Assembly: GCA_022703355.1 (NCBI GenBank)
Contig: JAKLDU010000001.1
Coordinates: forward strand, 4,173-68,172
Direction of reading: 5' to 3'
Origin: Deltaproteobacteria bacterium
GTDB lineage: Bacteria; Desulfobacterota; Desulfomonilia; UBA1062
Length of the DNA stretch: 64,000 nt
Below are positions 1-64,000 of this stretch, piece by piece. Below the pieces are notes generated by a model. It saw only the letters and a program-made list of their open reading frames with translations, searched no databases and was not told the origin of the DNA. The position numbers and the translations under genes are program-made. Within the stretch, counting starts at the first letter, position 1; each line of letters opens with the position of its first letter.

Positions 1-736
1 TAGGAGACGTCCTTGAGCCTGCCCTCGATCTTGAAGGCCGTCACGCCCGCGTCGATGAGTCCGGTGAGGCTCGCGCTCCGGTCGAGGTCCTTGAGGCTCA
101 GGAGGTGGCGGTTCTCCTGGAGCACGCGGCCCTGACCGTCCAGGAGGTTCCAGGGAAGCCTGCAGGGCTGACCGCAGGTCCCCCGGTTGGCGCTCCTGCC
201 CCCCAGGGCTGCGCTCAGGTAGCACTGCCCGCTGAAGCACACGCACACGGCGCCGTGCACGAAGGCCTCCAGCTCGATGGAGGTGCCTTCCCTGATGAGG
301 CGTATCTCGGGCAGGGAAAGCCCGCGCTCCAGGATGACCCGGCTGAAGCCGGCCTTTTCGAGGAAGGCCACCCGGGCGGGGTCGGCGTTGTGCATCTGGG
401 TGCTGGCGATGAGGGGCAGGGGAGGGAGGTCGAGCTCCAGCAGGCCCACGTCCTGGACGATGAGGGCGTCGACCCCGGCGTCCCAGGCCTGAGAGGCGAT
501 GGCCCGCGCCTCGTCGAGCTCGTCGTCGAAGAGAATGGTGTTCAGGGTGAGGTAGACCTTTGCCCGGTAGCGGTGAGCGTGGCTCGCCAGTGCCTCGATG
601 TCCCCCATGGGGTTGCCCGCGGAGGCCCGGGCGCCGAAGGCGGGGCCCCCGATGTACACGGCGTCGGCGCCGTGGTCTATGGCGGCCATTCCGCACGCGA
701 GGTCCCGTGCCGGGGAGAGGAGCTCCAGCGCTGTCA
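1..736 (-). CDS. Peptidase U32 family protein (collagenase-like PrtC/YhbU), N-terminal part; gene runs off the left edge of the window
   Basis: Minus-strand translation from ATG (revcomp of cat at 734-736): MTALELLSPARDLACGMAAIDHGADAVYIGGPAFGARASAGN...LKDLDRSASLTGLIDAGVTAFKIEGRLK, the typical U32 N-terminus (ELLAPAG..AI..GADAVY(F/I)G). No stop before position 1, so it is absent from the ORF track. Strong GC3 bias. The ORF 105..743(+) lies antisense within it. Confidence 0.8.
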
Positions 737-923
737 TTCCTGACCTCTAGTATATGCGCACCCCCGTGGCAAGGGCCAATCTCCTCCCGGCTCCGGACCG
801 TGCGTGGCGTTGTCTCTTCCGATCCAGGCCCCCGCGGCAGGGGCCGGTCTCCGCCGGGCCCCGGGGCAGGGCGGCGCGAGGCGGGGGAAAGCGGTTGACT
901 TTCCGTGCCGGGTGGTGTCTTCA

Positions 924-1577
924 ATGGGGGGGAAAACGGCCCGGAAACGAAGCGCGGCCGGGAGCGGGGGGTTTGTGTACCAGTCGGCGCACCTCTTCAT
1001 CAGCATCTGGATAAAGCTTTTCTTCCTGCTGACGCCCTTCTTCGTGCTCACCATGTTCCTGTCGCTCACCCGGGACGCCTCCCCGGCGGAGCGGCGCAAG
1101 ACAGCCCTGTGGCTCACCTTCGACATCGTGCTCATCAGCTTCGTGCTCTACTTCCTGGGGAACACGATCTTCTCGGTCTTCGGCATCACCCTGGACGCCT
1201 TCCGGGTGGGCGCCGGCGCCCTGCTCTTCCTGTCGGCCGTGGACCTGGTGCGGGGGAGCGAGACCGCGGTGCACCAGGACACGGCGGGGAGCATCACGGT
1301 GGTGCCCCTGGCCATCCCCATCACGGTGGGCCCGGCCACCACGGGCGCGCTCCTCGTCATGGGCGCCGAGGTGTCCTCGGCCTGGGAGCGGATCATTGGG
1401 TGCACGGCCCTTTTAGGCGCGGTGCTCTGCGTGGGCGTCCTGCTCTACCTGTCCACGGCCGTGGAGAGGATCCTCGGCCAGAACGGCCTCAAGGTCCTGA
1501 GCAAGCTCACGGGCCTCGTCCTCTCCGCCCTGGCCGCCCAGATCATCTTCACCGGGGTGAAGAACTTCCTGGGCTGA
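924..1577 (+). CDS. MarC family (UPF0056/NAAT) integral membrane protein
   Basis: Part of ORF 804..1577. Hydrophobic multi-TM sequence FISIWIKLFFLLTPFFVLTMFLSLTRD...LSKLTGLVLSALAAQIIFTGVKNF matches the MarC family pattern. Start taken at the internal ATG (M41, offset 120); an alternative GTG lies at 975. Confidence 0.7.
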   Translation: MGGKTARKRSAAGSGGFVYQSAHLFISIWIKLFFLLTPFFVLTMFLSLTRDASPAERRKTALWLTFDIVLISFVLYFLGNTIFSVFGITLDAFRVGAGALLFLSAVDLVRGSETAVHQDTAGSITVVPLAIPITVGPATTGALLVMGAEVSSAWERIIGCTALLGAVLCVGVLLYLSTAVERILGQNGLKVLSKLTGLVLSALAAQIIFTGVKNFLG

Positions 1578-1680
1578 GCAGTGCTGGCTGGGACGATCGT
1601 CCGATTGTCAACTAATTGTCAACCAGAATGAAGTTCCGGTTGTCAACCTCGGCGAGTGGGGCGGCGCCTGTTCAAGGCGG

Positions 1681-2595
1681 TCACAGGCCCCGCTTCCTGA
1701 GCGCCGCCTTGAGGGCGGCGAGGTCTTCGCGGGTCAGGGACAGGGAGTCCGACCGGTTCAGGCGGTACATGAGGGAACCCGGGTCGCTGCCGTGCCCCAG
1801 GCCCAGGGCGTGCCCGAACTCGTGGGCCAGCAGGCGCACCAGCCTTTCCCGGCTGGTGAAGTGGTAGACGGTGATGGACTCCCGGTCGTTCTTCCGCTCG
1901 TAGTGGCCCTCGCTGAACTCGCTGGCGAGCACCGAGCCGGTGCGGTTGTACCTGATCACCTCGAGGTTCAGGCTGGCGGCGATCCCGTTGATGACCACCA
2001 CGAGCCGGTTGAGGTTGTCCGCCTCGTCCTGCTGCTCCCGGGAGCGGCTGTCGAGCTCGGCCTGCCAGCCGTCGAGCTCCTCCTGCGAGGCGGTGAGCCG
2101 CCGGTGGGCCTCTTCGGTCATGCCCCCGCGGTTTGCGGCGGCAATGTCGGCGTTCAGGGCGGCCACCATCCGGTTGTACTCCCTGACGTCGGCCTGGAGC
2201 TCGGCATCCTTCTGCCTGAACGCCTCCCGCTCCCGCTCGAACCGGGCCTTCAGGGCGTCGTAGGAGCCCCGGGTGCAGCTGATGTTCCCGCTGATGCCCT
2301 TGAGCTTGTCCGCCGCCTCCTGGCGGTAGTCGTAGACGAACCTGACCTCGATGCCGCCTGCGCCCGCCTCCCGGAAGAGCTCGCGGCCCGCGGCCTTCGA
2401 CCAGAGGTCCGTCGCCGCCCTGACGGCGTCCGCCGCCTCGGCGCGGCTCAGGGCGAAGCGCCCGTCCACTGCTCCCAGGCGGTAGGCGAGGGGGCCCTGC
2501 ACCTTTGCCGGCTGGGCCCGGTAGAAGCCCGCCAGCAGGGCAGGGAGCACTGCCAGGAGCAGCAGGGCCAGGCTCGAGCGTCTCGTTCTCTCCAT
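1681..2595 (-). CDS. Secreted zinc metalloprotease, matrixin/metzincin-like (peptidase M10 family)
   Basis: N-terminal signal peptide (LALLLLAVLPALLAGFYRA). C-terminal HEFGHALGLGH = HExxHxxGxxH zinc-binding motif, followed by a Met-turn candidate (SLMY). Coiled-coil-like middle region. Confidence 0.75.
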   Translation of the reverse strand: MERTRRSSLALLLLAVLPALLAGFYRAQPAKVQGPLAYRLGAVDGRFALSRAEAADAVRAATDLWSKAAGRELFREAGAGGIEVRFVYDYRQEAADKLKGISGNISCTRGSYDALKARFEREREAFRQKDAELQADVREYNRMVAALNADIAAANRGGMTEEAHRRLTASQEELDGWQAELDSRSREQQDEADNLNRLVVVINGIAASLNLEVIRYNRTGSVLASEFSEGHYERKNDRESITVYHFTSRERLVRLLAHEFGHALGLGHGSDPGSLMYRLNRSDSLSLTREDLAALKAALRKRGL

Positions 2596-2784
2596 GGAAA
2601 TGTTTTTCGGATTTTTCGCGGCAGGTCTTGAAGGGTGTCCGGTCCGAAAAGACCGTGATCACCCTTTCGATCTCCGCGGGTCTGTTCCCGGTAAGGAAGC
2701 CCTCCCGGTACACGCTTCAGAACGCCTCCACCAGGGAGTTTGCTGAAGTTCAGGCCGCGACCGAAGGGGAGAGCGGGCGCAGAC

Positions 2785-4824
2785 TCATCCGGACCTGCCG
2801 GTTCCGGGCGCGGCCGCCTTTCGCTTTGCGGTCTGCGGCCCGGGGCTGCCCGCAGCGAGCCGGTACCGCTTTTCCCGGTAGGCGATGACCGGCCAGATGG
2901 CCTGGGCCAGGGCATCCCGCACGAGCTCCGGCTCCGCCTCCACGGGCTCCAGCCTGCCCTGCCGGTACCGGTACTGAACGGCGGGCTTCCCGGGGGTGTG
3001 GACCACCACCTTGTCCCCGACCATGTAGGCGTGGTTGTTGTGGAACTGCATGATGGCCCGGCCCGGGTAATCCGCCGGGGTCCGGAGCAGGTCCCTGCCC
3101 TGCATGGGGTGGCTCGACTCGATCCCCATGAAGGAGAGCAGGGTCGGGGCCAGGTCCATCTGGCTGGCCACCTTGTCGGAGCGGCCCTGCCCGACATCGG
3201 CCCCCAGGATCAGGGCGGGGACGTGGAACAGCCCGACGGGCACCAGGCCTTCGCCGCCCACCCGGTCTTCGTGGTCGGCCACCACCAGGAACACCGTTCT
3301 GTCCCAGTACGGGGCCTTCCGGGCTTGCCTGAAGAACCTGCCCAGGGCGTAGTCCGCGTACCGTATGGCGTTCTCTGGCGTGTTCCGGGGTGTTCCCCTA
3401 AGGTCTATGCGACCGTCGGGAAACTCGAAGGGGGAGTGGTTGGAGACGGTGAACACGAAGGTGAAGAAGGGCTCGTCCCCATGGGCGAGGAGCTCCTTGT
3501 GGGTGCGGTTGAAGATGTCCTCGTCGGAGACCCCCCAGGACCCGTGGAAAACCGGCCCGGAGAAGTTCTGCTCGTCCACCACTCGCTCGAAGCCGTTGCC
3601 CAGGAGGAAGCCGCGCATGTTGTCGAACCGGCTGTCGCCCCCGTAGATGAACTCCGTGGCATAGCCCTGGTCCTTCAGGAGGCGGGCCAGGGTGAAGAAA
3701 TTGTGCTGCGACAGGCCGAGCTTCACGACGCTGCGCGCCGGCGTCGGGGGAAAGCCGGTCACCACCGCCTCGATGCCCCTGACCGATCGGGTCCCGGTGG
3801 CGTAGAGCGAGCTGAACCACAGGCCCGTGCGCGAAAGCTTCTCGAGCTCGGGGGTCAGGGGGAGGCCGCCCAGGGAGGCGACGTACCTCGCCCCCAGGCT
3901 TTCCTCGAGGATGATCACCAGGTTGAGCGGGCGGGCGCGCCTGAACTTCGGGACCTGGCGGTGCAGGGTGGGGGCGCCGGGGTCGGTGAACGCGGAGGGG
4001 GGAAGCCCCATCTCCCCGCGCACGCGCCCGATGACCTCGTCCTCGGGCATCCTGCCGTAGAAGCTCACCGACCCCGACTCGTCGCGCATCCGGTACAGGG
4101 CCGAGGCGAGGGAGTACGCGGAGCTCAAGCCCAGCTGGTTCACGAGGGCGTCGCCGCAGAAGGCAGCCGTGCTCATGTTCGCGGGGCGGTGGCCGAGGCT
4201 GGAGCGGGCGCCCGCAAAAAGCAGGAGCGCGACCAGGGGCAGCAGCGCGAGCCTTCGCCATGAGCTCCAGGGAAGGGAGGCCTCCGTCAGCTTCAGGCTC
4301 ACCTTCCAAACCCCCCACGCGGTGAGGATGATCAGCCCCGGCCCCAGGAGCACGGCCGGCTTGTACGCGCCCCACAGGGTCCAGAAGATCTCGAAGGGGT
4401 GGTCGAGGTACTCGAAGAAGAGCCGGTTCGGACGGCTGTCGAACTGGTCGATGAAGAACGGCGTTGCGGCCTCCATGAAGACGAAGAGGCAGGCGAAGCC
4501 CGCGAACCACGCCCCCTGGACCGCGCGCCAGAGCCTGCGGGCCCTGCCGGACGACGGCAGGACAAGGCTTGCGAGGGCGGGGAGGGACGAAACCATCGAC
4601 AGGAGCAGGACGTCCATGCGGACGCCGTACCCGAGAACCGGCCACAGGCCGGAGACGGCACTCACCCGGTCCCACTTCCAGGCGATCAATCCCAGCCGGG
4701 CAAGGCTCAGGAACACGAGCGAGGAGAGGAAGAACGCGAGCACGGGCAAAAGCGGGCCTGCAGCGCGGGTCAGCCGGTTTTGCAGAGTCACGGGCGGTCC
4801 CCCTCCGGTGCCCGTTTTCGCCAT
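2785..4824 (-). CDS. Membrane-anchored sulfatase-domain protein, LTA synthase / phosphoglycerol(ethanolamine) transferase family (alkaline phosphatase superfamily)
   Basis: 679 aa. N-terminal multi-TM region, then a sulfatase-like domain (LVIILEESLGARY...GTRSVRGIEAVVTGFPP...VVADHEDRVGGEGL...NHAYMVGDKVVVH) typical of LtaS/MdoB/OpgB-like enzymes. Confidence 0.75.
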   Translation of the reverse strand: MAKTGTGGGPPVTLQNRLTRAAGPLLPVLAFFLSSLVFLSLARLGLIAWKWDRVSAVSGLWPVLGYGVRMDVLLLSMVSSLPALASLVLPSSGRARRLWRAVQGAWFAGFACLFVFMEAATPFFIDQFDSRPNRLFFEYLDHPFEIFWTLWGAYKPAVLLGPGLIILTAWGVWKVSLKLTEASLPWSSWRRLALLPLVALLLFAGARSSLGHRPANMSTAAFCGDALVNQLGLSSAYSLASALYRMRDESGSVSFYGRMPEDEVIGRVRGEMGLPPSAFTDPGAPTLHRQVPKFRRARPLNLVIILEESLGARYVASLGGLPLTPELEKLSRTGLWFSSLYATGTRSVRGIEAVVTGFPPTPARSVVKLGLSQHNFFTLARLLKDQGYATEFIYGGDSRFDNMRGFLLGNGFERVVDEQNFSGPVFHGSWGVSDEDIFNRTHKELLAHGDEPFFTFVFTVSNHSPFEFPDGRIDLRGTPRNTPENAIRYADYALGRFFRQARKAPYWDRTVFLVVADHEDRVGGEGLVPVGLFHVPALILGADVGQGRSDKVASQMDLAPTLLSFMGIESSHPMQGRDLLRTPADYPGRAIMQFHNNHAYMVGDKVVVHTPGKPAVQYRYRQGRLEPVEAEPELVRDALAQAIWPVIAYREKRYRLAAGSPGPQTAKRKAAAPGTGRSG

Positions 4825-5059
4825 GGGTGCAGAGGGCTACGGGCCTGCAGGCGGGTGACGTCGGTGTGCCGCCCGTTCCCAACCGGATCCGGCCCCGTGC
4901 CCGTGTTCCCATGATGGTGTCTTTCGGGGTGCATGGGCGCAGGGTGACATTTCAACTTGAGCACTGAATGATCGGAACATGATCTTTTGGTCATGTTCGG
5001 GGCAAACATGAGCTGAAGGTAATTTGTTTTACCCCGCCCACCTGTGGTAGAAGGGGGCC

Positions 5060-5728
5060 ATGAAGATCCTGCTGGTAGAGGACGACGAGCGCACCGCGGC
5101 CTTCATCATCAAGGGCCTCAGGCAGGCGGGCTACGTCGTGGAGCACGCGCCGGACGGCGAGACCGGCCTTTCGCTGGCGCAAACGGAGGAGTTCGCCACC
5201 GCCGTGGTGGACATCATGCTTCCCCGCCTCGACGGGCTGAGCATGGTGGAGGGGCTGCGCCGGAACAAGGTGCTGACGCCGGTCATCTTCCTGAGCGCCA
5301 AGGGCACGGTGGACGACCGGATCAAGGGGCTCCAGAGCGGCGGGGACGACTACCTCCCCAAGCCCTTCGCCTTCTCCGAGCTGCTTGCGCGCATCCAGGC
5401 CCTCATGCGCCGGGCGGCGGCCATCACCGAGCCCACGTCCCTGAGCGTCGCGGACCTCTCCCTCGACATCGTCCGCCGCAAGGTCTGGCGGGCGGGCAGG
5501 GAGATCGACCTGCAGGCCAAGGAGTTCGCCCTGCTCGAGTACCTCATGCGCAACAGGGGGCGCGTCGTGTCGAAGATCATGATCATCGAGAACGTCTGGG
5601 ACTACAGCTTCGACCCGCAGACCAACATCGTGGAGTCCCGCATCTGCAAGCTGCGCGACAAGGTGGACCGCGGGTTCGAGCGCAAGCTCATCCACACGCT
5701 GCGGGGCGTCGGCTACAAGGTCGAGTGA
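5060..5728 (+). CDS. OmpR-family two-component response regulator (CusR/CopR-like)
   Basis: MKILLVEDDERTAAFIIKGLRQAGYVVEHAPDGETG...DIMLPRLDG...GGDDYLPKPFAFSELLARIQALMRR is a receiver domain with D/K motifs. C-terminal winged-helix (LRGVGYKVE). Very close to CusR/CopR-type regulators. TGATG overlap with the downstream kinase gene. Confidence 0.93.
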   Translation: MKILLVEDDERTAAFIIKGLRQAGYVVEHAPDGETGLSLAQTEEFATAVVDIMLPRLDGLSMVEGLRRNKVLTPVIFLSAKGTVDDRIKGLQSGGDDYLPKPFAFSELLARIQALMRRAAAITEPTSLSVADLSLDIVRRKVWRAGREIDLQAKEFALLEYLMRNRGRVVSKIMIIENVWDYSFDPQTNIVESRICKLRDKVDRGFERKLIHTLRGVGYKVE

Positions 5729-7131
5729 TGCGCCTCTTCCCCCGGACCGTCACCTTCCGCATCGCCCTCCTGTACGTGGGGCTCTCGTCGGTGGTGGCGG
5801 GGCTGGTCTTCGTTCTGGTGTACCTCACCCTTGCCAGGGACCTCATGAGCCGCACGGAAGGGCAGGTCCTCCAGATGGTGAGCGAGCTCAAGTACATCCA
5901 TGAGACCAGGGGTAAGGAGGGGGCACTTGCCGAGCTGAAGATCCTCGAGGACACCGAGGGCGTCAACCGGATGTTCGCCCGGGTGCTGGCGCCTGACCTC
6001 ACGGTGGTCGTCACCTCCGAGATGAGCCCCTGGGGAGGGCCCGGGGTCAGCGGCACGCAGTTTCCGGACCTGCCGGAAAACACCCCCCGCTTCGAGACCC
6101 TCCAGGTCCCGGGGCGCCATCACCAGGTGCGGCTGGTGTCCCTCATGGGCGGGGACAGAACGGTCTATCAGGTCGGCTACAGCCTCAGGGACGACGACGA
6201 GATCCTGGAGGACTTCCGCCAGGTGTTCTCCCAGGCCTTCGTGTTCATGCTGGTGTGCGGCGGCATCGTGGGGTGGTTTCTGACCAGGCGCGCCATGCAG
6301 GGCGTGTCCCGCGTGCGGGAGGCGGCCCTGCGCATCGGCACGGGAGACTTCGACAGCAGGGTGCCCCTGGGCAACGAGGGCCGGGAGATCGTCGACCTTG
6401 CGGTCACCTTCAACGAGATGATCGAGAAGATACAGGTCCTGATCAAGGACCTGGGGAACGTGACGGACAACATCGCCCACGACCTGCGCAGCCCCGTCAC
6501 CAGGATGCGCGGCGCGGCCGAAACGACGCTCACCGGGGACCAGGACCTCGCGGATTACCAGGAGATGGCCGGGATGGTGGTGGAAGAGTGCGACCGGCTC
6601 GTGTCCATGATCAACACCATGCTGGAGATCGCGGAAACCGATGCGGGGGCCGGGGCGGACTCGTCCTCGGCGGTGGACATCTGCCTGGTCGCCCGGGACG
6701 CCTCCGAGCTTTTCGAGGAAGTGGCGCAGGAAAAAGGCCTCCACCTGGGCATCGACTGCCCGGAAACACCCCTCCCGGTGCCCGGCGACCGTTCCAGGCT
6801 CCAGCGGGCGGTATCGAACCTCATCGACAATGCCGTGAAGTTCACCCCCGCGGGCGGGCACGTCATGATCAGGGTCACCGGAACGCCCGGGCACGTGGCC
6901 ATCGCCATCGTCGATGACGGGCCGGGACTGGAAGCCAAAGACCGGGACAGGATCTTCGAGCGGTTCTACCGCGGCGACCGGAGCCGCTCGACCCCGGGCA
7001 ACGGCCTGGGCCTGAGCCTCGTGAAGGCGGTCGTCAAGGCTCACGCAGGGGAAATCACCGTGCAGAGCGCGCCCGGCATGGGGTGCACGTTCACCATCAG
7101 CCTGCCCCGCGAGCGCCCGGTTGGCCGCTGA
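5728..7131 (+). CDS. Two-component sensor histidine kinase (CusS/CopS-like periplasmic sensor, HAMP-HisKA-HATPase_c)
   Basis: In-frame ATG at 5728 inside long ORF 5044..7131, overlapping the regulator stop (TGATG). Two TM segments flank a ~150 aa periplasmic domain. HAMP domain. H-box (IAHDLRSPVTRMRG). N, G1 and G2 boxes (DDGPGL, GNGLGLSLV). Confidence 0.9.
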   Translation: MRLFPRTVTFRIALLYVGLSSVVAGLVFVLVYLTLARDLMSRTEGQVLQMVSELKYIHETRGKEGALAELKILEDTEGVNRMFARVLAPDLTVVVTSEMSPWGGPGVSGTQFPDLPENTPRFETLQVPGRHHQVRLVSLMGGDRTVYQVGYSLRDDDEILEDFRQVFSQAFVFMLVCGGIVGWFLTRRAMQGVSRVREAALRIGTGDFDSRVPLGNEGREIVDLAVTFNEMIEKIQVLIKDLGNVTDNIAHDLRSPVTRMRGAAETTLTGDQDLADYQEMAGMVVEECDRLVSMINTMLEIAETDAGAGADSSSAVDICLVARDASELFEEVAQEKGLHLGIDCPETPLPVPGDRSRLQRAVSNLIDNAVKFTPAGGHVMIRVTGTPGHVAIAIVDDGPGLEAKDRDRIFERFYRGDRSRSTPGNGLGLSLVKAVVKAHAGEITVQSAPGMGCTFTISLPRERPVGR

Positions 7132-7161
7132 CGGGTCCCGGCATCGCCCTTCTCCCCTTCC

Positions 7162-7383
7162 TCACCCGCCAGGCCTCCCCCGGCCCGGTTTTTTCCGGCA
7201 GCGGCCGCCCGTTGCCGAACTTCCGGCGGGGGGGCGGGCGGTACCCTCGAGGCACAGCCCGCAGCGGTTGTCGCTGCACCACTGGCAGAAATGGCAGTCC
7301 GGGCAGGGGTGCTTCTTGGGCCCGTCACCCCCGTCCTGGACGAAGACGAGCCCTGCGACACCCTTCATGCGTATGAATCCCAT
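7162..7383 (-). CDS. Small cysteine-rich hypothetical protein (~73 aa); start uncertain (M19, M24 or M29 of ORF 7162..7452)
   Basis: Strong GC3 codon bias. Motif CPDCHFCQWCSDNRCGLC (CxxCxxCxxC...CxxxC) suggests a Zn-ribbon/Fe-S type small protein. No SD found. Divergent from the OMP gene. Confidence 0.35.
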   Translation of the reverse strand: MGFIRMKGVAGLVFVQDGGDGPKKHPCPDCHFCQWCSDNRCGLCLEGTARPPAGSSATGGRCRKKPGRGRPGG

Positions 7384-7502
7384 GCCCCCTTTTCTCATAT
7401 TCCCGGGGCCGGGACAAAGGGTAAATGCGGGGCCCCCCGTACGCTTGTCCATTGCGCCGAAAGCCTCCCCCGGTATATAAAAGCCGTACGGAGGAGGGCA
7501 CC

Positions 7503-8171
7503 ATGAAACTGGCGCTTTCGATTGCGTGCGTATTGGCGGCGGTCCTTGCCCTGGCCCCGGACTGCAGCGCCCGGAAATGGGAGGTTTCGCTCATGGCCGG
7601 CTATACCATGGGCGGCGGCTTCGACCAGGAAGGGGATGCCGAGGGGGATGACGTCTCCCTGGGCATCAGGGAAAGCCCCAGCTTCGCCGTCGCGGTGGAC
7701 ACCGTCTACGAGAAGGGCACGGAGTTCGAGATCTACTACTCCCGCCAGTCGACCGAGCTGGAGATCGAGGAGGGGGCCTTTTCCGGACAGAACCTGTTCG
7801 ACCTGGACATCCATACCCTCCAGATCGGCGGCACGGTCATCCTCACCCAGGCGACGGACGTCTTTGGCGAGACCCTCTTCAAACCGAACGCTTTCTGCGA
7901 GCCGTATTTCGTGGGCACCGTGGGTGTGGCCCATTTCAGGCCCGGGGATTCCGGGTACGATCCCGAGACGCGCTTCTGCGCGAGCCTGGGGTTCGGCACC
8001 AGGCTCCATGTCACGGAGCGTTTCGGGTTCCGCCTGGAGGCCCGGGGCATCGCGGCCTTCTTCAACGGCGGCGGCGCCGTGTTCAGCGGCCCCGAGGGCT
8101 TGAAGATCGCCGTCGATTCCGAGGCCGTCGGCCAGGGCGTGGTCAATGCGGGCCTGTATTACGGCTTCTGA
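7503..8171 (+). CDS. Outer-membrane beta-barrel protein (OmpA-like/porin-family barrel, OmpW-like size)
   Basis: Internal ATG (M27 of ORF 7425..8171) preceded by GGAGGG. Signal peptide MKLALSIACVLAAVLALAPDCSA. Alternating amphipathic beta-strands. C-terminal aromatic residue (..GLYYGF), typical of OMPs. Confidence 0.7.
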   Translation: MKLALSIACVLAAVLALAPDCSARKWEVSLMAGYTMGGGFDQEGDAEGDDVSLGIRESPSFAVAVDTVYEKGTEFEIYYSRQSTELEIEEGAFSGQNLFDLDIHTLQIGGTVILTQATDVFGETLFKPNAFCEPYFVGTVGVAHFRPGDSGYDPETRFCASLGFGTRLHVTERFGFRLEARGIAAFFNGGGAVFSGPEGLKIAVDSEAVGQGVVNAGLYYGF

Positions 8172-8287
8172 GCGGCCCGGGGCGCCGCGAACCCTCCGGA
8201 GGGCGGGGGCCCGGCGCATCCTGCCGGGAAGGGGTCCGGCCCAGGGAAAATCATGATCAGGGAGACCGAAAAAGGGGGGGGCGTAAA

Positions 8288-9769
8288 ATGAGAAGATCTT
8301 TTCTGGCGGTCCTGCTGGTGCTGGTCCTTTCGAGCGCGGCGCAGGCCGAGGCCTTCAAGCGCGTGGTGCTCTACCAGGACCGGGCGTTCCTCACGGTGGA
8401 GCGCCTGGCCGCCAACCGGAAGCTCGTCGTGGACGCCCCGCCGGAGATGGTGAGGGAATCCCTGACCGTCGTGCCCCTGCAGGGCGGCTCCATCAGGTCC
8501 ATCGGCGTCGAGCCCAAGCGGATCATGTCCGGTCGCGCCGCGGGGATAAAGGCCGACCTCGACCGGAACAGGACGGCCCTCGAGGGAAAGAAACGCCTGA
8601 AAGCCACCGCGGAGCGGGAGATCGAGCTCATCTTCGACGTTGCCGGGGGCAGGGAGAAGGAACCCCCCTTCTCGAAGACGAGGCTCACCGAAGCCCTCTC
8701 CTTCATCGACGCGAAGGTGGGGGGGCTCAATGAAAAGGTCGTCTCCCTGGACCGGGAGATCGAGGTGCTCTCCCTCAGGGTGAAGGACCTGGAGGCCGAG
8801 CTGGCCGAGGTGTCCGGCAGGCGCGGCTTCGAGATCACCATCGAGACCGATTCCGAGCGCCCGGTCGAGGTTTCCTACGCCGTCATGAACGCCTCGTGGA
8901 GCCCGGAGTACACCGTGCGCGCGGACCCGGCGGCGGGGGGGCTGGCCATCGAGACGAAAGCGCTCATGCGCCAGGCGACGGGCACCGACTGGGAGATCGG
9001 CCAGCTGGCCGTGGCCACGGGCAGGCCCGGGTTCGGCATCGGGGCCCCCGAGCTTTCCCCGTGGGAGATCGGCCTTTCGAGGGCCTACCGGGGCGAAGGA
9101 GCTCTGCAGAAGGCCGCCCTGGCCGCCGCGCCCATGGCGCAGGCGGAGGACAGCAGCGAAGGGCCCGAGGTCAGGGCCACCGCGGTGTCCTACATCGTGG
9201 GGGCGGCCAGGTCCGTGACCCTGCCGGGCGACGGCAAGCCCCGGACGGCGGTGCTCCAGAACAGGCAGGTCAGGGCCGTTTTGGAGCGGGTTTCGGCCCC
9301 GAAGATCGACAGCGCCGTCTTCCTGCGGGCATCGGCCCCCTGGGATTCGGATCTGCCGCTCATGCCCGGGTCGTACACGGCTTTCGTGGAGGGCGAGTTC
9401 ACGGGCAGGGGCTTCCTCAAGGGCGCCCAGCCCGGGGAAAAGATCTCCGTGGACCTCGGCAGGGACGAGGGGGTCACGGTGGAGCGCAGGGAAAAGGCCT
9501 TCCACGAGCGCACGCTCACGGGCAAGGACCGGACCACCTACACCGGTACGATGACCGTGAAGAACACCCGGAAGACCCCGGCCCGGCTCACCCTCAAGGA
9601 CCAGATCCCGCTCTCCCGCGACGAGGCCGTCAGGGTCGACCTCGTCGAGACGAGCCCGAAGGCCGTGCCGGACAAAGACGGCATCCTTTCCTGGGACCTC
9701 GATCTCAAGCCCGGCGCCGAGGCGAAGGTCGTGCTGTCCTTCTCCGTCACGGGCATGCCCCCTTTGTAG
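8288..9769 (+). CDS. DUF4139/DUF4140 domain protein (mucoidy inhibitor MuiA-like), secreted
   Basis: 493 aa. Signal peptide (LLVLVLSSAAQAEA). Coiled-coil segment, then the conserved DUF4139-like C-terminal half (SYAVMNASWSPEYTVRADP...TGTDWEIGQLAVATG...YTGTMTVKNTRKTPARLTLKDQIPLSRDEAVRVDLVETSP). Confidence 0.7.
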   Translation: MRRSFLAVLLVLVLSSAAQAEAFKRVVLYQDRAFLTVERLAANRKLVVDAPPEMVRESLTVVPLQGGSIRSIGVEPKRIMSGRAAGIKADLDRNRTALEGKKRLKATAEREIELIFDVAGGREKEPPFSKTRLTEALSFIDAKVGGLNEKVVSLDREIEVLSLRVKDLEAELAEVSGRRGFEITIETDSERPVEVSYAVMNASWSPEYTVRADPAAGGLAIETKALMRQATGTDWEIGQLAVATGRPGFGIGAPELSPWEIGLSRAYRGEGALQKAALAAAPMAQAEDSSEGPEVRATAVSYIVGAARSVTLPGDGKPRTAVLQNRQVRAVLERVSAPKIDSAVFLRASAPWDSDLPLMPGSYTAFVEGEFTGRGFLKGAQPGEKISVDLGRDEGVTVERREKAFHERTLTGKDRTTYTGTMTVKNTRKTPARLTLKDQIPLSRDEAVRVDLVETSPKAVPDKDGILSWDLDLKPGAEAKVVLSFSVTGMPPL

Positions 9770-9800
9770 CTGCGGGGCCCGTTTTCGGGCGGGGGGTTGC

Positions 9801-11384
9801 TCAGTACCCCGGCGGGTGCCTGAAGGCGCCGGAGGCCTTGTCGATGAGCCTTGCTGCCTGCAGGAGCTCGAGGTCGCGCCACCGCCTGCCCACGAGCTGC
9901 GCCCCGATGGGCATGCCCTCCCTCGTGTACCCGATGGGGACGACCACCACCGGGCTTCCGGTGAGGTTGAAGAGCGTGGTGTAGCAGCCGCTCGCGGCCA
10001 GGTAGTTGAGCGGCCTGCCGTCCACCACCACCGGCTCGCTGTACAGGGGGAAGGGCCCGAAGTAGCGGTCCGGGGCGATGTGCCGGAAGGCCGTGGTGGA
10101 GGCCACGGGGCAGATCCACACGTCGTAATCCGCCAGGAAGCCCTCCATCTTCGAGACGAAGCCGTCCCGGGCGGTCATGGCGTCGAGGTACGTGCGGTAG
10201 GTCGCCGGGTACGCCAGGGAAAGGAACGGGACGTTCCTGCGGTAGCGCCACCCGAAAATATAGCTCACGAACCGCGTGAAGCCCGACTGGTACTGGCCCA
10301 GCTCCAGGTCCATGATCTTCCCGTAGGTCTGCCAGGCCTTCGGGTAGTCGAACCCCTCCGGGGAGGCCTTCCGGACGGAGCACCCCTTTTCCCCGAGCTT
10401 CGCCGCCAGCGCCGCCAGGGCCTTCTTCGTGTCCTCCGAGACGGGCACTCCCCCGAGCTCGTCCGCCCAGGCCACCCGGAGGCTCGCGAGCGTTTTCGCC
10501 GGGGGGTCGACCAGCGGGATCGCGGGCACCTCCACGTCCCGGGTGTCGGGCCCCGCGATGACCTTCAGGCACAGCTCGAGGTCGTCGATGGATCGTGCCA
10601 GGGGGCCGAAGCCATTGAGGTGGCGCACGGCGCGGAACTTCGAGCCCCGGGTGTCCGGGGGCACGCCGTAGCTCGAGACCATGTTCTCGGTGGGTTTGAG
10701 GCCGTAGATGCCGCAATAGTGGGAGGGGATGCGGATCGAGCCGCCGATGTCGTTGCCCAGAGACAGGGGGGAGAGCCCCGCTGCGACGGCCGCCGCCCCT
10801 CCGCCCGTGCTCCCGCCGGGGGTGCGGGCGAGGTCCCAGGGGTTGGAGGCCACCCCGAACAGGGGGCTGCGGGTCTGGTAGTCCATGGCGCCCCGGGGCA
10901 GGTTTTCCTTGCCCAGGATGATCGCGCCGGCCGCCTTGAGCCTCGCCACGGCCGTGGCGTCGAAGGCCGGCACGTACCCTGCTCTGTCGGGAGAGCTGTT
11001 CGTGCTCCGGAGGCCCTTGGTGGCGTAGTTGTCCTTGATGGTGACGGGCACGCCGTGGAGGGGGCCCCACACCTCGCCCCGGGCCAGCGCCGCGTCCGCC
11101 TCCCGGGCCCGGGCGAGCGCATGCTGGCCGTCGAGGGTGACGATGGCGGTGAGCTTCGCGTTGTGTTCCCCGATCTGGGCCAGGAAGGCCTCGACCACCT
11201 GGACGGAGGTGACCTCCCGGGAGGCGATGAGGCGTGCCAGGGTGTGGGCGGGCAGGAAGACGAGGTCGTGCCCTGCGCGGTCTGCCTGCGCCGCCGCCGC
11301 GGGAGGGAAGGCCAGGCACAGGAGGAGCAGGGCCAGGAAAAGAGTGCACGACGGGCGGGACAGGCGGCGAACTCTCGACGGCAT
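9801..11384 (-). CDS. Amidase (amidase-signature family), secreted
   Basis: C-terminal 527 aa of long ORF 9801..12935. Start ATG (revcomp cat 11382-11384) precedes a signal peptide (LFLALLLLCLAFPPAAAA). AS-family hallmarks: KDNY, GGSTGGGAAAVAAG, GNDIGGSIRIPS (Ser-cisSer-Lys region). Confidence 0.88.
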   Translation of the reverse strand: MPSRVRRLSRPSCTLFLALLLLCLAFPPAAAAQADRAGHDLVFLPAHTLARLIASREVTSVQVVEAFLAQIGEHNAKLTAIVTLDGQHALARAREADAALARGEVWGPLHGVPVTIKDNYATKGLRSTNSSPDRAGYVPAFDATAVARLKAAGAIILGKENLPRGAMDYQTRSPLFGVASNPWDLARTPGGSTGGGAAAVAAGLSPLSLGNDIGGSIRIPSHYCGIYGLKPTENMVSSYGVPPDTRGSKFRAVRHLNGFGPLARSIDDLELCLKVIAGPDTRDVEVPAIPLVDPPAKTLASLRVAWADELGGVPVSEDTKKALAALAAKLGEKGCSVRKASPEGFDYPKAWQTYGKIMDLELGQYQSGFTRFVSYIFGWRYRRNVPFLSLAYPATYRTYLDAMTARDGFVSKMEGFLADYDVWICPVASTTAFRHIAPDRYFGPFPLYSEPVVVDGRPLNYLAASGCYTTLFNLTGSPVVVVPIGYTREGMPIGAQLVGRRWRDLELLQAARLIDKASGAFRHPPGY

Positions 11385-11428
11385 GAAAACCTCCTCTTCG
11401 GATCTGGAATGAAAGAAGGCCCGGCTCC

Positions 11429-12907
11429 CTATGCCGGCCCGTTTTCCTTCAGGTACCTGCCGTACCAGGACAGGTGGCCCAGGATCGACACCGCGTCCTC
11501 GGGTGTGGAGAGCACGAAGACCTTGCCGTGGGAGGTGTCGGCCAGGCTCAGCCCGCCCGCCGTGAGGGCCACGGCCACGATGGGCTTGCCCGACTCCTTC
11601 TGGATCCTGGCGATGCCCGACAGCGTGAGCTCCTCGGCCTGGATCTGGGCCTTGAGGATGGAGAGCTTGAGCTCGCGGGTGTAGAGCTTGCCGTCGAGCT
11701 TCTCCTGCGCCGCGATGAAGTCCTCCACGTAGCGCGACCTGCCCACGACGCCGAGCGCGATGACCGAATCGACCTCTTCCCACCGGGCCAGGGCCTCGAT
11801 GACGGTGAGGTAGAGGTTGGGGTCGCCCTCGCCCACCACGTCCACGGGGTTGCGCCTGTTCCAGTAGGCGGGGAGGATGGCGTCGAGCTCCTCCACTATG
11901 CCATCCGGCAGGGGCGGCAGCACGAGGCCAGCATCCTCGCACTCGTCGGCCGCTACGATCCCCCAGCCGCCGCCGATGGTCATGATGGCGACCCGGTTCG
12001 ACCGGGGCGCCGGCAGGTGGGTCGCGGCGGCGGACACGAGGAGGAGCCTCGTGGGGGTGGAGACCTGGATGATCCCCGACTGGGAGAACATGGCGCTGTA
12101 CACCGCGAAGGAGCCCGCCATGGAGCCCGTGTGCGACTGCGCCGCCTTCGAGCCCGCCTGGGAGCGGCCGGACTTGATGGCCACCACCGGCTTCTTCCGG
12201 GTGACCTCGGCGGCCACCGTGCTGAAGGCCCGGCCGTCGTCGATGCCCTCGATGTACATGGCGATCGCCTTGACCTCGTCGCGGGCCCCCAGGTACTTGA
12301 GGATCTCGTGGGCCTTGAGCATGGTCTCGTTGCCCGTGCCCGCGTAGATGGAGAGGCCGATGTTCCGGTGAGAGATCCACTTGAGGATCTGGAGCCCGAT
12401 GTTGCCGCTCTGGGAAATGACCGCCAGGCCCCCGGGCTCCGGGCCGGTGGGCGTGGGGATGGCCTCGAAGAAGGCGTGGGCCGAAACGATGCCCATGGTG
12501 TTGGGGCCCATGAAGAGGATGCCGTGCTCCCGGGCGACGGCTGCGATCTCCTCCTCGAGCTTCGCCCCTTCTGCGCCGATCTCCCGGAAGCCGGACGAGA
12601 TGATGACCGCGGCCTTGATCCCCTTTGCCGCGCAGTCCCTCAATCCTTCGGGGATGAGCTGGGCCGGGACCGCGAACACGGCGAGATCCACCTCGGCCGG
12701 GATGTCCCTGAGGCTGGGATAGGCCGGGAGCCCGAGGATCATGTCCTTCTTGGGGTTCACCGGGAAGACCGTGCCGGGAAAGCTCCAGCCGAGGATGGAG
12801 GTGAGGATCAGGTTGCCCCATTTGGCCGGGACTTCGGAGGCGCCCACCACCGCCACGGACCTGGGGAAGAACATTTTGTCGAGCCGGACATCGTAGTGCT
12901 GCTTCAT
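11429..12907 (-). CDS. Acetyl-CoA synthetase (ADP-forming) alpha-domain / CoA-binding protein (succinyl-CoA synthetase-like fold)
   Basis: 492 aa. N-terminal CoA-binding Rossmann (SVAVVGASEVPAKWGNLIL). Succinyl-CoA-synthetase-like flavodoxin domains. Phospho-His loop region (SHTGSMAGS), typical of NDP-forming acyl-CoA synthetase alpha subunits. Confidence 0.8.
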   Translation of the reverse strand: MKQHYDVRLDKMFFPRSVAVVGASEVPAKWGNLILTSILGWSFPGTVFPVNPKKDMILGLPAYPSLRDIPAEVDLAVFAVPAQLIPEGLRDCAAKGIKAAVIISSGFREIGAEGAKLEEEIAAVAREHGILFMGPNTMGIVSAHAFFEAIPTPTGPEPGGLAVISQSGNIGLQILKWISHRNIGLSIYAGTGNETMLKAHEILKYLGARDEVKAIAMYIEGIDDGRAFSTVAAEVTRKKPVVAIKSGRSQAGSKAAQSHTGSMAGSFAVYSAMFSQSGIIQVSTPTRLLLVSAAATHLPAPRSNRVAIMTIGGGWGIVAADECEDAGLVLPPLPDGIVEELDAILPAYWNRRNPVDVVGEGDPNLYLTVIEALARWEEVDSVIALGVVGRSRYVEDFIAAQEKLDGKLYTRELKLSILKAQIQAEELTLSGIARIQKESGKPIVAVALTAGGLSLADTSHGKVFVLSTPEDAVSILGHLSWYGRYLKENGPA

Positions 12908-13032
12908 CGTTCACCTCGAGGAAGGTCTCCCGCAAGAAAAGCCGGTCGGGCCCCCCCTATTTTATATTCGAAGAATACCCGCCCGACAAGCTCCCATTGT
13001 TGCGCGGGCAGCGAGGGGCGGAGGGATGGTGC

Positions 13033-13064
13033 AAAAAGGGAGGCCGGGGCTTTCAGTGCCCCGG
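13033..13064 (-). terminator. Rho-independent terminator downstream of the OmpA-family gene
   Basis: On the minus-strand transcript the hairpin is CCGGGGC-actgaaa-GCCCCGG followed by CCTCCCTTTTTGC (T-run). Confidence 0.5.
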
Positions 13065-13094
13065 TCTCCCGGACGTAACAGGAAAGGAAATGTG

Positions 13095-14291
13095 CTACTG
13101 GATGGGCAGGAACTCGATCCTTCTGTTCTTCGCCCTTCCGTCCTTGGTCTTGTTCGTGGCGGCCGGTCTGGTCTCGCCGAAGCCCTTGGTCCCGAGCCTG
13201 TCGGCGGCGATGCCCTTGCCCACGAGGTAGCTCTTCACTGCCTTGGCGCGCGCATCGGAGAGCTTCATGTTGACCGCATCGGGGCCGACGCTGTCCGTGT
13301 GGCCCTCGACTTCCAGCTTCACGTTGGGGTTCTTCTCCAGGTATTCGACCACGTTGGCGAGGACCGGCTTGCTCTGGGGCTTTATGACCGCCTTGTTGAA
13401 GTCGAAGTAGATGATGCCGAAGTCATAGGTGCCCGCCTCGGTTACCGTGGCCTTCTCGGGGATCGGGCAGCCCGTGGCGTCCACCTTGGTGCCGGCCGGG
13501 GTGTCAGGGCACTTGTCGAGGTAGTCGGCAACGCCGTCGCCGTCGCTGTCGAGCGGACAGCCGTCCTTGTCGACGGCCACGCCCTTGGGGGTGTCGGGGC
13601 ACTTGTCGAGGTCGTCGATGACGCCGTCGCCGTCAGTGTCCTTGGGTGCCACGGGGACAACCGCAGGGGCCGGCTCGACGGGGGCCGGTGCAGCCTGGAC
13701 GACGGGCGCCGGCTCGGCCTTCTTCGCACCGCCGAACAGGACGGTGAGGCCTGCGTTCCAGAACCAGTTGCTGTCGTACTCCTCGTCGGCGCCCTTGAAG
13801 TTCAGGATGTGGCGGACGTCGGCCCTCAGGGCCACGTCGGGGTTGAAGAAATACTTGAAGCCCGCGCCGTAGTCGGCCGCCGCGTCGTTGTCGCGGCCGG
13901 TCTTGCCGGGCACGGCGTCAAGGGAATACAGCCCGCCGCCAATAGCCAGGAAGGGCACGAAGCATGAATCGGGCATAAGGTGGATGAGGCCTTCGAGCCG
14001 GTAGAGGCTCAAGTCGCCTTCAACTTTGTTGCCGAGATTGTCCAGACGGTCGGTGTTCACCCGGGCATAGGAGATCTCCGTGGCGAAAACCTTGGTGAAG
14101 TTGTAGCCCAGGCCTGCGCCGAACATGAGGTCGTCCTCGTAGCCCACGTGCTTGTCGAACATGAACTTGCCGACGAAGGGGCTGACGGTGAACGCCCCGG
14201 CCCTGTTCTCGGCGAATGCTGCGCTGGAGATGACCAGCATGAAGCAGCACACTGCGAGTATCAACAAACTCCTGACTCGAAAGCTTCCCAT
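13095..14291 (-). CDS. OmpA family outer-membrane protein with thrombospondin type-3 (TSP3) Ca-binding repeats
   Basis: Signal peptide. N-terminal beta-barrel. Pro/Ala-rich linker. Three to four TSP3-like repeats (DTDGDGVIDDLDKCPDT, DSDGDGVADYLDKCPDT). C-terminal OmpA peptidoglycan-binding domain (NVKLEVEGHTDSVGP..YNMKLSDARAKAV..YL). Confidence 0.9.
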   Translation of the reverse strand: MGSFRVRSLLILAVCCFMLVISSAAFAENRAGAFTVSPFVGKFMFDKHVGYEDDLMFGAGLGYNFTKVFATEISYARVNTDRLDNLGNKVEGDLSLYRLEGLIHLMPDSCFVPFLAIGGGLYSLDAVPGKTGRDNDAAADYGAGFKYFFNPDVALRADVRHILNFKGADEEYDSNWFWNAGLTVLFGGAKKAEPAPVVQAAPAPVEPAPAVVPVAPKDTDGDGVIDDLDKCPDTPKGVAVDKDGCPLDSDGDGVADYLDKCPDTPAGTKVDATGCPIPEKATVTEAGTYDFGIIYFDFNKAVIKPQSKPVLANVVEYLEKNPNVKLEVEGHTDSVGPDAVNMKLSDARAKAVKSYLVGKGIAADRLGTKGFGETRPAATNKTKDGRAKNRRIEFLPIQ

Positions 14292-14478
14292 AATATCCTC
14301 CTCGATGGGTTATTTTGTAATAGGTCAGTTTCTGCTCAACGTTGCTTATGTAATAACACCCTCATCCGGTAAATACAAGGGGTTGTCCCGGAAAAATATC
14401 CCCGTTCCCGGGCATCCGGCGGCCCCGGGAGGGGTATCCGCCCCCCCCTTCCTGTGAAAATGGAGAGAAAATCGCGTA

Positions 14479-14541
14479 TGTGCATATAGATTTATCCTTG
14501 ACTTTCAGGTCTGTGCATATGGATTATCCTTGACTTTCAGG
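14479..14541 (+). repeat. Two tandem ~30 bp direct repeats (tgtgcatatRGATTtATCCTTGACTTTCAGG) in the AT-rich leader upstream of the DEAD-box helicase gene
   Basis: Copy 1 at 14479-14509 and copy 2 at 14512-14541 differ by 2 substitutions and a 1-nt indel. Each carries a TTGACT -35-like hexamer. The region 14290-14640 is markedly AT-richer than the flanking DNA. Confidence 0.6.
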
Positions 14542-14639
14542 GTGGATATACTATTATTACGGCCAAATTGGAAAATTTATTCATGAAATCAGGACCGTGT
14601 TGTCGATAGCACAACCAATCAACCTACCAAGGAGAAAGA

Positions 14640-15893
14640 ATGCTTTTCAGTGAACTGCACCTCGACGAGCGCATCATGCTCGGGATCAAAGACGCAGGCT
14701 TTACCCAGTGCACGCCGGTCCAGGCGTCCACCTTCAAGCACAGCCTCGCCGGAAAGGACGTGTGCGCCCAGTCCCAGACCGGCACGGGAAAAACCGCGGC
14801 GTTCCTCGTCACCATCTTTCAGAACCTCCTGAACAACAAGGCCAAGAAAGCCATGATCATCGTCCCCACCCGCGAGCTCGCCGTGCAGGTGGAGAACGAC
14901 GCCCACCTCCTGGGCGCCCACCTCGACTTCACGGTCGCGTGCATCTACGGGGGCGTGGGGTACAGCCTCCAGGAAAAGCAGCTCAAGGCCGGGGCCGAGA
15001 TCATCGTGGGCACCCCCGGAAGGATGCTCGACCTGCACCAGTCCCGCAAGCTGAGCTTCAAGGACGTGGACATCCTGGTCATCGACGAGGCGGACCGCCT
15101 CTTCGACATGGGATTCATGCCCGACCTCAAGCGGATGCTCAAGGCGATGCCCCCCGCCCACAAGCGCCAGACCATGCTTTTTTCCGCCACCCTGAGCTTC
15201 CTCGTGAAGGAGCTCGCCTGGCGGTTCATGAACGAACCCGAGGAGGTGGAGATCGCACCGGACAGGCTGCTGGTGGAAACCGTGACCCAGGAGCTCTACC
15301 ACGTGGGCAACCACGAGAAGATGCCCCTGCTCCTGGGCCTCCTGAGCCGGGAGAACCCGGGCAACTGCCTGATCTTCACCAACATGAAGCACACGGCCGA
15401 GACCGTGGCCCGGCGTCTCAGGACGAACGGCATAACCTGCGAGTACATCACCGGGGATCTGAACCAGAAGGAGAGGAGCAGGATCATCGACGGCCTCAAG
15501 GACGGCCAGATCCGCATCCTTGTGGCCACGAACGTGGCCTCCCGGGGGCTGCACGTGGACAACCTCGATCTCGTGGTGAACTACGACCTCCCGGAGGACT
15601 GTGAAGACTACGTCCACCGCATCGGCCGCACCGCCCGTGCGGGCAGGGAAGGCAAGGCCATCTCGCTGGCCTGCGAGGACTACATCTACTGCCTCGAGGC
15701 CATCGAAAAGTACCTCGGCATGAAAATCCCCGTGGTCTGGGCAGAGGAAGACCTCCTCGTGGAAGACAAGAGCAAGGCCAGAAGGTCCAGGCCGGGCCAG
15801 GGGCGCGGCAGGGGCCAGGGCGGCGACGGTCGCGACGGCCGCGGCGGCCGCCGTGGCGGCGGCAGGAGCAGGAAGGCCGTCCACGCCGCCTGA
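14640..15893 (+). CDS. DEAD-box ATP-dependent RNA helicase (RhlE/DeaD-like) with C-terminal Arg/Gly-rich tail
   Basis: Motif order: Q-motif (GFTQCTPVQ), motif I AQSQTGTGKT, motif II DEAD, motif III SAT, motif VI HRIGRTARAG. RBS AAGGAGAAAGAATG. C-terminal RGG-rich extension (GQGRGRGQGGDGRDGRGGRRGGGRSRK). Confidence 0.95.
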   Translation: MLFSELHLDERIMLGIKDAGFTQCTPVQASTFKHSLAGKDVCAQSQTGTGKTAAFLVTIFQNLLNNKAKKAMIIVPTRELAVQVENDAHLLGAHLDFTVACIYGGVGYSLQEKQLKAGAEIIVGTPGRMLDLHQSRKLSFKDVDILVIDEADRLFDMGFMPDLKRMLKAMPPAHKRQTMLFSATLSFLVKELAWRFMNEPEEVEIAPDRLLVETVTQELYHVGNHEKMPLLLGLLSRENPGNCLIFTNMKHTAETVARRLRTNGITCEYITGDLNQKERSRIIDGLKDGQIRILVATNVASRGLHVDNLDLVVNYDLPEDCEDYVHRIGRTARAGREGKAISLACEDYIYCLEAIEKYLGMKIPVVWAEEDLLVEDKSKARRSRPGQGRGRGQGGDGRDGRGGRRGGGRSRKAVHAA

Positions 15894-15906
15894 TCGACCG
15901 GCACAG

Positions 15907-15950
15907 CCACCCTCCCATCGGAAGGGTGGCCCGCCGTTTTTCATTCTTTT
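15907..15950 (+). terminator. Bidirectional rho-independent terminator between the helicase and the convergent alpha/beta-hydrolase gene
   Basis: Hairpin CCACCCTCC-catc-GGAAGGGTGG followed by CCCGCCGTTTTTCATTCTTTT. Confidence 0.5.
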
Positions 15951-15971
15951 CCCCGAACCCCCCCCGGATTC

Positions 15972-17240
15972 CTACTGGACCAGGTATTTCCAGCAGGCGG
16001 ACTTCACGCAGCTTTTGTTCGCAAGGACATCCAGATGGCCCAGGCCCGGGATAACGGCTGCGGCGCCATAAGCGGCGAGCTGGCTGCCGTATCCGAACTC
16101 GGTGTTGAGCCACAGGACCTTGGCGGGCAGGTTCCAGTCCAGGAAATAGACATCCGAATAATAATCCGGTGCGTTTGCCGCAAAATAATCCCGGTACACG
16201 GCATAAGGGACCACTCCGCTGCCGATCTTCAGGCTGGCATCCCTCAGGGTGCACATGCTCGTGACGCTCATGCCGTACGCGTCGTCCCGGGGGTCGCCCG
16301 GCGCGTTCTGATCGTAGAACCCCGCCGCGTAACCCTTTCTCAGAGGCCAGTCGCCGAGTTCGACCGCTTCGAGCTCGCTGCTTTCGATCAGGGAGTAGTA
16401 GAGGAACCCCTCGTAGGTGAACGTCCCGGGAAGGCCGGGAATGAGCGCGGGGGATGCCGGAACGTCCGGCAGGAGCAGGGAGACGAACATGAGGGTCTTG
16501 AGGTCGGCGTACGAGGTGTCCGCATAGCTTCCCAGGTAAGAGTACGGGTCGGAAAAGATCTCCACCGAGCCGCGATCGAGAACCTCATCCTGGCTCACCT
16601 TGTAAATGTCCAGGGCAATGACCTTTTCGAGCATCGGGGAGTCGTACTTGTCGAGGTAGTCCAGTGCGAAGGATCCCCCGAACGAGTGTCCCAGGACCCT
16701 GAACTTTCTGCCGCTGAACAGGGCGCTGTTCTGGATGCAGGCAATGACCTCCGCGACGTCGTCCACGTGCCGCGCCATGCCCCAGTCCTTCATGCAGGAG
16801 TACGGGCTGGCCGTGGTGGGCACCCTGTCTTCCCTCGGGGTGATGCCTATCACGAGGTAGCCCGCGTTTCTGAAGTACTGGGCGAGGCTGTCGTCCGTGG
16901 GGGTGAAGAAGCTCGCCCTGAAATTCATGCCGCCGCCAGGGAGCAGGTAGACGATCCCCCTGGGCGTCGAGAAGTTGCTTCCCAGGAAGCTCACCGTGAG
17001 GGGGTAGTCGATCACCGTGCCCCGGGCGTCGATGGCGTAGTTGAAGCTGACTTCGGAGAACGTCCAGTACAGTGACGGCACGTTCATGGTCCAGACCACG
17101 GAACCGGTGGCATCCAGCGCCTGGATCGCGGAGGAGGCCATCTGCCTGCCCGTGGCCGCGCCCGAGGACGCCGGCCCGGCCAGCAGGGCCGCGATGACGA
17201 AGAAGAACGCGACAAGAAACCTGATGCCTGCCCTTTTCAT
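15972..17240 (-). CDS. Secreted alpha/beta-hydrolase (lipase/esterase-like)
   Basis: Start at M23 of ORF 15972..17306 (MKRAGIRFLVAFFFVIAALLAGPASSGAA signal peptide). Nucleophile elbow GHSFGG (GxSxG). Confidence 0.7.
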   Translation of the reverse strand: MKRAGIRFLVAFFFVIAALLAGPASSGAATGRQMASSAIQALDATGSVVWTMNVPSLYWTFSEVSFNYAIDARGTVIDYPLTVSFLGSNFSTPRGIVYLLPGGGMNFRASFFTPTDDSLAQYFRNAGYLVIGITPREDRVPTTASPYSCMKDWGMARHVDDVAEVIACIQNSALFSGRKFRVLGHSFGGSFALDYLDKYDSPMLEKVIALDIYKVSQDEVLDRGSVEIFSDPYSYLGSYADTSYADLKTLMFVSLLLPDVPASPALIPGLPGTFTYEGFLYYSLIESSELEAVELGDWPLRKGYAAGFYDQNAPGDPRDDAYGMSVTSMCTLRDASLKIGSGVVPYAVYRDYFAANAPDYYSDVYFLDWNLPAKVLWLNTEFGYGSQLAAYGAAAVIPGLGHLDVLANKSCVKSACWKYLVQ

Positions 17241-17561
17241 GCTCCACCTCCTGAAAACAAGTAGTTTGCGGCCTCCGGTCGAAGCCGGTTTCCCTGCAGG
17301 GTTCATCGCAGGCGCCGTGTCGGAAATTCCGGACGAGGTCCTGCCGAAAGGCTCAGCGTATCATATTATACCGATAAATTCAACGCAAGAATTCCCGGGG
17401 GTGATGTAACAGAACGTGTGTCAGGGAGGAAGAAGGGTACCCGCAATTTTCAGTGCGACCAAAAAATGGGAGGCACCCGCCGGCCCTTGTGCCAGGCCGG
17501 GAAATGGGCTAGGATCACTTTCCAGGCAGCACCGATTCCCACACAAAAGAAAGCAGACGCT

Positions 17562-18668
17562 ATGAATATGAGCTCCGCCCTGCGGCTCTTGCCGCTCGGG
17601 ATCTTTTCCATACTGGCCCTGATCGTCTCGTGCTCGCACCTCAACCCCCCGGCCCGGCCCGTGTCTCCCCCCGGGGCCCCTTCCGTTCAGGCGGCGGCTC
17701 CCGCGGGGCAGCCCCCTGCGTCCGCGGGCAGGCCGGACCCCAAAATGTTCGTGGAGGACATGCTCGTGGGCAAGGGTCTCGGGCGGGAGAAGATCCATGC
17801 CCTGGTGAGCGACCCCCGGGTGGAAATCTCCCCGGGCATCATCACCTCCAACCTGTTTTACTCCGCCCCGAAAGCCTCGGCCAAGAACCCCAAGGTCATG
17901 GATGTGAGCCCGGCATACATCGGGAAAGGCGTCGCCTTCATCGCGGAGCATGCAAACGCCTTCAACGGGGCGCGGGAGCGCTACAAGGTTTCGCCCGAGG
18001 TTATCACGGCGATCCTCGTCATCGAGACCAACCTGGGGAAATACCCCATGAAGTACAACGTGTTCCGGGTGTACGCGAGCCTCACCAGCGCGCTGGACAC
18101 CGAGTACCTCGACGCGCTGCTCAAGGCCAGAGGCGACAAGTATGTCCTCACGGGCGAGGTGCTTGCCTCTGCCCGGAAAAAGGGGACCTGGGGGCTGGGA
18201 GAGCTCGTTGCCCTCATCCAGCTCTCGGACAAGCTGGGCATCGACCCCATAGGCATCCAGGGGTCCTTTGCCGGGGCCCTCGGGCCGGCGCAGTTCATCC
18301 CCACGTCGTTCGTGAAGTTCGGGGCTGACGGCAACGGCGACGGCAGGGTCGACCCCTTCGACATGGACGACTGCATCGCGAGCGTCGCCAACTACCTGAA
18401 GCTCGGCGGGTGGAAGGAAGACGCGAAGATGGAGGTCAGGCGCAGGGCCATCTGGAACTACAACCACCACGAGGTCTACGTGAACACCGTGATGATGCTC
18501 TACGACCAGCTCGTCGCCGCGGGAAGGGAACCCGGGGTGCCCGACGAAGGGCAGGCGGCCCGGGCAGGGGAGGCCGGGGCGGAGGGTGCGGCCCCGGGAA
18601 GCGGGCCTGCGCCGGTGAAGGCCGAGGGCGGTTCCACACCCGTCCAGGAAAGCGGCGGGAGCGAATAG
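17562..18668 (+). CDS. mltB: Lytic murein transglycosylase B family lipoprotein (MltB/Slt35-like)
   Basis: Start at M49 of ORF 17418..18668 with lipoprotein signal (LALIVSCSH lipobox). Body matches MltB: PAYIGKGVAFIAEH...ILVIETNLGKYPMK...AGALGPAQFIPTSF...DGNGDGRVDPFDMDDCIASVANYL (EF-hand-like loop). Low-complexity acidic/Gly C-terminal tail. Confidence 0.85.
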   Translation: MNMSSALRLLPLGIFSILALIVSCSHLNPPARPVSPPGAPSVQAAAPAGQPPASAGRPDPKMFVEDMLVGKGLGREKIHALVSDPRVEISPGIITSNLFYSAPKASAKNPKVMDVSPAYIGKGVAFIAEHANAFNGARERYKVSPEVITAILVIETNLGKYPMKYNVFRVYASLTSALDTEYLDALLKARGDKYVLTGEVLASARKKGTWGLGELVALIQLSDKLGIDPIGIQGSFAGALGPAQFIPTSFVKFGADGNGDGRVDPFDMDDCIASVANYLKLGGWKEDAKMEVRRRAIWNYNHHEVYVNTVMMLYDQLVAAGREPGVPDEGQAARAGEAGAEGAAPGSGPAPVKAEGGSTPVQESGGSE

Positions 18669-18791
18669 GGGTTCAAAGAACCGGCGAATGTTGATATGAT
18701 GCCCTTCGGTATGGAATGAAGGAGGAGGGACTCTTTATCCGGGGGACCGTGCCGGGCGGGCGCCCTCCTCGCCGGTGTCCCGGGAGGGAGT

Positions 18792-19850
18792 ATGGAGCGT
18801 TCTTCGTTCAACAAGGTCCTCATATTGATCATCGTGCTGCTCGTCAGCGTGATCTTCGTGTCCATGATACGCAATTTCCTCATGGTCATCCTGCTGGCGG
18901 CGATCTTTTCGTCCATGGCCCAACCCCTGTTCCGGCTGTTCGTGCGCCTGTACGGCGGGCGCAGGTCGGCGGCCTCGTTCACGGCCCTCGTGGTGATCCT
19001 GCTCATCTTTCTCCTGCCCCTGGCCGGACTGCTGGGCATCGTGGCGGGGCAGGCCATCAAGATCAGCCAGTCGGTGACACCCTGGATAAACGGCTGGATT
19101 CAGACTCCTTCGGCGATCAAGGAGCTCGTCGGGAGGCTGCCCTTCTCCGAGTACCTGTTCCAGTACCAGGGCGTCATCATCCAGAAGGCGGGGGAGATGG
19201 TGGGCACCCTGGGCACCATGCTGTTCAACAACATCTCCTCGATCACGGTGACCACGCTGTACTCCATCTTCCTGTTCTTCGTGTTCCTCTACACCATGTT
19301 CTTTTTCCTCAAGGACGGGCAGGCCATCCTCGACAAGGCCATGTACTACCTGCCCCTGCCCGAGGACGCCAAAAGGAGGCTGCTCGACCGGTTCACCTCG
19401 GTGACCCGGGCGACGATCAAGGGAACCCTGCTCATCGGGGCCATCCAGGGGAGCCTCGCGGGGTTCGCCTTTCGGGTCGTGGGCATCGACAGCGCCGTGT
19501 TCTGGGCCACGGTCATGACGCTTCTGTCCGTGATCCCCACCATCGGGGCGGCGGGCGTGTGGCTGCCGGCGGTGATCATCCTGGCGGTTTCCGGGGAATA
19601 CCTCAAGGCCCTGGGGCTGCTGGCCTTCTGCGCCCTCCTGGTGGGGTCGGTGGACAACGTGCTCAGGCCGTGGATCGTGGGCAGGGACATCCAGCTCCAC
19701 GAGCTCCTGATCTTTTTCGGGACCCTGGGCGGGATCAGCATGTTCGGCCTGCTGGGATTCATCGTGGGCCCCATCATCGCGGCCCTGTTCGTGACCATCT
19801 GGCAGATCTACGCGGAGAACTTCAAAGACTTCCTGTCCGACGAACGGTGA
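18792..19850 (+). CDS. AI-2E family transporter (PerM/YdiK/TqsA-like permease)
   Basis: 352 aa with ~8 TM segments. Conserved family features: ...ILDKAMYYLPLPEDAKRRLLDRFTSVTRATIKGTLLIGAIQG...VIPTIGAAGVWLPAV...VDNVLRPWIVGRD. RBS GGGAGGGAGTATG. Confidence 0.88.
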   Translation: MERSSFNKVLILIIVLLVSVIFVSMIRNFLMVILLAAIFSSMAQPLFRLFVRLYGGRRSAASFTALVVILLIFLLPLAGLLGIVAGQAIKISQSVTPWINGWIQTPSAIKELVGRLPFSEYLFQYQGVIIQKAGEMVGTLGTMLFNNISSITVTTLYSIFLFFVFLYTMFFFLKDGQAILDKAMYYLPLPEDAKRRLLDRFTSVTRATIKGTLLIGAIQGSLAGFAFRVVGIDSAVFWATVMTLLSVIPTIGAAGVWLPAVIILAVSGEYLKALGLLAFCALLVGSVDNVLRPWIVGRDIQLHELLIFFGTLGGISMFGLLGFIVGPIIAALFVTIWQIYAENFKDFLSDER

Positions 19851-19982
19851 GGCGGGCATGGCGTCCGGCAGGAGCCGCCTGGCTGGGATGACGGCCCGAA
19901 ACCACGGCTTCCCCCCGGGGGTGATTCCAAGCGAGTTTTGAAGCCTCAACTCCAGCGGCGTGAATGTCCCGTTCTTGAGGAG

Positions 19983-21524
19983 CTATTCCACGCGGATCTT
20001 GAAGCTTTTGATCAGGGCGAGCAAGCCCCTGGCCCGGCTCGCGACCGCTTCGCTGGCCGTGGCGGTTTCTTTCACGAGGGCGGCGTCCTGCCGCGTCAGG
20101 GAGTCGATCCCGGAGATGGCCAGGGAGATCCGGTCGACGCCCCGAAGCTGCTCCTCGCTCGCCGAGGCCACGCCGGCGATGAGCCCGCCCGTGTCCTTCA
20201 CCGCGGTGACGATCTCCTCCAGCGCCGCTCTGCCCTTGTTCGCCAGGTTTGTGGCGCTCTCGACCCCCGCCACGGACTCGTCGATGAGCGAGGCGATCTC
20301 CCGGGCCGCTTCGCCCGATCTCCGGGCGAGGTTCCCCACCTCCCCGGCCACCACGGCGAAGCCTTTCCCGTGCTCTCCCGCCCGGTCAGCCTCCACGGAG
20401 GCGTTCAACGCCAGGAGGTTGGTCTGGAACGCGATCTCGCTGATGACCGTGGAGATCCGGGAGATCTTTTTGCCCGACTGGTTCACCTCGTTGATGGCAT
20501 CCACCGCCTCGATGATGACCTGCCCCCCCGCTTCGGCCATCCGGTACGACTCTGCGGACACCTCCTGCGCCTTCGCCGCGCTCCCGGAGGTTTCCCTGAT
20601 CCTGGAGGAAGTTTCTTCGAGGGTGGCGGCGATCCCCTCGAGGGAAGCCGCCCGCTCGGCGGACCGCCGGGAAAGGTCCTGATTCCCCCTGGAGATCTGC
20701 TCCACGGACAGCACGAGGGAGTGTGCCGCAGCGGAGATCTCCGAGATCATCTGCCCGAGCGATGCGGCCATCCTGCTCAGGCACGCCAGTGCGCTGTCCG
20801 CGAACTTTCCGCCCGGGCGTATCTCCACGGTGAGGTCGCCTTCGGATATCGCCCGGGCTGCCCTGGCCACCTCGCCCGGGTCCCCGCCCAGCTGCCTCCT
20901 GACCCCGGCCGCGATGACGAGGGCGATGACCAGGCACAGGATGAAGGCGGCGACGCCGGCGGCGACGATCAGCCGCGTGGTCCTCGCAGCGCTCGCCGCC
21001 GCTTCCGACTGGCTGCGCTTCAGGTCCTCGCCCAGGGCCGCAGTGACCGTGGCGAAGCCTTCCCGCACCTTTTTCAGGGCGGGCAGGGTTTCCCCGGAGT
21101 AAATCCGGAGGGCCAGCGCCCGGTCGTTCGACTCCAGGGCCTCGCCGATCTTCGCGGCGGTGTGGTGCAGGACGGCGTGATGCCGCTCGATGTCCTTCAT
21201 GGGTTCCCCGAGCGCCGGGTTTTCCGCCACGACTGTGGCACTCTCGGGGCTGTAATACCACTTTCCGAACGTGCACCTGTGGGGGTCCGCCTCCGCATCG
21301 AGCTGCCTCGACGAGGGGTCGGCGAGCCCTGCCTGGACGCTGGCAGCCCAGTCGAGGTGGCTCACCTCCCGGTCCTTTATGTCCACCATCACGGAGGCCT
21401 GGCGCTCGATCTCATCGATCCTGCCGGTGATGTGCGTCAGGCTCAGGGTCGTCAAAACAACGGTGACCATCAGCAGGCCCAGAACGGACCCGAATCCCAG
21501 CTCCAGCTTGCTGCTCAGTTTCAT
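19983..21524 (-). CDS. Methyl-accepting chemotaxis protein with a CZB (chemoreceptor zinc-binding)-like domain between TM1 and TM2
   Basis: Start at M22 of ORF 19983..21587. TM1, then HLDW-x25-CTFGKW-x25-HAVLHH (CZB signature Hxx[W]..Cx[F]Gx[W]..HxxxH). TM2, HAMP, then the highly conserved MCP signalling domain ([34 protein letters not shown]). Confidence 0.85.
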
Positions 21525-21724
21525 CCTGCTCCCCCCCGCATGCGTTTCGCTCCTGCCGTGGCGTTCGATGCCGGGCACTCTGCTCAAGACCTATCGGTTT
21601 ATCGCCCGATAAAATACAGGCGGCAGACTTGCCGGGCACGGGCGGCCGCCGCCGGGAATGCTCCCGCTGGCCTGAAGGGCGCAATCCTCGCCGCGCCGGC
21701 CCCATCGCACCGGCCTTTCCCGGT

Positions 21725-24700
21725 TCACCCCTGCCTGAGCCCGCGGCCCCGCCACAGGAGGTAGATGCCCGGGTAGATGAGGAGCTCGAGGATGGTCGAG
21801 GTGATGACGCCCCCCACCATGGGGGCGGCGATGCGCTTCATGATGTCCGCCCCCGTGCCCGAGGAGAACATGATGGGCACCAGGCCCGCCAGGATCACGC
21901 TCACGGTCATGATCTTGGGACGGATGCGCTTGACCGCGCCCTCCATGATGGCCCCCTTCAGGTCGGCTCTCGTGTTGAGCCTGCCTTCCTGCTCCCAGTG
22001 CCCGTGGGCGAGGTCGAGGTAGAGCAGCATGACCACCCCGGTCTCCGCGTCGAGGCCGGCCAGGGCGATGATCCCCACCCACACGGCGATGCTCAGGTTG
22101 TAGCCCAGCAGGTAGAGGAACCAGAACGAGCCCACGAGCGAAAAGGGCACGGCCAGGAGCACGATGGCCGTTTTGGCCACCGAGCCCGTGTTGAGGTAGA
22201 TGAGCACGAAGATGATGAGGAGCGTCAGCGGGATCACGACCTTGAGCGCCTGCTCGGTTTTCTGCAGGTACTCGTACTCCCCGCTCCACGCGAGGCGGTA
22301 GCCCGGGGGGATCTTCACCGAAGAGGCCCTCTTCTTCGCCTCGTTCACGTACCCGCCCAGGTCCCTGCCCGAGTAGTCGATGTACACGTAGGCGGCCAGC
22401 AGGCCCTGCTCGCTCTTGATCATCGTGGGCCCGCGCTCGACCCGCACGTCGGCGAGCTCGGACAGCGGTATCCACGCGAGGGGCCCGGGGCCCCGCCCCT
22501 CCGGTGCGCCCATGGCCGCCCCCGCCTCGCCCGGCCCCTGTCCCCCCTCCACCGGCACGAGCACGCCGCCGAGCTTCTCGATGTCGTTCCTGAGCTCCCG
22601 GGCATAGCGCAGGTTCACGGGGTAGCGCTGCCTGCCCTCCACCGTGGTGGTGAGGTTCATGCCCCCGACGGCCGACTCCACCACCCCCTGCACCGCCTCC
22701 ACGCTCAGGCCGTACCGGGCGATCTTCTCGCGGTTCACCACGAGGTCTACGTAGTACCCGGTGGTGGCCCGCTCCGCATAGACGCTCCTCGTGCCCGGCA
22801 CGTGCCGTAAGGCGGCCTCGAGCTTTCTGCCGATCTCTTCGATCCGGGCGAGGTCGTGCCCGAGGATCTTGATCCCCACGGGGGTCCTGATGCCCGTGGC
22901 GAGCATGTCGATGCGCGCCTTGATGGGCATGGTGAAGGAGTTCGACACCCCCGGGAGCGACAGCACGTCGTTGAGCTCGTTCTTGATGTCCTCGACGGTG
23001 ATCCCCGGCCGCCACCGGCTCTCGGGCTTCAGGTTGATGACCGTCTCGAACATCTCCGGGGGCGCCGGGTCCGTGGGCGTCTCCGCCCTGCCCGCCTTGC
23101 CGAAGACCGACTCCACCTCGGGCACGCTCCTGATGAGGGCGTCCTGGATGGCCAGGAGCCTGCCCGCCTCCGCGATGGAGAGCCCCGGCGCGGTCACGGG
23201 CATGTAGAAGAGCGTGCCCTCGTTCAACGGCGGCATGAACTCCCGGCCGAGCTTCAGGAGGGGGAAGGCCGTAAGGGCCATGACGAGGAGGGCCGCGGCG
23301 ATGACCCCCGCCGGAAACTTGAGGACGAACAGGGCCACCGGGTGGTAGACCCACCGGAGGAACCTCGAGACGGGATTCCGGTCCTCGGGGGAAATCCTGC
23401 CCCGGATGAAGAGGGTCATGAGGAGCGGCGTGAGCGTGATCGCCAGGAGGGAGGAGAAGAGCATGGCGAAAGTCTTCGTGAAGGCCAGCGGCTTGAAGAG
23501 CCTGCCCGCCTGGGCCTCGAGGGTGAAGATGGGCAGGAACCCCACGGTGATGACCAGCAGCGAGAAGAAGAGCGACGGCCCCACCTCCGTGGCCGCCCGG
23601 ATGATGACATCGGCGCGCGGCGTGCTCCTGTCCGACTCTTCCCACTCCTCGAGCCTTTTGTGGGCGTTCTCCACCATGATGATGGAGGCGTCCACCATGG
23701 CGCCGATGGCGATGGCGATGCCCGAGAGGCTCATGACGTTCGACGTGATGCCCAGGTAGTACATGAGGATGAACGAGACGATGATGGCCACCGGCAGGGT
23801 GAGGATCACCACGAGCGCGCTGGGCAGGTGGAAGAGAAACACGAGGCACACCACGCCCACCGCGAGCGCCAGCTTGACGATTTCCCCCTTGAGGGTGTCG
23901 ATGCTCCGGTAGATGAGGTCGGAGCGGTCGTAGGTGGTGATCACCTTCACCCCCTCGGGCAGGGAAGGGGCGATGTCCCGCTCAAGCTTTTCCCTGACCC
24001 GCTCGATGACCTCGAGCACGTTCTGGCCGAAGCGCACGATCACGATGCCGCCCGCAACCTCGCCCGTGCCGTCCAGGTCCGCCACCCCGCGCCTGATCTC
24101 CGGGCCCACGGCCACGTCTGCCACGCTCTTCACGAGGATGGGCGTGCCGTTTCCGTCCGAGCCCAGGGAGATGTTCCCGATGTCTTCCGCGCCCCTGACG
24201 TAGCCCCGGCCCCGGATCATGTACTCCGCGCCCGAGAGGTCGAGCAGCCTGCCCTCCACGTCGAGGTTGCCTCCCCGGATGGCGTCCATGACGCGGCTCA
24301 ACGGGATGTCGTACGCCTTGAGCCTCACGGGGTCGACGTTCACCTGGTACTGCTTCACGAAGCCGCCGATGGAGGCCACCTGGCTCACGCCGGGCACGCT
24401 TTCCAGGCCGAGCTTCAGGGTGTAGTCCTGCAGGGTGCGCAGGTCCGCGAGGCCGAGCCTGCCCGTCTCGTCTTTCAGCGCGTAGGAGAAGCCCCAGCCC
24501 AGGCTCGTGGCGTCGGGTCCGAGCACGGGGTTGACGTTCGCGGGCACCTTGTTCTTCACGGCCTGGAGGTACTCGAGGACGCGGCTCCTGGCCCAGTAGA
24601 TGTCCGTGCCCTCGTCGAAGATGACGTAGATGAAGGAGGAGCCGAGAAAGGAGTACCCCCTCACCGCCTGCACCCGGGGGGCGGCGAGCAGGGTCGAGGA

Positions 24701-24907
24701 GACGGGGTAGGTGATCTGGTCCTCCACGAGGTCCGGGCTCCGGCCCGGCCAGTCGGTGTAGATGATGACCTGGGTGTCGGAGAGGTCGGGCAGGGCGTCC
24801 AGCGGCATCCGGTTCAGCGCCCAGACCCCCCAGAGCACCGCGCCGAGGGTGAGGAGCAGGACGAGGAAGGCGTTCCGCGCGCTCCACTCGATGATCTTTC
24901 CTATCAT
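21725..24907 (-). CDS. cusA: Heavy-metal efflux RND transporter, CusA/CzcA family (HME-RND)
   Basis: 1061 aa from ATG at 24907 (MIGKIIEWSARNAFLVLLLTL...). 12 TM segments and two large periplasmic loops. Near-canonical CusA/CzcA sequence along its whole length. Confidence 0.95.
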   Translation of the reverse strand: MIGKIIEWSARNAFLVLLLTLGAVLWGVWALNRMPLDALPDLSDTQVIIYTDWPGRSPDLVEDQITYPVSSTLLAAPRVQAVRGYSFLGSSFIYVIFDEGTDIYWARSRVLEYLQAVKNKVPANVNPVLGPDATSLGWGFSYALKDETGRLGLADLRTLQDYTLKLGLESVPGVSQVASIGGFVKQYQVNVDPVRLKAYDIPLSRVMDAIRGGNLDVEGRLLDLSGAEYMIRGRGYVRGAEDIGNISLGSDGNGTPILVKSVADVAVGPEIRRGVADLDGTGEVAGGIVIVRFGQNVLEVIERVREKLERDIAPSLPEGVKVITTYDRSDLIYRSIDTLKGEIVKLALAVGVVCLVFLFHLPSALVVILTLPVAIIVSFILMYYLGITSNVMSLSGIAIAIGAMVDASIIMVENAHKRLEEWEESDRSTPRADVIIRAATEVGPSLFFSLLVITVGFLPIFTLEAQAGRLFKPLAFTKTFAMLFSSLLAITLTPLLMTLFIRGRISPEDRNPVSRFLRWVYHPVALFVLKFPAGVIAAALLVMALTAFPLLKLGREFMPPLNEGTLFYMPVTAPGLSIAEAGRLLAIQDALIRSVPEVESVFGKAGRAETPTDPAPPEMFETVINLKPESRWRPGITVEDIKNELNDVLSLPGVSNSFTMPIKARIDMLATGIRTPVGIKILGHDLARIEEIGRKLEAALRHVPGTRSVYAERATTGYYVDLVVNREKIARYGLSVEAVQGVVESAVGGMNLTTTVEGRQRYPVNLRYARELRNDIEKLGGVLVPVEGGQGPGEAGAAMGAPEGRGPGPLAWIPLSELADVRVERGPTMIKSEQGLLAAYVYIDYSGRDLGGYVNEAKKRASSVKIPPGYRLAWSGEYEYLQKTEQALKVVIPLTLLIIFVLIYLNTGSVAKTAIVLLAVPFSLVGSFWFLYLLGYNLSIAVWVGIIALAGLDAETGVVMLLYLDLAHGHWEQEGRLNTRADLKGAIMEGAVKRIRPKIMTVSVILAGLVPIMFSSGTGADIMKRIAAPMVGGVITSTILELLIYPGIYLLWRGRGLRQG

Positions 24908-24917
24908 GGGAGACCCC

Positions 24918-26234
24918 TCAGTGCTGGTGACCGGCATGCGCGGGGGGCGGCCCCTGTGCCGCCGGGGGCCGCTCCCCTCCGGACGGCGCCGCGGCTCCGG
25001 GCTGCCCGGGGGGTTGCGCGGGCGCCGGCGCGACGCCTCTGAGCTGCGCCTCGGAGTCGATGAGGAAGAGGGCGGACGAGGCGACGCGCTCCCCGGGTTG
25101 AAGCCCCGAGACGATCTCGCGCATGCCGTCGGAGCGCACGCCCGCCGTGACCGCCCGGGGCTCGAAGTTCCCCTCGCCCCGGTCCACGTACACCACCTGG
25201 CGCTGACCGGTGTCCATGACGGCGTCATCCGGCACGAGGAGCCGGCTGCCCAGGTCCGCGCCGACCTCCGCCGTGGCGTACATCTGGGGCTTGAGGAGGC
25301 CGCCCTGGTTGGGCAGGGTCGCCCTCACCCTTAAGGACCGGGTGTCGGCGCTCATGGTGGGGTAGACGTAGTCGAGCTTCGCGTCGAAGGCCCTGCCCGG
25401 CAGGCCGGCGACCGTGACCTTCGCCGGCATCCCCGCCCGGACGACGCCGGCGTCGGGCTCGCTCACGTCGGCGATGACCCACACCTGCGAGAGGTTCACG
25501 AGGTCGAGCAGGGGCTCGCCGGGCATCACCCGCGAGCCCCTCGTCACGTAGCGCTTCACCGCGTAGCCCGACACGGGGCTGAAGATGGTGAGCGTCCGCA
25601 GGGGCCTGCCCGTCTTTTCGATCTCGCGGATCTGGGCGGCGGAGATGTCCCAGAGCCTGAGCCGCTCCCTCGCTGCCTCTTTCAGGCGCTCCCAGTCGGC
25701 GTCCGCCATGGCGCCCAGGGGGGAGGCCCCCCCGGTCTTTTTCGAAGCCAGGAGGCTCAGGAGCTCCTGCTGGGCGGCCTGGAGCTCGGGGCTGTAGATG
25801 CCGGCGACCGGACCGCCCTTCTTCACCCAGGCGCCTTCGAACGGGACGGAGAGCTTCTCCACCCAGCCCTCCACCTTGGTGCTCACCGTGGCGATGTTCC
25901 CCTCGTCGTACCCGATGCGGCCGGCCAGGCGGATGGTCTTCCTCAGGGGGGCGATAACGGCCTCGGTCGTCTTCACGCCCAGGAGGCGCTGCATCTCTTC
26001 GGGGATCTCCACCGTGGGGGCTTCCCCGGGGGGGGCGTTTCCAGTTCCGGGAGGGGTTTCCCCGGACAGGCCCGGCATACTCTCTCCCGGGTCCGCCGCC
26101 GTGGGCGTCTCCCGGGCAGGGTCTGCCCCGGGCGCGTCGTGTCCCGTGCCGCCCCCTCTCAGGTAAAGGAACCCGATGAGAAGGGCGATGAGGAAAACGG
26201 CCGCGCCCCCTGCGATCCACTGGCTTTTTTTCAT
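24918..26234 (-). CDS. cusB: Efflux RND periplasmic adaptor (membrane fusion protein), CusB-like, with His-rich C-terminus
   Basis: 438 aa from ATG at 26234 (MKKSQWIAGGAAVFLIALL...), in-frame within long ORF 24918..27224. Lipoyl/beta-barrel MFP domains. Pro-rich N-terminal linker. C-terminal PPPAHAGHQH. ATGA overlap with cusC stop. ~10 nt before cusA. Confidence 0.9.
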   Translation of the reverse strand: MKKSQWIAGGAAVFLIALLIGFLYLRGGGTGHDAPGADPARETPTAADPGESMPGLSGETPPGTGNAPPGEAPTVEIPEEMQRLLGVKTTEAVIAPLRKTIRLAGRIGYDEGNIATVSTKVEGWVEKLSVPFEGAWVKKGGPVAGIYSPELQAAQQELLSLLASKKTGGASPLGAMADADWERLKEAARERLRLWDISAAQIREIEKTGRPLRTLTIFSPVSGYAVKRYVTRGSRVMPGEPLLDLVNLSQVWVIADVSEPDAGVVRAGMPAKVTVAGLPGRAFDAKLDYVYPTMSADTRSLRVRATLPNQGGLLKPQMYATAEVGADLGSRLLVPDDAVMDTGQRQVVYVDRGEGNFEPRAVTAGVRSDGMREIVSGLQPGERVASSALFLIDSEAQLRGVAPAPAQPPGQPGAAAPSGGERPPAAQGPPPAHAGHQH

Positions 26235-27478
26235 CTGTTTTCCTCCAGGTCCCCGGTGAGGACCCTGATGCGGGCGATGGCCTTTTCCCGCTGCACCCGC
26301 TGTTGCCACAGCAGAAGCTCGTAGTCGAAGGGGGCGTTCAGGGAGGCGAGGGCTTCGGACGCATCCATCCGCCCCGAGGCGAAGAGCGCGATGGCGGCAT
26401 CCACGCTCTGCCGGGCCTTGGGGATGAGCGCAGTGGCGTAGAGTTCGATGATCCGGTCGGCCGCATGCACCATGGCGAGGTTGTCCCTGATCTCGGACGC
26501 GACCTTCAGCTTCGCTGCCTCGAGCTCTTTTTTCGCCCCGGTGAGGTCCCAGGACGACTCCGCAACGAAGGCACCCTGCTTCTGCCGGTAGAAGAGGGGA
26601 AGCGGCACGCTCGCCGTCAATCCCCACATGTCCTCGAACCCGCCCCCGCGGTTCGAGTACTGGCCCATGAGGGTGACGTCCGGCCAGGCCTCCTTCCGGG
26701 CCCGGTCGAGCCTGCTTGCGGCCGCGGTCACCATGCTCCCCTTTTCCGAGAGCTCCGGGGCCTGCTGCCCGGCCTTTTCCACCAGCTCGCCCAGGGTGTA
26801 GGGAAACGGGGTGGGGGTAAACGGGGCCGGCCGCGCCAGGGGCCCCGGATCGAGGCTGCCGGTCTCCCGCCTGAGCAGGGCCTCCGCCGACTCCTTCCTG
26901 GTGCGGGCCATGGCCTCGGCCTCCAGGAGCAGGTACTTGGCGGACTGGGCGGTGATCACCTCCTCCTGGGCGCCGGTGCCCGAGCCGTAGCGCGCGAGCG
27001 CCGCCTCTTCCAGGCGGGAAGCCAGCGGCGCGCGCTCTGCGGTGATGTCGAGCTCGTGCACGGCCAGGACCAGGTCGTAATAGGCCTGGGCGACCCTCCC
27101 GGCGACCTCCCTCCTCACGGCCCGGGCGGACGCCTCGAGCGCCCCGGCCTCGGAGGCGGCCGCCTCCCGCTGCAGCGGGCGCTTGCCCGGGAAGGGGAAG
27201 GTCTGCGACAGGGAGAACATCCACTGGGAGTCCCCGGACTCGCCGTAGGTGTACTTCTCGAAGCCCTCGTTCTGGTAGCCCACCGAGAGCATGGGGTCCA
27301 TGAGGCTCCCTTCCCGGGATATCCTCTGGCGGGCGGATTCGGCCCGGGCTTCGGCAACGGAGATGTCCGGATTGTTTTTCAGGGCGACGGTGACGAGGTC
27401 CTCCAGGCGGAGCTCTTCAGCCCCCGCCGGGAGGAGGGAAACAGCCCAGAGAACGAGCGCGAGCCCCCACGTGCGCAT
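26231..27478 (-). CDS. Outer-membrane efflux protein (TolC/CusC/OprM family)
   Basis: Preferred start is the second in-frame ATG (27478; MRTWGLALVLWAVSLLPAGA signal peptide). The upstream ATG (27538) lies in a 60-bp tandem duplication. Two TolC-type repeats. Ends ...RIRVLTGDLEENR. Confidence 0.88.
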   Translation of the reverse strand: MRTWGLALVLWAVSLLPAGAEELRLEDLVTVALKNNPDISVAEARAESARQRISREGSLMDPMLSVGYQNEGFEKYTYGESGDSQWMFSLSQTFPFPGKRPLQREAAASEAGALEASARAVRREVAGRVAQAYYDLVLAVHELDITAERAPLASRLEEAALARYGSGTGAQEEVITAQSAKYLLLEAEAMARTRKESAEALLRRETGSLDPGPLARPAPFTPTPFPYTLGELVEKAGQQAPELSEKGSMVTAAASRLDRARKEAWPDVTLMGQYSNRGGGFEDMWGLTASVPLPLFYRQKQGAFVAESSWDLTGAKKELEAAKLKVASEIRDNLAMVHAADRIIELYATALIPKARQSVDAAIALFASGRMDASEALASLNAPFDYELLLWQQRVQREKAIARIRVLTGDLEENR

Positions 27479-27546
27479 GAGGCGCCGCCGTTCCTGCCTG
27501 CAACGATGTCCTCCAGCGCCGAGCCCCCACGTGCGCATGAGGCGCC
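27461..27546 (-). repeat. Perfect 26-bp direct repeat (GAGCCCCCACGTGCGCATGAGGCGCC) with 60-bp period, duplicating the cusC-like start codon region
   Basis: Copies at 27461-27486 and 27521-27546. In the coding frame this gives two MRTWGL N-termini (MRTWGLGAGGHRCRQERRRL-MRTWGLALVLW...). Confidence 0.8.
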
Positions 27547-27562
27547 CCCTGCGTCCCGCGCC

Positions 27563-27952
27563 CTAGTGCACGTCGGTGCTGAACTTGACCGCGTTCGTCT
27601 TCCCGCCCTGCTTCACCTTCACGCTCACCTGCCAGGGTCCGGCCATGGAGAAGTTCAGCTTCCCCGTGTAGACCTGGCCGGCCAGGGCGAGGGGCTCCCG
27701 GTAGCTCATGGGGGGCATGCCGGGCATGCCGGGCATCCCGTACTCCACCACGACGGCGGCAGTCGTCACGGGGCGCCCGGCCGCATCCCTGACCGAAACC
27801 GTGACGGGGTTCACGCCCGTTGCGGGCGGATCGCTCCGGAGGGTGACCGTCACGGTGTTCGAGCCCGCCTTCTTCGTGACTTCCAGGCTACCCGCGTACG
27901 CAGCCCCCGCCACCAGGACCATCAGCACCACGATCAGCATTCTTTTCATCAT
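27563..27952 (-). CDS. Small periplasmic Met-rich protein (FixH/YtkA-like fold) associated with the heavy-metal efflux operon; putative Cu(I)/Ag(I) binding
   Basis: 129 aa. Signal peptide MMKRMLIVVLMVLVAGAAYA. Beta-rich body with MPGMPGMPPM motif. Immediately upstream of cusC-B-A on the same strand. Confidence 0.55.
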   Translation of the reverse strand: MMKRMLIVVLMVLVAGAAYAGSLEVTKKAGSNTVTVTLRSDPPATGVNPVTVSVRDAAGRPVTTAAVVVEYGMPGMPGMPPMSYREPLALAGQVYTGKLNFSMAGPWQVSVKVKQGGKTNAVKFSTDVH

Positions 27953-27980
27953 AGATCCTCCGCTATTGTAGTATTAACTA

Positions 27981-28733
27981 ATAACGATAGGTTCATGACA
28001 ACTTTAGCGGGTTTGATCGTAACATTAGGAGGAGCAGTTTGTACACATCTTCATTCCGGTGGTTGAACCTGAACTCGGTCTCTTTCAGATGGAGATAGAA
28101 GGTACTCTTGCTCATGCCTCGAAACTTGGACAACCTCATCTTGGCTATGCCCCAGAAGTTCTCAATGCCATTGATATGAGACTTCCTGGTGACGAATTCA
28201 TCCCTGCCATGGTTCACCCGGTAATGCCTTCTATACCCCAGATCCACAAGACCATCATAGGAACGGAACCTGTCACTGTGGATGATGCTGTTCAAGGATA
28301 CCTTTCCTCGTATAATGGCCTGGAGAGTCTTCCTGGAGCAATCCTGGACGATCTGGGTGTAGACCTTCCCCTGCCTTTTCAGAACTCCAAAAACAGGCGT
28401 CTTGCCTCCTGCTCCACGGCCTCTCTTGCCCCGTACTCTCTTGGCTCCGAAATACGATTCGTCTACCTCGATCTCGCCAGAGAAGGGCGACTCACTCTCG
28501 CACTTCTCAGCCATTCTCTTTCTGAGAGCCTTCAAAATCCTGTTCACGCTGTTCCTGCTCACACCGGTAAGCTCTGCAATTTTCGTCGCCTCAAGATCCA
28601 TGGCAAAATACTTCACAATAAGACGAAAAACCCGCTCAGAAATGTGCGAACGATGACAATACCTGTTAACCCTGTCCATAAGCCAACTTATAGCACCTTT
28701 CACGTGCTAAAGTTGTCATGAACCTAACGATAT
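27981..28733 (-). mobile_element. Intact IS1595-family insertion sequence (~753 bp) with 28-bp imperfect terminal inverted repeats
   Basis: IR-L 27981-28008 ATAACGATAGGTTCATGACAACTTTAGC; IR-R 28706-28733 is its reverse complement with 2 mismatches. Single transposase ORF. Local GC drops sharply relative to the ~68% background. No clean target-site duplication identified. Confidence 0.8.
27993..28703 (-). CDS. IS1595-family (ISXO2-like) DDE transposase
   Basis: 236 aa. N-terminal HTH (TKIAELTGVSRNSVNRILK). DDE_Tnp_IS1595-type C-terminal region (...NSIIHSDRFRSYDGLVDLGYRRHYRVNHGRDEFV...INGIENFWGIAKMRLSKFRGMSKSTFYLHLKETEFRFNHRN). Confidence 0.8.
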   Translation of the reverse strand: MKGAISWLMDRVNRYCHRSHISERVFRLIVKYFAMDLEATKIAELTGVSRNSVNRILKALRKRMAEKCESESPFSGEIEVDESYFGAKRVRGKRGRGAGGKTPVFGVLKRQGKVYTQIVQDCSRKTLQAIIRGKVSLNSIIHSDRFRSYDGLVDLGYRRHYRVNHGRDEFVTRKSHINGIENFWGIAKMRLSKFRGMSKSTFYLHLKETEFRFNHRNEDVYKLLLLMLRSNPLKLS

Positions 28734-28760
28734 TCAGGGACAAGAAAAGGCCCCCCTTCT

Positions 28761-31062
<2,302 letters not shown>

Positions 31063-31066
<4 letters not shown>

Positions 31067-31548
31067 TCTTTTTGCCTTTCTTTCCTGGTCCCGGCAGCGC
31101 TGCCCCTCAGAGCCGGGGCATCTTTCGCCCCGTCACCCTTCTCCCTGCTCATCTTCGCCAGGTCTTCCAGGGTCAGGGAGCCGAGGGCATGAGAGATGCT
31201 CCGGCTCACGATGGTCCAGAGGTCCCGGCTCGCGCAGCGGCCCGAGCGGGGGCAGGAGGAGGAGTTCTTCACGCAGTCCACCAGGCAGGTCCCGCCTTCG
31301 AGGGCGGCCACGATCTCTTCGAGGGTGATCTTCGCGGGATCCCTGGCCAGGGAATACCCCCCCCGTGCGCCGCGGGTGGAGTTCACAAGCCCCGCCCTCT
31401 TCAGGGGTATGATGATGAGGCTCAGGTATTTCTCGGAGATGTCCTCTTCCCGGGCGATGTTCTTGAGGAAGATCTGCCCCCTGTCCCTGTTGATTGCCAG
31501 GTCCAGCATCAGCCGGACGCCGTAGCGGGTGCGCGTGGAAAGTTTCAT
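31063..31548 (-). CDS. Rrf2-family transcriptional regulator (IscR/CymR-like) with 3-Cys putative Fe-S ligand set
   Basis: Start at M10 of ORF 31063..31575 (MKLSTRTRYGVRLMLDLA...). wHTH (SLARDPAKITLEEIV). Cys cluster CLVDCVKNSSSCPRSGRC. 4-nt overlap with nadA start. Divergent from cysK. Confidence 0.88.
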
Positions 31549-31616
31549 AGGTCGCCTTTTCCATTGCTTAATCACTATCGATTAGCTAGAGTATAACGGA
31601 GGTAGATGCCTTGTCA

Positions 31617-31722
31617 AGCATTCCCCGGGCAGGCAAGGAGAAAAGGGTACGGCGTACGGCATATCCCCGAGGTGCGATAGCATTCCCCGCGCCCGCGAGG
31701 AGAAAAGGTGCCCGGTATGCAT
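31617..31722 (+). repeat. Tandem ~45-bp imperfect direct repeat in the Rrf2/cysK divergent intergenic region
   Basis: Copy 1 at 31617-31662 (AGCATTCCCCGGGCAGGCAAGGAGAAAAGGGTACGGCGTACGGCAT) and copy 2 at 31679-31722 (AGCATTCCCCGCGCCCGCGAGGAGAAAAGGTGCCCGGTATGCAT), period ~62 bp. Each contains an AGGAGAAAAGG core. Confidence 0.55.
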
Positions 31723-31810
31723 TCTGCCCCGGACACGCTATTCTTATCCCCATGCGTGTGTGACGTCGGGTACGGGGCTCGAGGAAGGACGCTTTTCGAA
31801 GGAGGATTTC

Positions 31811-32788
31811 ATGGGAACGTTTTTCAGCGACAACAGTCTGTCCATCGGAAACACGCCGCTCGTCAGGGTCAACCGCATGGCCGGGGGGCTCAAGGCCGTC
31901 GTGCTCGCGAAGATCGAGGGCAGGAACCCCGCCTACTCGGTGAAATGCCGCATCGGCGCCAGCATGATCTGGGCTGCCGAGAAGGACGGGCGCCTCAAGC
32001 CCGGCATGGAGATCATCGAGCCCACGAGCGGCAACACGGGCATCGCCCTGGCGTACGTGGCGGCGGCGCGGGGCTACAGGCTCACCATCACCATGCCCGA
32101 GACCATGTCCCTCGAGCGGCGCAAGGTCCTCGCCGTCTTCGGGGCCAACCTCATCCTGACCCCGGGGGCCGGGGGCATGAAGGCGGCCATCGCGGAGGCC
32201 GAGCGCATCGCCTCGTCGGACTCCCGGTTCTTCATGCCCAACCAGTTCGTGAACCCCGCAAACCCGGCGATCCATTTCAGGACCACGGGCCCGGAGATCT
32301 GGGAAGCCACGGGCGGCGGCGTGGACGTGCTGGTTTCCGGTGTGGGCACGGGGGGAACGATCACCGGCATCTCTCGCTTCATCAAGGGCGAAAAGGGGAA
32401 GCGGATCGTCAGCGTTGCCGTGGAGCCGGTGGAGAGCCCGGTCATTGCCGGGCGCCTCGCCGGTGAAGAGCTCAAGCCCGGCCCCCACAGGATCCAGGGG
32501 ATCGGCGCGGGATTCATCCCCGGAAATCTCGACCTGTCCGTTGTGGACCGGGTGGAGCAGGTCACCAGTGACGAGGCGATCGCGCATGCCAGAAGTCTGG
32601 CGCGTGAGGAGGGGATCCTGGCGGGCATCAGCTCCGGCGCGGCAATCGCCGCGGCCCTGCGGCTGGGGAGGCTGCCCGAATTCGCGGGGAAAACCATCGT
32701 GGCCATCCTCCCCGATTCGGGAGAGCGCTACCTGAGCGGCCCCCTCTTCGCCGGGCTGTTCGACGAAGCCGGGCTTCCGGGACGCTGA
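31811..32788 (+). CDS. cysK: Cysteine synthase A (O-acetylserine sulfhydrylase, PLP)
   Basis: Start at M18 of ORF 31760..32788, [37 protein letters not shown] (PLP Lys)..[20 protein letters not shown], canonical CysK. Confidence 0.95.
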
Positions 32789-32923
32789 TTCCGGATCGAA
32801 GGGCCCGGGGCGACCCGAGGTTTGTTCAGGCCAAGGGAGCGTGCCTTCAAGGAATGCCCGGGGCCTTTGACCAGGACCCCACCGCCGGCGAGCCTTCCGG
32901 CCCGGGTGCACGCCCCGGGAAGC

Positions 32924-33757
32924 TCACCGGGCCGTGCGCACCACCTCCGGCTGAAGCGCCTCGTTCATGCTGCCCGAGCGGAAACCCTGGAGGTCGAGGG
33001 TGACGTAGACGAAGCCGTTTTTCTTGGCCACCTCCACGATCTCCCCGGCGAGGCCGCCTGCGTGGAGCCTCTCCATGTCCTCTTCCCCCAGCTCGAGCCT
33101 GAGCAGGTCGCCGTGGTGCCGGGCCCGGTACACCTTGAAGCCCTTGTCCGCGAGGAACCCTTCGATTGCCTCTATCTGGCCGAGCTTTTCGTGGGTGATG
33201 GGAGAGCCGTAGGGGATGCGCGACGCCATGCAGGCCATGGACTGCCGGTCCGCCGTGGGCAGGCGGTACACCTCCCGGGAGATGGCCCGGATGTCCTCCT
33301 TGGTGAGGCCGCACTCCATGAGCGGCGATTTCACGCCGAGTTCGCGGGCGGCCCTGATGCCCGGGCGGAAGTCGCCCGTGTCGTCGAAGTTGGCCCCGTC
33401 GGCGATGACGTGGATGCCCAGGCGCTCCACCTCGCGCTGTATCCGGGAAAAGAGCTCCTTCTTGCAGAAGTAGCAGCGGTCGGGCGGGTTGTCCGCGAAA
33501 CCGGGGATGTCGATCTCCTCGGAGATGATCACCATGTGCCTGATGCACCTCTCCTGCACCCACGCGAGGGCCGCCTCGTACTCCCGTTTGGGGTAGGTGG
33601 ACGAGGTGGCGATGACCGCGAGGCACTTCTTTCCCAAAACCTCGTGGGCCACCTCCATGAGCAGGGTGCTGTCCACGCCCCCGGAGAAGGCCACGGCAAG
33701 TCCGCCGTACGACTCGATCAGTCCCTTGAGCTGTTCCAGTTTTTTCAGGTGATCCAT
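32924..33757 (-). CDS. PP-loop ATP pyrophosphatase, LarE-like / TIGR00268 family (ATP-dependent sulfur transferase)
   Basis: Start at M22 of ORF 32924..33820 (MDHLKKLEQLKGLIESYGGLAVAFSGGVDSTLL, the SGGxDS PP-loop). Conserved Cys (CYFCKK). 1 nt gap after the mnmA stop. Confidence 0.78.
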   Translation of the reverse strand: MDHLKKLEQLKGLIESYGGLAVAFSGGVDSTLLMEVAHEVLGKKCLAVIATSSTYPKREYEAALAWVQERCIRHMVIISEEIDIPGFADNPPDRCYFCKKELFSRIQREVERLGIHVIADGANFDDTGDFRPGIRAARELGVKSPLMECGLTKEDIRAISREVYRLPTADRQSMACMASRIPYGSPITHEKLGQIEAIEGFLADKGFKVYRARHHGDLLRLELGEEDMERLHAGGLAGEIVEVAKKNGFVYVTLDLQGFRSGSMNEALQPEVVRTAR

Positions 33758-33758
33758 G

Positions 33759-34814
33759 TTATGGCACCGCCTCCTGAATGATGCCCGAGGCGAGGAGCCC
33801 GTCCTCGTCGTACAGGGCAACGGTCTGTCCGGGGGTGACCGCCTCCTGGGGCTGGTCGAAAACCACCTCGAGCCGGTCCCCCTCGAGGGTCGCCGTGCAC
33901 GGGGCAGGGGCGTGGGCGTAGCGGATCTGTGCCCGCGCCCTGAAGGGGAGCTCCCCCACGAAGGAGGTCACCCCCTCCGCCCGCAGCCCCCGGGAAAAGA
34001 GCAGCTCCCTTCCGCCCACGGTGATCCTGCCCGTGGCAGGGTCCTTCCCGATGACGTAGGCGGGTCTGCCCCGGCTGAGGCCGAGCCGGGCCCGCTGGCC
34101 GATGGTGTACAGGGCCAGGCCCCGGTGCCGGCCCACCACAACACCCTGCTCGTCGACGAGGTCGCCGGAGGAAATGTCGATGCGCTCCCTGAGGAACTTT
34201 TCGGTGTCCCCATCGGGGATGAAGCAGATGTCCTGGCTTTCGGGCTTCGTGGAGACGGGCAGGTTCGCCTCCCGGGCCACGGTTCTGACCTCGTCCTTGG
34301 TGAAGCCCGCCAGGGGGAAGAGGACGCGCTCGAGGGCCTCCGGGGCGATGCCCGAGAGGAAGTAGGTCTGATCCTTCCGGGCGTCCCGGGCGTGCAGGAG
34401 CCGGGGCCTGCCGCTGGAGCTGTCGATGCGGGCGTAATGGCCGGTGGCGAGGAAGTGGAATCCCATGGCCAGGGCTTTTCCCAGGAGGTCGCCGAACTTG
34501 AGGTGCCTGTTGCACTGGAAGCAGGGGTTCGGGGTCCGGCCTTCGCGGTACTCCCGGATGAAGGGCTCGATGACGAAGCTCTTGAGCGCGGGCGCGAAAT
34601 CCAGGACGTGGTGGCCTATCCCCAGGGCGGTGCACACGTTCCTGGCATCCTCCACCTCCCGGGGCCCGCAGCACCTGACCCTGTCGGACTCCCCGGCCTT
34701 CACCCCGAGGCACATGGTCACCCCCGTGACCTCGTACCCCTGCTCCTTGAGGAGACAGGCGGCCACGGCGGAATCCACCCCGCCGCTCAGGGCGACCATG
34801 ACGCGCCCCTTCAC
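33759..34814 (-). CDS. mnmA: tRNA-specific 2-thiouridylase MnmA
   Basis: MKGRVMVALSGGVDSAVAA...GYEVTGVTM...PCFQCNRHLKF...DQTYFL, canonical MnmA with PP-loop and catalytic Cys residues. Confidence 0.93.
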   Translation of the reverse strand: MKGRVMVALSGGVDSAVAACLLKEQGYEVTGVTMCLGVKAGESDRVRCCGPREVEDARNVCTALGIGHHVLDFAPALKSFVIEPFIREYREGRTPNPCFQCNRHLKFGDLLGKALAMGFHFLATGHYARIDSSSGRPRLLHARDARKDQTYFLSGIAPEALERVLFPLAGFTKDEVRTVAREANLPVSTKPESQDICFIPDGDTEKFLRERIDISSGDLVDEQGVVVGRHRGLALYTIGQRARLGLSRGRPAYVIGKDPATGRITVGGRELLFSRGLRAEGVTSFVGELPFRARAQIRYAHAPAPCTATLEGDRLEVVFDQPQEAVTPGQTVALYDEDGLLASGIIQEAVP

Positions 34815-35042
34815 GGCTCCGCCCGTCCCTGACCCGCCCGGGCCCGTTGCCCCGCGCCATCGGGCAGACCCCTTGCCCGGTCCCCTCCGGAGCTCTCGAG
34901 CATCCCGTGTGAACTGTGTCCGGCACCGTACAAAGTTTGAATCCCCCCCTTATTCCTATTGGAATAGTAGTAATTAACGTGCTATCACGCTGCTGTCAAC
35001 GTATATTGGCCGATCAGTTCAGCCCGGTCAAAAGGAAAGAGA

Positions 35043-35504
35043 ATGGAAAAGCAGCAGAACACAGGCGCCGGCACCATCGTGTCGGTCAACATCGGGAAGG
35101 TGAAGGGGCTCAAGAAGCAGGCCGCGGGCGCGTGCATCCTCAAGGAGGAGCACGGCGTCGAAGGCGACGCCCACGCGGGCGGGGGGGTCCGGCAGGTGAG
35201 CCTGCTGGCGCAGGAGAGCATCGACAAGATCAGGGCGCTGGGCATGGACGTGGGATACGGAGATTTTGCGGAGAACCTCACCACGCACGGGGTGATCCTC
35301 CACACCCTGCCCCTGGGGACGAGGTTTCGGGTGGGGGACGGCGTGCTCCTGGAGCTCACGCAGATCGGCAAGGTCTGCCACGACCGCTGCGCCATCTTCA
35401 AGGCCGTGGGCGACTGCGTCATGCCCCGGGAGGGCGTCTTCGTCCGGGTGGTCGCGGGCGGCCCGGTGAAGGCCGGGGACGCTTTCGAGATCGTCCGGCC
35501 CTGA
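35043..35504 (+). CDS. MOSC domain protein (YiiM-like; molybdenum-cofactor sulfurase C-terminal domain)
   Basis: 153 aa. RBS AAAGGAAAGAGAATG. GTIVSVNIGKVKGL...GDAHAGGGVRQVSLLAQESID...GDFAENLTTHG...GKVCHDRCAIFKAVGDCVMPREGVF matches MOSC beta-barrel proteins, including the conserved Cys. Confidence 0.8.
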   Translation: MEKQQNTGAGTIVSVNIGKVKGLKKQAAGACILKEEHGVEGDAHAGGGVRQVSLLAQESIDKIRALGMDVGYGDFAENLTTHGVILHTLPLGTRFRVGDGVLLELTQIGKVCHDRCAIFKAVGDCVMPREGVFVRVVAGGPVKAGDAFEIVRP

Positions 35505-35654
35505 TCCGGCCGCGGGGCCGAAGAATCCCCTTGCCTGTGCGGGCGGGGAAAGGGATAATGCTCTCCGGCGGCCGCAAGGCCCCCACGGCAGGCCGCGGGC
35601 AGCCTTGAGGGGAGCCGGCCCCCATTCCACACGCACGAGCGAGGAGGAGAAAAC

Positions 35655-36344
35655 ATGAAAAGGATCCTGGCGATTTCTTTTGTGTTCCTGTTTTTTGCCG
35701 CGGGCGCGCACGCCCAGTCCGGTGTCGGACAGGGCCCCAGATTCTACGGCGACTTCAAGCCCGTGGTGGGCGGCTGGTCCGAGTACCAGATGACGGCCAG
35801 GGGCGAACCCCCCACGAAGATGAAGGTCGCGGTGGTGGGCAAGGAAGGCCCGAACTACTGGTACGAGACGGTCATGCAGGGGGAGATGCGCATGGTCTCG
35901 AAGATGCTCGTCTCCGGCAACCCCGGCGACAGGTCGAACCTCAAGAGGATGATCATGAAGGCCGGCAGCGAGAAGGCCATGGAGATGGACGTGGCCGCGA
36001 TGATGGCCAGGCAGCCCGCCGGCGGGCCCAAGGGGGCCTCGCCGAAGGCGGTTGACAAGGGCATGGAGACGGTCAGGGTCCCCGCGGGCACCTTCCAGGC
36101 CCGTCACCTGCAGTACCGGGAGGGTTCCGACGTGGTCGACGCGTGGGTGAGCGGGACGGTCACGCCCTACGGGATCGTGAAGTCAAAGTCCAGGGACATG
36201 GAGATGGTGCTCACGGGCCAGGGCACCGGCGCCACGACCCTCATCACCGAGACGCCCAGGAAATTCTCCATGCCGCCCATGCCCCAGGGCATGCCCAAGG
36301 GGATGCCCCACGGCGCCATGCCCGGCATGGGCGGGGGAAACTAG
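35655..36344 (+). CDS. Secreted hypothetical protein with Met/Pro-rich C-terminal tail (possible Cu(I)-binding; DUF4412-like)
   Basis: 229 aa. RBS GAGGAGGAGAAAACATG. Signal peptide MKRILAISFVFLFFAAGAHA. C-terminus MPPMPQGMPKGMPHGAMPGMGGGN (MxxM repeats). Confidence 0.5.
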   Translation: MKRILAISFVFLFFAAGAHAQSGVGQGPRFYGDFKPVVGGWSEYQMTARGEPPTKMKVAVVGKEGPNYWYETVMQGEMRMVSKMLVSGNPGDRSNLKRMIMKAGSEKAMEMDVAAMMARQPAGGPKGASPKAVDKGMETVRVPAGTFQARHLQYREGSDVVDAWVSGTVTPYGIVKSKSRDMEMVLTGQGTGATTLITETPRKFSMPPMPQGMPKGMPHGAMPGMGGGN

Positions 36345-36496
36345 CCCCCGGCAAGGAGCCCCGGAGATATGCGGGACCGGGTGCGGCGGTCTCGCGGCGG
36401 GGCATGAGGAGGCGCGCCGGCAAGGGGCGGGGTTTCGTCGGCGATTTCGCCGCCCTGTGGCCATGCGGGGGGTCGGGTGCACCCGCGCCGGGAAGG

Positions 36497-37519
36497 TCAG
36501 CCGATCGTGTGGGCGTAGGGGTCAGGGCGGTCCATGGCCTGGCGGATCTCATCGGGCGTGAGCCACTGGTCGTACTTCCGGTAGTCCGCAAAGACCTCGC
36601 AGGAGGTGCAGGGGATGTCCTCCCGCCCGGGGACGGTGCCCAGGTGCATCATCCGTGCGTACCGCATGCGCTCGTTGTTCACCTCCTGCGCAAACCTGCC
36701 GCCCAGGGCATCCTGCGCGAACACACCGTGCACGTTGTGGCTGCACCCGAGCAGCCTCCCGTCCCAGCTCACCTGCGGCGACCGCCAGAGCTGCAGGCAG
36801 ACGTGCCGCATGTAGATCATGCCGGTCTTGCGGAAAAAGGAGCTCGTGTCGGAGTAGCCGATGAGCTTCGTGAGCAGGGTGTGGTCCCGCAGGGGGAGGT
36901 GCTCGTCGAACACGTTGATCTTGAAATAGATCTCCATGCCCAGGGCCTTGGACATCACGATGATCCGGCCGATCTCGTGCTCGTTGTGCCCGAAGGGGAT
37001 GAACTGGAGGATCAGGCGGGGCAGGACGCTTCCATGGCGCTTCTTGTGCCCGTTGATCGCGCGCACGTTCCCGAGCACCTTCCGCAGGTCGCCGCCCACG
37101 CGGTACTTTTCGTAGGTTTCCTGGGTGGCCCCGTCGATGGAGACCTTCAGGATGGAGACGCCGTACTTCACGAGGGCCTCCAGGGCTTCGGGGGAGGCGT
37201 CGTTCAAGTTCGAGCCCTGGTCGATCTGTATCTTCACCCCCTTGTCGTGGGCGTACCGGAGCATGGCGGGCAGGTCGCGGTTCAAAAAGATTTCGCCCGA
37301 GCTCCCGATCTCGAGGGTCCGCACCCCGGGGTTGGCGTCGATGAACTCCCTGAAGGAGCTCAGCGGCAGGACGCCCCTGCCGATGAAGGCCTGCCCGTCC
37401 CGGTGCGCGACGGGGCAGAGCACGCACCTGAGCTGGCAGAGGCTGGAGATGTCGAGCCGCACCTCCGAGGGCTTGACCTCGAGGCAGTCGTCGCTCAGCC
37501 TTTCGCCGGTCCTCATCAT
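36497..37519 (-). CDS. Radical SAM enzyme (CxxxCxxC) with Cys-containing C-terminal auxiliary region; putative lasso-peptide tailoring enzyme
   Basis: 340 aa from ATGATG (revcomp 37514-37519), the C-terminal part of ORF 36497..37978. Motif CQLRCVLCP. Additional Cys at 241, 259, 304 and 307 (CTSCEVF) is compatible with a SPASM/twitch-like site. Start overlaps the stop of the upstream glycosyltransferase (translational coupling). Confidence 0.75.
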   Translation of the reverse strand: MMRTGERLSDDCLEVKPSEVRLDISSLCQLRCVLCPVAHRDGQAFIGRGVLPLSSFREFIDANPGVRTLEIGSSGEIFLNRDLPAMLRYAHDKGVKIQIDQGSNLNDASPEALEALVKYGVSILKVSIDGATQETYEKYRVGGDLRKVLGNVRAINGHKKRHGSVLPRLILQFIPFGHNEHEIGRIIVMSKALGMEIYFKINVFDEHLPLRDHTLLTKLIGYSDTSSFFRKTGMIYMRHVCLQLWRSPQVSWDGRLLGCSHNVHGVFAQDALGGRFAQEVNNERMRYARMMHLGTVPGREDIPCTSCEVFADYRKYDQWLTPDEIRQAMDRPDPYAHTIG

Positions 37520-38688
37520 GCCGCAGCCTCCAGGCATTCCCGCACGATCCCGCTCACCGTGCGGGACGAGTCGTAGCCTGCGTACCGCGCGGCAAACGCC
37601 GCGGCGTTTCTCCCGAGCTCGGCGGAGCCGGCCGCGAGGTCGAACTTCTCCCGCACTCCACCCGGTTTGCCCAAAAAGCTCGCGAACTGGCACAGCCCCT
37701 GCGCGTTGAGCCGGTGCGCCTGGATGGTCTGCTCGAGCTGCTCCGGGCACACGAGCATGCGCACGCCCATGAGGAGTACCTGCGCCGTGGTGCTGTAGCC
37801 CCCGTGCGTGACCGCCACGCCGCACTGGGCCGTCGCCCGGAAGATGTCCACGGGCTTCGGGCTGATGCGGAGGGTTGCGGACTGAGCCTTCTGCCGGTCG
37901 GACTCGGGCAGGTCGCGCACATACCCCACGGCCGGCAGCCCGCGGGTGCGGAGATGGTCGAGGAGGTCCGGAAGGCACCTGTTGGCGCTGCTCAGGTAAA
38001 AGAACACCCGGGGCCCGTCACCCTCGGGCCAGTCGCACCCGGCATCGGACCCGCTCTCGAAGATCGGCCCCCGGAAGGTCTCGCCTTCCCGGTTCCCGTA
38101 GTGGTCGGTTTCGGGGAAGATCGTGAGAAAGCGCCGTGCCCCGCAGAAGATGCGGGCCACGGAATCGACCGACGGCACGGCGCCCCGCACCCTCTCCACG
38201 AGCATGTCCTCCGTGCGGGCGAGCTCCTTTTCCGGCAGGGACAGCCAGGGGTGCAGGCCCGGCATGGGCGAGAGGTCCGGGGGCAGGGTGAACCCCGTGC
38301 CGAGGGCGCCCCGGGGCAGGTCCAGGGACAGGGCCGCAAGCAGGGCGGTGGGGGAGTAGTCCGTCAGGACGAAGTGGGGCTTGTGCTCGCGGAGGCGTCC
38401 GGTCCACCAGGCGAACTGCTCCCGGAACCGCTCCCCGTCCCAATAGCCGTTGCCCCAGATGCACTGGGCATAGTTCAGCGAAAAGCCGGTCTTGAGGATC
38501 TTCCACGCGGGGGATTGCTCGATGGCGACGTCGAGCCCCGTAAAAGCCTGATGGGCTCTCCGGGCGTCGCAGCACAGCACGGAGACGCTGCTGCCGCGCC
38601 TCAGGAACTCCCGTGCGATCGCCCTGAATGGCAGGACATGCCCCCAACCCCCGCCCATCTCGCAGGCGATGACGATGCGGCATGCCAC
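37516..38688 (-). CDS. GT1-family (GT-B, MGT/UDP-glycosyltransferase-like) glycosyltransferase; putative lasso-peptide tailoring enzyme
   Basis: 390 aa with GTG start (VACRIVIACEMGGGWGHVLPF...). C-terminal sugar-donor motif ...AVTHGGYSTTAQVLLMGVRMLVCPEQLEQ, typical of GT1 enzymes. Sits 33 nt downstream of the precursor gene. Confidence 0.75.
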   Translation of the reverse strand: MACRIVIACEMGGGWGHVLPFRAIAREFLRRGSSVSVLCCDARRAHQAFTGLDVAIEQSPAWKILKTGFSLNYAQCIWGNGYWDGERFREQFAWWTGRLREHKPHFVLTDYSPTALLAALSLDLPRGALGTGFTLPPDLSPMPGLHPWLSLPEKELARTEDMLVERVRGAVPSVDSVARIFCGARRFLTIFPETDHYGNREGETFRGPIFESGSDAGCDWPEGDGPRVFFYLSSANRCLPDLLDHLRTRGLPAVGYVRDLPESDRQKAQSATLRISPKPVDIFRATAQCGVAVTHGGYSTTAQVLLMGVRMLVCPEQLEQTIQAHRLNAQGLCQFASFLGKPGGVREKFDLAAGSAELGRNAAAFAARYAGYDSSRTVSGIVRECLEAAA

Positions 38689-38720
38689 GATTTACGAACT
38701 GATGAGAAAGCTTGTGCTGC

Positions 38721-38858
38721 TCAGCTGTATACGCTGTTGTCCGAGCCGGTTCCCGTGTACCCGCTCAAGGTCGTCGCATTGATGTCGAGCTCCCTGATGC
38801 TGGGCTTCTCCCACTCGGGTAGATCTGTGCGCACGGTGGTGTCTTTTCTGTCTTCCAT
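38721..38858 (-). CDS. Lasso peptide precursor (A); MEDRKDTTVRTDLPEWEKPSIRELDINATTL / SGYTGTGSDNSVYS
   Basis: 45 aa ORF at the C-terminus of ORF-track frame 38721..40118. Strong RBS GGAGGAGG, then 5 nt, then ATG. Leader has an aromatic-xxP-x-hydrophobic motif (WEKPSI) and Thr at -2 if the core starts at Ser. Core Ser1...Asp9 (or Gly1...Asp8) allows the macrolactam. C-terminal Ser matches HPr-kinase-type phosphorylation targets. Confidence 0.75.
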   Translation of the reverse strand: MEDRKDTTVRTDLPEWEKPSIRELDINATTLSGYTGTGSDNSVYS

Positions 38859-38959
38859 GGTCGCCTCCTCCTGCATGTGCATGGGATGCTTATAGATACG
38901 GGAAGTCGCATCCGTTTGTCCAGAAAAAAACGAGCCTTTTCGTGATGCAGCCTGCCCCG

Positions 38960-39241
38960 TCACCCTGCGGAGACGAGGTCGAATCCCGCCATCTCCCGGA
39001 TAAAGTCCGTCACGTCCCTGAGGCACTGGCCGCCCTCGACCGAGAAGGAGCCTTCGAGCTCCCTGCAGATCTCCGCTATGGAGCGGGGCTCCTCCAGCAG
39101 GGCGAAGATCCGCGCCCCGGTCTCGTTCAGATGATAGTACTTGCCGTTCTGGATGTTCATTGCCACCAGCTCGTTGTCGATCATTCCGGTGAAGATGTCC
39201 TCGTTCTTCCTGACGATGCTGTCGGGACTCAGTGATGCCAT
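38960..39241 (-). CDS. Lasso peptide biosynthesis B1 protein (PqqD-like RiPP recognition element)
   Basis: 93 aa. ...NELVAMNIQNGKYYHLNETGARIFALLEEPRSIAEICRELEGSFSVEGGQCLRDVTDFIREMAGFDLV, classic PqqD/RRE. Confidence 0.88.
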   Translation of the reverse strand: MASLSPDSIVRKNEDIFTGMIDNELVAMNIQNGKYYHLNETGARIFALLEEPRSIAEICRELEGSFSVEGGQCLRDVTDFIREMAGFDLVSAG

Positions 39242-39280
39242 CGGGTCTTCCTCCTTTGTGGGCGCCTCTGTGGGCCCCGG

Positions 39281-40261
39281 TTATCCCCGCTCTTTTTCCC
39301 GGATGGTGCGGCAGAGGTCCTCCGGCCGCGGGAGGCTGGCCGGAAGCCTGATCTCCTGCACCATGACCTGTGCCGAGAGCTCCTGCAGGTTTTGAAACAG
39401 GCTGAGCCTGCTGATGGTGTCTCCCATGAAGCGGATGCAGAAGACGTGCTCCAGGAGGGCGTGGAACTTTGCCGCCCCCGCAAGCGGCACGAACGAGAGC
39501 TCCGGGTCGTTTGTGCGGCGCAGGATGAAGATCTTCCTCAGCGGGGCCGGCTCGCTCCTGAAGGTGGAACGGGCGAGCACGGCGAGCTTGTTCACGTCGG
39601 GCTTCAAGCGGCCTGCCACGGTGTGCTCGAAGGCCACTTCCCCGAGCGCGTCCTCCCAGAGCCTGATCTCGGGGATGCCCGGCGCCACCGACGGCTGGCC
39701 GCCTTCGAAGCGTATGAGCGCGATGTTGTCGTCGAGATAGGCGCATCCGGCATTGAGGAAGGCCGCGGCCAGGGTGGACTTGCCCGTGCCGGAGGCGGCG
39801 CAGAAGACGAAGCACGCGTCCCCGTCGCACAGGGCGCTGCCGTGCAGGGGCAGCATGCCCCGCTGGTGGAAGATGCCCGCCAGGGACCAGCCGAGCAGGA
39901 TCTGCCTGATGATGCCGGGGTTGCCCCCCGGCAGCTGCTGGACGGTGATGGCATTGCCCCCGGAGACGCGGATCGTGGCGCTCTGGGAGCCCCGGAGCAG
40001 GAGCTCGCCCGGCGAGGACTCGATCTGCACCGAGCTCGGCGGCACGTAGTCCCGGCCGAAGATCACCCCCTGGCCGATGCGGACGTCCGGCTCCCCCGCG
40101 AAGGTGGACTCGGGCCACTGGGGGAAGGAGATCTCCGAGGCAAACGAGAGGCCGTAGGCCCGGTAGGCGTACGGGCCGCCGGAGAAGAGCCCGCCCTCTT
40201 CGGGAGGCGCCTTCACCGCCCCTTCAAGGGCGTTCTCAGGAGTGGTGCAGCTCGATGCCAT
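39281..40261 (-). CDS. HPr kinase/phosphorylase C-terminal-domain-like protein (lasso-peptide Ser kinase homolog, PadeK/PsmK-type)
   Basis: 326 aa. P-loop GSALCDGDACFVFCAASGTGKSTLAAAF. Family N-terminal pattern (PYAYRAYGLSFASEISFP). The annotated ATG overlaps the cupin gene by 26 nt, so the true start may be a downstream non-ATG codon. Confidence 0.8.
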   Translation of the reverse strand: MASSCTTPENALEGAVKAPPEEGGLFSGGPYAYRAYGLSFASEISFPQWPESTFAGEPDVRIGQGVIFGRDYVPPSSVQIESSPGELLLRGSQSATIRVSGGNAITVQQLPGGNPGIIRQILLGWSLAGIFHQRGMLPLHGSALCDGDACFVFCAASGTGKSTLAAAFLNAGCAYLDDNIALIRFEGGQPSVAPGIPEIRLWEDALGEVAFEHTVAGRLKPDVNKLAVLARSTFRSEPAPLRKIFILRRTNDPELSFVPLAGAAKFHALLEHVFCIRFMGDTISRLSLFQNLQELSAQVMVQEIRLPASLPRPEDLCRTIREKERG

Positions 40262-40949
40262 AGAACCTCGCCGGGAAAGCGTCGCGGTTGATCATGCCGT
40301 GGGGCACGCGGGAGCCCATGAACGCGAAGGCCGGCGCGTTCACCGTCTTGCCGAGGATCTCCAGGGAGCCTTCCACCAGGGCGAGAAGAAGCTCGTGGTC
40401 GTGGCGGTGGAGCGGGATCACCCCCCCGGTCGAAAGCACGTGGTAGCGCACGTGCAGGCGGGAGAGGTAGCGCGAGGGCCCGGCGTAGACCTCGACGGCG
40501 CCGGGGTGCTCGCCGCCTTCCGCGCCGCGGAGGTGGTTGAACCGCAGGCCTTGCTTTCCGCCGGGGGGCTCGGCGTCCTTGCGCCACCTGGCGTGCAGGT
40601 AGTGCACCGGTGTGTCGCCGGTGTTCCGGAAGGTGTGCGGCACCCGGGAGTCGGTGAAGGACAGGGAGCCCGCCGTCAGGTCGAACGGCAGTTCGCCTGC
40701 GGACGAATCGCCGCTCGTGACGTACTGGAGGTTGTCCGACAGGGCGAGGTGAACCTCCTCGTGATCGTGGCGGTGAACCTCGTGGGGGGTCACCCGAGCG
40801 CTGAGCACCCCGTCGTGGATGCAGAGCTCGTCCAGGCACCTGGTCGAGCCGAGATACCACACCCGCCTGAACCACCCGGTGGCCGGGTCCTCCTCGAGCT
40901 GCCGGGGCAGCTCCTGAATCAGGAAATCCAATCCTTCCGTTTTTTTCAT
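40236..40949 (-). CDS. Bicupin-fold protein with two HxHDHE metal-binding-like motifs; putative tailoring enzyme
   Basis: 237 aa from ATG at 40949 (MKKTEGLDFLIQELP...), the C-terminal part of ORF 40236..42692. Motifs HRHDHEEVHLAL and PLHRHDHELLLALVEG. ATGA overlap with the cyclase stop. Confidence 0.6.
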   Translation of the reverse strand: MKKTEGLDFLIQELPRQLEEDPATGWFRRVWYLGSTRCLDELCIHDGVLSARVTPHEVHRHDHEEVHLALSDNLQYVTSGDSSAGELPFDLTAGSLSFTDSRVPHTFRNTGDTPVHYLHARWRKDAEPPGGKQGLRFNHLRGAEGGEHPGAVEVYAGPSRYLSRLHVRYHVLSTGGVIPLHRHDHELLLALVEGSLEILGKTVNAPAFAFMGSRVPHGMINRDAFPARFYGIELHHS

Positions 40950-42886
40950 CCCGTCCTCCCGGCCTGCTCGATGAAGCAGCCGCACATGATCCCGCGCAGC
41001 AGGAGCGTCGAGGCCTGCCACGCGGTGTAGGGGGTGATTCGGTCCTGCAGGGCGCGCCAGGCGCCTCGCATGCGGGGCAGGTCCAGGTACGCCGCTGTCT
41101 GCCCGTTCCGTTCGAGGCGCGCCAGGACATTCTCCATCTCCCCCGGGAAGCACAGGAGCCGCAGGGCGACGTCCACCCCCTGCCTGCCGCGGACCGTGTT
41201 CCACTGCACCTCCGGGGGGACGAGCCCCTCCACGGCCCGCCGGATCACCATGCGCTCGCCGCCGCCGAAGGTGTCCTGGCAGCCGGGCAGGCCCAGGCAG
41301 TAGCGCAGCAGGCGGGCGTCCGCGGTGGGGTCCCGCACGTCCATGCCGAAGGCCGCCCCGGTGACGTGCCAGATGGGCCCGGCCATAACGCCGTTGCGCA
41401 TGAGGGTGAGCCGGCGCTGTTCGCGGGGGTGGGGCAGGGCGCTGAAGGTCGGGTCGTGGCGCGCCTCCTCCATGGCCTGCTCCAGGCCCATGCGAGAAGC
41501 GAAGTCGGGGCGGATGGGGGCGTATTCGCTCCAGGGCCGGGGGGCCCCCCTCAGCCTCGACTGGAGGCGCTTGAAGGAGGGGCGCAGCCAGGGCCTGATC
41601 AGCTGGCCCGCCAGCGCTCCCACCCAGGAGGAGCCGGTGCGCTCCTTCCACCGGGCGAGGGCGTCGAGGCCCTCGCCCCACCTGCCCTCGGCGAAGAGCC
41701 AGAAGATGCGGCCCTGCCCGCCGCTCCACGAGACGCCCCCGTTGCCCAGCTGGCCGGTGAGCATGACGCCGAGGCCCTGCTCCCGGGCGGCGTCGTGGAG
41801 CGCCATGATCCAGTATTCGTTGGCGGCCGCGTGCTGGGGGGCGCGGTTGAGAGCCACGGCCCGTTCGATCCCCTGCAGGGGAGACACCCCGGAGGCGTCG
41901 ACGGCGGTGTGGTCGATGTTGCCGTACCTGCGGGCGACGGCGCTCGCCAGGGGCCACTCGTTTGCCAGGGTGCCCGGCGCCAGGCGGCTTGCCTCGTGCA
42001 GGGGCACGGAGGTGAAGGCCTTCAGGGTGCGCCCTTCGCCCTCCAGCGCCTGCGCCGCCAGGGCGGTCACCGAGGAGGAGTCCAGCCCGGCGCTCAGGCT
42101 CGCCCCGACGGGCCTGCGCGACCTCAGGCGCACGGTGACCGCCTCGCGGTAGCGCTCGAGGAAGCCGGCCACGCAGTCGTCGTCCCGCCGGCCTTCTTCG
42201 GTGGGTATGTCCCCCATGTCCCAGTACCGCCTCGCCTCCAGCCCCCGGGGCCCCGCTTTCAGGCAGGAAGCGGGCAGCAGCCGGAAGACGCCCTCCCAGC
42301 AGGTGTCCTCCGGCTTCCCCAGGGGAAAGATGGCCAGGTAGGAAGCGAGGTGGCGCTCGCTCACCCTGCACTCGACCCCATCCAGGGAAAACAGGGCTTC
42401 CGGGTCGGAGGAAAAGGCGAAAAGCGGCGGGCGGAGGCAGTAAAAGAGCCCCGTGTTCCCCAGGTGGTCCCTGGCCAGGAAGAGCGTGCGCGTCAGGGGG
42501 TCCCAGGCGGCGTACGACCAGTCGCCGAAGAGGCGGCCCGGGGCGTCCTCCCCCCAGGCGAGCCAGGCGCGCTTCGCCAGCTCGCCGTCGGGCACGGTCC
42601 CGCGCTCGCCCCCGGTGATATCGAAGGCGTCGCACAGCTCGTCGCGGTTGTCGAGGCGGGCGGCCGCGGTGAAAAGCGCGCCTGTGCCGCATGGCCGCGA
42701 CGGCATGGATTCATGGACCGATTCGGGGGTGATGGCGAGGCGGGCAAAGCCCACGACCCCGGCTTGACCGCTCGCCGTAAAGACGCCGTCGGGCCCCCAG
42801 CGCTCCATGGCCCGGCTCATGAGCTCTCCCGCCCCGGGGTGCAGGGGTTGCCCATCAAGATGCACACAACCGAAGATGGCGCTCAT
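40946..42886 (-). CDS. Lasso peptide cyclase (C), asparagine-synthetase-like (macrolactam synthetase)
   Basis: Start at M38 of ORF 40946..42997 (MSAIFGCVHLDG...). Residue 2 is Ser, not the Cys nucleophile of class-II amidotransferases, as in McjC-type cyclases. AsnB-type PP-loop SAGLDSSSV and C-terminal synthetase domain. Confidence 0.88.
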   Translation of the reverse strand: MSAIFGCVHLDGQPLHPGAGELMSRAMERWGPDGVFTASGQAGVVGFARLAITPESVHESMPSRPCGTGALFTAAARLDNRDELCDAFDITGGERGTVPDGELAKRAWLAWGEDAPGRLFGDWSYAAWDPLTRTLFLARDHLGNTGLFYCLRPPLFAFSSDPEALFSLDGVECRVSERHLASYLAIFPLGKPEDTCWEGVFRLLPASCLKAGPRGLEARRYWDMGDIPTEEGRRDDDCVAGFLERYREAVTVRLRSRRPVGASLSAGLDSSSVTALAAQALEGEGRTLKAFTSVPLHEASRLAPGTLANEWPLASAVARRYGNIDHTAVDASGVSPLQGIERAVALNRAPQHAAANEYWIMALHDAAREQGLGVMLTGQLGNGGVSWSGGQGRIFWLFAEGRWGEGLDALARWKERTGSSWVGALAGQLIRPWLRPSFKRLQSRLRGAPRPWSEYAPIRPDFASRMGLEQAMEEARHDPTFSALPHPREQRRLTLMRNGVMAGPIWHVTGAAFGMDVRDPTADARLLRYCLGLPGCQDTFGGGERMVIRRAVEGLVPPEVQWNTVRGRQGVDVALRLLCFPGEMENVLARLERNGQTAAYLDLPRMRGAWRALQDRITPYTAWQASTLLLRGIMCGCFIEQAGRTG

Positions 42887-43025
42887 GGACCGGCTTGTCT
42901 CCTTGGGCATGGGGCTTGACGACCGCAGATCAAGGTAACTGTAAGGAAAAGTCCTGGAGGTGTCAACACGGAAAGGCCGGCACTTTCCCGTTGACAAAGG
43001 CCGGGGGGGCCATTAGCTTCGGGGC
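42887..43025. promoter_or_regulatory. Divergent intergenic region between lasso cyclase (C) and B2 genes (putative bidirectional promoter)
   Basis: 139 bp between the divergent C and B2 start codons. Contains CTTGACGACC / TTGACA-like hexamers (gttgacaaagg) and GGCCGGGGGGGCC. Confidence 0.3.
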
Positions 43026-43463
43026 ATGCGGCGCCTGGGAAAGTTTTTCAAACTGAGCGGCGGCGAGAAGCGGCGCTTCGTGGAGGCGGCCGTCTGGCTC
43101 ACGGTGTTCAGGGTCGCCGTGTCCTGCGTGCCCTTCCGGGTTATCGCCGGTCTCCTGGGCAGGGAGAGGGGGGAGACGGCCGTTGCTTTCCCGGACCCCG
43201 CGGGCAGGGGGGAAGTCCTGGCCGTGGCCCGGGCGCTTAAGGTCATGGGCCGCTCTCTCCCCTGGGAAAGCACCTGCCTGGTCAAGGCCGCGGCAGGCAA
43301 GCGCATGCTGTCGTGCCGCTCCATCCCCGCCACCCTCTACCTCGGGGTCGCCCGGGACGACGTGAACGCGGTCGCCGCCCACGCCTGGCTCCGCTCCGGG
43401 GACGTCATCCTCACCGGGGCCGAGGAGCGCGATCGCTACACCGTGATCTGCACCTTCGCCTGA
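43026..43463 (+). CDS. Lasso peptide biosynthesis B2 protein (transglutaminase-like Cys protease, leader peptidase)
   Basis: 145 aa. Catalytic-triad context ...WESTCLVKAAAGKRML...LYLGV...AHAWL...D. Same size and shape as split-B B2 proteins. Encoded on the strand opposite to the rest of the cluster. Confidence 0.85.
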   Translation: MRRLGKFFKLSGGEKRRFVEAAVWLTVFRVAVSCVPFRVIAGLLGRERGETAVAFPDPAGRGEVLAVARALKVMGRSLPWESTCLVKAAAGKRMLSCRSIPATLYLGVARDDVNAVAAHAWLRSGDVILTGAEERDRYTVICTFA

Positions 43464-43639
43464 ATTCCGCTTGACTGTCACCTCCCGCTCCGCCATCGGT
43501 TGAGGGCGCTCCAGGTCTCGGACCGGGTGAGTCGGCGCCAGGCGGCCACGAGCAGTGTTCGAGAGGCGGCACTCCCCATCCGGCGCTTCCAGGGAAGCGC
43601 GTTCGCACCAGGCGTCCTCGAGTTGCCGGTGAAGAGGCG

Positions 43640-45448
43640 TCACCCCCCTGTCTGGCGTTTCCAGGATTGGGAGTAGCGGCCCTGCGATGCCACCAGCTCC
43701 TCGTGGGACCCGGACTCCACGATGCGCCCCGCGTCCATCACGTGGATGACGTCCGCCTGGAGGGCCGTGGTGAAGCGGTGGGTGATGACGAGGGCCGTTC
43801 TCCCGGCCGCGAGGGAGCGGAAGCGGGCCATCCAGTCCCCCTCGGCCCAGGAGTCCATGGCGCTGGTGGGCTCGTCCATGATGATGAGCGGGGCCTGCCT
43901 GAGAAAGGCCCGGGCCAGGGCCAGGCGCTGCCATTCGCCCACGCTCAGCTCCGCGCCGCCGAACCACTTGCCCAGGAGGGTTTCGTAGCCCTTGTCGAGG
44001 CGCCCGATGAGGGCGTCCGCCCCGGCCGACCGGGCGGCCTCGCGGACGTCTTCGGCATCGGGGGCGTCCGCCGGGGAGCTGAAGGCGATGTTGTCGAAGA
44101 CCGTCTCGTGGTAGCGCACCGGCTCCTGGAAGAGGATGGTGATGGAGGAGCGCACCCCGGCCAGCGCTGCGTCCCGCAGGTCCACGCCGTCCAGGAGGAT
44201 GGAGCCGGCGTCGGGGTCGTAGCAGCGGCACAGGAGCTTGATGAGGGTGCTCTTGCCCGCCCCGTTCTCCCCCACGATGGCCGTGATCCGCCCCGGCGGG
44301 ATGGTCAGGCTGAAATCCTCGAGCGCCGGGCGGGGGCTGCCGGCATAGGAGAACGTGACGCCGCGGATCTCCACCGCACCGGCCGGGGCGTGCGGGGAAA
44401 GCGGCTCCGGCGGGTCGGCGATGAGCGGCCTGACGTCCAGGTACTCGAAGAGGTTCTCCAGGAACATCATGTTGCGGTAGATCTCCCCCGCCTGGGCCAG
44501 GAGGTCCCGCAGCATCCTCTGCCCCTGGGTGAAGGCCAGGTAGAAGAGGGTGAGGTCGCCCAGCGTCATGAGCCCCTGCGAGGCCCTGCCCGCCATCCAG
44601 GCGAGCACCCCGGCCAGCGCGGCGAGGCCAAAGGCACCGGCGGCGAGCTGCCCCCCCGCCTCCGCCTTGAGCAGGGAGAACCGCTCGGTGCGCAGGCGCT
44701 CCCGGATCCCCTGGAAGGCGGAGCGGAACCTGTCGCCCAGGGCGAAGATGCGCAGCTCGGCCGCGGCGTTGCGGTCCGTGATCAGCCAGTCGTAGTAGCG
44801 GCTTCTCCGCTCGGCCGCCGTGTTGTTGAGGCGCCAGGCGTGGAAGCGCAGGGTGTTGCGCAGGATCACCCACAGGGCGGGCAGGGTGCTCCCCACGAGC
44901 ACCAGGGGCACCCAGAGCCCGAACCGCAGGAGCACGACGCCCATGGCGGCCAGGGTGATCCCGTTCTGGAGAAAGGCGCCGAAGTTCTCCAGCAGGGCCG
45001 CGGGCCTGCTCAGGGCATCGACCCGGGCCCGGTGGAGGCGGTCGTAGTAGTCCGGGGAATCGTAGAAGGCCAGATCCAGGGCGAGCGCCTGCCGGTGGAT
45101 GAGATTGTGGATGTGGTCCTGCACCCGCTCGCTCTGGAGGGCCCGCACGAGGCCGGCGGAGATGCGCAGGACCTCGCCCAAGAGCATGACCAGGGCGAGG
45201 GCGCCGATGAGCAGCAGGAGGGGGCGCAGGCCTTCCCAGGACCGGCCGCCGCTTGCCGCCGCCGCCAGGCCGTCCACCACGGCCTTCGAGAGGTAGACCA
45301 CCGCCGCGGGGAGGAGCCCCTGGGCCAGGAGCAGCACGAGCCAGAGCGCCACCAGGCCCTTTGCCGCGGAGGAGATGAGGGCGAAGGCCCGGGGCAGGTA
45401 GGGGATCTGGTGCAGGCCGGACTTCAGCTTGTCTTCGAGCGCGCTCAT
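43640..45448 (-). CDS. ABC transporter, fused permease/ATPase (lasso peptide exporter, McjD-like)
   Basis: Start at M50 of ORF 43640..45595. 6-TM exporter domain. Walker A GENGAGKST. ABC signature LSVGEWQRLALARAF. Walker B IIMDEPTSAMD. Confidence 0.9.
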   Translation of the reverse strand: MSALEDKLKSGLHQIPYLPRAFALISSAAKGLVALWLVLLLAQGLLPAAVVYLSKAVVDGLAAAASGGRSWEGLRPLLLLIGALALVMLLGEVLRISAGLVRALQSERVQDHIHNLIHRQALALDLAFYDSPDYYDRLHRARVDALSRPAALLENFGAFLQNGITLAAMGVVLLRFGLWVPLVLVGSTLPALWVILRNTLRFHAWRLNNTAAERRSRYYDWLITDRNAAAELRIFALGDRFRSAFQGIRERLRTERFSLLKAEAGGQLAAGAFGLAALAGVLAWMAGRASQGLMTLGDLTLFYLAFTQGQRMLRDLLAQAGEIYRNMMFLENLFEYLDVRPLIADPPEPLSPHAPAGAVEIRGVTFSYAGSPRPALEDFSLTIPPGRITAIVGENGAGKSTLIKLLCRCYDPDAGSILLDGVDLRDAALAGVRSSITILFQEPVRYHETVFDNIAFSSPADAPDAEDVREAARSAGADALIGRLDKGYETLLGKWFGGAELSVGEWQRLALARAFLRQAPLIIMDEPTSAMDSWAEGDWMARFRSLAAGRTALVITHRFTTALQADVIHVMDAGRIVESGSHEELVASQGRYSQSWKRQTGG

Positions 45449-46674
45449 CGGGCCGTCTTCAGGATGCGCCCGGCCTTTTTCCTGACGACCAGGAGGGGCC
45501 GGATGAGGTAGCGGAGGAAGGAGAGACCCTCCGGGAGGGGAAGATTCACCGTTTCCGCGTACTGGGGCCGGAAATGGAGTGCCAGGTAGCGCCATTTCTC
45601 GGGCGTCCCCCTGCAGGCCGCCCAGCCGATCCTCTTCGTGAGCCAGTACCTGCGGCCCCAGGCGTGATCCGTCCCCTCCCAGGGGAGGACGGCCATCCGC
45701 AGGGCCAGCTCGACGAACTTCGCTTCCCGGGGGTCCTTGAGGAGCTCCAGGGCCTCGGCGGGCACCGGAACGTCGAAGAGCAGGTGGGCCAGGAGCACGG
45801 AGCGGAGCAGGCGCGGTTTTTCGCCGTAGCGCTCGGCAACCGCGATCAGGCTTTCGAACCCGCCGGGCCCCGGGCCGCCCACCAGGGCCGCGATGTCGAA
45901 GAGGCGGATGAGCCGCTCCCAGGCGTGCCGCTCCCCGTGGATGGCCAGGTAGACGCCGTGGAGGGGCAGGGGCAGGGTGGGGACCTCCGTGCCGTGCAGC
46001 TTCACCGCGGCCCGCTGCTGCCAGAGGTCCTCGAAGGGGAACCGGGGGCCTTCCCCGTCGTGGCAGAGATGGAAATGGAGCTCCACGTGGGCGCGGTTCC
46101 GGGGGTTGACGAAGTGGGTGTGGATGGTGCCCCCGGGGTCGAGCGCCGCCTTGCCGGGGCCTTCCCCGGGCTGGTAGACGAACCCGTCCTTGAGGAGCAG
46201 GCTTTCCGCCCTTTCGTGGTCGTCCCGGGAAACGAGCAGGTCCAGGTCAGAGCAGTAGCGCATGCCCGGGTCGCCGTAGAGCTGCACCGAAAGGGCCGGC
46301 CCCTTGAACGCCATGACGCGGGTCCCGCTGTGCGCGAAGAGCCTGCTCAGGCGGGCGAGCTCCGCCGTCATCTTCAGGAGGTGCATGCCGCTCTCCGTGC
46401 CCCGCCCCCGGGCCGCTTCCGGGAGGCCCCCGGCGTTTCCCCGGCCCTCAAGGGCGCGCAGCGCAGGGATGAGCAGGCGGTTCTCGTGGAGGAGGTTTAC
46501 GAACCGGCCCCAGTCGGGGCCATGGAGGGCCGCAAGGCGGTCGAGGGCGCCCGGTGGCCCGGCCGGGCTGTTTTTCAGCAGGGCCGCGGCGCAGGAGAAC
46601 ATGAGCCTGAACTCGAGGGCGGCCTCGGGGTCCAACCCGGACCTGGCGAGCTGCCGGTCAACCAGGGGATGCAC
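45445..46674 (-). CDS. Nucleotidyltransferase-family protein (PF14907-like, lasso-cluster-associated NTase, PsmN-type)
   Basis: 409 aa. ...VMAFKGPALSVQLYGDPGMRYCSDLDLLVSRDD...HVELHFHL..., the NTP_transf_5 signature. ATGA overlap with the ABC exporter start. First gene of the minus-strand operon. Confidence 0.75.
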   Translation of the reverse strand: MHPLVDRQLARSGLDPEAALEFRLMFSCAAALLKNSPAGPPGALDRLAALHGPDWGRFVNLLHENRLLIPALRALEGRGNAGGLPEAARGRGTESGMHLLKMTAELARLSRLFAHSGTRVMAFKGPALSVQLYGDPGMRYCSDLDLLVSRDDHERAESLLLKDGFVYQPGEGPGKAALDPGGTIHTHFVNPRNRAHVELHFHLCHDGEGPRFPFEDLWQQRAAVKLHGTEVPTLPLPLHGVYLAIHGERHAWERLIRLFDIAALVGGPGPGGFESLIAVAERYGEKPRLLRSVLLAHLLFDVPVPAEALELLKDPREAKFVELALRMAVLPWEGTDHAWGRRYWLTKRIGWAACRGTPEKWRYLALHFRPQYAETVNLPLPEGLSFLRYLIRPLLVVRKKAGRILKTAR

Positions 46675-46883
46675 TTATCTGACCCCCCTGGAACAGCCGC
46701 GGCCCTGCGCCCGGGATGGTAAAGCATGCCGGATACGTCATAGCGCCCCTTTTCTCTGGAACAGGATCCTGATTCCCACCGGAACCGACGGGGGTGAGTG
46801 TACCAAGCTTTTTCCCCCGAGACCACAGCAAAACCTCAGCGGCGAGCAGGGGCCCACGCCAAAGTGGCAAGGGCACGGGCCCT

Positions 46884-46990
46884 CGCCTGCATGCGGCAGC
46901 AGAAACCGCGGGTGAGCGCAAGCCGCCACCGCCGCCAGGTCTTGCACCCCTCTTGCCTGCATGCCGCAGCAGAAACCCCGGGGGAGCGCA
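46884..46990 (+). repeat. Two ~37-bp imperfect direct repeats (CTGCATGCGGCAGCAGAAACCSCGGGKGAGCGCA) in the feoB-3'end / lasso-operon upstream region
   Basis: Copy 1 at 46884-46920 and copy 2 at 46954-46990 (70-bp period), ~210-320 bp upstream of the nucleotidyltransferase start. Confidence 0.6.
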
Positions 46991-47015
46991 GGGGCACAGT
47001 CCCGCCCGGGGCGCG

Positions 47016-48959
47016 TCAGAGGACGTGGGCGATGGTCCCTGCGACGACGAGCGCCACCGCCGTGTTCAGGGCGACGGAGGCGGCGGCCACCTTCCACCCC
47101 CCTTCCTTCCACAGGGTGGAGATGGTGGCGATGCAGGGGATGTAGAGCACGGTGAAGACCACGAGCACCAGGAGCTGCACCGGGGAAAGGACGGAGGCGA
47201 CGTTCGCCGTGCCCAGCGCCGATTCGAGCATGATGAGCGTGAGCTCCTTCCTGAAGATGCCCAGGAACAGGGTGATCCCCAGGTTTTCCGGGAGGTCGAG
47301 GACGAAGGCGGTGACCGGGGAGAGCGCCGCGTTCACGTACGCGTCGACGCCCGCGTGCGCCATGACCGCCAGCACGATGCTCGAGATTGCGATCACCGGC
47401 CAGGCGAAGGCCAGGAACTCGTAGGTCATGGCCCAGACCTTCCTGAGCACGATGCCCGCGTAGGGTCTCCTTAAAGGCGGCACGTCCATGATGATCCCCG
47501 GCGACGTCTCGACGTTGAACCGCGACAGGAGGAACGACATCGCCAGGGCCACGGCGATGTTCCCCAGGTAGATGAGCGTGGCATACCCCGCCCCCAGGTA
47601 CTTGCCCGCCAGGGCCATGATGATCACGGTGCGCGCCGAGCACGAGATGAAGGGGACCACCAGGAGGGTGATGATCCGGTCGCGCTCGTACTCGAGGTTC
47701 CGGGCGGCCATGATGGCAGGCACGTTGCAGCCGTAGCCCAGGATGAGGGGCACCACGGACTTCCCGTGCAGCCCGAACCGGTGCAGCAGGCCGTCCATCA
47801 TGAAGGCGATGCGCGGCAGCAGCCCGGTGTCCTCCAAAAGCGACATGAGGGTGAGGAGCGGCACGAGAAAAGGCAGGACGATGCCCAGGCCCGCGGTGAC
47901 CCCGTCCCAGAGGCCCGCGGCGAGGATCAGCACGTTTCCGCTCAGCAATCCCGGAAGCTGCCGGCCGACGAGGTCGAGCGGCCCCTCGAGCAGGCCCGAG
48001 AGGAGGTCGCCCAGCCAGAACGAGGTGGAGAACATGAGGAAGATCAGGGCCGCAAACGCGATCAGCCCGCCTGCGGGGTTGATGATGAAGCTGTCGACGG
48101 CCTCCCCGAAGGAGAGCTTCGCCCTCGACTTCACCACGGCCACGTCCTCGAAGAGGTCCATGACCATGGCGTGGCGGTGCGACGCGAAGACCCCGGTCTC
48201 GGGCCAGGCGTGGACCTCCGCCAGGAAGCGCCGGTTTTCCCGGACGAACTGGAGGAACGCGGGGTCGGCCTCCTGGGCCAGGGCCTCGAACTCCGGGTCC
48301 ATCTCCAGGAGCCTGATGATGACGAAGCGCTCGTTCACCCGGGCGAGCTCCCCCAGGGATTGCGGGTAGCGGCTCGCGATGCGGGCGATGCACTCCTCCA
48401 CGTCCTTGTCGTACACGGGCTTCCGGTAGCGGTACGCCTCCCGGGAGACCTTGAACGCGGCCCTGAAGAGCTCGTGCACGCCGCTGCCCTGCGCCGCCAC
48501 GAGGGGGCAGGCCTCCACGCCGGTGAGGGAAGCGAGCTTCGCCGCGTCGATGGCGATCCCCTTTTTCTGGGCCTCGTCGAACATGTTCAGGGCGATGACC
48601 ATGGGGACGTCCATCTCCATGAGCTGGATGGTGAGCTCCAGCGAGCGGGCCAGCGTGGAGGAGTCGAGCACGTTGATGATGACGTCCACGCTCCCGGAGA
48701 GGAGGTAGTCCCGGGCCACCTTCTCGGCGATGTCGTGGGCCGAGATGGAGTAGGTCCCGGGCAGGTCGATGAGCTTCACGGTGCGGCCCTCGAAAAAGAC
48801 CCTCGTCTCGGTGTAGGCCACGGTGGTGCCGGAGAAGTTGCCGGTGTTCACCTTGAACCCGGCCACGGCGTTGAACAGGGTGGATTTCCCGCAGTTGGGC
48901 TGCCCGGCCAGGGCTATGACCAGCTCGTCACCGGGGCTCTTCGTTGCGGATCTCGACAT
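47016..48959 (-). CDS. feoB: Ferrous iron transport protein B (FeoB)
   Basis: 647 aa. G-domain (IALAGQPNCGKSTLFN, DLPGTYS). GDI-like region. Polytopic permease domain. Canonical FeoB. Annotated start overlaps the feoA 3' end by 32 nt. Confidence 0.95.
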   Translation of the reverse strand: MSRSATKSPGDELVIALAGQPNCGKSTLFNAVAGFKVNTGNFSGTTVAYTETRVFFEGRTVKLIDLPGTYSISAHDIAEKVARDYLLSGSVDVIINVLDSSTLARSLELTIQLMEMDVPMVIALNMFDEAQKKGIAIDAAKLASLTGVEACPLVAAQGSGVHELFRAAFKVSREAYRYRKPVYDKDVEECIARIASRYPQSLGELARVNERFVIIRLLEMDPEFEALAQEADPAFLQFVRENRRFLAEVHAWPETGVFASHRHAMVMDLFEDVAVVKSRAKLSFGEAVDSFIINPAGGLIAFAALIFLMFSTSFWLGDLLSGLLEGPLDLVGRQLPGLLSGNVLILAAGLWDGVTAGLGIVLPFLVPLLTLMSLLEDTGLLPRIAFMMDGLLHRFGLHGKSVVPLILGYGCNVPAIMAARNLEYERDRIITLLVVPFISCSARTVIIMALAGKYLGAGYATLIYLGNIAVALAMSFLLSRFNVETSPGIIMDVPPLRRPYAGIVLRKVWAMTYEFLAFAWPVIAISSIVLAVMAHAGVDAYVNAALSPVTAFVLDLPENLGITLFLGIFRKELTLIMLESALGTANVASVLSPVQLLVLVVFTVLYIPCIATISTLWKEGGWKVAAASVALNTAVALVVAGTIAHVL

Positions 48960-49167
48960 GCGCTGCGATCTTTCTCCCGATCATGGTGCGGGCGCCGGTG
49001 GCCACGTCCTCCACGAGGATGGGGCCCTTGAACGGCGCGGTCTGGACGACGCGGATCTTCTTGCCTGCGTAGAGCCCCAGCGAGGCCATCCTCGCGAGGA
49101 CGCCCCTGCCCCCCGTTATCCCGGCGATGACCGCCAGGGCCCCCTGCCCGAGGTCGTCGAGCTTCAC
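48928..49167 (-). CDS. feoA: Ferrous iron transport protein A (FeoA, SH3-like)
   Basis: 79 aa from GTG (VKLDDLGQGALAVIAGITGGRGVLARMASLGLYAGKKIRVVQTAPFKGPILVEDVATGARTMIGRKIAAHVEI). Overlaps the fur stop (GTGA). Confidence 0.8.
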   Translation of the reverse strand: MKLDDLGQGALAVIAGITGGRGVLARMASLGLYAGKKIRVVQTAPFKGPILVEDVATGARTMIGRKIAAHVEIRNEEPR

Positions 49168-49664
49168 GGGGCGACCTCCCTCCCCCGGCACTCGGGGCAG
49201 ATGCCCACGAGCTCGAGGTGGTGCCGCTCGAGGGTGAACCCGTGCTCCCGGGCCACGGCCTCCTGCAGGACCTCGATGGCGGGGTAGACGAACTCCCTCT
49301 TCGTGCCGCAGCGGGAGCACACGAGGTGGTCGTGGTGCTCGTGGCCCCAGGTGTGCTCGTACCAGGCGCCGCCCGAGCGGGTGTCTTCCTGCACCACGGC
49401 CCGCCGGATGATCCCCGCCTCGATGAGCAGGGCGAGGTTGCGGTAGATGGTGACCAGGGAGAGGGCATAGCCCTGGTCTTTCAGGAGCTTGAGGAGGTGG
49501 TCGGCGTGGAAGTGGTCCTTCATGCTGCAAACTGTTTTCAATAGGACCAGACGCTCTTCCGTGAGCCGCCCCCGGTGAGAGCGCAGAATATCTTCCAGTT
49601 TGTCAAAACAGAACCCGTGGGCCCGACAGGCTGAGCACTCCGGCTTGATGATTTCTTGTCGCAT
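49164..49664 (-). CDS. fur: Fur-family metalloregulator with N-terminal CxxC-containing extension
   Basis: 166 aa from ATG at 49664 (MRQEIIKPECSACRAHGFCF...). DNA-binding and dimerisation domains with HHDH and CxxC (LVCSRCG ... ICPECR) metal sites. First gene of a fur-feoA-feoB operon. Confidence 0.85.
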   Translation of the reverse strand: MRQEIIKPECSACRAHGFCFDKLEDILRSHRGRLTEERLVLLKTVCSMKDHFHADHLLKLLKDQGYALSLVTIYRNLALLIEAGIIRRAVVQEDTRSGGAWYEHTWGHEHHDHLVCSRCGTKREFVYPAIEVLQEAVAREHGFTLERHHLELVGICPECRGREVAP

Positions 49665-49989
49665 ATTGTTTTCAATAATGATGAGCACAGGTTTTGTCAA
49701 GGAAGAACAGGGGCGCCCACGGCCCGACCCGATGGGCGGGACCACCCTGGCCCGGGGGCCAGGGGAGCGGCGAGGTGGCCTGCGGTCGACGCCTTCAGCC
49801 CGGAGCGGGTCACCGTCGTTCCCGGCCCGGGGAGTTTCTTTTCCCGTCCACAGCGCATCCTTCGGTCGCCATACCCTCTCCCCGCTCCCTTCGCCCCGGG
49901 GTATTGCGCCCGGAACCCCACCTGTTATTACTTTAAACACAGGGTGGCAAATCGGCCCGGGTCGTTGGCCAGGAGGAGGGACTAAGGGC

Positions 49990-51747
49990 ATGAGCCCGAC
50001 AGGATACCACGATGCCCGGTTCAGGACCGTTGCCGACATGCTCCGGGGCAGGGCTGACCTGCAGCCGGAAGGCGTCGCCTGTGTTTTTCTCGAATTTCCC
50101 GCCGGGGAAGAGATCGTCGAGCAGACGGCGACCTACGGGGGGCTCCATGCATGGGCCTGCCGGATCGCTGCGGGCCTCAGGGAGCGCCATGCCCGGGGCG
50201 ACCGCACCGTCCTGCTCTACCCCCCGGGGCTGGAGTACATCGCGGCGTTCTTCGCCTGCCAGTACGCCGGCGTCATCGCGGTTCCCTCCTATCCGCCCTT
50301 CTCGCACCGGCACGTCACGCAGCTCCTTTCCCTCCTGGATAACGCCAGGCCCCGGAGCGTGCTTTCTTCCCGGGCCGTCCTGGACGTGGCGAGGCCAGCC
50401 CTGGAGAAGGTCCTTAAGGCCCGGGGCAAGTGGGAATGGCTCTGCACGGAAGACCTCGAGGGCAGCGGCGCCCCGGACCTCAGGGGCGGCGAGAGCCCCG
50501 TCTCCTTCCTCCAGTACACCTCGGGGTCGACCTCGAAGCCCCGGGGGGTCGTGCTTTCCCACGAGAACCTCCTGCACAACCTGCACCTCATCGAGGAGTG
50601 CTTTGGCCATCACGGGGGCAGCCGCGGGGTCATCTGGCTGCCGCCCTACCACGACATGGGGCTCATCGGCGGGATCCTCCAGCCCGTCTACGCCGGGTTC
50701 CCCGTGTACCTGCTCTCGCCGCTGAGCTTCCTGAAGAAGCCCCTGCGGTGGCTTCAGGTCATCACGAAGTACCGGGCCACCACGAGCGGGGGGCCGAACT
50801 TCGCCTACGAGCTCTGCCTCCGGAAGGTCTCCCCGGGGGAGCGCGCCTCCCTCGACCTGAGCTCCTGGGACCTGGCGTTCTCCGGGGCCGAGCCCGTCCA
50901 GCCCTCCACCCTGGAGCGGTTCTCCCGGGCCTTCGGGCCCTGCGGGTTCGACGCGAAGGCCTTCTACCCCTGCTACGGCCTGGCGGAGTCCACCCTCATC
51001 GTGACCGGGGGGTCGAAGGCGGCGCCGCCGCGGGTGACCGCCTTCGACAGCGAGGCGCTCCTCCAGAACGAGGTCAGAAAGCGGGAGGGCGACGGGGACG
51101 GGGGCAGGCCCTACGCAGGCTGCGGGACAGCCCTGGAGCACGGCCGGATCGTCATCGTTCACCCGGCGTCCATGACCCCCTGCAGGCCGGGGGTCGTGGG
51201 GGAGATCTGGGTCAGCGGGCCGAGCGTGGCATCGGGCTACTGGGACAATCCCGAAGAGGGGCGTGAAACCTTCGGGGCATACCTTGCGGACACGGGCGAG
51301 GGGCCGTTCCTCCGGACAGGGGACCTGGGCTTTTTCCACGAAGGGGAGCTTTTCGTCGTGGGCAGGCTCAAGGACACCATCATCCTCAGGGGCAGGAACG
51401 TCTACCCCCAGGACATCGAGAAGACGGCCGAGGAAAGCCACCCCGGCCTGCGCAGGGGCTGCAACGCGGCCTTTGCCATAGACGTGCAGAACGAGAACCG
51501 TGTGGTGCTCCTGCAGGAGCTCGAGCAGGACTGCGTCGAGCTCGAGGTGGCGTTGGCGGAAAACATCCGCTCGAGCATCCGCAGAGCGGTGGCTGTCAAC
51601 CTCGGCATCCAGGTGCACGAGGTGGTGCTCATCAGGAGCAACACCCTCCTGAAGACCACGAGCGGCAAGATCCGCAGGAGCGCCTGCCGCACGGAGTACC
51701 TGTCCGGGAACCTCGAGACCGTCCCCTGCGGGCCCGGCAGGGGGTGA
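49990..51747 (+). CDS. Fatty-acyl-AMP ligase (FAAL) / AMP-dependent synthetase, stand-alone
   Basis: 585 aa from ATG at 49990 (in frame with ORF 49600..51747). YTSGSTSKPRGV (A3 motif), YGLAES, RTGDLG, SGKIRRSA. FAAL-type insertion and N-terminal pattern (VACVFLEF...YGGLHAWACRIAAGL). Confidence 0.85.
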   Translation: MSPTGYHDARFRTVADMLRGRADLQPEGVACVFLEFPAGEEIVEQTATYGGLHAWACRIAAGLRERHARGDRTVLLYPPGLEYIAAFFACQYAGVIAVPSYPPFSHRHVTQLLSLLDNARPRSVLSSRAVLDVARPALEKVLKARGKWEWLCTEDLEGSGAPDLRGGESPVSFLQYTSGSTSKPRGVVLSHENLLHNLHLIEECFGHHGGSRGVIWLPPYHDMGLIGGILQPVYAGFPVYLLSPLSFLKKPLRWLQVITKYRATTSGGPNFAYELCLRKVSPGERASLDLSSWDLAFSGAEPVQPSTLERFSRAFGPCGFDAKAFYPCYGLAESTLIVTGGSKAAPPRVTAFDSEALLQNEVRKREGDGDGGRPYAGCGTALEHGRIVIVHPASMTPCRPGVVGEIWVSGPSVASGYWDNPEEGRETFGAYLADTGEGPFLRTGDLGFFHEGELFVVGRLKDTIILRGRNVYPQDIEKTAEESHPGLRRGCNAAFAIDVQNENRVVLLQELEQDCVELEVALAENIRSSIRRAVAVNLGIQVHEVVLIRSNTLLKTTSGKIRRSACRTEYLSGNLETVPCGPGRG

Positions 51748-51958
51748 AGCCCCCAGGAGGTGCTGTTGCCCGGGGCGTCAGGTGGCGGTGAAGCTCACCC
51801 GGCCGCCCGGCTCGGCACGGGCGAGGGTGAACGCCCCGGCCGAAGGCTTCCGTGGCAGGGGCAGGTCCAACCGGGGGCACGGAAGCCCCGCAGCCAAGAT
51901 GGCCAAGGACGCCGTTGACGGCGCAGGTCCACCCGGGGCACGGACGCCCCCCCAGGCT

Positions 51959-52867
51959 TCACGGGGCGGGGTTCTCCCCCTCCCCGGCGCTGCCGGCGTC
52001 TTCCGGGGCTGACGGACCGGTGGTGCTTTCCGGGAGGGACAGGGGCTCGAGCCCTTCGTCCTGCCCCTCCCCGGCTGGGGCGGACACCCCGGTGGTGCCG
52101 GTCAGCGACCCCAGGCCGGAATCCCCTTCCCCGGGCTCGTCGGGGGCGTTCATGACCTCTTCGAACTCGGGTATGACGATGCCCCTTTTGACCATGATGC
52201 GGTAGATGAGCCTCGAACGGGCCAGCACGTAGCGCTTGCCCCCCGTGGGATTGTAGCGGATGGGGTTGGGCAGGACGCTCGCGAGCTTCGCCGCCTCTTC
52301 CGCGGTGAGGGCCCTGGCGTTCTTGCCATAGTAATGCCGGGAAGCCGCCTGGATGCCGAAGATCCCGTCACCCCACTCGGCGGCGTTGACGTAGAGCTCC
52401 ACGATCCGCTTCTTCGAGAGGTTACGCTCCAGGCGCCAGGTGTAGATGGCCTCCTTGATCTTCCTCAGGGGGGTCTTCGCCGGGGAGAGGTACAGGTTCT
52501 TGGCCAGCTGCTGGGAAATGGTGGAACCACCGGCCGAGAGCTTCTTCTTTTTCAGGTCCTCCTCGAGCGCCCGCTGAATGGCCTTGAAGTCGAAGCCTTC
52601 GTGCCTCCAGAACTTGTCGTCCTCCGCGATGATGACCGCCTTGATGAGATACGGGGAAACCTTCCTGAGGGGCACCCACGTCCAGGAGATCTTTCGGTCG
52701 AGGCCCTGCTTCTCCCACTGCTTCTCGCGGTATTTCATGAAGGCCGTCTTTTCGAACCGCTCGCCCTTGAGGGCCGAGACGTCGGGATACACGAAGCACA
52801 AGGCGATGTCCGCCCCCACGAATGCGAGGACCGCGACAAGTGGGTAAATCAGCAGCTTCTTGAGCAT
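51959..52867 (-). CDS. mtgA: Monofunctional biosynthetic peptidoglycan transglycosylase (GT51) with low-complexity C-terminal tail
   Basis: Start at M15 of ORF 51959..52909 (MLKKLLIYPLVAVLAF... TM anchor). GT51 motifs: EDDKFWRHEGFD, GGSTISQQLAKN, RKIKEAIYTWRLE. Confidence 0.88.
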   Translation of the reverse strand: MLKKLLIYPLVAVLAFVGADIALCFVYPDVSALKGERFEKTAFMKYREKQWEKQGLDRKISWTWVPLRKVSPYLIKAVIIAEDDKFWRHEGFDFKAIQRALEEDLKKKKLSAGGSTISQQLAKNLYLSPAKTPLRKIKEAIYTWRLERNLSKKRIVELYVNAAEWGDGIFGIQAASRHYYGKNARALTAEEAAKLASVLPNPIRYNPTGGKRYVLARSRLIYRIMVKRGIVIPEFEEVMNAPDEPGEGDSGLGSLTGTTGVSAPAGEGQDEGLEPLSLPESTTGPSAPEDAGSAGEGENPAP

Positions 52868-53082
52868 GATCGTGAGGCCCCCATCCCGATTCTGGTGCAC
52901 GTGGAGCACCTCATAGAATAATTTTCAAAAAAGATCAAATCCTGGACGTACGGTGGGGCAGGGGCAAGAGCCGGGTTCGGTGAAGGAACTCTTTCAGGAG
53001 GAGCCTGAACCCCGGCCCCTCCCGACTTGGGGCCTGAGCCCGGAAAGCGGGCTGCGGCCCTCCTCGTTCATCCGGGGGACGG

Positions 53083-53532
53083 TCAGGCCCGGACGATGAG
53101 GACCTCGGACGTGGCGCGTTCGGCGACCCGGTCCGCCACGTTCCCCATGAGATGGCCCATGAGGCCCGACTTCCCGTGGGAGGCGATGACGATGAGGTCG
53201 ATGTCCTTGTCCCGCTGCTCCTGCAGGATCACGTCGTAGGGCACGCCCCTCTGGACGTCGAAGTCGATCTCCACGGCCGGCCTGCCGGCCACCGTGTTCA
53301 CCTCATGCTCCATGAGTTCCCGGGATTTGCTTACGCTTTCTTTTTCGATCTGGTCCATCGTTTCCCTGGGCAGGCAGTAGTCCGCCACGCACTGCTGGAT
53401 GCCCTTGTCGACCACGTGGAGGAGATAGACCTTGGAGTTGAACTTCTCCGCGATGTCCAGTGCCTGTCTCAGGGCCTTGTCCGAATGTTCGGAAAAGTCC
53501 GTCGGGACCAGGATGTTTTTCGGTTCGAACAT
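53083..53532 (-). CDS. Universal stress protein (UspA family)
   Basis: 149 aa. MFEPKNILVPTDFSEHSDKAL..A.. ...VIASHGKSGLMGHLMGNVADRV (ATP-binding G-x2-G-x9-G(S/T)). Confidence 0.9.
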   Translation of the reverse strand: MFEPKNILVPTDFSEHSDKALRQALDIAEKFNSKVYLLHVVDKGIQQCVADYCLPRETMDQIEKESVSKSRELMEHEVNTVAGRPAVEIDFDVQRGVPYDVILQEQRDKDIDLIVIASHGKSGLMGHLMGNVADRVAERATSEVLIVRA

Positions 53533-53944
53533 TTTCAGTCCCTCCTTTCTGAGGTTCTTTACCGCTGCAGCTTATAGTAGTTTCCCGGGGGTGGAATTCA
53601 ATGGCTGCCCGCGCCCCGGGTGTTACGGGATGGCCGCGGTCCGGGAAAAGGCAGACTCCCGGTATTGATTCCCATGATCTTCGGATTCGAGCTGAAACTC
53701 GAGCCCGGCGACGACGGGGAAGGCATCCTCCGGGCATTGGTTCCACTGATCTGGCTTGTCCCTCTGCATCCGGATGGCCTCCGGCGAGGTTTTTCGAGAG
53801 GGGTTGTCGGGCAGGAAGGGCGGGCGCAGAGCGCCCGGAGGAGCGAAACCCTTTAACCGCATGAGCTCAGGGGGTCAGGAAGGAATAGCCAGGGGACTCA
53901 ACGAGGAAACCCTTCTCCCGCATGAGCTTTTCAAGGGGGGGGGG

Positions 53945-56900
53945 TCAGGGGCGTTCTTTCCTGATCCGGGCCCCGAGCTTTTCCTTCCAGTCGTCGAAGA
54001 GGTCGTAGGCGGCGGGCACCACCGCTAAAGTGAGGAAGAGCGAGGTGATGAGGCCGCCGATAACCGTGACGCCCATGGGCGAACGGATGTCCGAGCCCTC
54101 GCCCACGCCCAGGGCCACGGGCATCATGCCCAGGACCATGGCGAAGGTGGTCATGAGGATGGGCCGCAGCCGCACGGGGCCCGCCTGCATGATGGCGTCC
54201 CGCCGGGACATGCCCCGCGCCCTGAGCGTGTTGGTGTAGTCCACGAGCAGGATGGAGTTCTTCTTCACGAGCCCCATGAGCAGGATGAAGCCGATGAAGC
54301 TCACGATGGAGATGGACTTGCCCGTCATGAGGAGCGCGCCGAAGGCGCCGATGAAGGAGAGCGGCATGGCCAGGAGCACGGTGACCGGGTGCAAAAAGCT
54401 TTCGAACTGGGAGGCGAGCACCATGTAGGCGAGCAGAATGCCCAGCATGATGGCGAACAGGAGGTACTTGAACGACCTGCCCATTTCCTCGGCCTCGCCC
54501 ACGTAGCTGGTAGTGTAGCCCGGGGGCAGGGTCCTGGCCGCGATGGCGTCGAGCTCGGTCATGGCCGTGCCCAGGGGCTTGCCCTCGAGGTTGGCGAAGA
54601 GCCACAGCGAGCGCTGGCGGTCCCTGCGGGTGATCAGGCTGGGGCCGCCCCCCTCCACGATGTTCACCACGTTGCCCAGTTCCACGAGCCTGCCGTCGCT
54701 GGCCCGCACATACAGCCTGCCGATGTCTTCGGGGCTTGCCCGGTTCTCCGGGTTGAGCCTCACGCGCACGTCGTAGCGCCTGCCCCGGGCGTCGTCCTTG
54801 AACTTGGTGATGTCCACCTCGCCGGAGATGAGCAGGTTGACGGCCTCGGCGATGGTCGCGGTGCTCACGCCCAGGTCGGAGGCCTTGTTCCGGTCGATGA
54901 AGACGCTGAGCTCGGGCTTGCCCACCTCCAGGGAGGTGTCCACGTCGACGATGCCCGGCAGCTTCGCGAACTCCGAGGCGATGGCCTTGGTGTACCTCCG
55001 CTGCTCCTCGGGCGTGCCCCCGCTGATGACGTACTGCACCGGGAGGTTCCGGATGCCGCCGCCGAGCATGGAGACCTCCTCGATGGTGGTCTTCAGGCCG
55101 GGGATGGCGCCGAGCTTCTTCCTGAGCTCCGCCATGATCTCCTGCTGGGTTTTTTCCCTCTCCGCCCGCGGCAGGAGGCGCGTGAAGATCGTGCCCTTGT
55201 TGATCTGGCCCGTCCCGCCCTGGCCCATGCCCTGGGCGAAGAAGGCGCCTTTGACCTCCGGCCTGGCCCGCACGATGCCCTCGGCCTGGGAAAACAGGTC
55301 GCCCGCCTTCTCCAGGGAGTAGTCGACAGGGGACTCCATCCTCACCACGAACTGGCTCTGGTCCTCGGACGGCTTGAACTCCTTGCCGATGAACTTCACC
55401 ATGTACATGCTCAGGGCGAAGAGAACCAGCGCGCCCAAGAGCACGGCCCCCCGGTGGTCAAGGCTGAACCTCAGGACGGGCCGGTAGCCCGCCACGATTT
55501 TTTCGTGGACGCCTTCGAGCATGCTTCCCAGCCTGGCCCAGAACGCCGACTTCTTTTCCCGCCTCAGGTGCTCCTCGTGGGTCAGGAGGAAGATGGAGGA
55601 AAGCATGGGGGTCAGCGTGAGCGAGACGAGGAGGGAGACGAGGACGGAGAAGACGACGGTGAGGGCGAACTGCAGGAAGAACCGCCCGATGATGCCCTTC
55701 ATGAAGGCCACGGGCAGGAAGATGACCACGATGGCCAGCGTGGTGGCCAGGACCGCAAGGCCGATCTCGGAGGTGGCGAAGGCCGCGGCCTCCCGGGGGG
55801 GCATGCCTTCTTCGATGTGGCGGTAGATGTTCTCGATGACGATGATGGCGTCGTCGATGAGGATGCCCACGGAGAGGGTGAGCGCGAGCATGGTGAGGTT
55901 GTTGAAGGTGAAGTCGAAGAGGCGCATGACGGCGAAGGTGGAGATGATGGAGACGGGCAGGGCAACGGCGGCGATGAGGGTGGAGCGGATGTTCCTGAGG
56001 AAGACGAAGACCGCGATGACCGCCAGGATGGAGCCCAGGATGAGGTGCTCGCGCACCTGGTTCATGGAGTTGACGATGAAGGTGGACTGGTCGAAGGCGA
56101 TGTTCAGCCTGATGCCCGGCGGCAGGGTCTTCTCGATGCGCCCGATCTCCGCCTTGACGTTCTCCACCACCTGCACGGTGTTGGTTCCCGTCTGCTTCTG
56201 GATGCCGATGCCGATGGCCGGGACGCCGTTGTACTTGGCGTAGGACCTGCGCTCCTCCATCCCGTCCTCGGCGCGCCCGATGTCCCTGATGCGCACGGGG
56301 GCGCCCTGGGAGTAGGCGACGATGAGGTCGTCGAACTCGGAGACGCTCTTCATCGAGCCCTTGACCTTGATGGAAAACTCCTTGGTCTTCGACTCGATGC
56401 GGCCGCCGGGGAGCTCCACGTTTTCCCTGCCCAGCGCCAGCGCGATGTCGCTCGGGGCGATGCCGTAGGCCCTGAGCTTGTCGCCGTCGAGCCAGATCCT
56501 GACCTGCCTCTTCTGGAGGCCGCCCAGCAGGAGGGCGCCCACGCCCTCGGTCCTCTGGAGCTGCTCCTTGAGCACCTCGTCCACGTAGGTGGAAAGCTCC
56601 ACCTGGGTTTTCTGCCCGGTGACCGCGATCCACATGACCGGGCTCGAATCGGTGTTGACCTTCATGATCACGGGCTCGCTGATGTCGTCCGGGAGCTTGG
56701 AGCGCACCGCGGCGATCTGCTCGCGCACGTCCTGCACCGCGATGTCGATGTCGCGTTCGAGCTGGAACTCAACGATGATGCTCGAGGCCCCTTCGAGGCT
56801 CGTGGAGGTGATGGTCTTCACCCCGTTGATGGTGTTCACCGCCTCTTCGATCTTGTCCGTGACGTCGATGTCCATGATCTCGGGGCTGGCCCCCTTGAGG

Positions 56901-57049
56901 GTGGTGGTGACGCTCACAATGGGGAAGTCGACCTTGGGGAACAGGTCCACCCCGATCTCGGAGAAGGAGACCATTCCCAGGACCACCAGGCCCAGGATGA
57001 ACATGGTGGCGAAGACCGGCCGCCTGATCGACGTATCAGAGATCCACAT
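53945..57049 (-). CDS. RND multidrug efflux transporter permease (HAE1/AcrB family)
   Basis: 1034 aa. MWISDTSIRRPVFATMFILGLVVLG..., 12 TM segments, two large periplasmic loops. Confidence 0.95.
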   Translation of the reverse strand: MWISDTSIRRPVFATMFILGLVVLGMVSFSEIGVDLFPKVDFPIVSVTTTLKGASPEIMDIDVTDKIEEAVNTINGVKTITSTSLEGASSIIVEFQLERDIDIAVQDVREQIAAVRSKLPDDISEPVIMKVNTDSSPVMWIAVTGQKTQVELSTYVDEVLKEQLQRTEGVGALLLGGLQKRQVRIWLDGDKLRAYGIAPSDIALALGRENVELPGGRIESKTKEFSIKVKGSMKSVSEFDDLIVAYSQGAPVRIRDIGRAEDGMEERRSYAKYNGVPAIGIGIQKQTGTNTVQVVENVKAEIGRIEKTLPPGIRLNIAFDQSTFIVNSMNQVREHLILGSILAVIAVFVFLRNIRSTLIAAVALPVSIISTFAVMRLFDFTFNNLTMLALTLSVGILIDDAIIVIENIYRHIEEGMPPREAAAFATSEIGLAVLATTLAIVVIFLPVAFMKGIIGRFFLQFALTVVFSVLVSLLVSLTLTPMLSSIFLLTHEEHLRREKKSAFWARLGSMLEGVHEKIVAGYRPVLRFSLDHRGAVLLGALVLFALSMYMVKFIGKEFKPSEDQSQFVVRMESPVDYSLEKAGDLFSQAEGIVRARPEVKGAFFAQGMGQGGTGQINKGTIFTRLLPRAEREKTQQEIMAELRKKLGAIPGLKTTIEEVSMLGGGIRNLPVQYVISGGTPEEQRRYTKAIASEFAKLPGIVDVDTSLEVGKPELSVFIDRNKASDLGVSTATIAEAVNLLISGEVDITKFKDDARGRRYDVRVRLNPENRASPEDIGRLYVRASDGRLVELGNVVNIVEGGGPSLITRRDRQRSLWLFANLEGKPLGTAMTELDAIAARTLPPGYTTSYVGEAEEMGRSFKYLLFAIMLGILLAYMVLASQFESFLHPVTVLLAMPLSFIGAFGALLMTGKSISIVSFIGFILLMGLVKKNSILLVDYTNTLRARGMSRRDAIMQAGPVRLRPILMTTFAMVLGMMPVALGVGEGSDIRSPMGVTVIGGLITSLFLTLAVVPAAYDLFDDWKEKLGARIRKERP

Positions 57050-57102
57050 ACACCCTCACCCCGCTCCCCTGCCCGCGAGTCTTCCGGACTGGCGGCTCTG
57101 CG

Positions 57103-58221
57103 CTACTGGACGGCATGGACCTTCACCCCGCCCACGAGGTTGTTCTGCCCCACCACGATGAGGTTCTCCCCGCCCTTGAGGCCCTCGAGGACCTCCACCA
57201 GCTCGCCGTACTTGGCCCCGAGCTTCACGGAGCGCTCCCGGGCGGCGCTTCCCTCCCGGAGGAAGACCCTGACCCGGGTGCCCTCGTAGAGGATGGAGGT
57301 TGCGGGGACGACCACGGCCTCCCTGCTTTCACCGGTGAAGATCTTCACCCGGGCGAAGAAGCCCGGTTTGAGCTCGAAGGCGCCGTTGGGCACGAGCGCC
57401 TCGGCCCGAAGCGAGCGGGTGCGCTCGTCCAGACTCGGGTAGACGAGGCTCACGCGGCCGGAGAACTCCCGGCCCGGGTAGGGGTCGACGGAGAAGGTGA
57501 CGTCCTGCCCTGCCCGGAGCTGGGACACGTCCTTTTCCGCAATGGTGAAGGAAAGCTTCAGGGGGTCGACCCGCACGATGGTCATGAGGGGCATCCCCGC
57601 CCTGACAAAGTCGCCCGCGGACACCCGCTTCTCCTTCACCATGCCCTGCAGGGGGGAGAGGACGGAGGTCTTGCCCAGCTTCTCCCGTGCCAGGGAGAGC
57701 ACCACCCGCGCCCGGTCGAGGTCGCGCTCCGCCACGGTTTTGCGCAGCGTGACGTCGTCGAACTGCTGCCTGGTCAGGAGCTCTTCCCTGAACAGGGCCT
57801 CTTTCCTGCCGAACTCGGCCCGGATATTGGCCAGGGCCGCCTCCGCCTGCTTGAGGGCGGCCTCGGCGTTGTCCGCACCCAGGCGGTAGTCGGTGCTGTC
57901 CACCCTGGCCAGGGCCATGCCCCTGCTCACCGGGGTGCCCTCGTCCACGGGCACCTCCCTGAGCACGCCGTCCACCTCGGAGGAAACGGAGACCTCCTCG
58001 CTGGCGGTGAGGCTCCCGATGGTCTCGATAAACGGCCGGACGGGCTTCTTTCCCACGGTCCAGACCTTGACGTTGACCGTTTTCTCCAGTGCCCCCTCTT
58101 CTTCATTCTTCCCGCAGCCGCTCACCAGCAGCAGCGAGACGGCCATCAGCACCAGGGCCGTTTTTGCCCGGGCCCCGGAGCGGCCGGTGCTTCCCGTGCG
58201 GGTCGACGTGTGTCCAGCCAT
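57103..58221 (-). CDS. Efflux RND periplasmic adaptor subunit (AcrA-like MFP), lipoprotein
   Basis: 372 aa. Lipobox LLLVSGC. Coiled-coil hairpin, lipoyl and beta-barrel domains. Confidence 0.9.
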   Translation of the reverse strand: MAGHTSTRTGSTGRSGARAKTALVLMAVSLLLVSGCGKNEEEGALEKTVNVKVWTVGKKPVRPFIETIGSLTASEEVSVSSEVDGVLREVPVDEGTPVSRGMALARVDSTDYRLGADNAEAALKQAEAALANIRAEFGRKEALFREELLTRQQFDDVTLRKTVAERDLDRARVVLSLAREKLGKTSVLSPLQGMVKEKRVSAGDFVRAGMPLMTIVRVDPLKLSFTIAEKDVSQLRAGQDVTFSVDPYPGREFSGRVSLVYPSLDERTRSLRAEALVPNGAFELKPGFFARVKIFTGESREAVVVPATSILYEGTRVRVFLREGSAARERSVKLGAKYGELVEVLEGLKGGENLIVVGQNNLVGGVKVHAVQ

Positions 58222-58245
58222 GGATGGGATCCCCTTTCTGCGCTC

Positions 58246-59553
58246 TTATGTCTTCGAGGGTGCGTCGACACCCTTCATGAACGTTCCCGTTGCCTGCTCC
58301 AGCGACAGGATGGAGAGCTGGTAGGAGTACAGGGCCTCCGCCAGCTGCCGCTCGGAGGAAACCAGGAGGTCGTTGGCGTCGATGACGTCGATGGAGCTCG
58401 CCAGTCCCAGCTCGAACTGCCGGGAGACCCCCCGGTAGTTGTCCCGGGCGAAGGCCGCCTGGTCCTCGAGGAACTTCAGCTGCCCCCTGCGGGTGTTAAG
58501 GTCGAGGTACGCGCTCTCCACCTCCATGCCCACGCTCTTCCTGGCGTCCTCATACTGGAGCTTCGCCTGCCGCTCCCGGGTCTTCGCCTCCTGCACCTCG
58601 GCCACCCGCAGGCCCCCCTCGAAGAAGGGGAAATTGAGCGAGAGGGCGCCGTAGACGCTCTTGTCGTTGAAGGTCATGGTTTCGGGGGCCTGGTCGCTGT
58701 TCTGGTACACCCCGGCCATGGAGAGGTTGGGCCAGTAGGCGCCCCGTGCGTACGTCACCTCCTGGCCGGCGATCCTCACCTGCTCCTCGAGGCTCCTGAG
58801 CTCGGGGCGACTGGCATAGGCCGTGCTCTTGAGCTCGGTCAGGGGGGCTTCCCCCGCGGCCCGGAAGGGCTCTTCCCGGAGGGTGTACTCCCCCTCGATG
58901 CCAGCCACCCGCGCCAGGGAAGACCGGGCGAGGGCGAGGGCGTTCTGCGCCCTCACCAGGTCGGACCTGGCGCCCGAGAGCTCGCTTTCCGCCCTCAGGA
59001 GGACGGTCTTCGTGATCTCCCCCACCTTCAGGCGGGAGGAAGCGGCCTCCCGGTATTTCGAGACCCGCTCGAGATTCGACTTCGCGATGTCGAGCCCTTT
59101 CGTCGCCATGAGCACGCCGTAGTAGGAGCGGGCCACCTGGAGCAGGTAGGTTTCCCTGACGGCGTCGAGGTCGTGGCCGGCCCGCGTGATGTCGTTGCGC
59201 GCCTCGCTGAGCGCGGTGAACTCGCGCAGCGACAGGGACAGGGTCTGGTCCGCCCTGACCCCCCAGGCGTCCGTTCTTTTCGGCTGGATGAGGATGTCGA
59301 GGTCGTTGTACCGGTCGTCCGTGTACTGCTGGCGGGTGCCGAAGGCCGTGAGTCTGGGCAGGAGCATGGCCACGGCCCGGTTCTTCTCCAGCCTGGCGAA
59401 GGTGACGTTCTCCCGGGCGATCCCCACCTTTTCCGAACGCTCCAGGGCGATCCGGTACAGGTCGGGCAGGGCGTACTCGACGGCGAGAGCGGCGCGGGGG
59501 CACGCCCACAGGAAAAGGAGAAGCAGGTATGCGGCCGTTCTCGAGGTCTTCAT
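58246..59553 (-). CDS. TolC-family outer-membrane efflux protein
   Basis: 435 aa from ATG at 59553 (MKTSRTAAYLLLLFLWACPRAALA signal), the C-terminal part of ORF 58246..60372. Two TolC repeats. ATGA overlap with the tetR stop. Confidence 0.9.
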   Translation of the reverse strand: MKTSRTAAYLLLLFLWACPRAALAVEYALPDLYRIALERSEKVGIARENVTFARLEKNRAVAMLLPRLTAFGTRQQYTDDRYNDLDILIQPKRTDAWGVRADQTLSLSLREFTALSEARNDITRAGHDLDAVRETYLLQVARSYYGVLMATKGLDIAKSNLERVSKYREAASSRLKVGEITKTVLLRAESELSGARSDLVRAQNALALARSSLARVAGIEGEYTLREEPFRAAGEAPLTELKSTAYASRPELRSLEEQVRIAGQEVTYARGAYWPNLSMAGVYQNSDQAPETMTFNDKSVYGALSLNFPFFEGGLRVAEVQEAKTRERQAKLQYEDARKSVGMEVESAYLDLNTRRGQLKFLEDQAAFARDNYRGVSRQFELGLASSIDVIDANDLLVSSERQLAEALYSYQLSILSLEQATGTFMKGVDAPSKT

Positions 59554-60221
59554 GACGCTCGCCTCCCGTGCGGTGTTTTCGCCTCCGGGGCACGCCCGCT
59601 TTCCGGCGTCTGCCCGAAGGCTGCCGGAGGGGCCCCGGAGTCGTTCCGCAGCCCGGTGAAGAATATCCTGTTCATCTGCTTCATGGCCTCCATCATGCGG
59701 TCGGGCCGGTCGTAGAACGCGAAGGTGCGGTCGCAGCCGAACATCGAGGAGATGAGCACGAGCGAAATGAGCTCCAGGTTGTCCAGCGGCCGCATCTCGC
59801 CCCGGGAGACGCCGTCCTCGAGGATGCCCCTGACGAGGTCCAGGTGGGCCCGGAGGTAAAGCTCCTTCTCCGTCTCGAAGACCCCCTCGAGGGACCGGAA
59901 CTCCTGGATGACCTCCCGTGGGGCGTGGCGGGTCTTTTCCGCGAGGAAGCGGGAGCGGGCCTCGATGAGGGCGAACATCCGGTCTTCGGCGCTCTTCTTC
60001 GAGGCCGCGGCCTGCTTCATGAGGTCGATGAGCTGCTCCGTGTAGCCCTGGATTATGGCCCTGACGATCTCGTTCTTGTCCCGGAAGTAGTAGTAGAGCG
60101 AGGTCTTGGACATGCCCGCGCGCCGGGCGATGTCGTCGAGGGTGGTCTTGTGTGGCCCGTATTCCATGAGCGCTTCGGAAGCCGCCTGGAGCAGGACCTT
60201 TCTTTTTTCTTCCCTCGACAC
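59550..60221 (-). CDS. TetR/AcrR-family transcriptional repressor of the efflux operon
   Basis: 223 aa with GTG start. N-terminal HTH (KTTLDDIARRAGMSKTSLYYYFRDK). First gene of the tetR-tolC-MFP-RND operon. Confidence 0.88.
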   Translation of the reverse strand: MSREEKRKVLLQAASEALMEYGPHKTTLDDIARRAGMSKTSLYYYFRDKNEIVRAIIQGYTEQLIDLMKQAAASKKSAEDRMFALIEARSRFLAEKTRHAPREVIQEFRSLEGVFETEKELYLRAHLDLVRGILEDGVSRGEMRPLDNLELISLVLISSMFGCDRTFAFYDRPDRMMEAMKQMNRIFFTGLRNDSGAPPAAFGQTPESGRAPEAKTPHGRRAS

Positions 60222-60232
60222 GGAAACCCCGT

Positions 60233-60246
60233 TTCAAACATTTGAA
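60233..60246. promoter_or_regulatory. Candidate TetR operator: inverted repeat TTCAAA-CA-TTTGAA immediately upstream of tetR
   Basis: 14-bp dyad located 12-25 nt upstream of the tetR GTG start. Confidence 0.35.
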
Positions 60247-60508
60247 CATATGATTCGAATAGTCTATGCCATGTTTCGGGGCCGGGGTCAAGGGAAAGAG
60301 GTGGTCGTGACCGGGGAGCGGGGCTCTGCCGCCGCAGGGGCGCCCGGCATGCCGGGGCGTGCGCCAGGACACGGGACCGAAGGGCAGGCCCCTTGCCCGG
60401 TCGATTGACCTGCTCAGGCAGCAGGGGCATGCCGCTTCGGCCAGGCTGTCTCCCCGGCGTGCCCCCTGCCCGATCGACCGCTCTGGCGCCGGGCAGCAGG
60501 GGCACGCG

Positions 60509-61315
60509 TCAGGTCACGGTTTCCAGGAGCGAGCGCACCAGGTTGCCGGTGGAGAACTGCCCGTTCGTCAGCTCCGCGAAGGGGTGCTCGCCGCCGAACA
60601 TCGCCTGGACGATGTCCTCGAGGCTCGCGCCGGAGCGCTCCATCCCCCTGGCCTTTTCCGCCAGGCCCGTGAGGTGGGAGGTGCACTCCGTGAGCGCCTT
60701 TCTCCCGTCCTCCACGATCTTGCCCACGGCGGTGAAGAGCACGAGACGGCTGCCGCACGCGTCCATGACCCTGCGCATGGAGCGGATGATCCCGCCGAGG
60801 TTCTCTTCGGGCCGTATGAACTTGGGGTTCTCCCGGGCGAAGAGGTCCCCCGCGAAGCACCAGCCCTGCGAGAGCTCCACGGGGCAGACGTGTCCCGCGC
60901 AGTGGCCGGGGGTGTCGACGATATCGAAGGTGAAGCGCCCCGTCTTCAGAGAAGGGGGGAGGGGTTTCGCCCGCGTGGGCCTTGGGTATCCCCAGGCGAT
61001 CTCCTGATAGGGGTGGAGCGTGCTCTCCCTGAGCATCAGGGGGATGGAGTCGGGGTGGGCGTACACGTCCACAGGGAACCTGGCCATGATGTCGTGGTTC
61101 CCGCCCACGTGGTCTTCGTGGTAGTGGGTGTTCACCACCTGCCGGAGTTCCCTGCCCTCGAGAAACCGGGTCAGCTCCCGGGCCGTGTGGCTGCAGCCGG
61201 TGTCGACGAGCAGCCCGTCGACCAGGTAGGCGGCCACCCAGTAGACGGGGCTCCCGTCGAGCTCCCTGCTCATGCGTATCTGCGTCACCCCTTCGAACTC
61301 GATTGTCTCGATCAC
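60509..61315 (-). CDS. MBL-fold metallo-hydrolase
   Basis: 268 aa. THYHEDHVGG (HxHxDH). Downstream His/Asp ligands (DTPGHCAGH). Confidence 0.88.
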   Translation of the reverse strand: MIETIEFEGVTQIRMSRELDGSPVYWVAAYLVDGLLVDTGCSHTARELTRFLEGRELRQVVNTHYHEDHVGGNHDIMARFPVDVYAHPDSIPLMLRESTLHPYQEIAWGYPRPTRAKPLPPSLKTGRFTFDIVDTPGHCAGHVCPVELSQGWCFAGDLFARENPKFIRPEENLGGIIRSMRRVMDACGSRLVLFTAVGKIVEDGRKALTECTSHLTGLAEKARGMERSGASLEDIVQAMFGGEHPFAELTNGQFSTGNLVRSLLETVT

Positions 61316-61393
61316 CCCGTCACCCCTGAACCGGCCCCCGCGCGGGCGGTGGCCGTGCCTCCACTGATGTTCATCGGAAAACCGGGCGGGAAC

Positions 61394-61966
61394 TCATTTC
61401 AGCAAAGCAGCCCCTGCGGAATATGCCTTCTCCATGACTGACGGGCTGCCCTGCGCCGAGTCCGGACCGAGCATGCCTCCCGCCACGATCCGGTCCTGGA
61501 TCTTGAAACCCAGGAAACCGAGCACGCCCTCGTTCAGGTCGAACGATGAAGCGAACAGGCCGGTGTCGGGTTGTGCCTGAGCGTAGACTGTCACCGCCCT
61601 CTTCCCTTTTATCTTGTTCCTGAACGCTCCCGGCTGACCATCCTCGAGATATAAAAGAGCGAACAGGCGGTCGATGAAGATCTTCATCTGACCCGTCACC
61701 TGAAACATGAAGACTGGCGTGCCGATCACAACGGCATCAGCGCTGAAGATCTCATCATAGAGCCCCGCCATGCCATCCGCCTGGACACACTTCCCTTCCG
61801 GTGTCTGGCATTTGTAGCAGGCCTGACATCCCCTGATGCTCAACTCGTTGATGTTGAAGACTTTCGTTTGGGCGCCGGATTCGGATGCGCCGCGGAGAAC
61901 CTCGTTGACGAGTGCGGTTGTATTGCCTTTCTTTCTGGGGCTTCCCACGAAACCTACAACTTTCAT
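61394..61966 (-). CDS. Iron-sulfur flavoprotein / NADPH-dependent FMN reductase-like (Isf family)
   Basis: Start at M25 of ORF 61394..62038, RBS GAAGGAGAAAACAATG. MKVVGFVGSPRKKGNT flavodoxin-like. Cys cluster CQACYKCQTPEGKC. Confidence 0.82.
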   Translation of the reverse strand: MKVVGFVGSPRKKGNTTALVNEVLRGASESGAQTKVFNINELSIRGCQACYKCQTPEGKCVQADGMAGLYDEIFSADAVVIGTPVFMFQVTGQMKIFIDRLFALLYLEDGQPGAFRNKIKGKRAVTVYAQAQPDTGLFASSFDLNEGVLGFLGFKIQDRIVAGGMLGPDSAQGSPSVMEKAYSAGAALLK

Positions 61967-62034
61967 TGTTTTCTCCTTCAGGGATGTGAGATCTTTGGTT
62001 TCATCCGCAGGCGCTCTCGCCGCCAGGGCCCTGT

Positions 62035-62850
62035 TCATTCATGGTTTGCCCTTTCCGCGGCCGCACCTTTCTTCTTCTTGCCCACCGGGCAGGAGACGTA
62101 GCATTTGTAGCAATGATATTCGAAACCGATAAAGCCGGCCTGATACATGTTCATGAATTCGGGACTCAGCATCAGATTCTTCCGTTCCTCGGGACTGCCG
62201 TCGATGAATTTCATCCAGAACCTGATATTCCGTCCCATCCCATAGGGCTGTGAAAATTTCATGCACTTGAATTCGTCCGTCTTTCCCTCTTCCTCAAGCG
62301 CCTTCCCCGGGCAGTTCTTCACACAGATGTTGCAATGGGTGCAGAGGTCCTCGGTTATGGGAGGGTCCGGCGTCAGCTCGAGGTCGGTCAGTATTGTGCA
62401 GAAGATCACCTGGGGGCCCAGCCTCGGGTGGATCACGAGGTTGTTCCGTCCGAAATTTCCCAGCCCTGCTGCGACCGCGGCGTGGCGCTGGGAGAATTCA
62501 GCGATGAGGCCGAATCTTTTTTCCGGTTTCATGTCCAGAGGGTATGACAATGGGGTGGACATGGCCTTCGCGTCGAATTCCTTTTCAATGAACCTCGCAA
62601 CCTTGTAGGTGCATGATCTCGCAAATTCCATGGAATCGATCCTGCCGCCCATCGCGATCCTGGGGTTTTCGCTCTCGCAGTTGGACAACTCTTTATAAGC
62701 CAGAACGACCATGCTCTTTGCCGCGGGAAAGAGAGTCTCCACGCGGGGAGACAAGGGGCTCCTGTAGTCTGAAACGGCGCCGAAGCCCACATCCTCCACC
62801 CCCAGGCCGGTTGTGTATTTCCTGATCCTGTCTTTTGCCCCCTCATTCAT
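62035..62850 (-). CDS. 4Fe-4S ferredoxin-domain protein (epoxyqueuosine-reductase QueG-like C-terminal architecture, shorter)
   Basis: 271 aa. CTHCNICVKNCPG plus a second Cys group (CYKCYVSCP). ATGA overlap with the Isf stop. Confidence 0.5.
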   Translation of the reverse strand: MNEGAKDRIRKYTTGLGVEDVGFGAVSDYRSPLSPRVETLFPAAKSMVVLAYKELSNCESENPRIAMGGRIDSMEFARSCTYKVARFIEKEFDAKAMSTPLSYPLDMKPEKRFGLIAEFSQRHAAVAAGLGNFGRNNLVIHPRLGPQVIFCTILTDLELTPDPPITEDLCTHCNICVKNCPGKALEEEGKTDEFKCMKFSQPYGMGRNIRFWMKFIDGSPEERKNLMLSPEFMNMYQAGFIGFEYHCYKCYVSCPVGKKKKGAAAERANHE

Positions 62851-63050
62851 GGCCGCCCTCCATTTCTTAGTGCTCCCGCCGGGAACGCGTCGAGACGTTC
62901 CCGAAGCCTTTTATATGTTCCGGTGGGTTCCCTGGCAAATTAATAGACCGGTCGTCTAGTCCCTGTCAAATAAAATATCCTCGCCGGTCATCACAGAATG
63001 CTCCGGCCGAGGCATCCTCGCAGGCCTTCCGCGCAGGGCGGGGGTGCCGT

Positions 63051-63497
63051 CTACAGCGAAGCCAGGATTTCCCCGATGTCCGGCACTTCCGGGAGGGGAT
63101 AGACCTTGACGAAGGAGACGAGGCCCTTCTCGTCGATGATGATGTTGGCCCGCTCGGAGGTGCCCTCGCTGCCGCGGAAGATGCCCAGGGCGACGGCCAG
63201 GCCGCCGTGGGGCCAGAAGTCGCACAGGAGCCGCGTGCGTTCCACCGCGATGTCCTTTGCCCAGGCGCTCTTGCAGGGGATGCTGTCCACGCTTACACCC
63301 ACGGCCACGGTGTTCTTTTCCTCGAACGCCCGGAGGTTGTCCTCGAGCGACTTCATCTGCAGGGAGCAGACGCCCGTCCAGGCAAGCGGGTGGAACGAGA
63401 GGAGGACCTTTCTCCCGAGGTTCTCCGAGAGAATAAACGCCTTGCCGTACTGGTCCTTGAGCCTGAAATCAGCAACCTTGACGCCGACTTTGATCAT
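63051..63497 (-). CDS. Peroxiredoxin (AhpC/TSA family, Bcp/PrxQ-like)
   Basis: 148 aa. ...LSFHPLAWTGVCSLQ... (peroxidatic Cys in PxxxTxxC context). Confidence 0.88.
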   Translation of the reverse strand: MIKVGVKVADFRLKDQYGKAFILSENLGRKVLLSFHPLAWTGVCSLQMKSLEDNLRAFEEKNTVAVGVSVDSIPCKSAWAKDIAVERTRLLCDFWPHGGLAVALGIFRGSEGTSERANIIIDEKGLVSFVKVYPLPEVPDIGEILASL

Positions 63498-63551
63498 GGG
63501 TCAACCTCCTTGGATGGCTACCCTCATGTCATAGCCCGGGGTCCGGGGAAT

Positions 63552-64000
63552 TCAAGGGAGTTCGCAGAAGTGCTTGTTCGCGTAGAACTCCACGAGCTTC
63601 TCCACCTCGTCCTGGCACTGGCCGCAGCCCGTGCCGGCCTTCGTCCTCTCCTGGACTTCGTAGAAAGTGCGCGCGCCGTCGAGGACCGCGTGCTCGATGT
63701 CCTCGTCGGTGACGTTCATGCACTGGCACACCACCCGCGTCTCTTCCTTCCTGATACGGCCGGTCTGGCCGCTGCGGAGGTAGTAGTCGTTGATGGCCGC
63801 CCTGAGCGCCTTGTCGCCCAGCACGGAGCAGTGGATCTTGTGCTCGGGCAGGCCGCCCAGCTCCCTGTTGATCTCCTTGGGCGAGATGTTGTAGGCCTCG
63901 TCGAGCTTCATACCCTTGACCATCTCGGACATGATGGAGGTGCTCGCGATGGCGCTGGCGCACCCGTAGGTCTTCCACTTCACGTCCTTGACGGTGTCCT
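63552..64000 (-). CDS. NifU-like Fe-S cluster scaffold (IscU-type domain C-terminal part + BFD-like [2Fe-2S] domain); N-terminus lies beyond the right edge of the window
   Basis: ...WKTYGCASAIASTSIMSEMVKGMKLDEA... (IscU third Cys region), then VVCQCMNVTDEDIEHAV...GTGCGQCQ (BFD-like). The frame stays open to position 64000. Confidence 0.8.
   Translation of the reverse strand, partial: DTVKDVKWKTYGCASAIASTSIMSEMVKGMKLDEAYNISPKEINRELGGLPEHKIHCSVLGDKALRAAINDYYLRSGQTGRIRKEETRVVCQCMNVTDEDIEHAVLDGARTFYEVQERTKAGTGCGQCQDEVEKLVEFYANKHFCELP

Follow-up and report, generated by a model that had tools for sequence, protein, structure and literature searches.

Does the region at positions 36497..47015 of a 64,000-nucleotide stretch of Deltaproteobacteria DNA (contig JAKLDU010000001.1; the window) hold one lasso peptide gene cluster with an unusually large tailoring set, as a sequence-only reading had claimed, or do unrelated genes adjoin the lasso genes there? 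As judged from its genes alone, the region is probably a functional and complete lasso peptide cluster of the paeninodin-like (kinase) type, part of a distinct multi-phylum clade found in anaerobes. In this clade, the bicupin, putative HprK-like kinase, PqqD-type RRE (B1), precursor, GT1 glycosyltransferase (GT) and radical SAM enzyme (rSAM) form a fixed block.

Gene layout and lasso machinery

All ten genes of the cluster were found at or next to the positions given in the sequence-only reading, and each of the ten reading frames was backed by a third-position GC of 0.80-0.91; the final 340 bp of the claimed range (46675..47015) were non-coding. On metagenome contigs with an identical kinase, the JGI and ENA gene calls reproduced these ORFs and their lengths, the sole difference noted there being a precursor of 53 aa rather than 45 aa. 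The minus strand had been described as a tightly overlapping operon with overlaps at nearly every junction, but overlaps were present at only four of the eight junctions: nucleotidyltransferase (NTase)/ABC exporter, cyclase (C)/bicupin and GT/rSAM, 4 bp each, and bicupin/kinase, 26 bp. The remaining junctions were gaps of 32-101 bp, except that the ABC and C genes were 753 bp apart with the opposite-strand leader peptidase (B2) gene in between, so that the minus-strand array probably does not form a single operon. A sigma-70-like promoter match (TTGACA-17-TACAGT, 42938..42966, minus strand; 10/12 positions in a consensus scan) was located just upstream of C; as consensus matches only, two such sites were found in the region versus 0.3 expected. 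The divergent position of B2 on the plus strand was confirmed, and the same inverted placement was found in related loci L009 and L098, which repeat the layout of the window. In L011, all eleven genes are co-directional.

The NTase (45445..46674, minus strand; 409 aa from a GTG start, 396 aa in alternative gene calls) matched PF14907 (NTP_transf_5) at 3.2e-44, in line with its earlier assignment, and contained the motif G...SDLDLLV; homologues are present in related loci L003, L011 and L014. The ABC gene (43640..45448, minus strand, 602 aa) encodes a fused permease and ATPase of MsbA/McjD-like type with matches to ABC_tran (2.4e-31) and ABC_membrane. Its reading as an exporter was supported; as to the label McjD-like, the closest NCBIfam models were MsbA-type, and the matches were below their cut-offs. 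The ABC genes of L009 and L014 were 67-79% identical to that of the window.

B2, a transglutaminase-like Cys protease (43026..43463, 145 aa), matched Transglut_core3 (PF13471, 1e-23) and NF033537 lasso_biosyn_B2 (92.7 bits, cut-off 33), and its Cys84 and His119 were invariant in six orthologues. B1, a discrete PqqD-type RRE (38960..39241, minus strand, 93 aa), matched PF05402 at 1.6e-16, above the cut-off, and the lasso-specific NF033536 lasso_PqqD_Bac at 1e-17 (64 bits, below the cut-off of 80). Both domains that the sequence-only reading had proposed to seek by HMM were thus detected. C (40946..42886, minus strand, 646 aa), a lasso macrolactam cyclase homologous to Asn synthetase, had NF033535 as its best family (3.3e-89; 300 bits, short of the model's strict threshold, 525); it also matched Asn_synthase and GATase_7 and contained the PP-loop SAGLDSS. 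Its N-terminus, MSAIFGC, bore out the claimed Ser2 in place of the glutaminase Cys. There were 463 homologues at E<1e-30, including one from Desulfatiglans anilini. A glutamine-dependent AsnB was rejected as an identity for C, as residue 2 is Ser rather than Cys and the TIGR01536 score of 136 bits fell short of that model's cut-off (267); grouping with genuine AsnB, which the earlier reading had raised as a counter-sign, was not found (1.7e-39, below cut-off, versus 3.3e-89 for the lasso model). The kinase, RRE and cyclase all scored under the curated NCBIfam cut-offs of lasso-specific models.

The putative precursor kinase (39281..40261, minus strand, 326 aa) is a P-loop protein of the HprK/PEPCK fold. 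The earlier label of HPr-kinase-like protein was supported by the fold, by motifs (intact P-loop, His140 and DD) and by homology to Paenibacillus lasso-cluster kinases, but not by PF07475, which was not reached in the Pfam search. One Paenibacillus homologue sits in a cluster with the order sulfotransferase-C-A-K-NTase-K-PqqD-B2-ABC (A, precursor; K, kinase), and identity to the classical lasso kinases was only 25-32%. Because L003 has, next to B2 and C, an additional HprK-like gene, PqqD and precursor, the clade-specific "kinase" may do something other than Ser phosphorylation.

A conserved, putative tailoring block and its precursor

The bicupin (40236..40949, minus strand, 237 aa), recognized as such earlier, matched Cupin_2 in two stretches, and the His/Glu metal sites of both barrels were intact (HxHxHEE...HxxxN and HxxxHE...HxxxN). 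Its best structural neighbours were not sugar enzymes, its orthologues were labelled 'mannose-6-phosphate isomerase-like' or 'RmlC-like' by JGI annotators, and its family members were found solely in these clusters. The GT (37516..38688, minus strand, 390 aa) is a GT-B glycosyltransferase of GT1 (MGT/EryCIII-like) type. Its Pfam matches were below threshold, but the claimed GT1 class was retained on PDB profile matches to YjiC-type UDP-glycosyltransferases (6e-8) and OleD (5e-4) and on the conserved motifs GGGWGHxxP, THGG and PEQxEQ; TIGR01426 MGT matched at 7.6e-9. Many proteins are related to it at about 30-35% identity (728 clusters at E<=1e-30), and some of them carry fused sulfotransferase or TPR domains; the GT family is therefore not lasso-specific. 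The rSAM (36497..37519, minus strand, 340 aa) matched PF04055 at 2.2e-10 and contained CxxxCxxC (C28/C32/C35), as expected of a radical SAM enzyme. Four C-terminal Cys residues, C241, C259, C304 and C307 (Cx12Gx4C ... CxxC), were conserved in a 10-sequence alignment, and this region appears twitch/partial-SPASM-like; matches to SPASM/twitch models were weak (best E 1e-13, far below cut-off). No informative close relative was found for the rSAM or the bicupin. The rSAM was tandemly duplicated in most related loci.

Kinase relatives were split at 32.5% identity, and counts were limited to loci with enough flanking sequence. Among relatives with at least 32.5% identity, the GT was present in 18/19 loci, the rSAM in 16/17 and the cupin in 20/25; among more distant kinases, the corresponding counts were 1/30, 1/26 and 0/42. 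In the classical kinase clusters (C-K-B1-B2-NTase-ABC), these three genes were essentially never present. The hosts of the related loci included Aminicenantes, Smithella, Desulfatiglans anilini, Geobacter and Riflebacteria; the gene order of the block was kept in at least five phyla, and every identified host was an anaerobe. The cyclase was adjacent in 7/9 loci with long flanks. We also observed that the cupin-K-B1-A-GT-rSAM block can occur without an adjacent cyclase (about six loci); no cyclase or B2 was found within the available sequence of L006, L010, L013, L018, L019 and L021.

The 45-aa precursor was confirmed at 38721..38858 on the minus strand, with AGGAGG 7 nt upstream. Its leader, MEDRKDTTVRTDLPEWEKPSIRELDINATTL (38766..38858, minus strand), and core, SGYTGTGSDNSVYS (38724..38765, minus strand), meet in the arrangement WEKP...ATT-L|SGYTGTGSD, which places Asp at position 9 of a 14-aa core, followed by the 5-residue tail NSVYS. 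We found that 21 orthologous precursors shared a paeninodin-like WxxP...T leader and a core of 13-15 aa with Asp at position 8-10; all 21 ended in Tyr-Ser, and in 20/21 Asp was 5 residues from the C-terminus. The spacing between WxxP and Thr(-2) was constant; only L001 departed from the pattern, with Ser at -2. The predicted ring size was 8 residues in four precursors, 9 in 15 and 10 in two; to our knowledge, no lasso peptide has a 10-residue ring. The leader could be nearly superimposed on those of the classical kinase clusters, which are paeninodin-like and precede cores that likewise have Asp9 and end in Ser, but the tail is 5 residues here versus 12-19 there. No characterised lasso peptide has so short a tail. 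Three core positions only, Asp9, Tyr13 and Ser14, were called invariant. Characterised lasso peptides span 15-30 aa (PMC6993621), and a threaded topology is doubtful because a 14-aa core with a 5-aa tail falls under this range.

Proposed pathway and alternative explanations

What was observed is the gene content, the identity of the domains, their co-conservation and the features of the precursors; every enzymatic step of the following pathway is inferred. B1 would bind the leader motif WEKPSI, given its homology to solved paeninodin-type RRE-leader complexes. By analogy with PadeK, ThcoK, SyanK and PsmK, the HprK-like enzyme would phosphorylate the C-terminal Ser14 at its side chain while the precursor is still linear, and the PF14907 enzyme, like PsmN, might then place a hexose or nucleotide on the Ser14 phosphate. 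The predicted B2 cleavage site directly follows Thr(-2)-Leu(-1), and C is predicted to link the Ser1 amino group to the Asp9 side chain, giving a 9-residue ring and the tail NSVYS; the computed [M+H]+ of this lactam core is 1376.56, with increments of +79.97 and +162.05. The GT1, rSAM and bicupin would add further modifications, most likely at Tyr13 and/or the C-terminal glycan, and the ABC transporter would export the product. O2-independent chemistry is favoured because all identified hosts are anaerobes. With so short a tail, any threaded topology may depend on bulky groups at Tyr13 and Ser14 to hold it; alternatively, the product may be a branched-cyclic lariat. We tentatively suggest, at rather low confidence, that the block installs a new C-terminal modification on the D-x-x-x-Tyr-Ser end, for example a PqqE/MftC-like rSAM cross-link or rearrangement at Tyr13 together with a Ser14 phospho-glycan. 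If so, the shortest lasso yet seen could be locked by this modification, either covalently or by steric bulk, or a separate non-lasso RiPP class could arise from it in cyclase-less genomes.

The GT, rSAM and cupin genes could instead form an unrelated operon beside a plain kinase-type lasso cluster, a view to which the many relatives of the GT family would lend themselves. This explanation is effectively refuted because the three genes are co-conserved with the kinase, RRE and precursor across phyla; the conservation elsewhere as a separate operon that the sequence-only reading had considered was not what we found. In particular, the precursor, RRE and kinase genes sit between cupin and GT in an order kept over at least five phyla, the three genes accompany the kinase clade almost without exception and are absent from the sister clade, and the bicupin family was found only in these clusters. 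An arrangement of two systems side by side, in which cupin-K-B1-A-GT-rSAM works on its own as a non-lasso RiPP pathway (like that of the linear polyphosphorylated peptides, LPP, or of mycofactocin) and adjoins or borrows lasso machinery, is unlikely, but several observations speak for it. The six loci named above have the block without adjacent cyclase, B2, NTase or ABC, L003 has a second kinase, PqqD and precursor beside B2 and C, and the fixed D-x-x-x-Y-S end recalls E-x-x-x-Y of PqqA. Furthermore, the published non-lasso family LPP combines an RRE, HprK-like protein, NTase and exporter, may be cyclase-free and is found together with paeninodin-like lasso clusters (Popov et al. 2026; PMC13381572). 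However, LPP has a SipW-type signal peptidase, a YxxP...FET leader, precursors of 35-200 aa and phosphorylation at Ser3 (PMC13381572), whereas the leader here is WxxP and no such peptidase was annotated in any locus. With a single RRE and a single precursor in the window, C and B2 would be left without a substrate of their own. The features that B2 and C need, namely Thr(-2), the spacing of WxxP and an Asp at position 8-10, are kept even where no cyclase is adjacent, and most loci do have the cyclase next to the block.

A real possibility, although short of a probable one, is that the cluster is the same lasso cluster but that the rSAM and cupin produce or rework an uncommon sugar or nucleotide-sugar for the GT and/or NTase to attach to phospho-Ser or Tyr, the side chains being otherwise unmodified beyond one glycosylation. 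The weak rSAM matches include twitch enzymes that act on nucleotides or sugars (MoaA and the cytosylglucuronate decarboxylase BlsE), no fused RRE was evident on the rSAM, whose 340 aa comprise the rSAM core and the Cys-rich C-terminal region, and the hosts are anaerobic. Cupins are commonly sugar isomerases or epimerases, and the JGI labels of the bicupin orthologues are of sugar type; in contrast, sugar enzymes are not what the bicupin most resembles in structure. An NTase that needs a partner to make a rare substrate was suggested by Popov et al. (PMC13381572). Against this, the rSAM Cys pattern also fits peptide-modifying SPASM/twitch maturases, the top NCBIfam matches are metalloenzyme or peptide maturases, and the invariant Tyr speaks for a peptide target; the similarity scores are all too weak to discriminate.

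Relation to known systems

Mycofactocin and PQQ maturation combine a PqqD-type RRE with a SPASM rSAM whose target is a Tyr close to the C-terminus, and mycofactocin maturation also has the glycosyltransferase MftF. The window resembles them in its PqqD RRE, its rSAM with a putative auxiliary cluster (and GT, for mycofactocin) and a conserved Tyr in the C-terminal region (D-x-x-x-Y, against E-x-x-x-Y in PqqA). It differs in having a lasso cyclase, B2 and an exporter, and the match to the mycofactocin rSAM model was very weak (E 0.0046); no other Mft/Pqq pathway homologues were seen among the annotated neighbours. Membership in LPP was rejected on B2, the WxxP leader and the 14-aa core with Asp and Thr(-2), and no signal-peptidase Pfam was present among the annotated neighbours of any locus.

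The closest known systems are the lasso clusters of paeninodin/pseudomycoidin type (Firmicutes; HprK-like kinase, with or without a PF14907 NTase) and the SyanK-type proteobacterial clusters. Like these, the window has split B1/B2, an Asn-synthetase-like cyclase, an ABC exporter, a putative HprK-like kinase and a PF14907 NTase, together with a WxxPx(L/V/I) leader, Thr at -2, a ring on Asp9 and a core ending in Ser (PMC8498205, PMC6993621). Unlike them, the window group has a 5-residue tail, an invariant Tyr-Ser end and a bicupin, GT1 and rSAM, and its hosts are anaerobes (Desulfobacterota, Aminicenantes, Riflebacteria and others). Published work on lasso peptides covers phosphorylation at Ser and hexosylation that depends on the NTase (PMC9266682, PMC8498205, PMC6993621). 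In the davasins of Streptomyces, the glycosyltransferase IgtG of the lasso cluster glycosylates the mature lasso peptide, as assayed in microsomes (PMC11912497). The window likewise has a dedicated GT within a lasso cluster, but this GT appears to be a soluble, GT1-like enzyme, and the kinase, NTase, rSAM and cupin are not part of the davasin description.

The sequence-only reading knew of no described lasso cluster that combines a kinase, NTase, GT1, rSAM and bicupin, and none was found in the literature searched, which included kinase(+NTase) lassos (paeninodin, pseudomycoidin and SyanK) and one GT-tailored lasso (davasins). An rSAM- or cupin-tailored lasso peptide was likewise absent from this literature, and pseudomycoidin was its only phospho-glycosylated case. 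The cross-phylum subgroup of anaerobes with a GT, an rSAM, usually a bicupin and a short peptide ending in Tyr-Ser was not described there. A conserved five-enzyme tailoring set on a 14-residue core offers a compact system for new oxygen-free peptide chemistry, and the clade tests the minimal lasso tail length and whether post-translational groups can act as plugs. The question is open to experiment because the cultured Desulfatiglans anilini DSM 4660 has the same cluster type.

Gene layout and enzyme identities of the cluster

Coding frames were picked by third-position GC (window GC of approximately 0.67), and start codons were then mapped. This placed the ten genes of the cluster where the sequence-only reading had put them, and independent JGI and ENA calls on metagenome contigs encoding an identical kinase gave the same genes with the same lengths. 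The minus strand carried, in transcriptional order, genes for the NTase (45445..46674), an MsbA-like ABC exporter (43640..45448; Pfam and NCBIfam), the cyclase C (40946..42886), a bicupin with two Cupin_2 stretches (40236..40949), a putative HprK-like kinase (39281..40261), the PqqD-type RRE B1 (38960..39241), a 45-aa precursor with AGGAGG 7 nt upstream (38721..38858), the GT1-type glycosyltransferase (GT; 37516..38688) and the radical SAM enzyme (rSAM; 36497..37519). The leader peptidase B2 was encoded on the plus strand (43026..43463). Start/stop overlaps, previously described for nearly every junction, were present at only four of the eight junctions of the minus-strand array, a gap of 753 bp holding the inverted B2 gene separated the ABC exporter from C, and a consensus scan revealed a sigma-70-like match directly upstream of C. 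The minus-strand array is therefore probably split into two or more transcription units, with B2 separate. When the window was scanned for Rfam families and tRNAs, no match was found.

The AsnB-like protein was best matched by the lasso isopeptide cyclase family (3e-89), genuine AsnB models of NCBIfam scored far lower, and its sequence begins with MSAIFGC; a glutamine-dependent AsnB was therefore rejected, in agreement with its earlier reading as a cyclase. HMM searches likewise recovered the RRE (PqqD, 1.6e-16; best specific model lasso_PqqD_Bac), the transglutaminase-type B2 (NF033537, 92.7 bits against a cut-off of 33), which retained Cys84 and His119, and the PF14907 NTase (Pfam, 3e-44). 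The HPr-kinase-like protein kept His140, an SGxGKST P-loop and DDN, and shared 28% identity (E 1e-25) with a kinase in a Paenibacillus nasutitermitis cluster with the order sulfotransferase-C-A-K-NTase-A-K-PqqD-B2-ABC (A, precursor; K, kinase), but PF07475 was not reached in the Pfam search. Similarly, the GT1 assignment was weak in Pfam but was upheld by a family profile against the PDB, which matched YjiC-type GT1 enzymes (6e-8) and OleD (5e-4), and by the conserved motifs GHxxP, THGG and EQ. The rSAM matched Radical_SAM in Pfam and contained CxxxCxxC and four conserved C-terminal Cys residues; NCBIfam and PDB profile searches revealed no informative close relative. PDB sequence-profile searches with the rSAM, cupin and kinase gave matches at the superfamily level only.

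Association of the bicupin, GT and rSAM genes with lasso clusters

A single-protein kinase scan of genome contigs gave no matches, and an alignment-based scan recovered the loci. In total, 101 loci were gathered via the kinase and the cyclase, of which 97 were scored by tblastn; they were split by kinase identity (at least 32.5% versus 25-32%), with counts restricted to loci extending far enough. We found two clades, one with near kinases and the arrangement (cupin)-K-B1-A-GT-rSAM, and one with more distant kinases and classical C-K-B1-B2-NTase-ABC clusters. GT was present in 18 of 19 near-clade loci, rSAM in 16 of 17 and cupin in 20 of 25, whereas the corresponding counts in the distant clade were 1/30, 1/26 and 0/42. 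This co-occurrence led us to reject the reading of these genes as an unrelated neighbouring operon, and the earlier view that they belong to the lasso cluster was borne out. The sole near-clade exception for both GT and rSAM, locus L081, had a classical layout and is thus misplaced by the identity threshold; locus L006 (Riflebacteria, JADFXM01) is the mirror case, with a kinase identity of 31.8% and the block present.

Near-clade hosts included Aminicenantes, Smithella, Desulfatiglandaceae, a Geobacter MAG, Riflebacteria and the cultured Desulfatiglans anilini, and in one locus (L011) all eleven genes were co-directional. Most relatives contained two tandem paralogous rSAM genes that were approximately 50% identical (e.g., L011:7050-9075, L013:12679-14685 and L014:12814-14839); the single rSAM of the window, L009, L010 and L001 was orthologous to the first copy. 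The bicupin family comprised 18 matches, all of them orthologues seen in these clusters only. The GT family was large (728 clusters at E<=1e-30), and its distant members P0434, P0458, P0464, P0383 and P0396 (approximately 30-34% identical) carried sulfotransferase and/or long TPR-array fusions, a hint that peptides or proteins are the substrates of the wider family.

Precursor, related loci and possible autonomy of the block

Among 21 orthologous precursors, the WxxPx(V/I) motif and a C-terminal Tyr-Ser were found in all 21, and Thr at position -2, at a fixed distance from the motif, in 20; the L001 precursor had Ser at -2 under the same spacing. The Asp residue was located at core position 8 in four, 9 in 15 and 10 in two precursors, and in 20 of these 21 sequences it sat five residues before the C-terminus. 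The window core was SGYTGTGSDNSVYS, with a predicted Ser1-Asp9 ring, and the core of the Desulfatiglans anilini DSM 4660 cluster was AGTTGDGSDNQSYS. For the window core as a lactam, the calculated [M+H]+ is 1376.56, to which each phosphate would add 79.966 and each hexose 162.053. Classical-clade precursors (e.g., MKKEWQKPELEVLDINMTM|AGPGHKIPDAVQPDPDDPVKYS) had nearly identical leaders and Asp9, with tails of 12-19 residues, and Paenibacillus precursors were similar in look. Based on the WxxP leader, Thr(-2) and Asp9 shared with the classical clade, the sequence identifies the window precursor as a lasso precursor of the paeninodin type, with an exceptionally short predicted tail. Characterised lasso peptides are 15-30 aa long (PMC6993621). 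Popov et al. (PMC13381572) report that paeninodin-like lasso leaders almost invariably carry WxxP, whereas YxxP marks the non-lasso linear polyphosphorylated peptides (LPP); membership of the cluster in the latter family was therefore rejected.

We also kept alive the idea that the block of bicupin, kinase, B1, precursor, GT and rSAM is a semi-autonomous module, for which LPP offers a precedent. In its favour, the block had neither a cyclase nor B2 next to it in L006, L010, L013, L018, L019 and L021, and locus L003 contained a second kinase, PqqD and precursor. The 1.6-Mb contig of L013 was absent from the best 120 cyclase matches. Against the idea, Thr(-2) and Asp8/9 were kept in loci that lack a nearby cyclase, and the window contained one RRE and one precursor only; its intergenic gaps held nothing resembling a second lasso precursor.

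L003:1-20900 (Desulfatiglandaceae MAG JBGSUA010000128.1) is a larger version of the cluster and additionally contained GT4, GT2 and a sulfotransferase. Its second HprK-like gene (2658..3617; weak PF07475 match) adjoined B2, its second PqqD was located at 14839..15174, and a further candidate precursor lay on the minus strand (5799..6002); it ended in ..ETR|LQVSGMGSDLDGWS and again combined a predicted ring of nine residues with a tail of five, but its last two residues were Trp-Ser. L017:9608-15067 represented a more distant family (cyclase 47% and kinase-like protein 25% identical) with the order PqqD-C-precursor-GT2-ScmC-like-rSAM; its precursor ended in ..GSFAYS, so the Tyr-Ser combination with kinase-like, GT and rSAM genes recurs outside the studied clade. 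In L016:849-11953, approximately 7 kb separated a cyclase 56% identical to that of the window from genes for PqqD and an EryCIII-like GT, and the genes in between were phosphonate-type (PEP mutase, TPP-dependent decarboxylase and Fe-ADH) together with a sulfatase/phosphodiesterase-family gene; this locus may be a phosphonate-decorated variant. In L015:11063-12901, the RRE, precursor and GT seemed split or frameshifted, and the precursor frame continued beyond the expected Tyr-Ser stop, reflecting either cluster decay or an assembly error.

Proposed pathway and genomic surroundings

The core steps of the proposed pathway were modelled on characterised homologous systems (PMC8498205, PMC9266682, PMC6993621). 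By analogy, the RRE would bind the leader, Ser14 would be phosphorylated while the peptide is linear, and the NTase would put a hexose or nucleotide on the phosphate; B2 would then cleave the leader, C would form the macrolactam, and the product would be exported via the ABC transporter. Since no core position other than Asp9, Tyr13 and Ser14 was invariant, the likely targets of GT, rSAM and bicupin are Tyr13 and the glycan on Ser14. In PQQ and mycofactocin biosynthesis, PqqD and an rSAM (with or without a GT) work on a Tyr near the C-terminus. The window cluster may parallel these systems in its PqqD, rSAM, GT and near-C-terminal Tyr; its rSAM matched the mycofactocin rSAM model very weakly. 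Alternatively, the rSAM and cupin may remodel a sugar that the GT or NTase then transfers. All identified hosts were anaerobes, and this speaks against the cupin being an O2-dependent dioxygenase.

The searched literature contained kinase and NTase lassos plus one GT-tailored lasso (davasins), and delta-proteobacterial lasso clusters were noted in older work (PMC4289311). As the sequence-only reading had supposed, no description of the kinase and NTase combined with rSAM, GT1 and bicupin was found there. The Tyr-Ser short-tail clade was not described in this literature either. A survey table elsewhere may nevertheless list either of these, or lasso cyclases accompanied by an rSAM or a GT. Literature searches for lasso peptides in Desulfatiglans and for SynChlorMet returned no match.

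The flanks of the cluster were those of an ordinary Gram-negative chromosome, with FeoB, acyl-AMP ligase, MnmA and RND efflux genes. FeoB (47016..48959, within window:47016-49530) immediately preceded the NTase gene on the minus strand. Within the window itself there was no call for FeoA or Fur, but on contig L098, which is near-identical, both were called just past FeoB. None of the other annotated loci showed Fur/Feo genes next to the cluster. Several cluster enzymes probably need iron. Convergent with the rSAM gene, the plus strand at 35655..36344 encoded a 229-aa protein that was also present in L098. It had no match in Pfam, apparently starts with a signal sequence, and is rich in Met, Pro and Gly at the C-terminus (..MPPMPQGMPKGMPHGAMPGMGGGN). 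Two RND-type efflux pumps were found in the window (21725-27538 and 53945-58221); an outer-membrane factor gene lay near the AcrB-like gene at 21725..25228, and a membrane-fusion protein gene adjoined that at 53945..57049, which is ordinary Gram-negative context.

Follow-up and report, generated by a model that had tools for sequence, protein, structure and literature searches.

A glycosyltransferase, a radical SAM enzyme and a bicupin conserved in a family of lasso peptide clusters may form one sugar-directed tailoring module

The window (the whole stretch of 64,000 nucleotides that was analysed) contains a split-B lasso operon of the phosphorylated paeninodin/pseudomycoidin type (Table 1). 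The tailoring genes and the cluster genes around them all lie on the minus strand, with the single exception of the divergently oriented B2 gene, which scores 92.7 bits against NF033537 (lasso_biosyn_B2; cutoff 33). The distal half of the operon reads cyclase, bicupin, HprK-like kinase, B1, precursor, GT1-type glycosyltransferase (GT) and radical SAM enzyme (rSAM), and is preceded by the ABC exporter and the PsmN-like nucleotidyltransferase genes. The cyclase matches NF033535 with an E value of 3.5e-89 (300 bits, under the curated cutoff of 525), and the kinase also gives a faint match to ScmC (PF27840). By analogy with PadeK/PsmK, the kinase is expected to phosphorylate the C-terminal Ser, while PsmN is required for the addition of a hexose to phospho-Ser in pseudomycoidin (PMC6993621). 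Alternative gene starts exist for the cyclase (42910, adding eight amino acids; the JGI call is 646 aa) and possibly for the NTP_transf_5 gene, about 13 codons further in (JGI call, 396 aa). In a promoter scan, the site in the B2/cyclase intergenic region matched 10 of 12 consensus positions, and two sites were found against 0.3 expected in shuffled sequences; this is a consensus match only.

Table 1. Features of the lasso operon, with positions given in window coordinates
Feature	Position	Strand	Basis
Radical SAM enzyme, 340 aa	36497..37519	-	twitch-like single auxiliary-cluster motif; without RRE domain
GT1-type glycosyltransferase, GT-B, YjiC/OleD-like, GTG start	37516..38688	-	MGT TIGR01426, MJ1255, PDB profile
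Precursor, 45 aa	38721..38858	-	AGGAGGAGG 5 nt upstream of ATG; homologous precursors in 20 loci
Lasso B1 / PqqD-type RRE leader-binding protein	38960..39241	-	PF05402 E 1.6e-16; NF033536 lasso_PqqD_Bac E 1e-17
HprK-related peptide kinase	39281..40261	-	TIGR04352 HprK_rel_A E 5.7e-9, below cutoff
Bicupin, 237 aa, two Cupin_2 barrels	40236..40949	-	PF07883, two stretches
Lasso cyclase, Asn-synthetase-like, C protein	40946..42886	-	Asn_synthase + GATase_7
Sigma-70-like promoter match TTGACA-17-TACAGT	42938..42966	-	upstream of cyclase, B2/C divergent intergenic region
Lasso B2 leader protease, transglutaminase-like	43026..43463	+	PF13471 E 1e-23
ABC exporter (lasso D protein)	43640..45448	-	ABC_membrane + ABC_tran; MsbA-like matches
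NTP_transf_5 nucleotidyltransferase, PsmN-like	45445..46674	-	PF14907 E 3.2e-44; gene also called on L089

The overlapping gene junctions pointed out in the initial annotation were recovered exactly. On the minus strand, the GT gene ends with ...GAG GCT GCG GCA TGA (stop, 37518-37516) and the rSAM gene begins with ATG ATG AGG (37519-37514), the ATGA at 37519-37516 being common to the stop and the first ATG; a GGAGG (37531-37527) is positioned 7 nt upstream of this ATG. The cyclase stop (TGA, 40948-40946) and the bicupin start (ATG, 40949-40947) likewise have an ATGA in common, with a GGGAGG 5 nt upstream of the bicupin ATG. The bicupin stop (40238-40236) and the kinase ATG (40261-40259) delimit an overlap of 26 nt; this ATG and the N-terminus M-A/E-S-N-x-T-x-P of the kinase are also present in loci L001, L005 and L009. 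On JGI contig L089, which is nearly identical, independently made gene calls show the same three junctions. Operons very often contain four-base ATGA overlaps, and those found here represent ordinary operon organisation, with co-transcription and possible translational coupling but nothing unusual. That the rSAM, GT and bicupin belong together follows from conserved synteny and not from these overlaps.

Some 20 loci, drawn from several lineages of anaerobes, carry a cassette of bicupin, kinase, PqqD-type protein, precursor, GT1 and rSAM genes (L001-L012, L014-L021, L023, L024, L026 and L089; rSAM identity 40-69%). Its carriers include the cultured Desulfatiglans anilini DSM 4660 and MAGs with the titles Aminicenantes, Smithella, Chloroflexi, Geobacter, Riflebacteria and Desulfobacterales. 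The gene order is shuffled in some loci (e.g., L009, L014, L026), a GT accompanies the rSAM in every cassette locus where the contig allows, and a PqqD-type RRE is always present. Loci L014 and L015 carry three extra tandem GT2 genes, and in seven lasso-type loci no bicupin was detected (L016, L018, L019, L021, L023, L024, L026). The three enzymes are hence conserved members of a lasso cluster family, as their position within the operon had suggested; when we asked whether their synteny is confined to non-lasso contexts, some 20 loci proved to hold the full cassette alongside lasso genes. No published characterisation of such a module was found in the literature searched, where the tailoring chemistry of this cluster family is undescribed.

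The precursor consists of MEDRKDTTVRTDLPEWEKPSIRELDINATTL followed by the predicted 14-aa core SGYTGTGSDNSVYS, with Thr at position -2, Asp9 for ring formation and a C-terminal Tyr-Ser. It is devoid of Cys, as previously noted for the core; the core offers free hydroxyls on four Ser, two Thr and two Tyr residues. Each of the 20 precursors recovered from cassette loci ends in Tyr-Ser, while the remaining core is variable. The paeninodin (pade) and pseudomycoidin (psm) clusters share with the present one the split B1/B2 proteins, the cyclase, the ABC exporter, the HprK-related kinase, an NTP_transf_5 gene and a precursor with a C-terminal Ser; such clusters occur with or without the PsmN nucleotidyltransferase beside the HprK-like kinase. 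However, they lack the GT1, rSAM and bicupin genes, stem from Firmicutes and encode cores of more than 20 aa, whereas the present core has 14 aa, with the Ser always preceded by Tyr, and is encoded in a genome of high GC content, the closest relatives of which are found in metagenome contigs and in MAGs from anaerobic lineages.

The GT matches YjiC/UGT (E about 1e-14) and OleD (1.7e-10) in a profile search against PDB sequences, and its nucleotide-sugar motif is detected by MGT TIGR01426 (E 7.6e-9) and MJ1255 (E 1.7e-8), both below cutoff; E10, G12, G16, H17, P315, E319 and Q320 are invariant. No nucleotide-sugar biosynthesis gene is present in the cluster within the window. A GT encoded in a lasso cluster that decorates the peptide has a precedent in the davasins, where IgtG of Streptomyces davaonensis iteratively glycosylates a Ser of the mature peptide (PMC11912497). 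Unlike the soluble YjiC/OleD-like enzyme studied here with its rSAM and bicupin partners, IgtG is a GT2/polysaccharide-deacetylase protein of the membrane and lacks any radical or cupin partner. Among the NCBIfam models, the GT scores best with macrolide GTs, one of them the OleI model for self-immunity (E 0.003), and the rSAM family is often met in glycan-like loci. On this basis, one might assume that the GT serves self-protection or inactivation in the manner of macrolide GTs, or that GT and rSAM work on a cell-envelope glycan that has nothing to do with the neighbouring lasso genes. We regard this as very improbable: GT and rSAM directly follow the precursor gene after a gap of 32 nt, with no terminator-like site on that strand, they are kept with the kinase, B1 and precursor across distant phyla despite reordering, GT homologues (word index) are almost all located on contigs that also carry the rSAM, and the precursors uniformly end in Tyr-Ser.

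The rSAM contains Cys residues at positions 12, 28, 32, 35, 241, 259, 304 and 307, in agreement with the CxxxCxxC motif (C28/C32/C35, beginning at residue 28) and the four further C-terminal Cys described earlier. C241, C259, C304 and C307 do not vary across 29 homologues and make up the motif Cx12Gx4C...Cx2C, which we take to be the pattern of the BtrN twitch domain; a single auxiliary Fe-S cluster, raised initially as a possibility, is plausible on this basis. None of the curated family models reaches its cutoff (TIGR04466 BlsE: E 0.0014, 18 bits, cutoff 400), and identity to the sugar- or nucleotide-modifying enzymes BlsE, DesII, BtrN and AprD4 amounts to only 15-18%; in contrast to these, the cluster rSAM would have a glycopeptide as its substrate. 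Close structural matches are the SPASM/twitch peptide maturases SuiB, SkfB, ChlB, CteB and EpeE.

These structural matches are among the reasons to consider that the rSAM works directly on the peptide by epimerisation, C-methylation or a C-C/C-O crosslink at Tyr/Thr/Ser, with the bicupin as a peptide hydroxylase or epimerase and the GT acting independently. The PqqD-type RRE in every cassette, the invariant Tyr adjoining the C-terminal Ser in all recovered precursors and the two tandem rSAM paralogues in most related clusters, reminiscent of some multi-step RiPP pathways, fit the same picture, and the enzyme may act directly on this Tyr. We nevertheless consider this reading rather unlikely. 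C-methylation is improbable because no cobalamin-binding domain was reported by the domain profile search for this protein of only 340 aa. The rSAM belongs to a broad family with 381 genome loci, and about 60 of the best 80 lack a precursor, RRE, kinase or cyclase; no leader-like YS peptides were found when we looked for them in the non-lasso loci. There, in loci without RiPP genes, the enzymes stand beside or are fused to glycosyltransferases of unrelated folds, leaving epimerisation or crosslinking of Tyr/Thr/Ser unsupported. A GT2, GT4 or GT28 gene occurs within 6 kb in 17 of 63 loci devoid of lasso genes, mostly directly adjacent and co-directional; two further neighbours are Glyco_trans_1_2 (L034) and TOD1/MUCI70 (L061), NAD sugar epimerase/dehydratase genes are additionally found in eight of these 63, and in L038 a cluster-type rSAM and a GT2 domain form a single ORF. 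A nearby GT or sugar gene is seen in no more than roughly a quarter to a third of the loci outside lasso clusters, the other neighbours being heterogeneous. In a rough NJ tree, lasso-linked and non-lasso rSAMs are sister groups, so that function could have diverged after recruitment.

The bicupin contains the two reported HRHDHE motifs (residues 59-64 and 181-186), and its His/Glu metal ligands (H59, H61, E65, H105; H181, H185, E186, H217) are invariant. Its AF2 model (pLDDT 91) is all-beta, and Foldseek relates it to BacB/AerE/YlbA-type bicupins (TM 0.64-0.71, identity 10-19%); the best match of a profile search against PDB sequences was a monocupin at only E 0.0013. BacB, AerE and YlbA (ureidoglycine aminohydrolase) share the two-barrel fold of about 230 aa and the His/Glu metal sites, yet no rSAM, PhyH or GT partner is known for any of them. 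The domain profile search gave no 2OG-oxygenase/JmjC matches, and the protein is a Cupin_2-type 3His/1Glu bicupin rather than a 2OG/JmjC-type hydroxylase. An O2-dependent hydroxylase role is improbable because relatives of the producers come from anaerobic lineages. An exhaustive HMMER profile search retrieved 377 representatives (E <= 1e-10); among the 101 scanned for domains, about half are fused, to PhyH (42), Radical_SAM (seven, six with SPASM), a GT (about 12) or a sulfotransferase (one), and to no other enzyme domain type. Examples are bicupin-rSAM/SPASM-3xGT2 (P0209), PhyH-bicupin-GT4 (P0210) and GT2-PhyH-bicupin (P0212), and rSAM-bicupin fusions occur in lasso (L008, L017) as well as non-lasso loci (L035, L045, L063, L071). 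This exchange of partners argues for a shared non-peptide logic and against the hydroxylase or epimerase acting on the peptide that had been proposed for the cupin.

PhyH domains are typically hydroxylases, and their fusion to the bicupin, at times with a GT in one chain, would also suit an order of events in which an acceptor C-H, such as the beta-carbon of Tyr13, is first functionalised by the oxidant (the rSAM in this cluster, PhyH in aerobes), the GT then glycosylates that site, and the bicupin assists oxidation or binds the substrate. The GT association is compatible with such acceptor activation, as in the bifunctional collagen lysyl hydroxylase/GT enzymes, and with the logic of mycofactocin (MftA/B/C/F), where a C-terminal Tyr is altered by the rSAM before a GT2 adds sugar to the phenol derived from it. 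The PqqD-type chaperone, the rSAM with auxiliary cluster(s), the C-terminal Tyr-containing motif and the decorating GT of that pathway resemble the present cluster, but MftC is a full SPASM enzyme, the GT is a GT2, and lasso, kinase and bicupin are missing. Net hydroxylation by an rSAM without O2 would be unusual, the core is already rich in free hydroxyls, and the rSAM reaches 16 bits (E 0.0046) against the mycofactocin model TIGR03962 (cutoff 265). We hold this order of events to be decidedly unlikely.

Taken together, the rSAM-GT and bicupin-PhyH/rSAM/GT fusions and adjacencies point to one module rather than to three independent peptide-tailoring enzymes, as had initially been envisaged. 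With moderate confidence, we infer a glycosylation-linked C-H functionalisation module recruited into a phospho-lasso cluster. It would comprise a glycosyltransferase, a metal-binding bicupin and an H-atom-abstracting oxidant, here an O2-independent rSAM with one auxiliary Fe-S cluster and in other lineages a PhyH-type Fe/2-oxoglutarate dioxygenase. The most likely target of the module is a sugar attached to the Tyr-Ser(P) end of the peptide; the lack of an RRE in the rSAM, its BtrN-like Cys motif and the GT2 trio in L014 and L015 would favour a sugar as the radical target.

In the proposed pathway, B1 would bind the leader, as established for the class, and the kinase would phosphorylate the C-terminal Ser14, as homologous kinases have been shown to do. 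GT1 would then transfer a sugar onto the invariant Tyr13-Ser14(P), most likely to the Tyr phenol or the phosphate; C-terminal Ser phosphorylation and a hexose on the phosphate have been published for lasso peptides (PMC6993621 for pseudomycoidin), and Tyr glycosylation for cacaoidin. The rSAM would take a hydrogen from the sugar, most likely for a BtrN/DesII/BlsE-like dehydrogenation, deoxygenation or decarboxylation, and the bicupin would carry out an isomerisation, epimerisation or related step on the oxidised intermediate. B2 and the cyclase would remove the leader and close the Ser1-Asp9 ring before export. Since the trio recurs together, and sometimes fused, in many bacteria, it probably adds one new sugar-based decoration at the invariant Tyr-Ser end of the peptide.

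The cluster is predicted from its gene content and precursor to specify a lasso peptide of the split-B type, with a predicted threaded topology. Its cyclase matches PF00733 (E 8e-28) and NF033535 (E 3.5e-89, at 300 bits below the curated 525-bit cutoff), and the B function is divided between a PqqD-type B1 protein (PF05402; E 1.6e-16) and the leader protease B2 (NF033537; 92.7 bits, cutoff 33). In homologous systems, B1 binds the leader, while B2 and the cyclase make the lasso. The precursor, read off the sequence, carries a Thr residue at position -2 of a leader ending in NATT-L, and its core opens with SGYTGTGSD9, so that the ring residue Asp9 lies within core positions 7-9. The core, SGYTGTGSDNSVYS, is free of Cys, as the initial annotation had claimed.

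The scaffold of this cluster is that of a known paeninodin/pseudomycoidin-type phospho-lasso system. An HprK-related kinase (TIGR04352; E 5.7e-9, under the curated cutoff), whose activity is predicted, is encoded together with a precursor ending in Ser, and a PsmN-type gene characteristic of the pseudomycoidin subtype is present as well (PF14907; E 3.2e-44). Homologous kinases phosphorylate the linear precursor at its C-terminal Ser (PMC6993621 among other sources), and a PsmN-type protein can place a hexose on the phosphate (PMC6993621).

Genes were delimited by GC3 frame analysis combined with an ORF listing, and both yielded a clean minus-strand operon running from about 42.9 to about 36.5 kb.

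Features of the lasso peptide cluster and its surroundings (positions in the window)
Feature	Coordinates	Strand	Remark
Cyclase	40946-42886	minus	
Bicupin	40236-40949	minus	
HprK-like kinase	39281-40261	minus	
PqqD/B1	38960-39241	minus	
Precursor	38721-38858	minus	
GT1	37516-38688	minus	
Radical SAM	36497-37519	minus	
B2	43026-43463	plus	divergent from operon
ABC exporter	43640-45448	minus	upstream of operon
NTP_transf_5	45445-46674	minus	upstream of operon
FeoB	47016-48959		outside cluster
Convergent genes	<36344	plus	outside cluster

The gene junctions noted earlier were recovered: ATGA overlaps at 37519-37516 (glycosyltransferase/radical SAM) and at 40949-40946 (cyclase/bicupin), and a 26-nt overlap between the bicupin and kinase genes. 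Four-nucleotide overlaps are common in operons and in themselves unremarkable. Shine-Dalgarno-like sequences precede the radical SAM start (GGAGG, 7 nt upstream) and the bicupin start (GGGAGG, 5 nt upstream), and no terminator-like site was found in the 32-nt gap between the precursor and glycosyltransferase genes. An independent annotation of L089, a near-identical contig from a JGI metagenome, placed the gene boundaries as in the window, and the kinase ATG inside the overlap is kept in the related loci L001, L005 and L009. The divergent gap between B2 and the cyclase holds a sigma-70-like match; B2 is likewise divergent from the rest of the operon in L005, L006/L007 and L089, so that the leader protease may be regulated apart from the tailoring genes. 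A second set of lasso genes elsewhere in the window can be dismissed, as the window is without paralogues.

The assignment of the radical SAM, glycosyltransferase and bicupin genes to the lasso cluster is borne out by their relatives, in which the same gene set recurs with lasso genes. A word-index search returned 1275 homologues of the radical SAM protein, and the nearest of these (55-70% identity) lie in the same bicupin-kinase-PqqD-precursor-GT-rSAM cassette, with cyclase, B2, ABC and NTP_transf_5 genes close by wherever the contig is long enough. The cultured bacterium Desulfatiglans anilini DSM 4660 (L007; AULM01000005.1, about 6.8-27.9 kb) is among the sources of these nearest loci, as are metagenome-assembled genomes that bear the titles Aminicenantes, Smithella and Desulfatiglandaceae. 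Loci from Chloroflexi, Desulfobacterales, Geobacter, Riflebacteria and Brocadiaceae form a second tier at 40-48% identity. The gene set is kept in L009, L014, L015 and L026, although the gene order varies. The glycosyltransferase family is small, with 48 word-index matches, nearly all on contigs that also bear the radical SAM gene. That the glycosyltransferase and the radical SAM enzyme have a non-tailoring role is, next to this recurrence, highly improbable.

All 20 precursors recovered from these loci end in Tyr-Ser, while the remainder of the core is variable; the set omits L020, whose contig stops there. The termini include NVIYS, ASYS, NVMYS, GGSYS, NTMYS, NNNYS, GQGYS and TFGYS, and also GSVYS, GFGYS, IEGYS, LSNYS, AGGYS, GNAYS, GGIYS, NQYS and others. 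The invariant Tyr before the C-terminal Ser is a new feature. A second, kinase-free precursor in L008 ends in SS and not in Tyr-Ser, and in L012 a precursor was looked for in a region full of stop codons and none was found.

Several of these loci depart from the common arrangement. The L012 region in which the precursor was expected (8536-9078) is AT-rich and stop-laden, and the glycosyltransferase match there is partial (33%); this copy of the cluster may be decaying. In the Aminicenantes precursor of L009 (11109-11255; ...EIDITVASGLTFTSVGTDNVMYS), a Thr(-2)/Asp(7-9) register is not evident, which makes its cleavage site or ring size ambiguous. The region upstream of the kinase-PqqD-precursor-GT-rSAM/cupin cassette of L008 (1-6691) encodes a second lasso-like set (PqqD, B2, a 55-aa peptide with the terminus NSS, and ABC genes) and a 993-aa adenylation/PCP (NRPS-like) protein. 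The 15.6-kb contig of L001 (JGI 3300010351) holds the full cassette (4997-9595) without cyclase, B2 or exporter; NusG/HU-like genes border it at one end, and an integrase and a Prim-Pol/DnaB-like gene at the opposite end. This cassette may be mobile, or may function without a lasso cyclase. In most related clusters, two tandem radical SAM paralogues, 47-50% identical to each other's clade, follow the glycosyltransferase gene [L006/L007 (11028-12026), L010, L011, L012, L014, L015, L018, L019, L021, L022, L023 and L024]; the window has a single radical SAM gene, followed by convergent unrelated genes. Three tandem GT2 genes lie beside the radical SAM genes, in addition to GT1, in two Desulfobacterales/deltaproteobacterial loci (L014, 6105-8942; L015, 5466-8152), which suggests an oligosaccharide-bearing product.

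The glycosyltransferase retains G16, H17, P315, E319 and Q320 as invariant residues of the N-terminal catalytic-His loop (GxxGH) and the C-terminal nucleotide-sugar motif of GT1 enzymes, which ends in E/D-Q. Its profile matches YjiC, UGT and OleD (E 1e-14 to 1e-10), and among solved structures its closest relatives are UDP-glucosyltransferases of the YjiC type and OleD; since it reaches just 35 bits with the NCBIfam MGT model, whose cutoff is 260, it is a distant member of GT1. Enzymes of the YjiC/OleD type usually O-glycosylate hydroxyls, phenols included. An order of events in which the acceptor is first activated and only then glycosylated seems improbable to us.

The radical SAM protein has an invariant CxxxCxxC motif (C28/C32/C35) and scores 41.4 bits with PF04055 (cutoff 29.5). 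The initial annotation had described four further C-terminal Cys residues; these are present, all four are invariant (Cx12Gx4C...Cx2C), and they conform to the pattern predicted for a single auxiliary cluster, that of the BtrN twitch domain. The SPASM profile search proposed earlier, when run, matched the protein with neither PF13186 nor TIGR04085, and the seven-Cys SPASM motif (Cx9-15Gx4C ... Cx2Cx5Cx3C ... C) is absent from it; some of its relatives do match PF13186. SkfB and BtrN are among its fold matches, and the four-Cys motif fits the twitch type. The confident AF2 model (pLDDT 91.4) would place the enzyme among SPASM/twitch-like proteins and leaves its substrate class undecided. Among PDB sequences, its profile picked up nothing beyond GDGT-MAS, matched weakly at the N-terminus (E 0.0017). 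C-methylation, one of the reactions favored at first, is unlikely: PF04055 is the sole Pfam match in this 340-aa protein, and no N-terminal cobalamin-binding domain was found. Nor does the protein contain an RRE domain.

Two PF07883 (Cupin_2) stretches with conserved metal ligands make up the bicupin, and both of the HRHDHE motifs noted earlier are present; barrel 1 has a full 3His/1Glu site, and barrel 2 has His/His/Glu/His. In the Cupin_2/Cupin_8 profile check, Cupin_2 was the only match. The suggestion that the cupin acts as a hydroxylase fared poorly, as the ligands are of the 3His/1Glu kind and no 2OG-oxygenase or JmjC Pfam match was found at E <= 0.01. Its AF2 model is all-beta (pLDDT 91.2) and resembles the folds of the compact bicupins BacB, AerE and YlbA (TM 0.64-0.71); against PDB sequences, the best that its profile reached was E 0.0013. 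A word-index search returned only 18 relatives; the family profile, run exhaustively with HMMER, returned 377 representatives at E <= 1e-10.

The fusion partners of this family, recorded by a Pfam scan of 101 of the best matches (proteins of more than 1000 aa omitted), form a strikingly narrow set: a PhyH Fe/2OG dioxygenase in 42, Radical_SAM in seven (six with SPASM), glycosyltransferase domains in about 12 (GT2, TOD1/MUCI70, GT4 and GT92-like) and a sulfotransferase in one, with no others found in the scan. Three of the bicupin-fused radical SAM proteins are 39-44% identical to that of the window, and single chains of the type PhyH-bicupin-GT4 (P0210) and GT2-PhyH-bicupin (P0212) occur. The commonest fusion, with a PhyH-type Fe/2OG dioxygenase in proteins of about 520-630 aa (P0193, P0194, P0198, P0201 and 38 others), is an apparently uncharacterized architecture that mirrors the rSAM-bicupin fusions. 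Giant fusions were also seen: P0205 (1348 aa) is a cupin-rSAM-cupin-sulfotransferase and P0209 (1511 aa) a bicupin-rSAM/SPASM protein with three GT2 domains.

A pattern scan with one genome per species counted 381 radical SAM loci, and among the best 80 of these, about 60 (38-46% identity) lack cyclase, B2, PqqD, kinase and precursor genes; no leader-like peptide ending in YS was found in them. The Pfam census around these non-lasso radical SAM genes is heterogeneous, with 138 families among the immediate neighbors (±1) and 128 at ±2, and glycosyltransferases and methyltransferases are its sole recurrent themes. When glycosyltransferases were counted locus by locus with targeted local jackhmmer searches, GT2, GT4 or GT28-type genes were found within 6 kb of the radical SAM gene in 17 of 63 non-lasso loci, most of them directly adjoining it and co-directional; two further neighbors are Glyco_trans_1_2 (L034) and TOD1/MUCI70 (L061). 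Glycosyltransferases of unrelated folds are the one theme that recurs near these genes, and L049 and L055 hold two-gene rSAM-GT2 cassettes. NAD sugar epimerase/dehydratases occur in eight loci, a UDP-glucose dehydrogenase and an RmlA-like nucleotidyltransferase were also seen, and L038 encodes the radical SAM and GT2 domains in a single ORF. Fusions of the radical SAM protein to the bicupin are found in both lasso (L008, L017) and non-lasso loci (L035, L045, L063, L071). A family member in L040 (9503-11353) is fused to C-terminal TPR repeats and not to a cupin or glycosyltransferase. In a midpoint-rooted neighbor-joining tree, the lasso and non-lasso groups are sisters, so that the tree gives no direction for the recruitment.

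The fusions among glycosyltransferase, oxidant and bicupin tie the three into one functional unit, and the alternation of radical SAM and PhyH partners is indicative of an H-atom abstraction for which O2-independent and O2-dependent solutions exist. We are confident that the glycosyltransferase, radical SAM enzyme and bicupin form one module acting on the lasso peptide of the window. Unexplored tailoring chemistry inside the lasso operon, the core of the initial annotation, stands; its choice of chemistry is probably wrong, and it took separately three enzymes that the fusions join. In its reading, the radical SAM enzyme acts straight on the peptide Tyr, the residue that is invariant in the precursors; next to the glycosyltransferases that accompany this enzyme family outside lasso clusters, we consider this unlikely. 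That the radical step instead hits the sugar and not an amino acid is, in our estimate, close to an evenly balanced call. In such a pathway, GT1 would glycosylate the Tyr13-Ser14(P) end of the core, the radical SAM enzyme would oxidize or otherwise radical-functionalize the sugar borne there, and the bicupin would process the resulting product. We tentatively propose, giving the whole somewhat less than an even chance, that a glycosyltransferase, a radical SAM or PhyH enzyme and a bicupin constitute a widespread, uncharacterized triad in which glycosyl transfer is coupled with C-H functionalization, in anaerobic and aerobic versions, and that builds a new remodeled sugar or sugar-peptide linkage on the Tyr-Ser(phosphate) of this 14-residue lasso peptide.

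According to reviews, the lasso tailoring reactions shown by experiment comprise phosphorylation, methylation, epimerization, hydroxylation, acylation, aspartimide formation, citrullination and glycosylation of two kinds; neither radical SAM enzymes nor cupins take part in any of those covered there. The two known forms of glycosylation are carried out by PsmN on phosphate (PMC6993621) and by the GT2 enzyme IgtG on Ser (PMC11912497). Within the literature that we searched in full text, no report was found of a radical SAM enzyme, GT1 or cupin acting on a lasso peptide; an earlier bioinformatic mention of such clusters may exist. An identity with the mycofactocin system was rejected: with the MftC model (TIGR03962) the radical SAM protein reaches 16 bits, where the cutoff is 265, and the precursor ends in YS and not in ...GVY; unlike MftA of mycofactocin, it carries a lasso leader.

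The lead is well supported and reaches beyond lasso peptides. If true, it would represent the first case in which the tailoring of a lasso peptide depends on a radical SAM enzyme. The cluster family offers a compact, defined test system: its core is 14 aa long, its Tyr-Ser end is invariant, and it has one cultured source, Desulfatiglans anilini DSM 4660. The triad is also present in hundreds of other genomes, often in fused form. Solving the reaction here would assign a function to this broad radical SAM family and to the broad bicupin family, and could reveal a matched anaerobic/aerobic enzyme pair for one sugar or glycopeptide chemistry.
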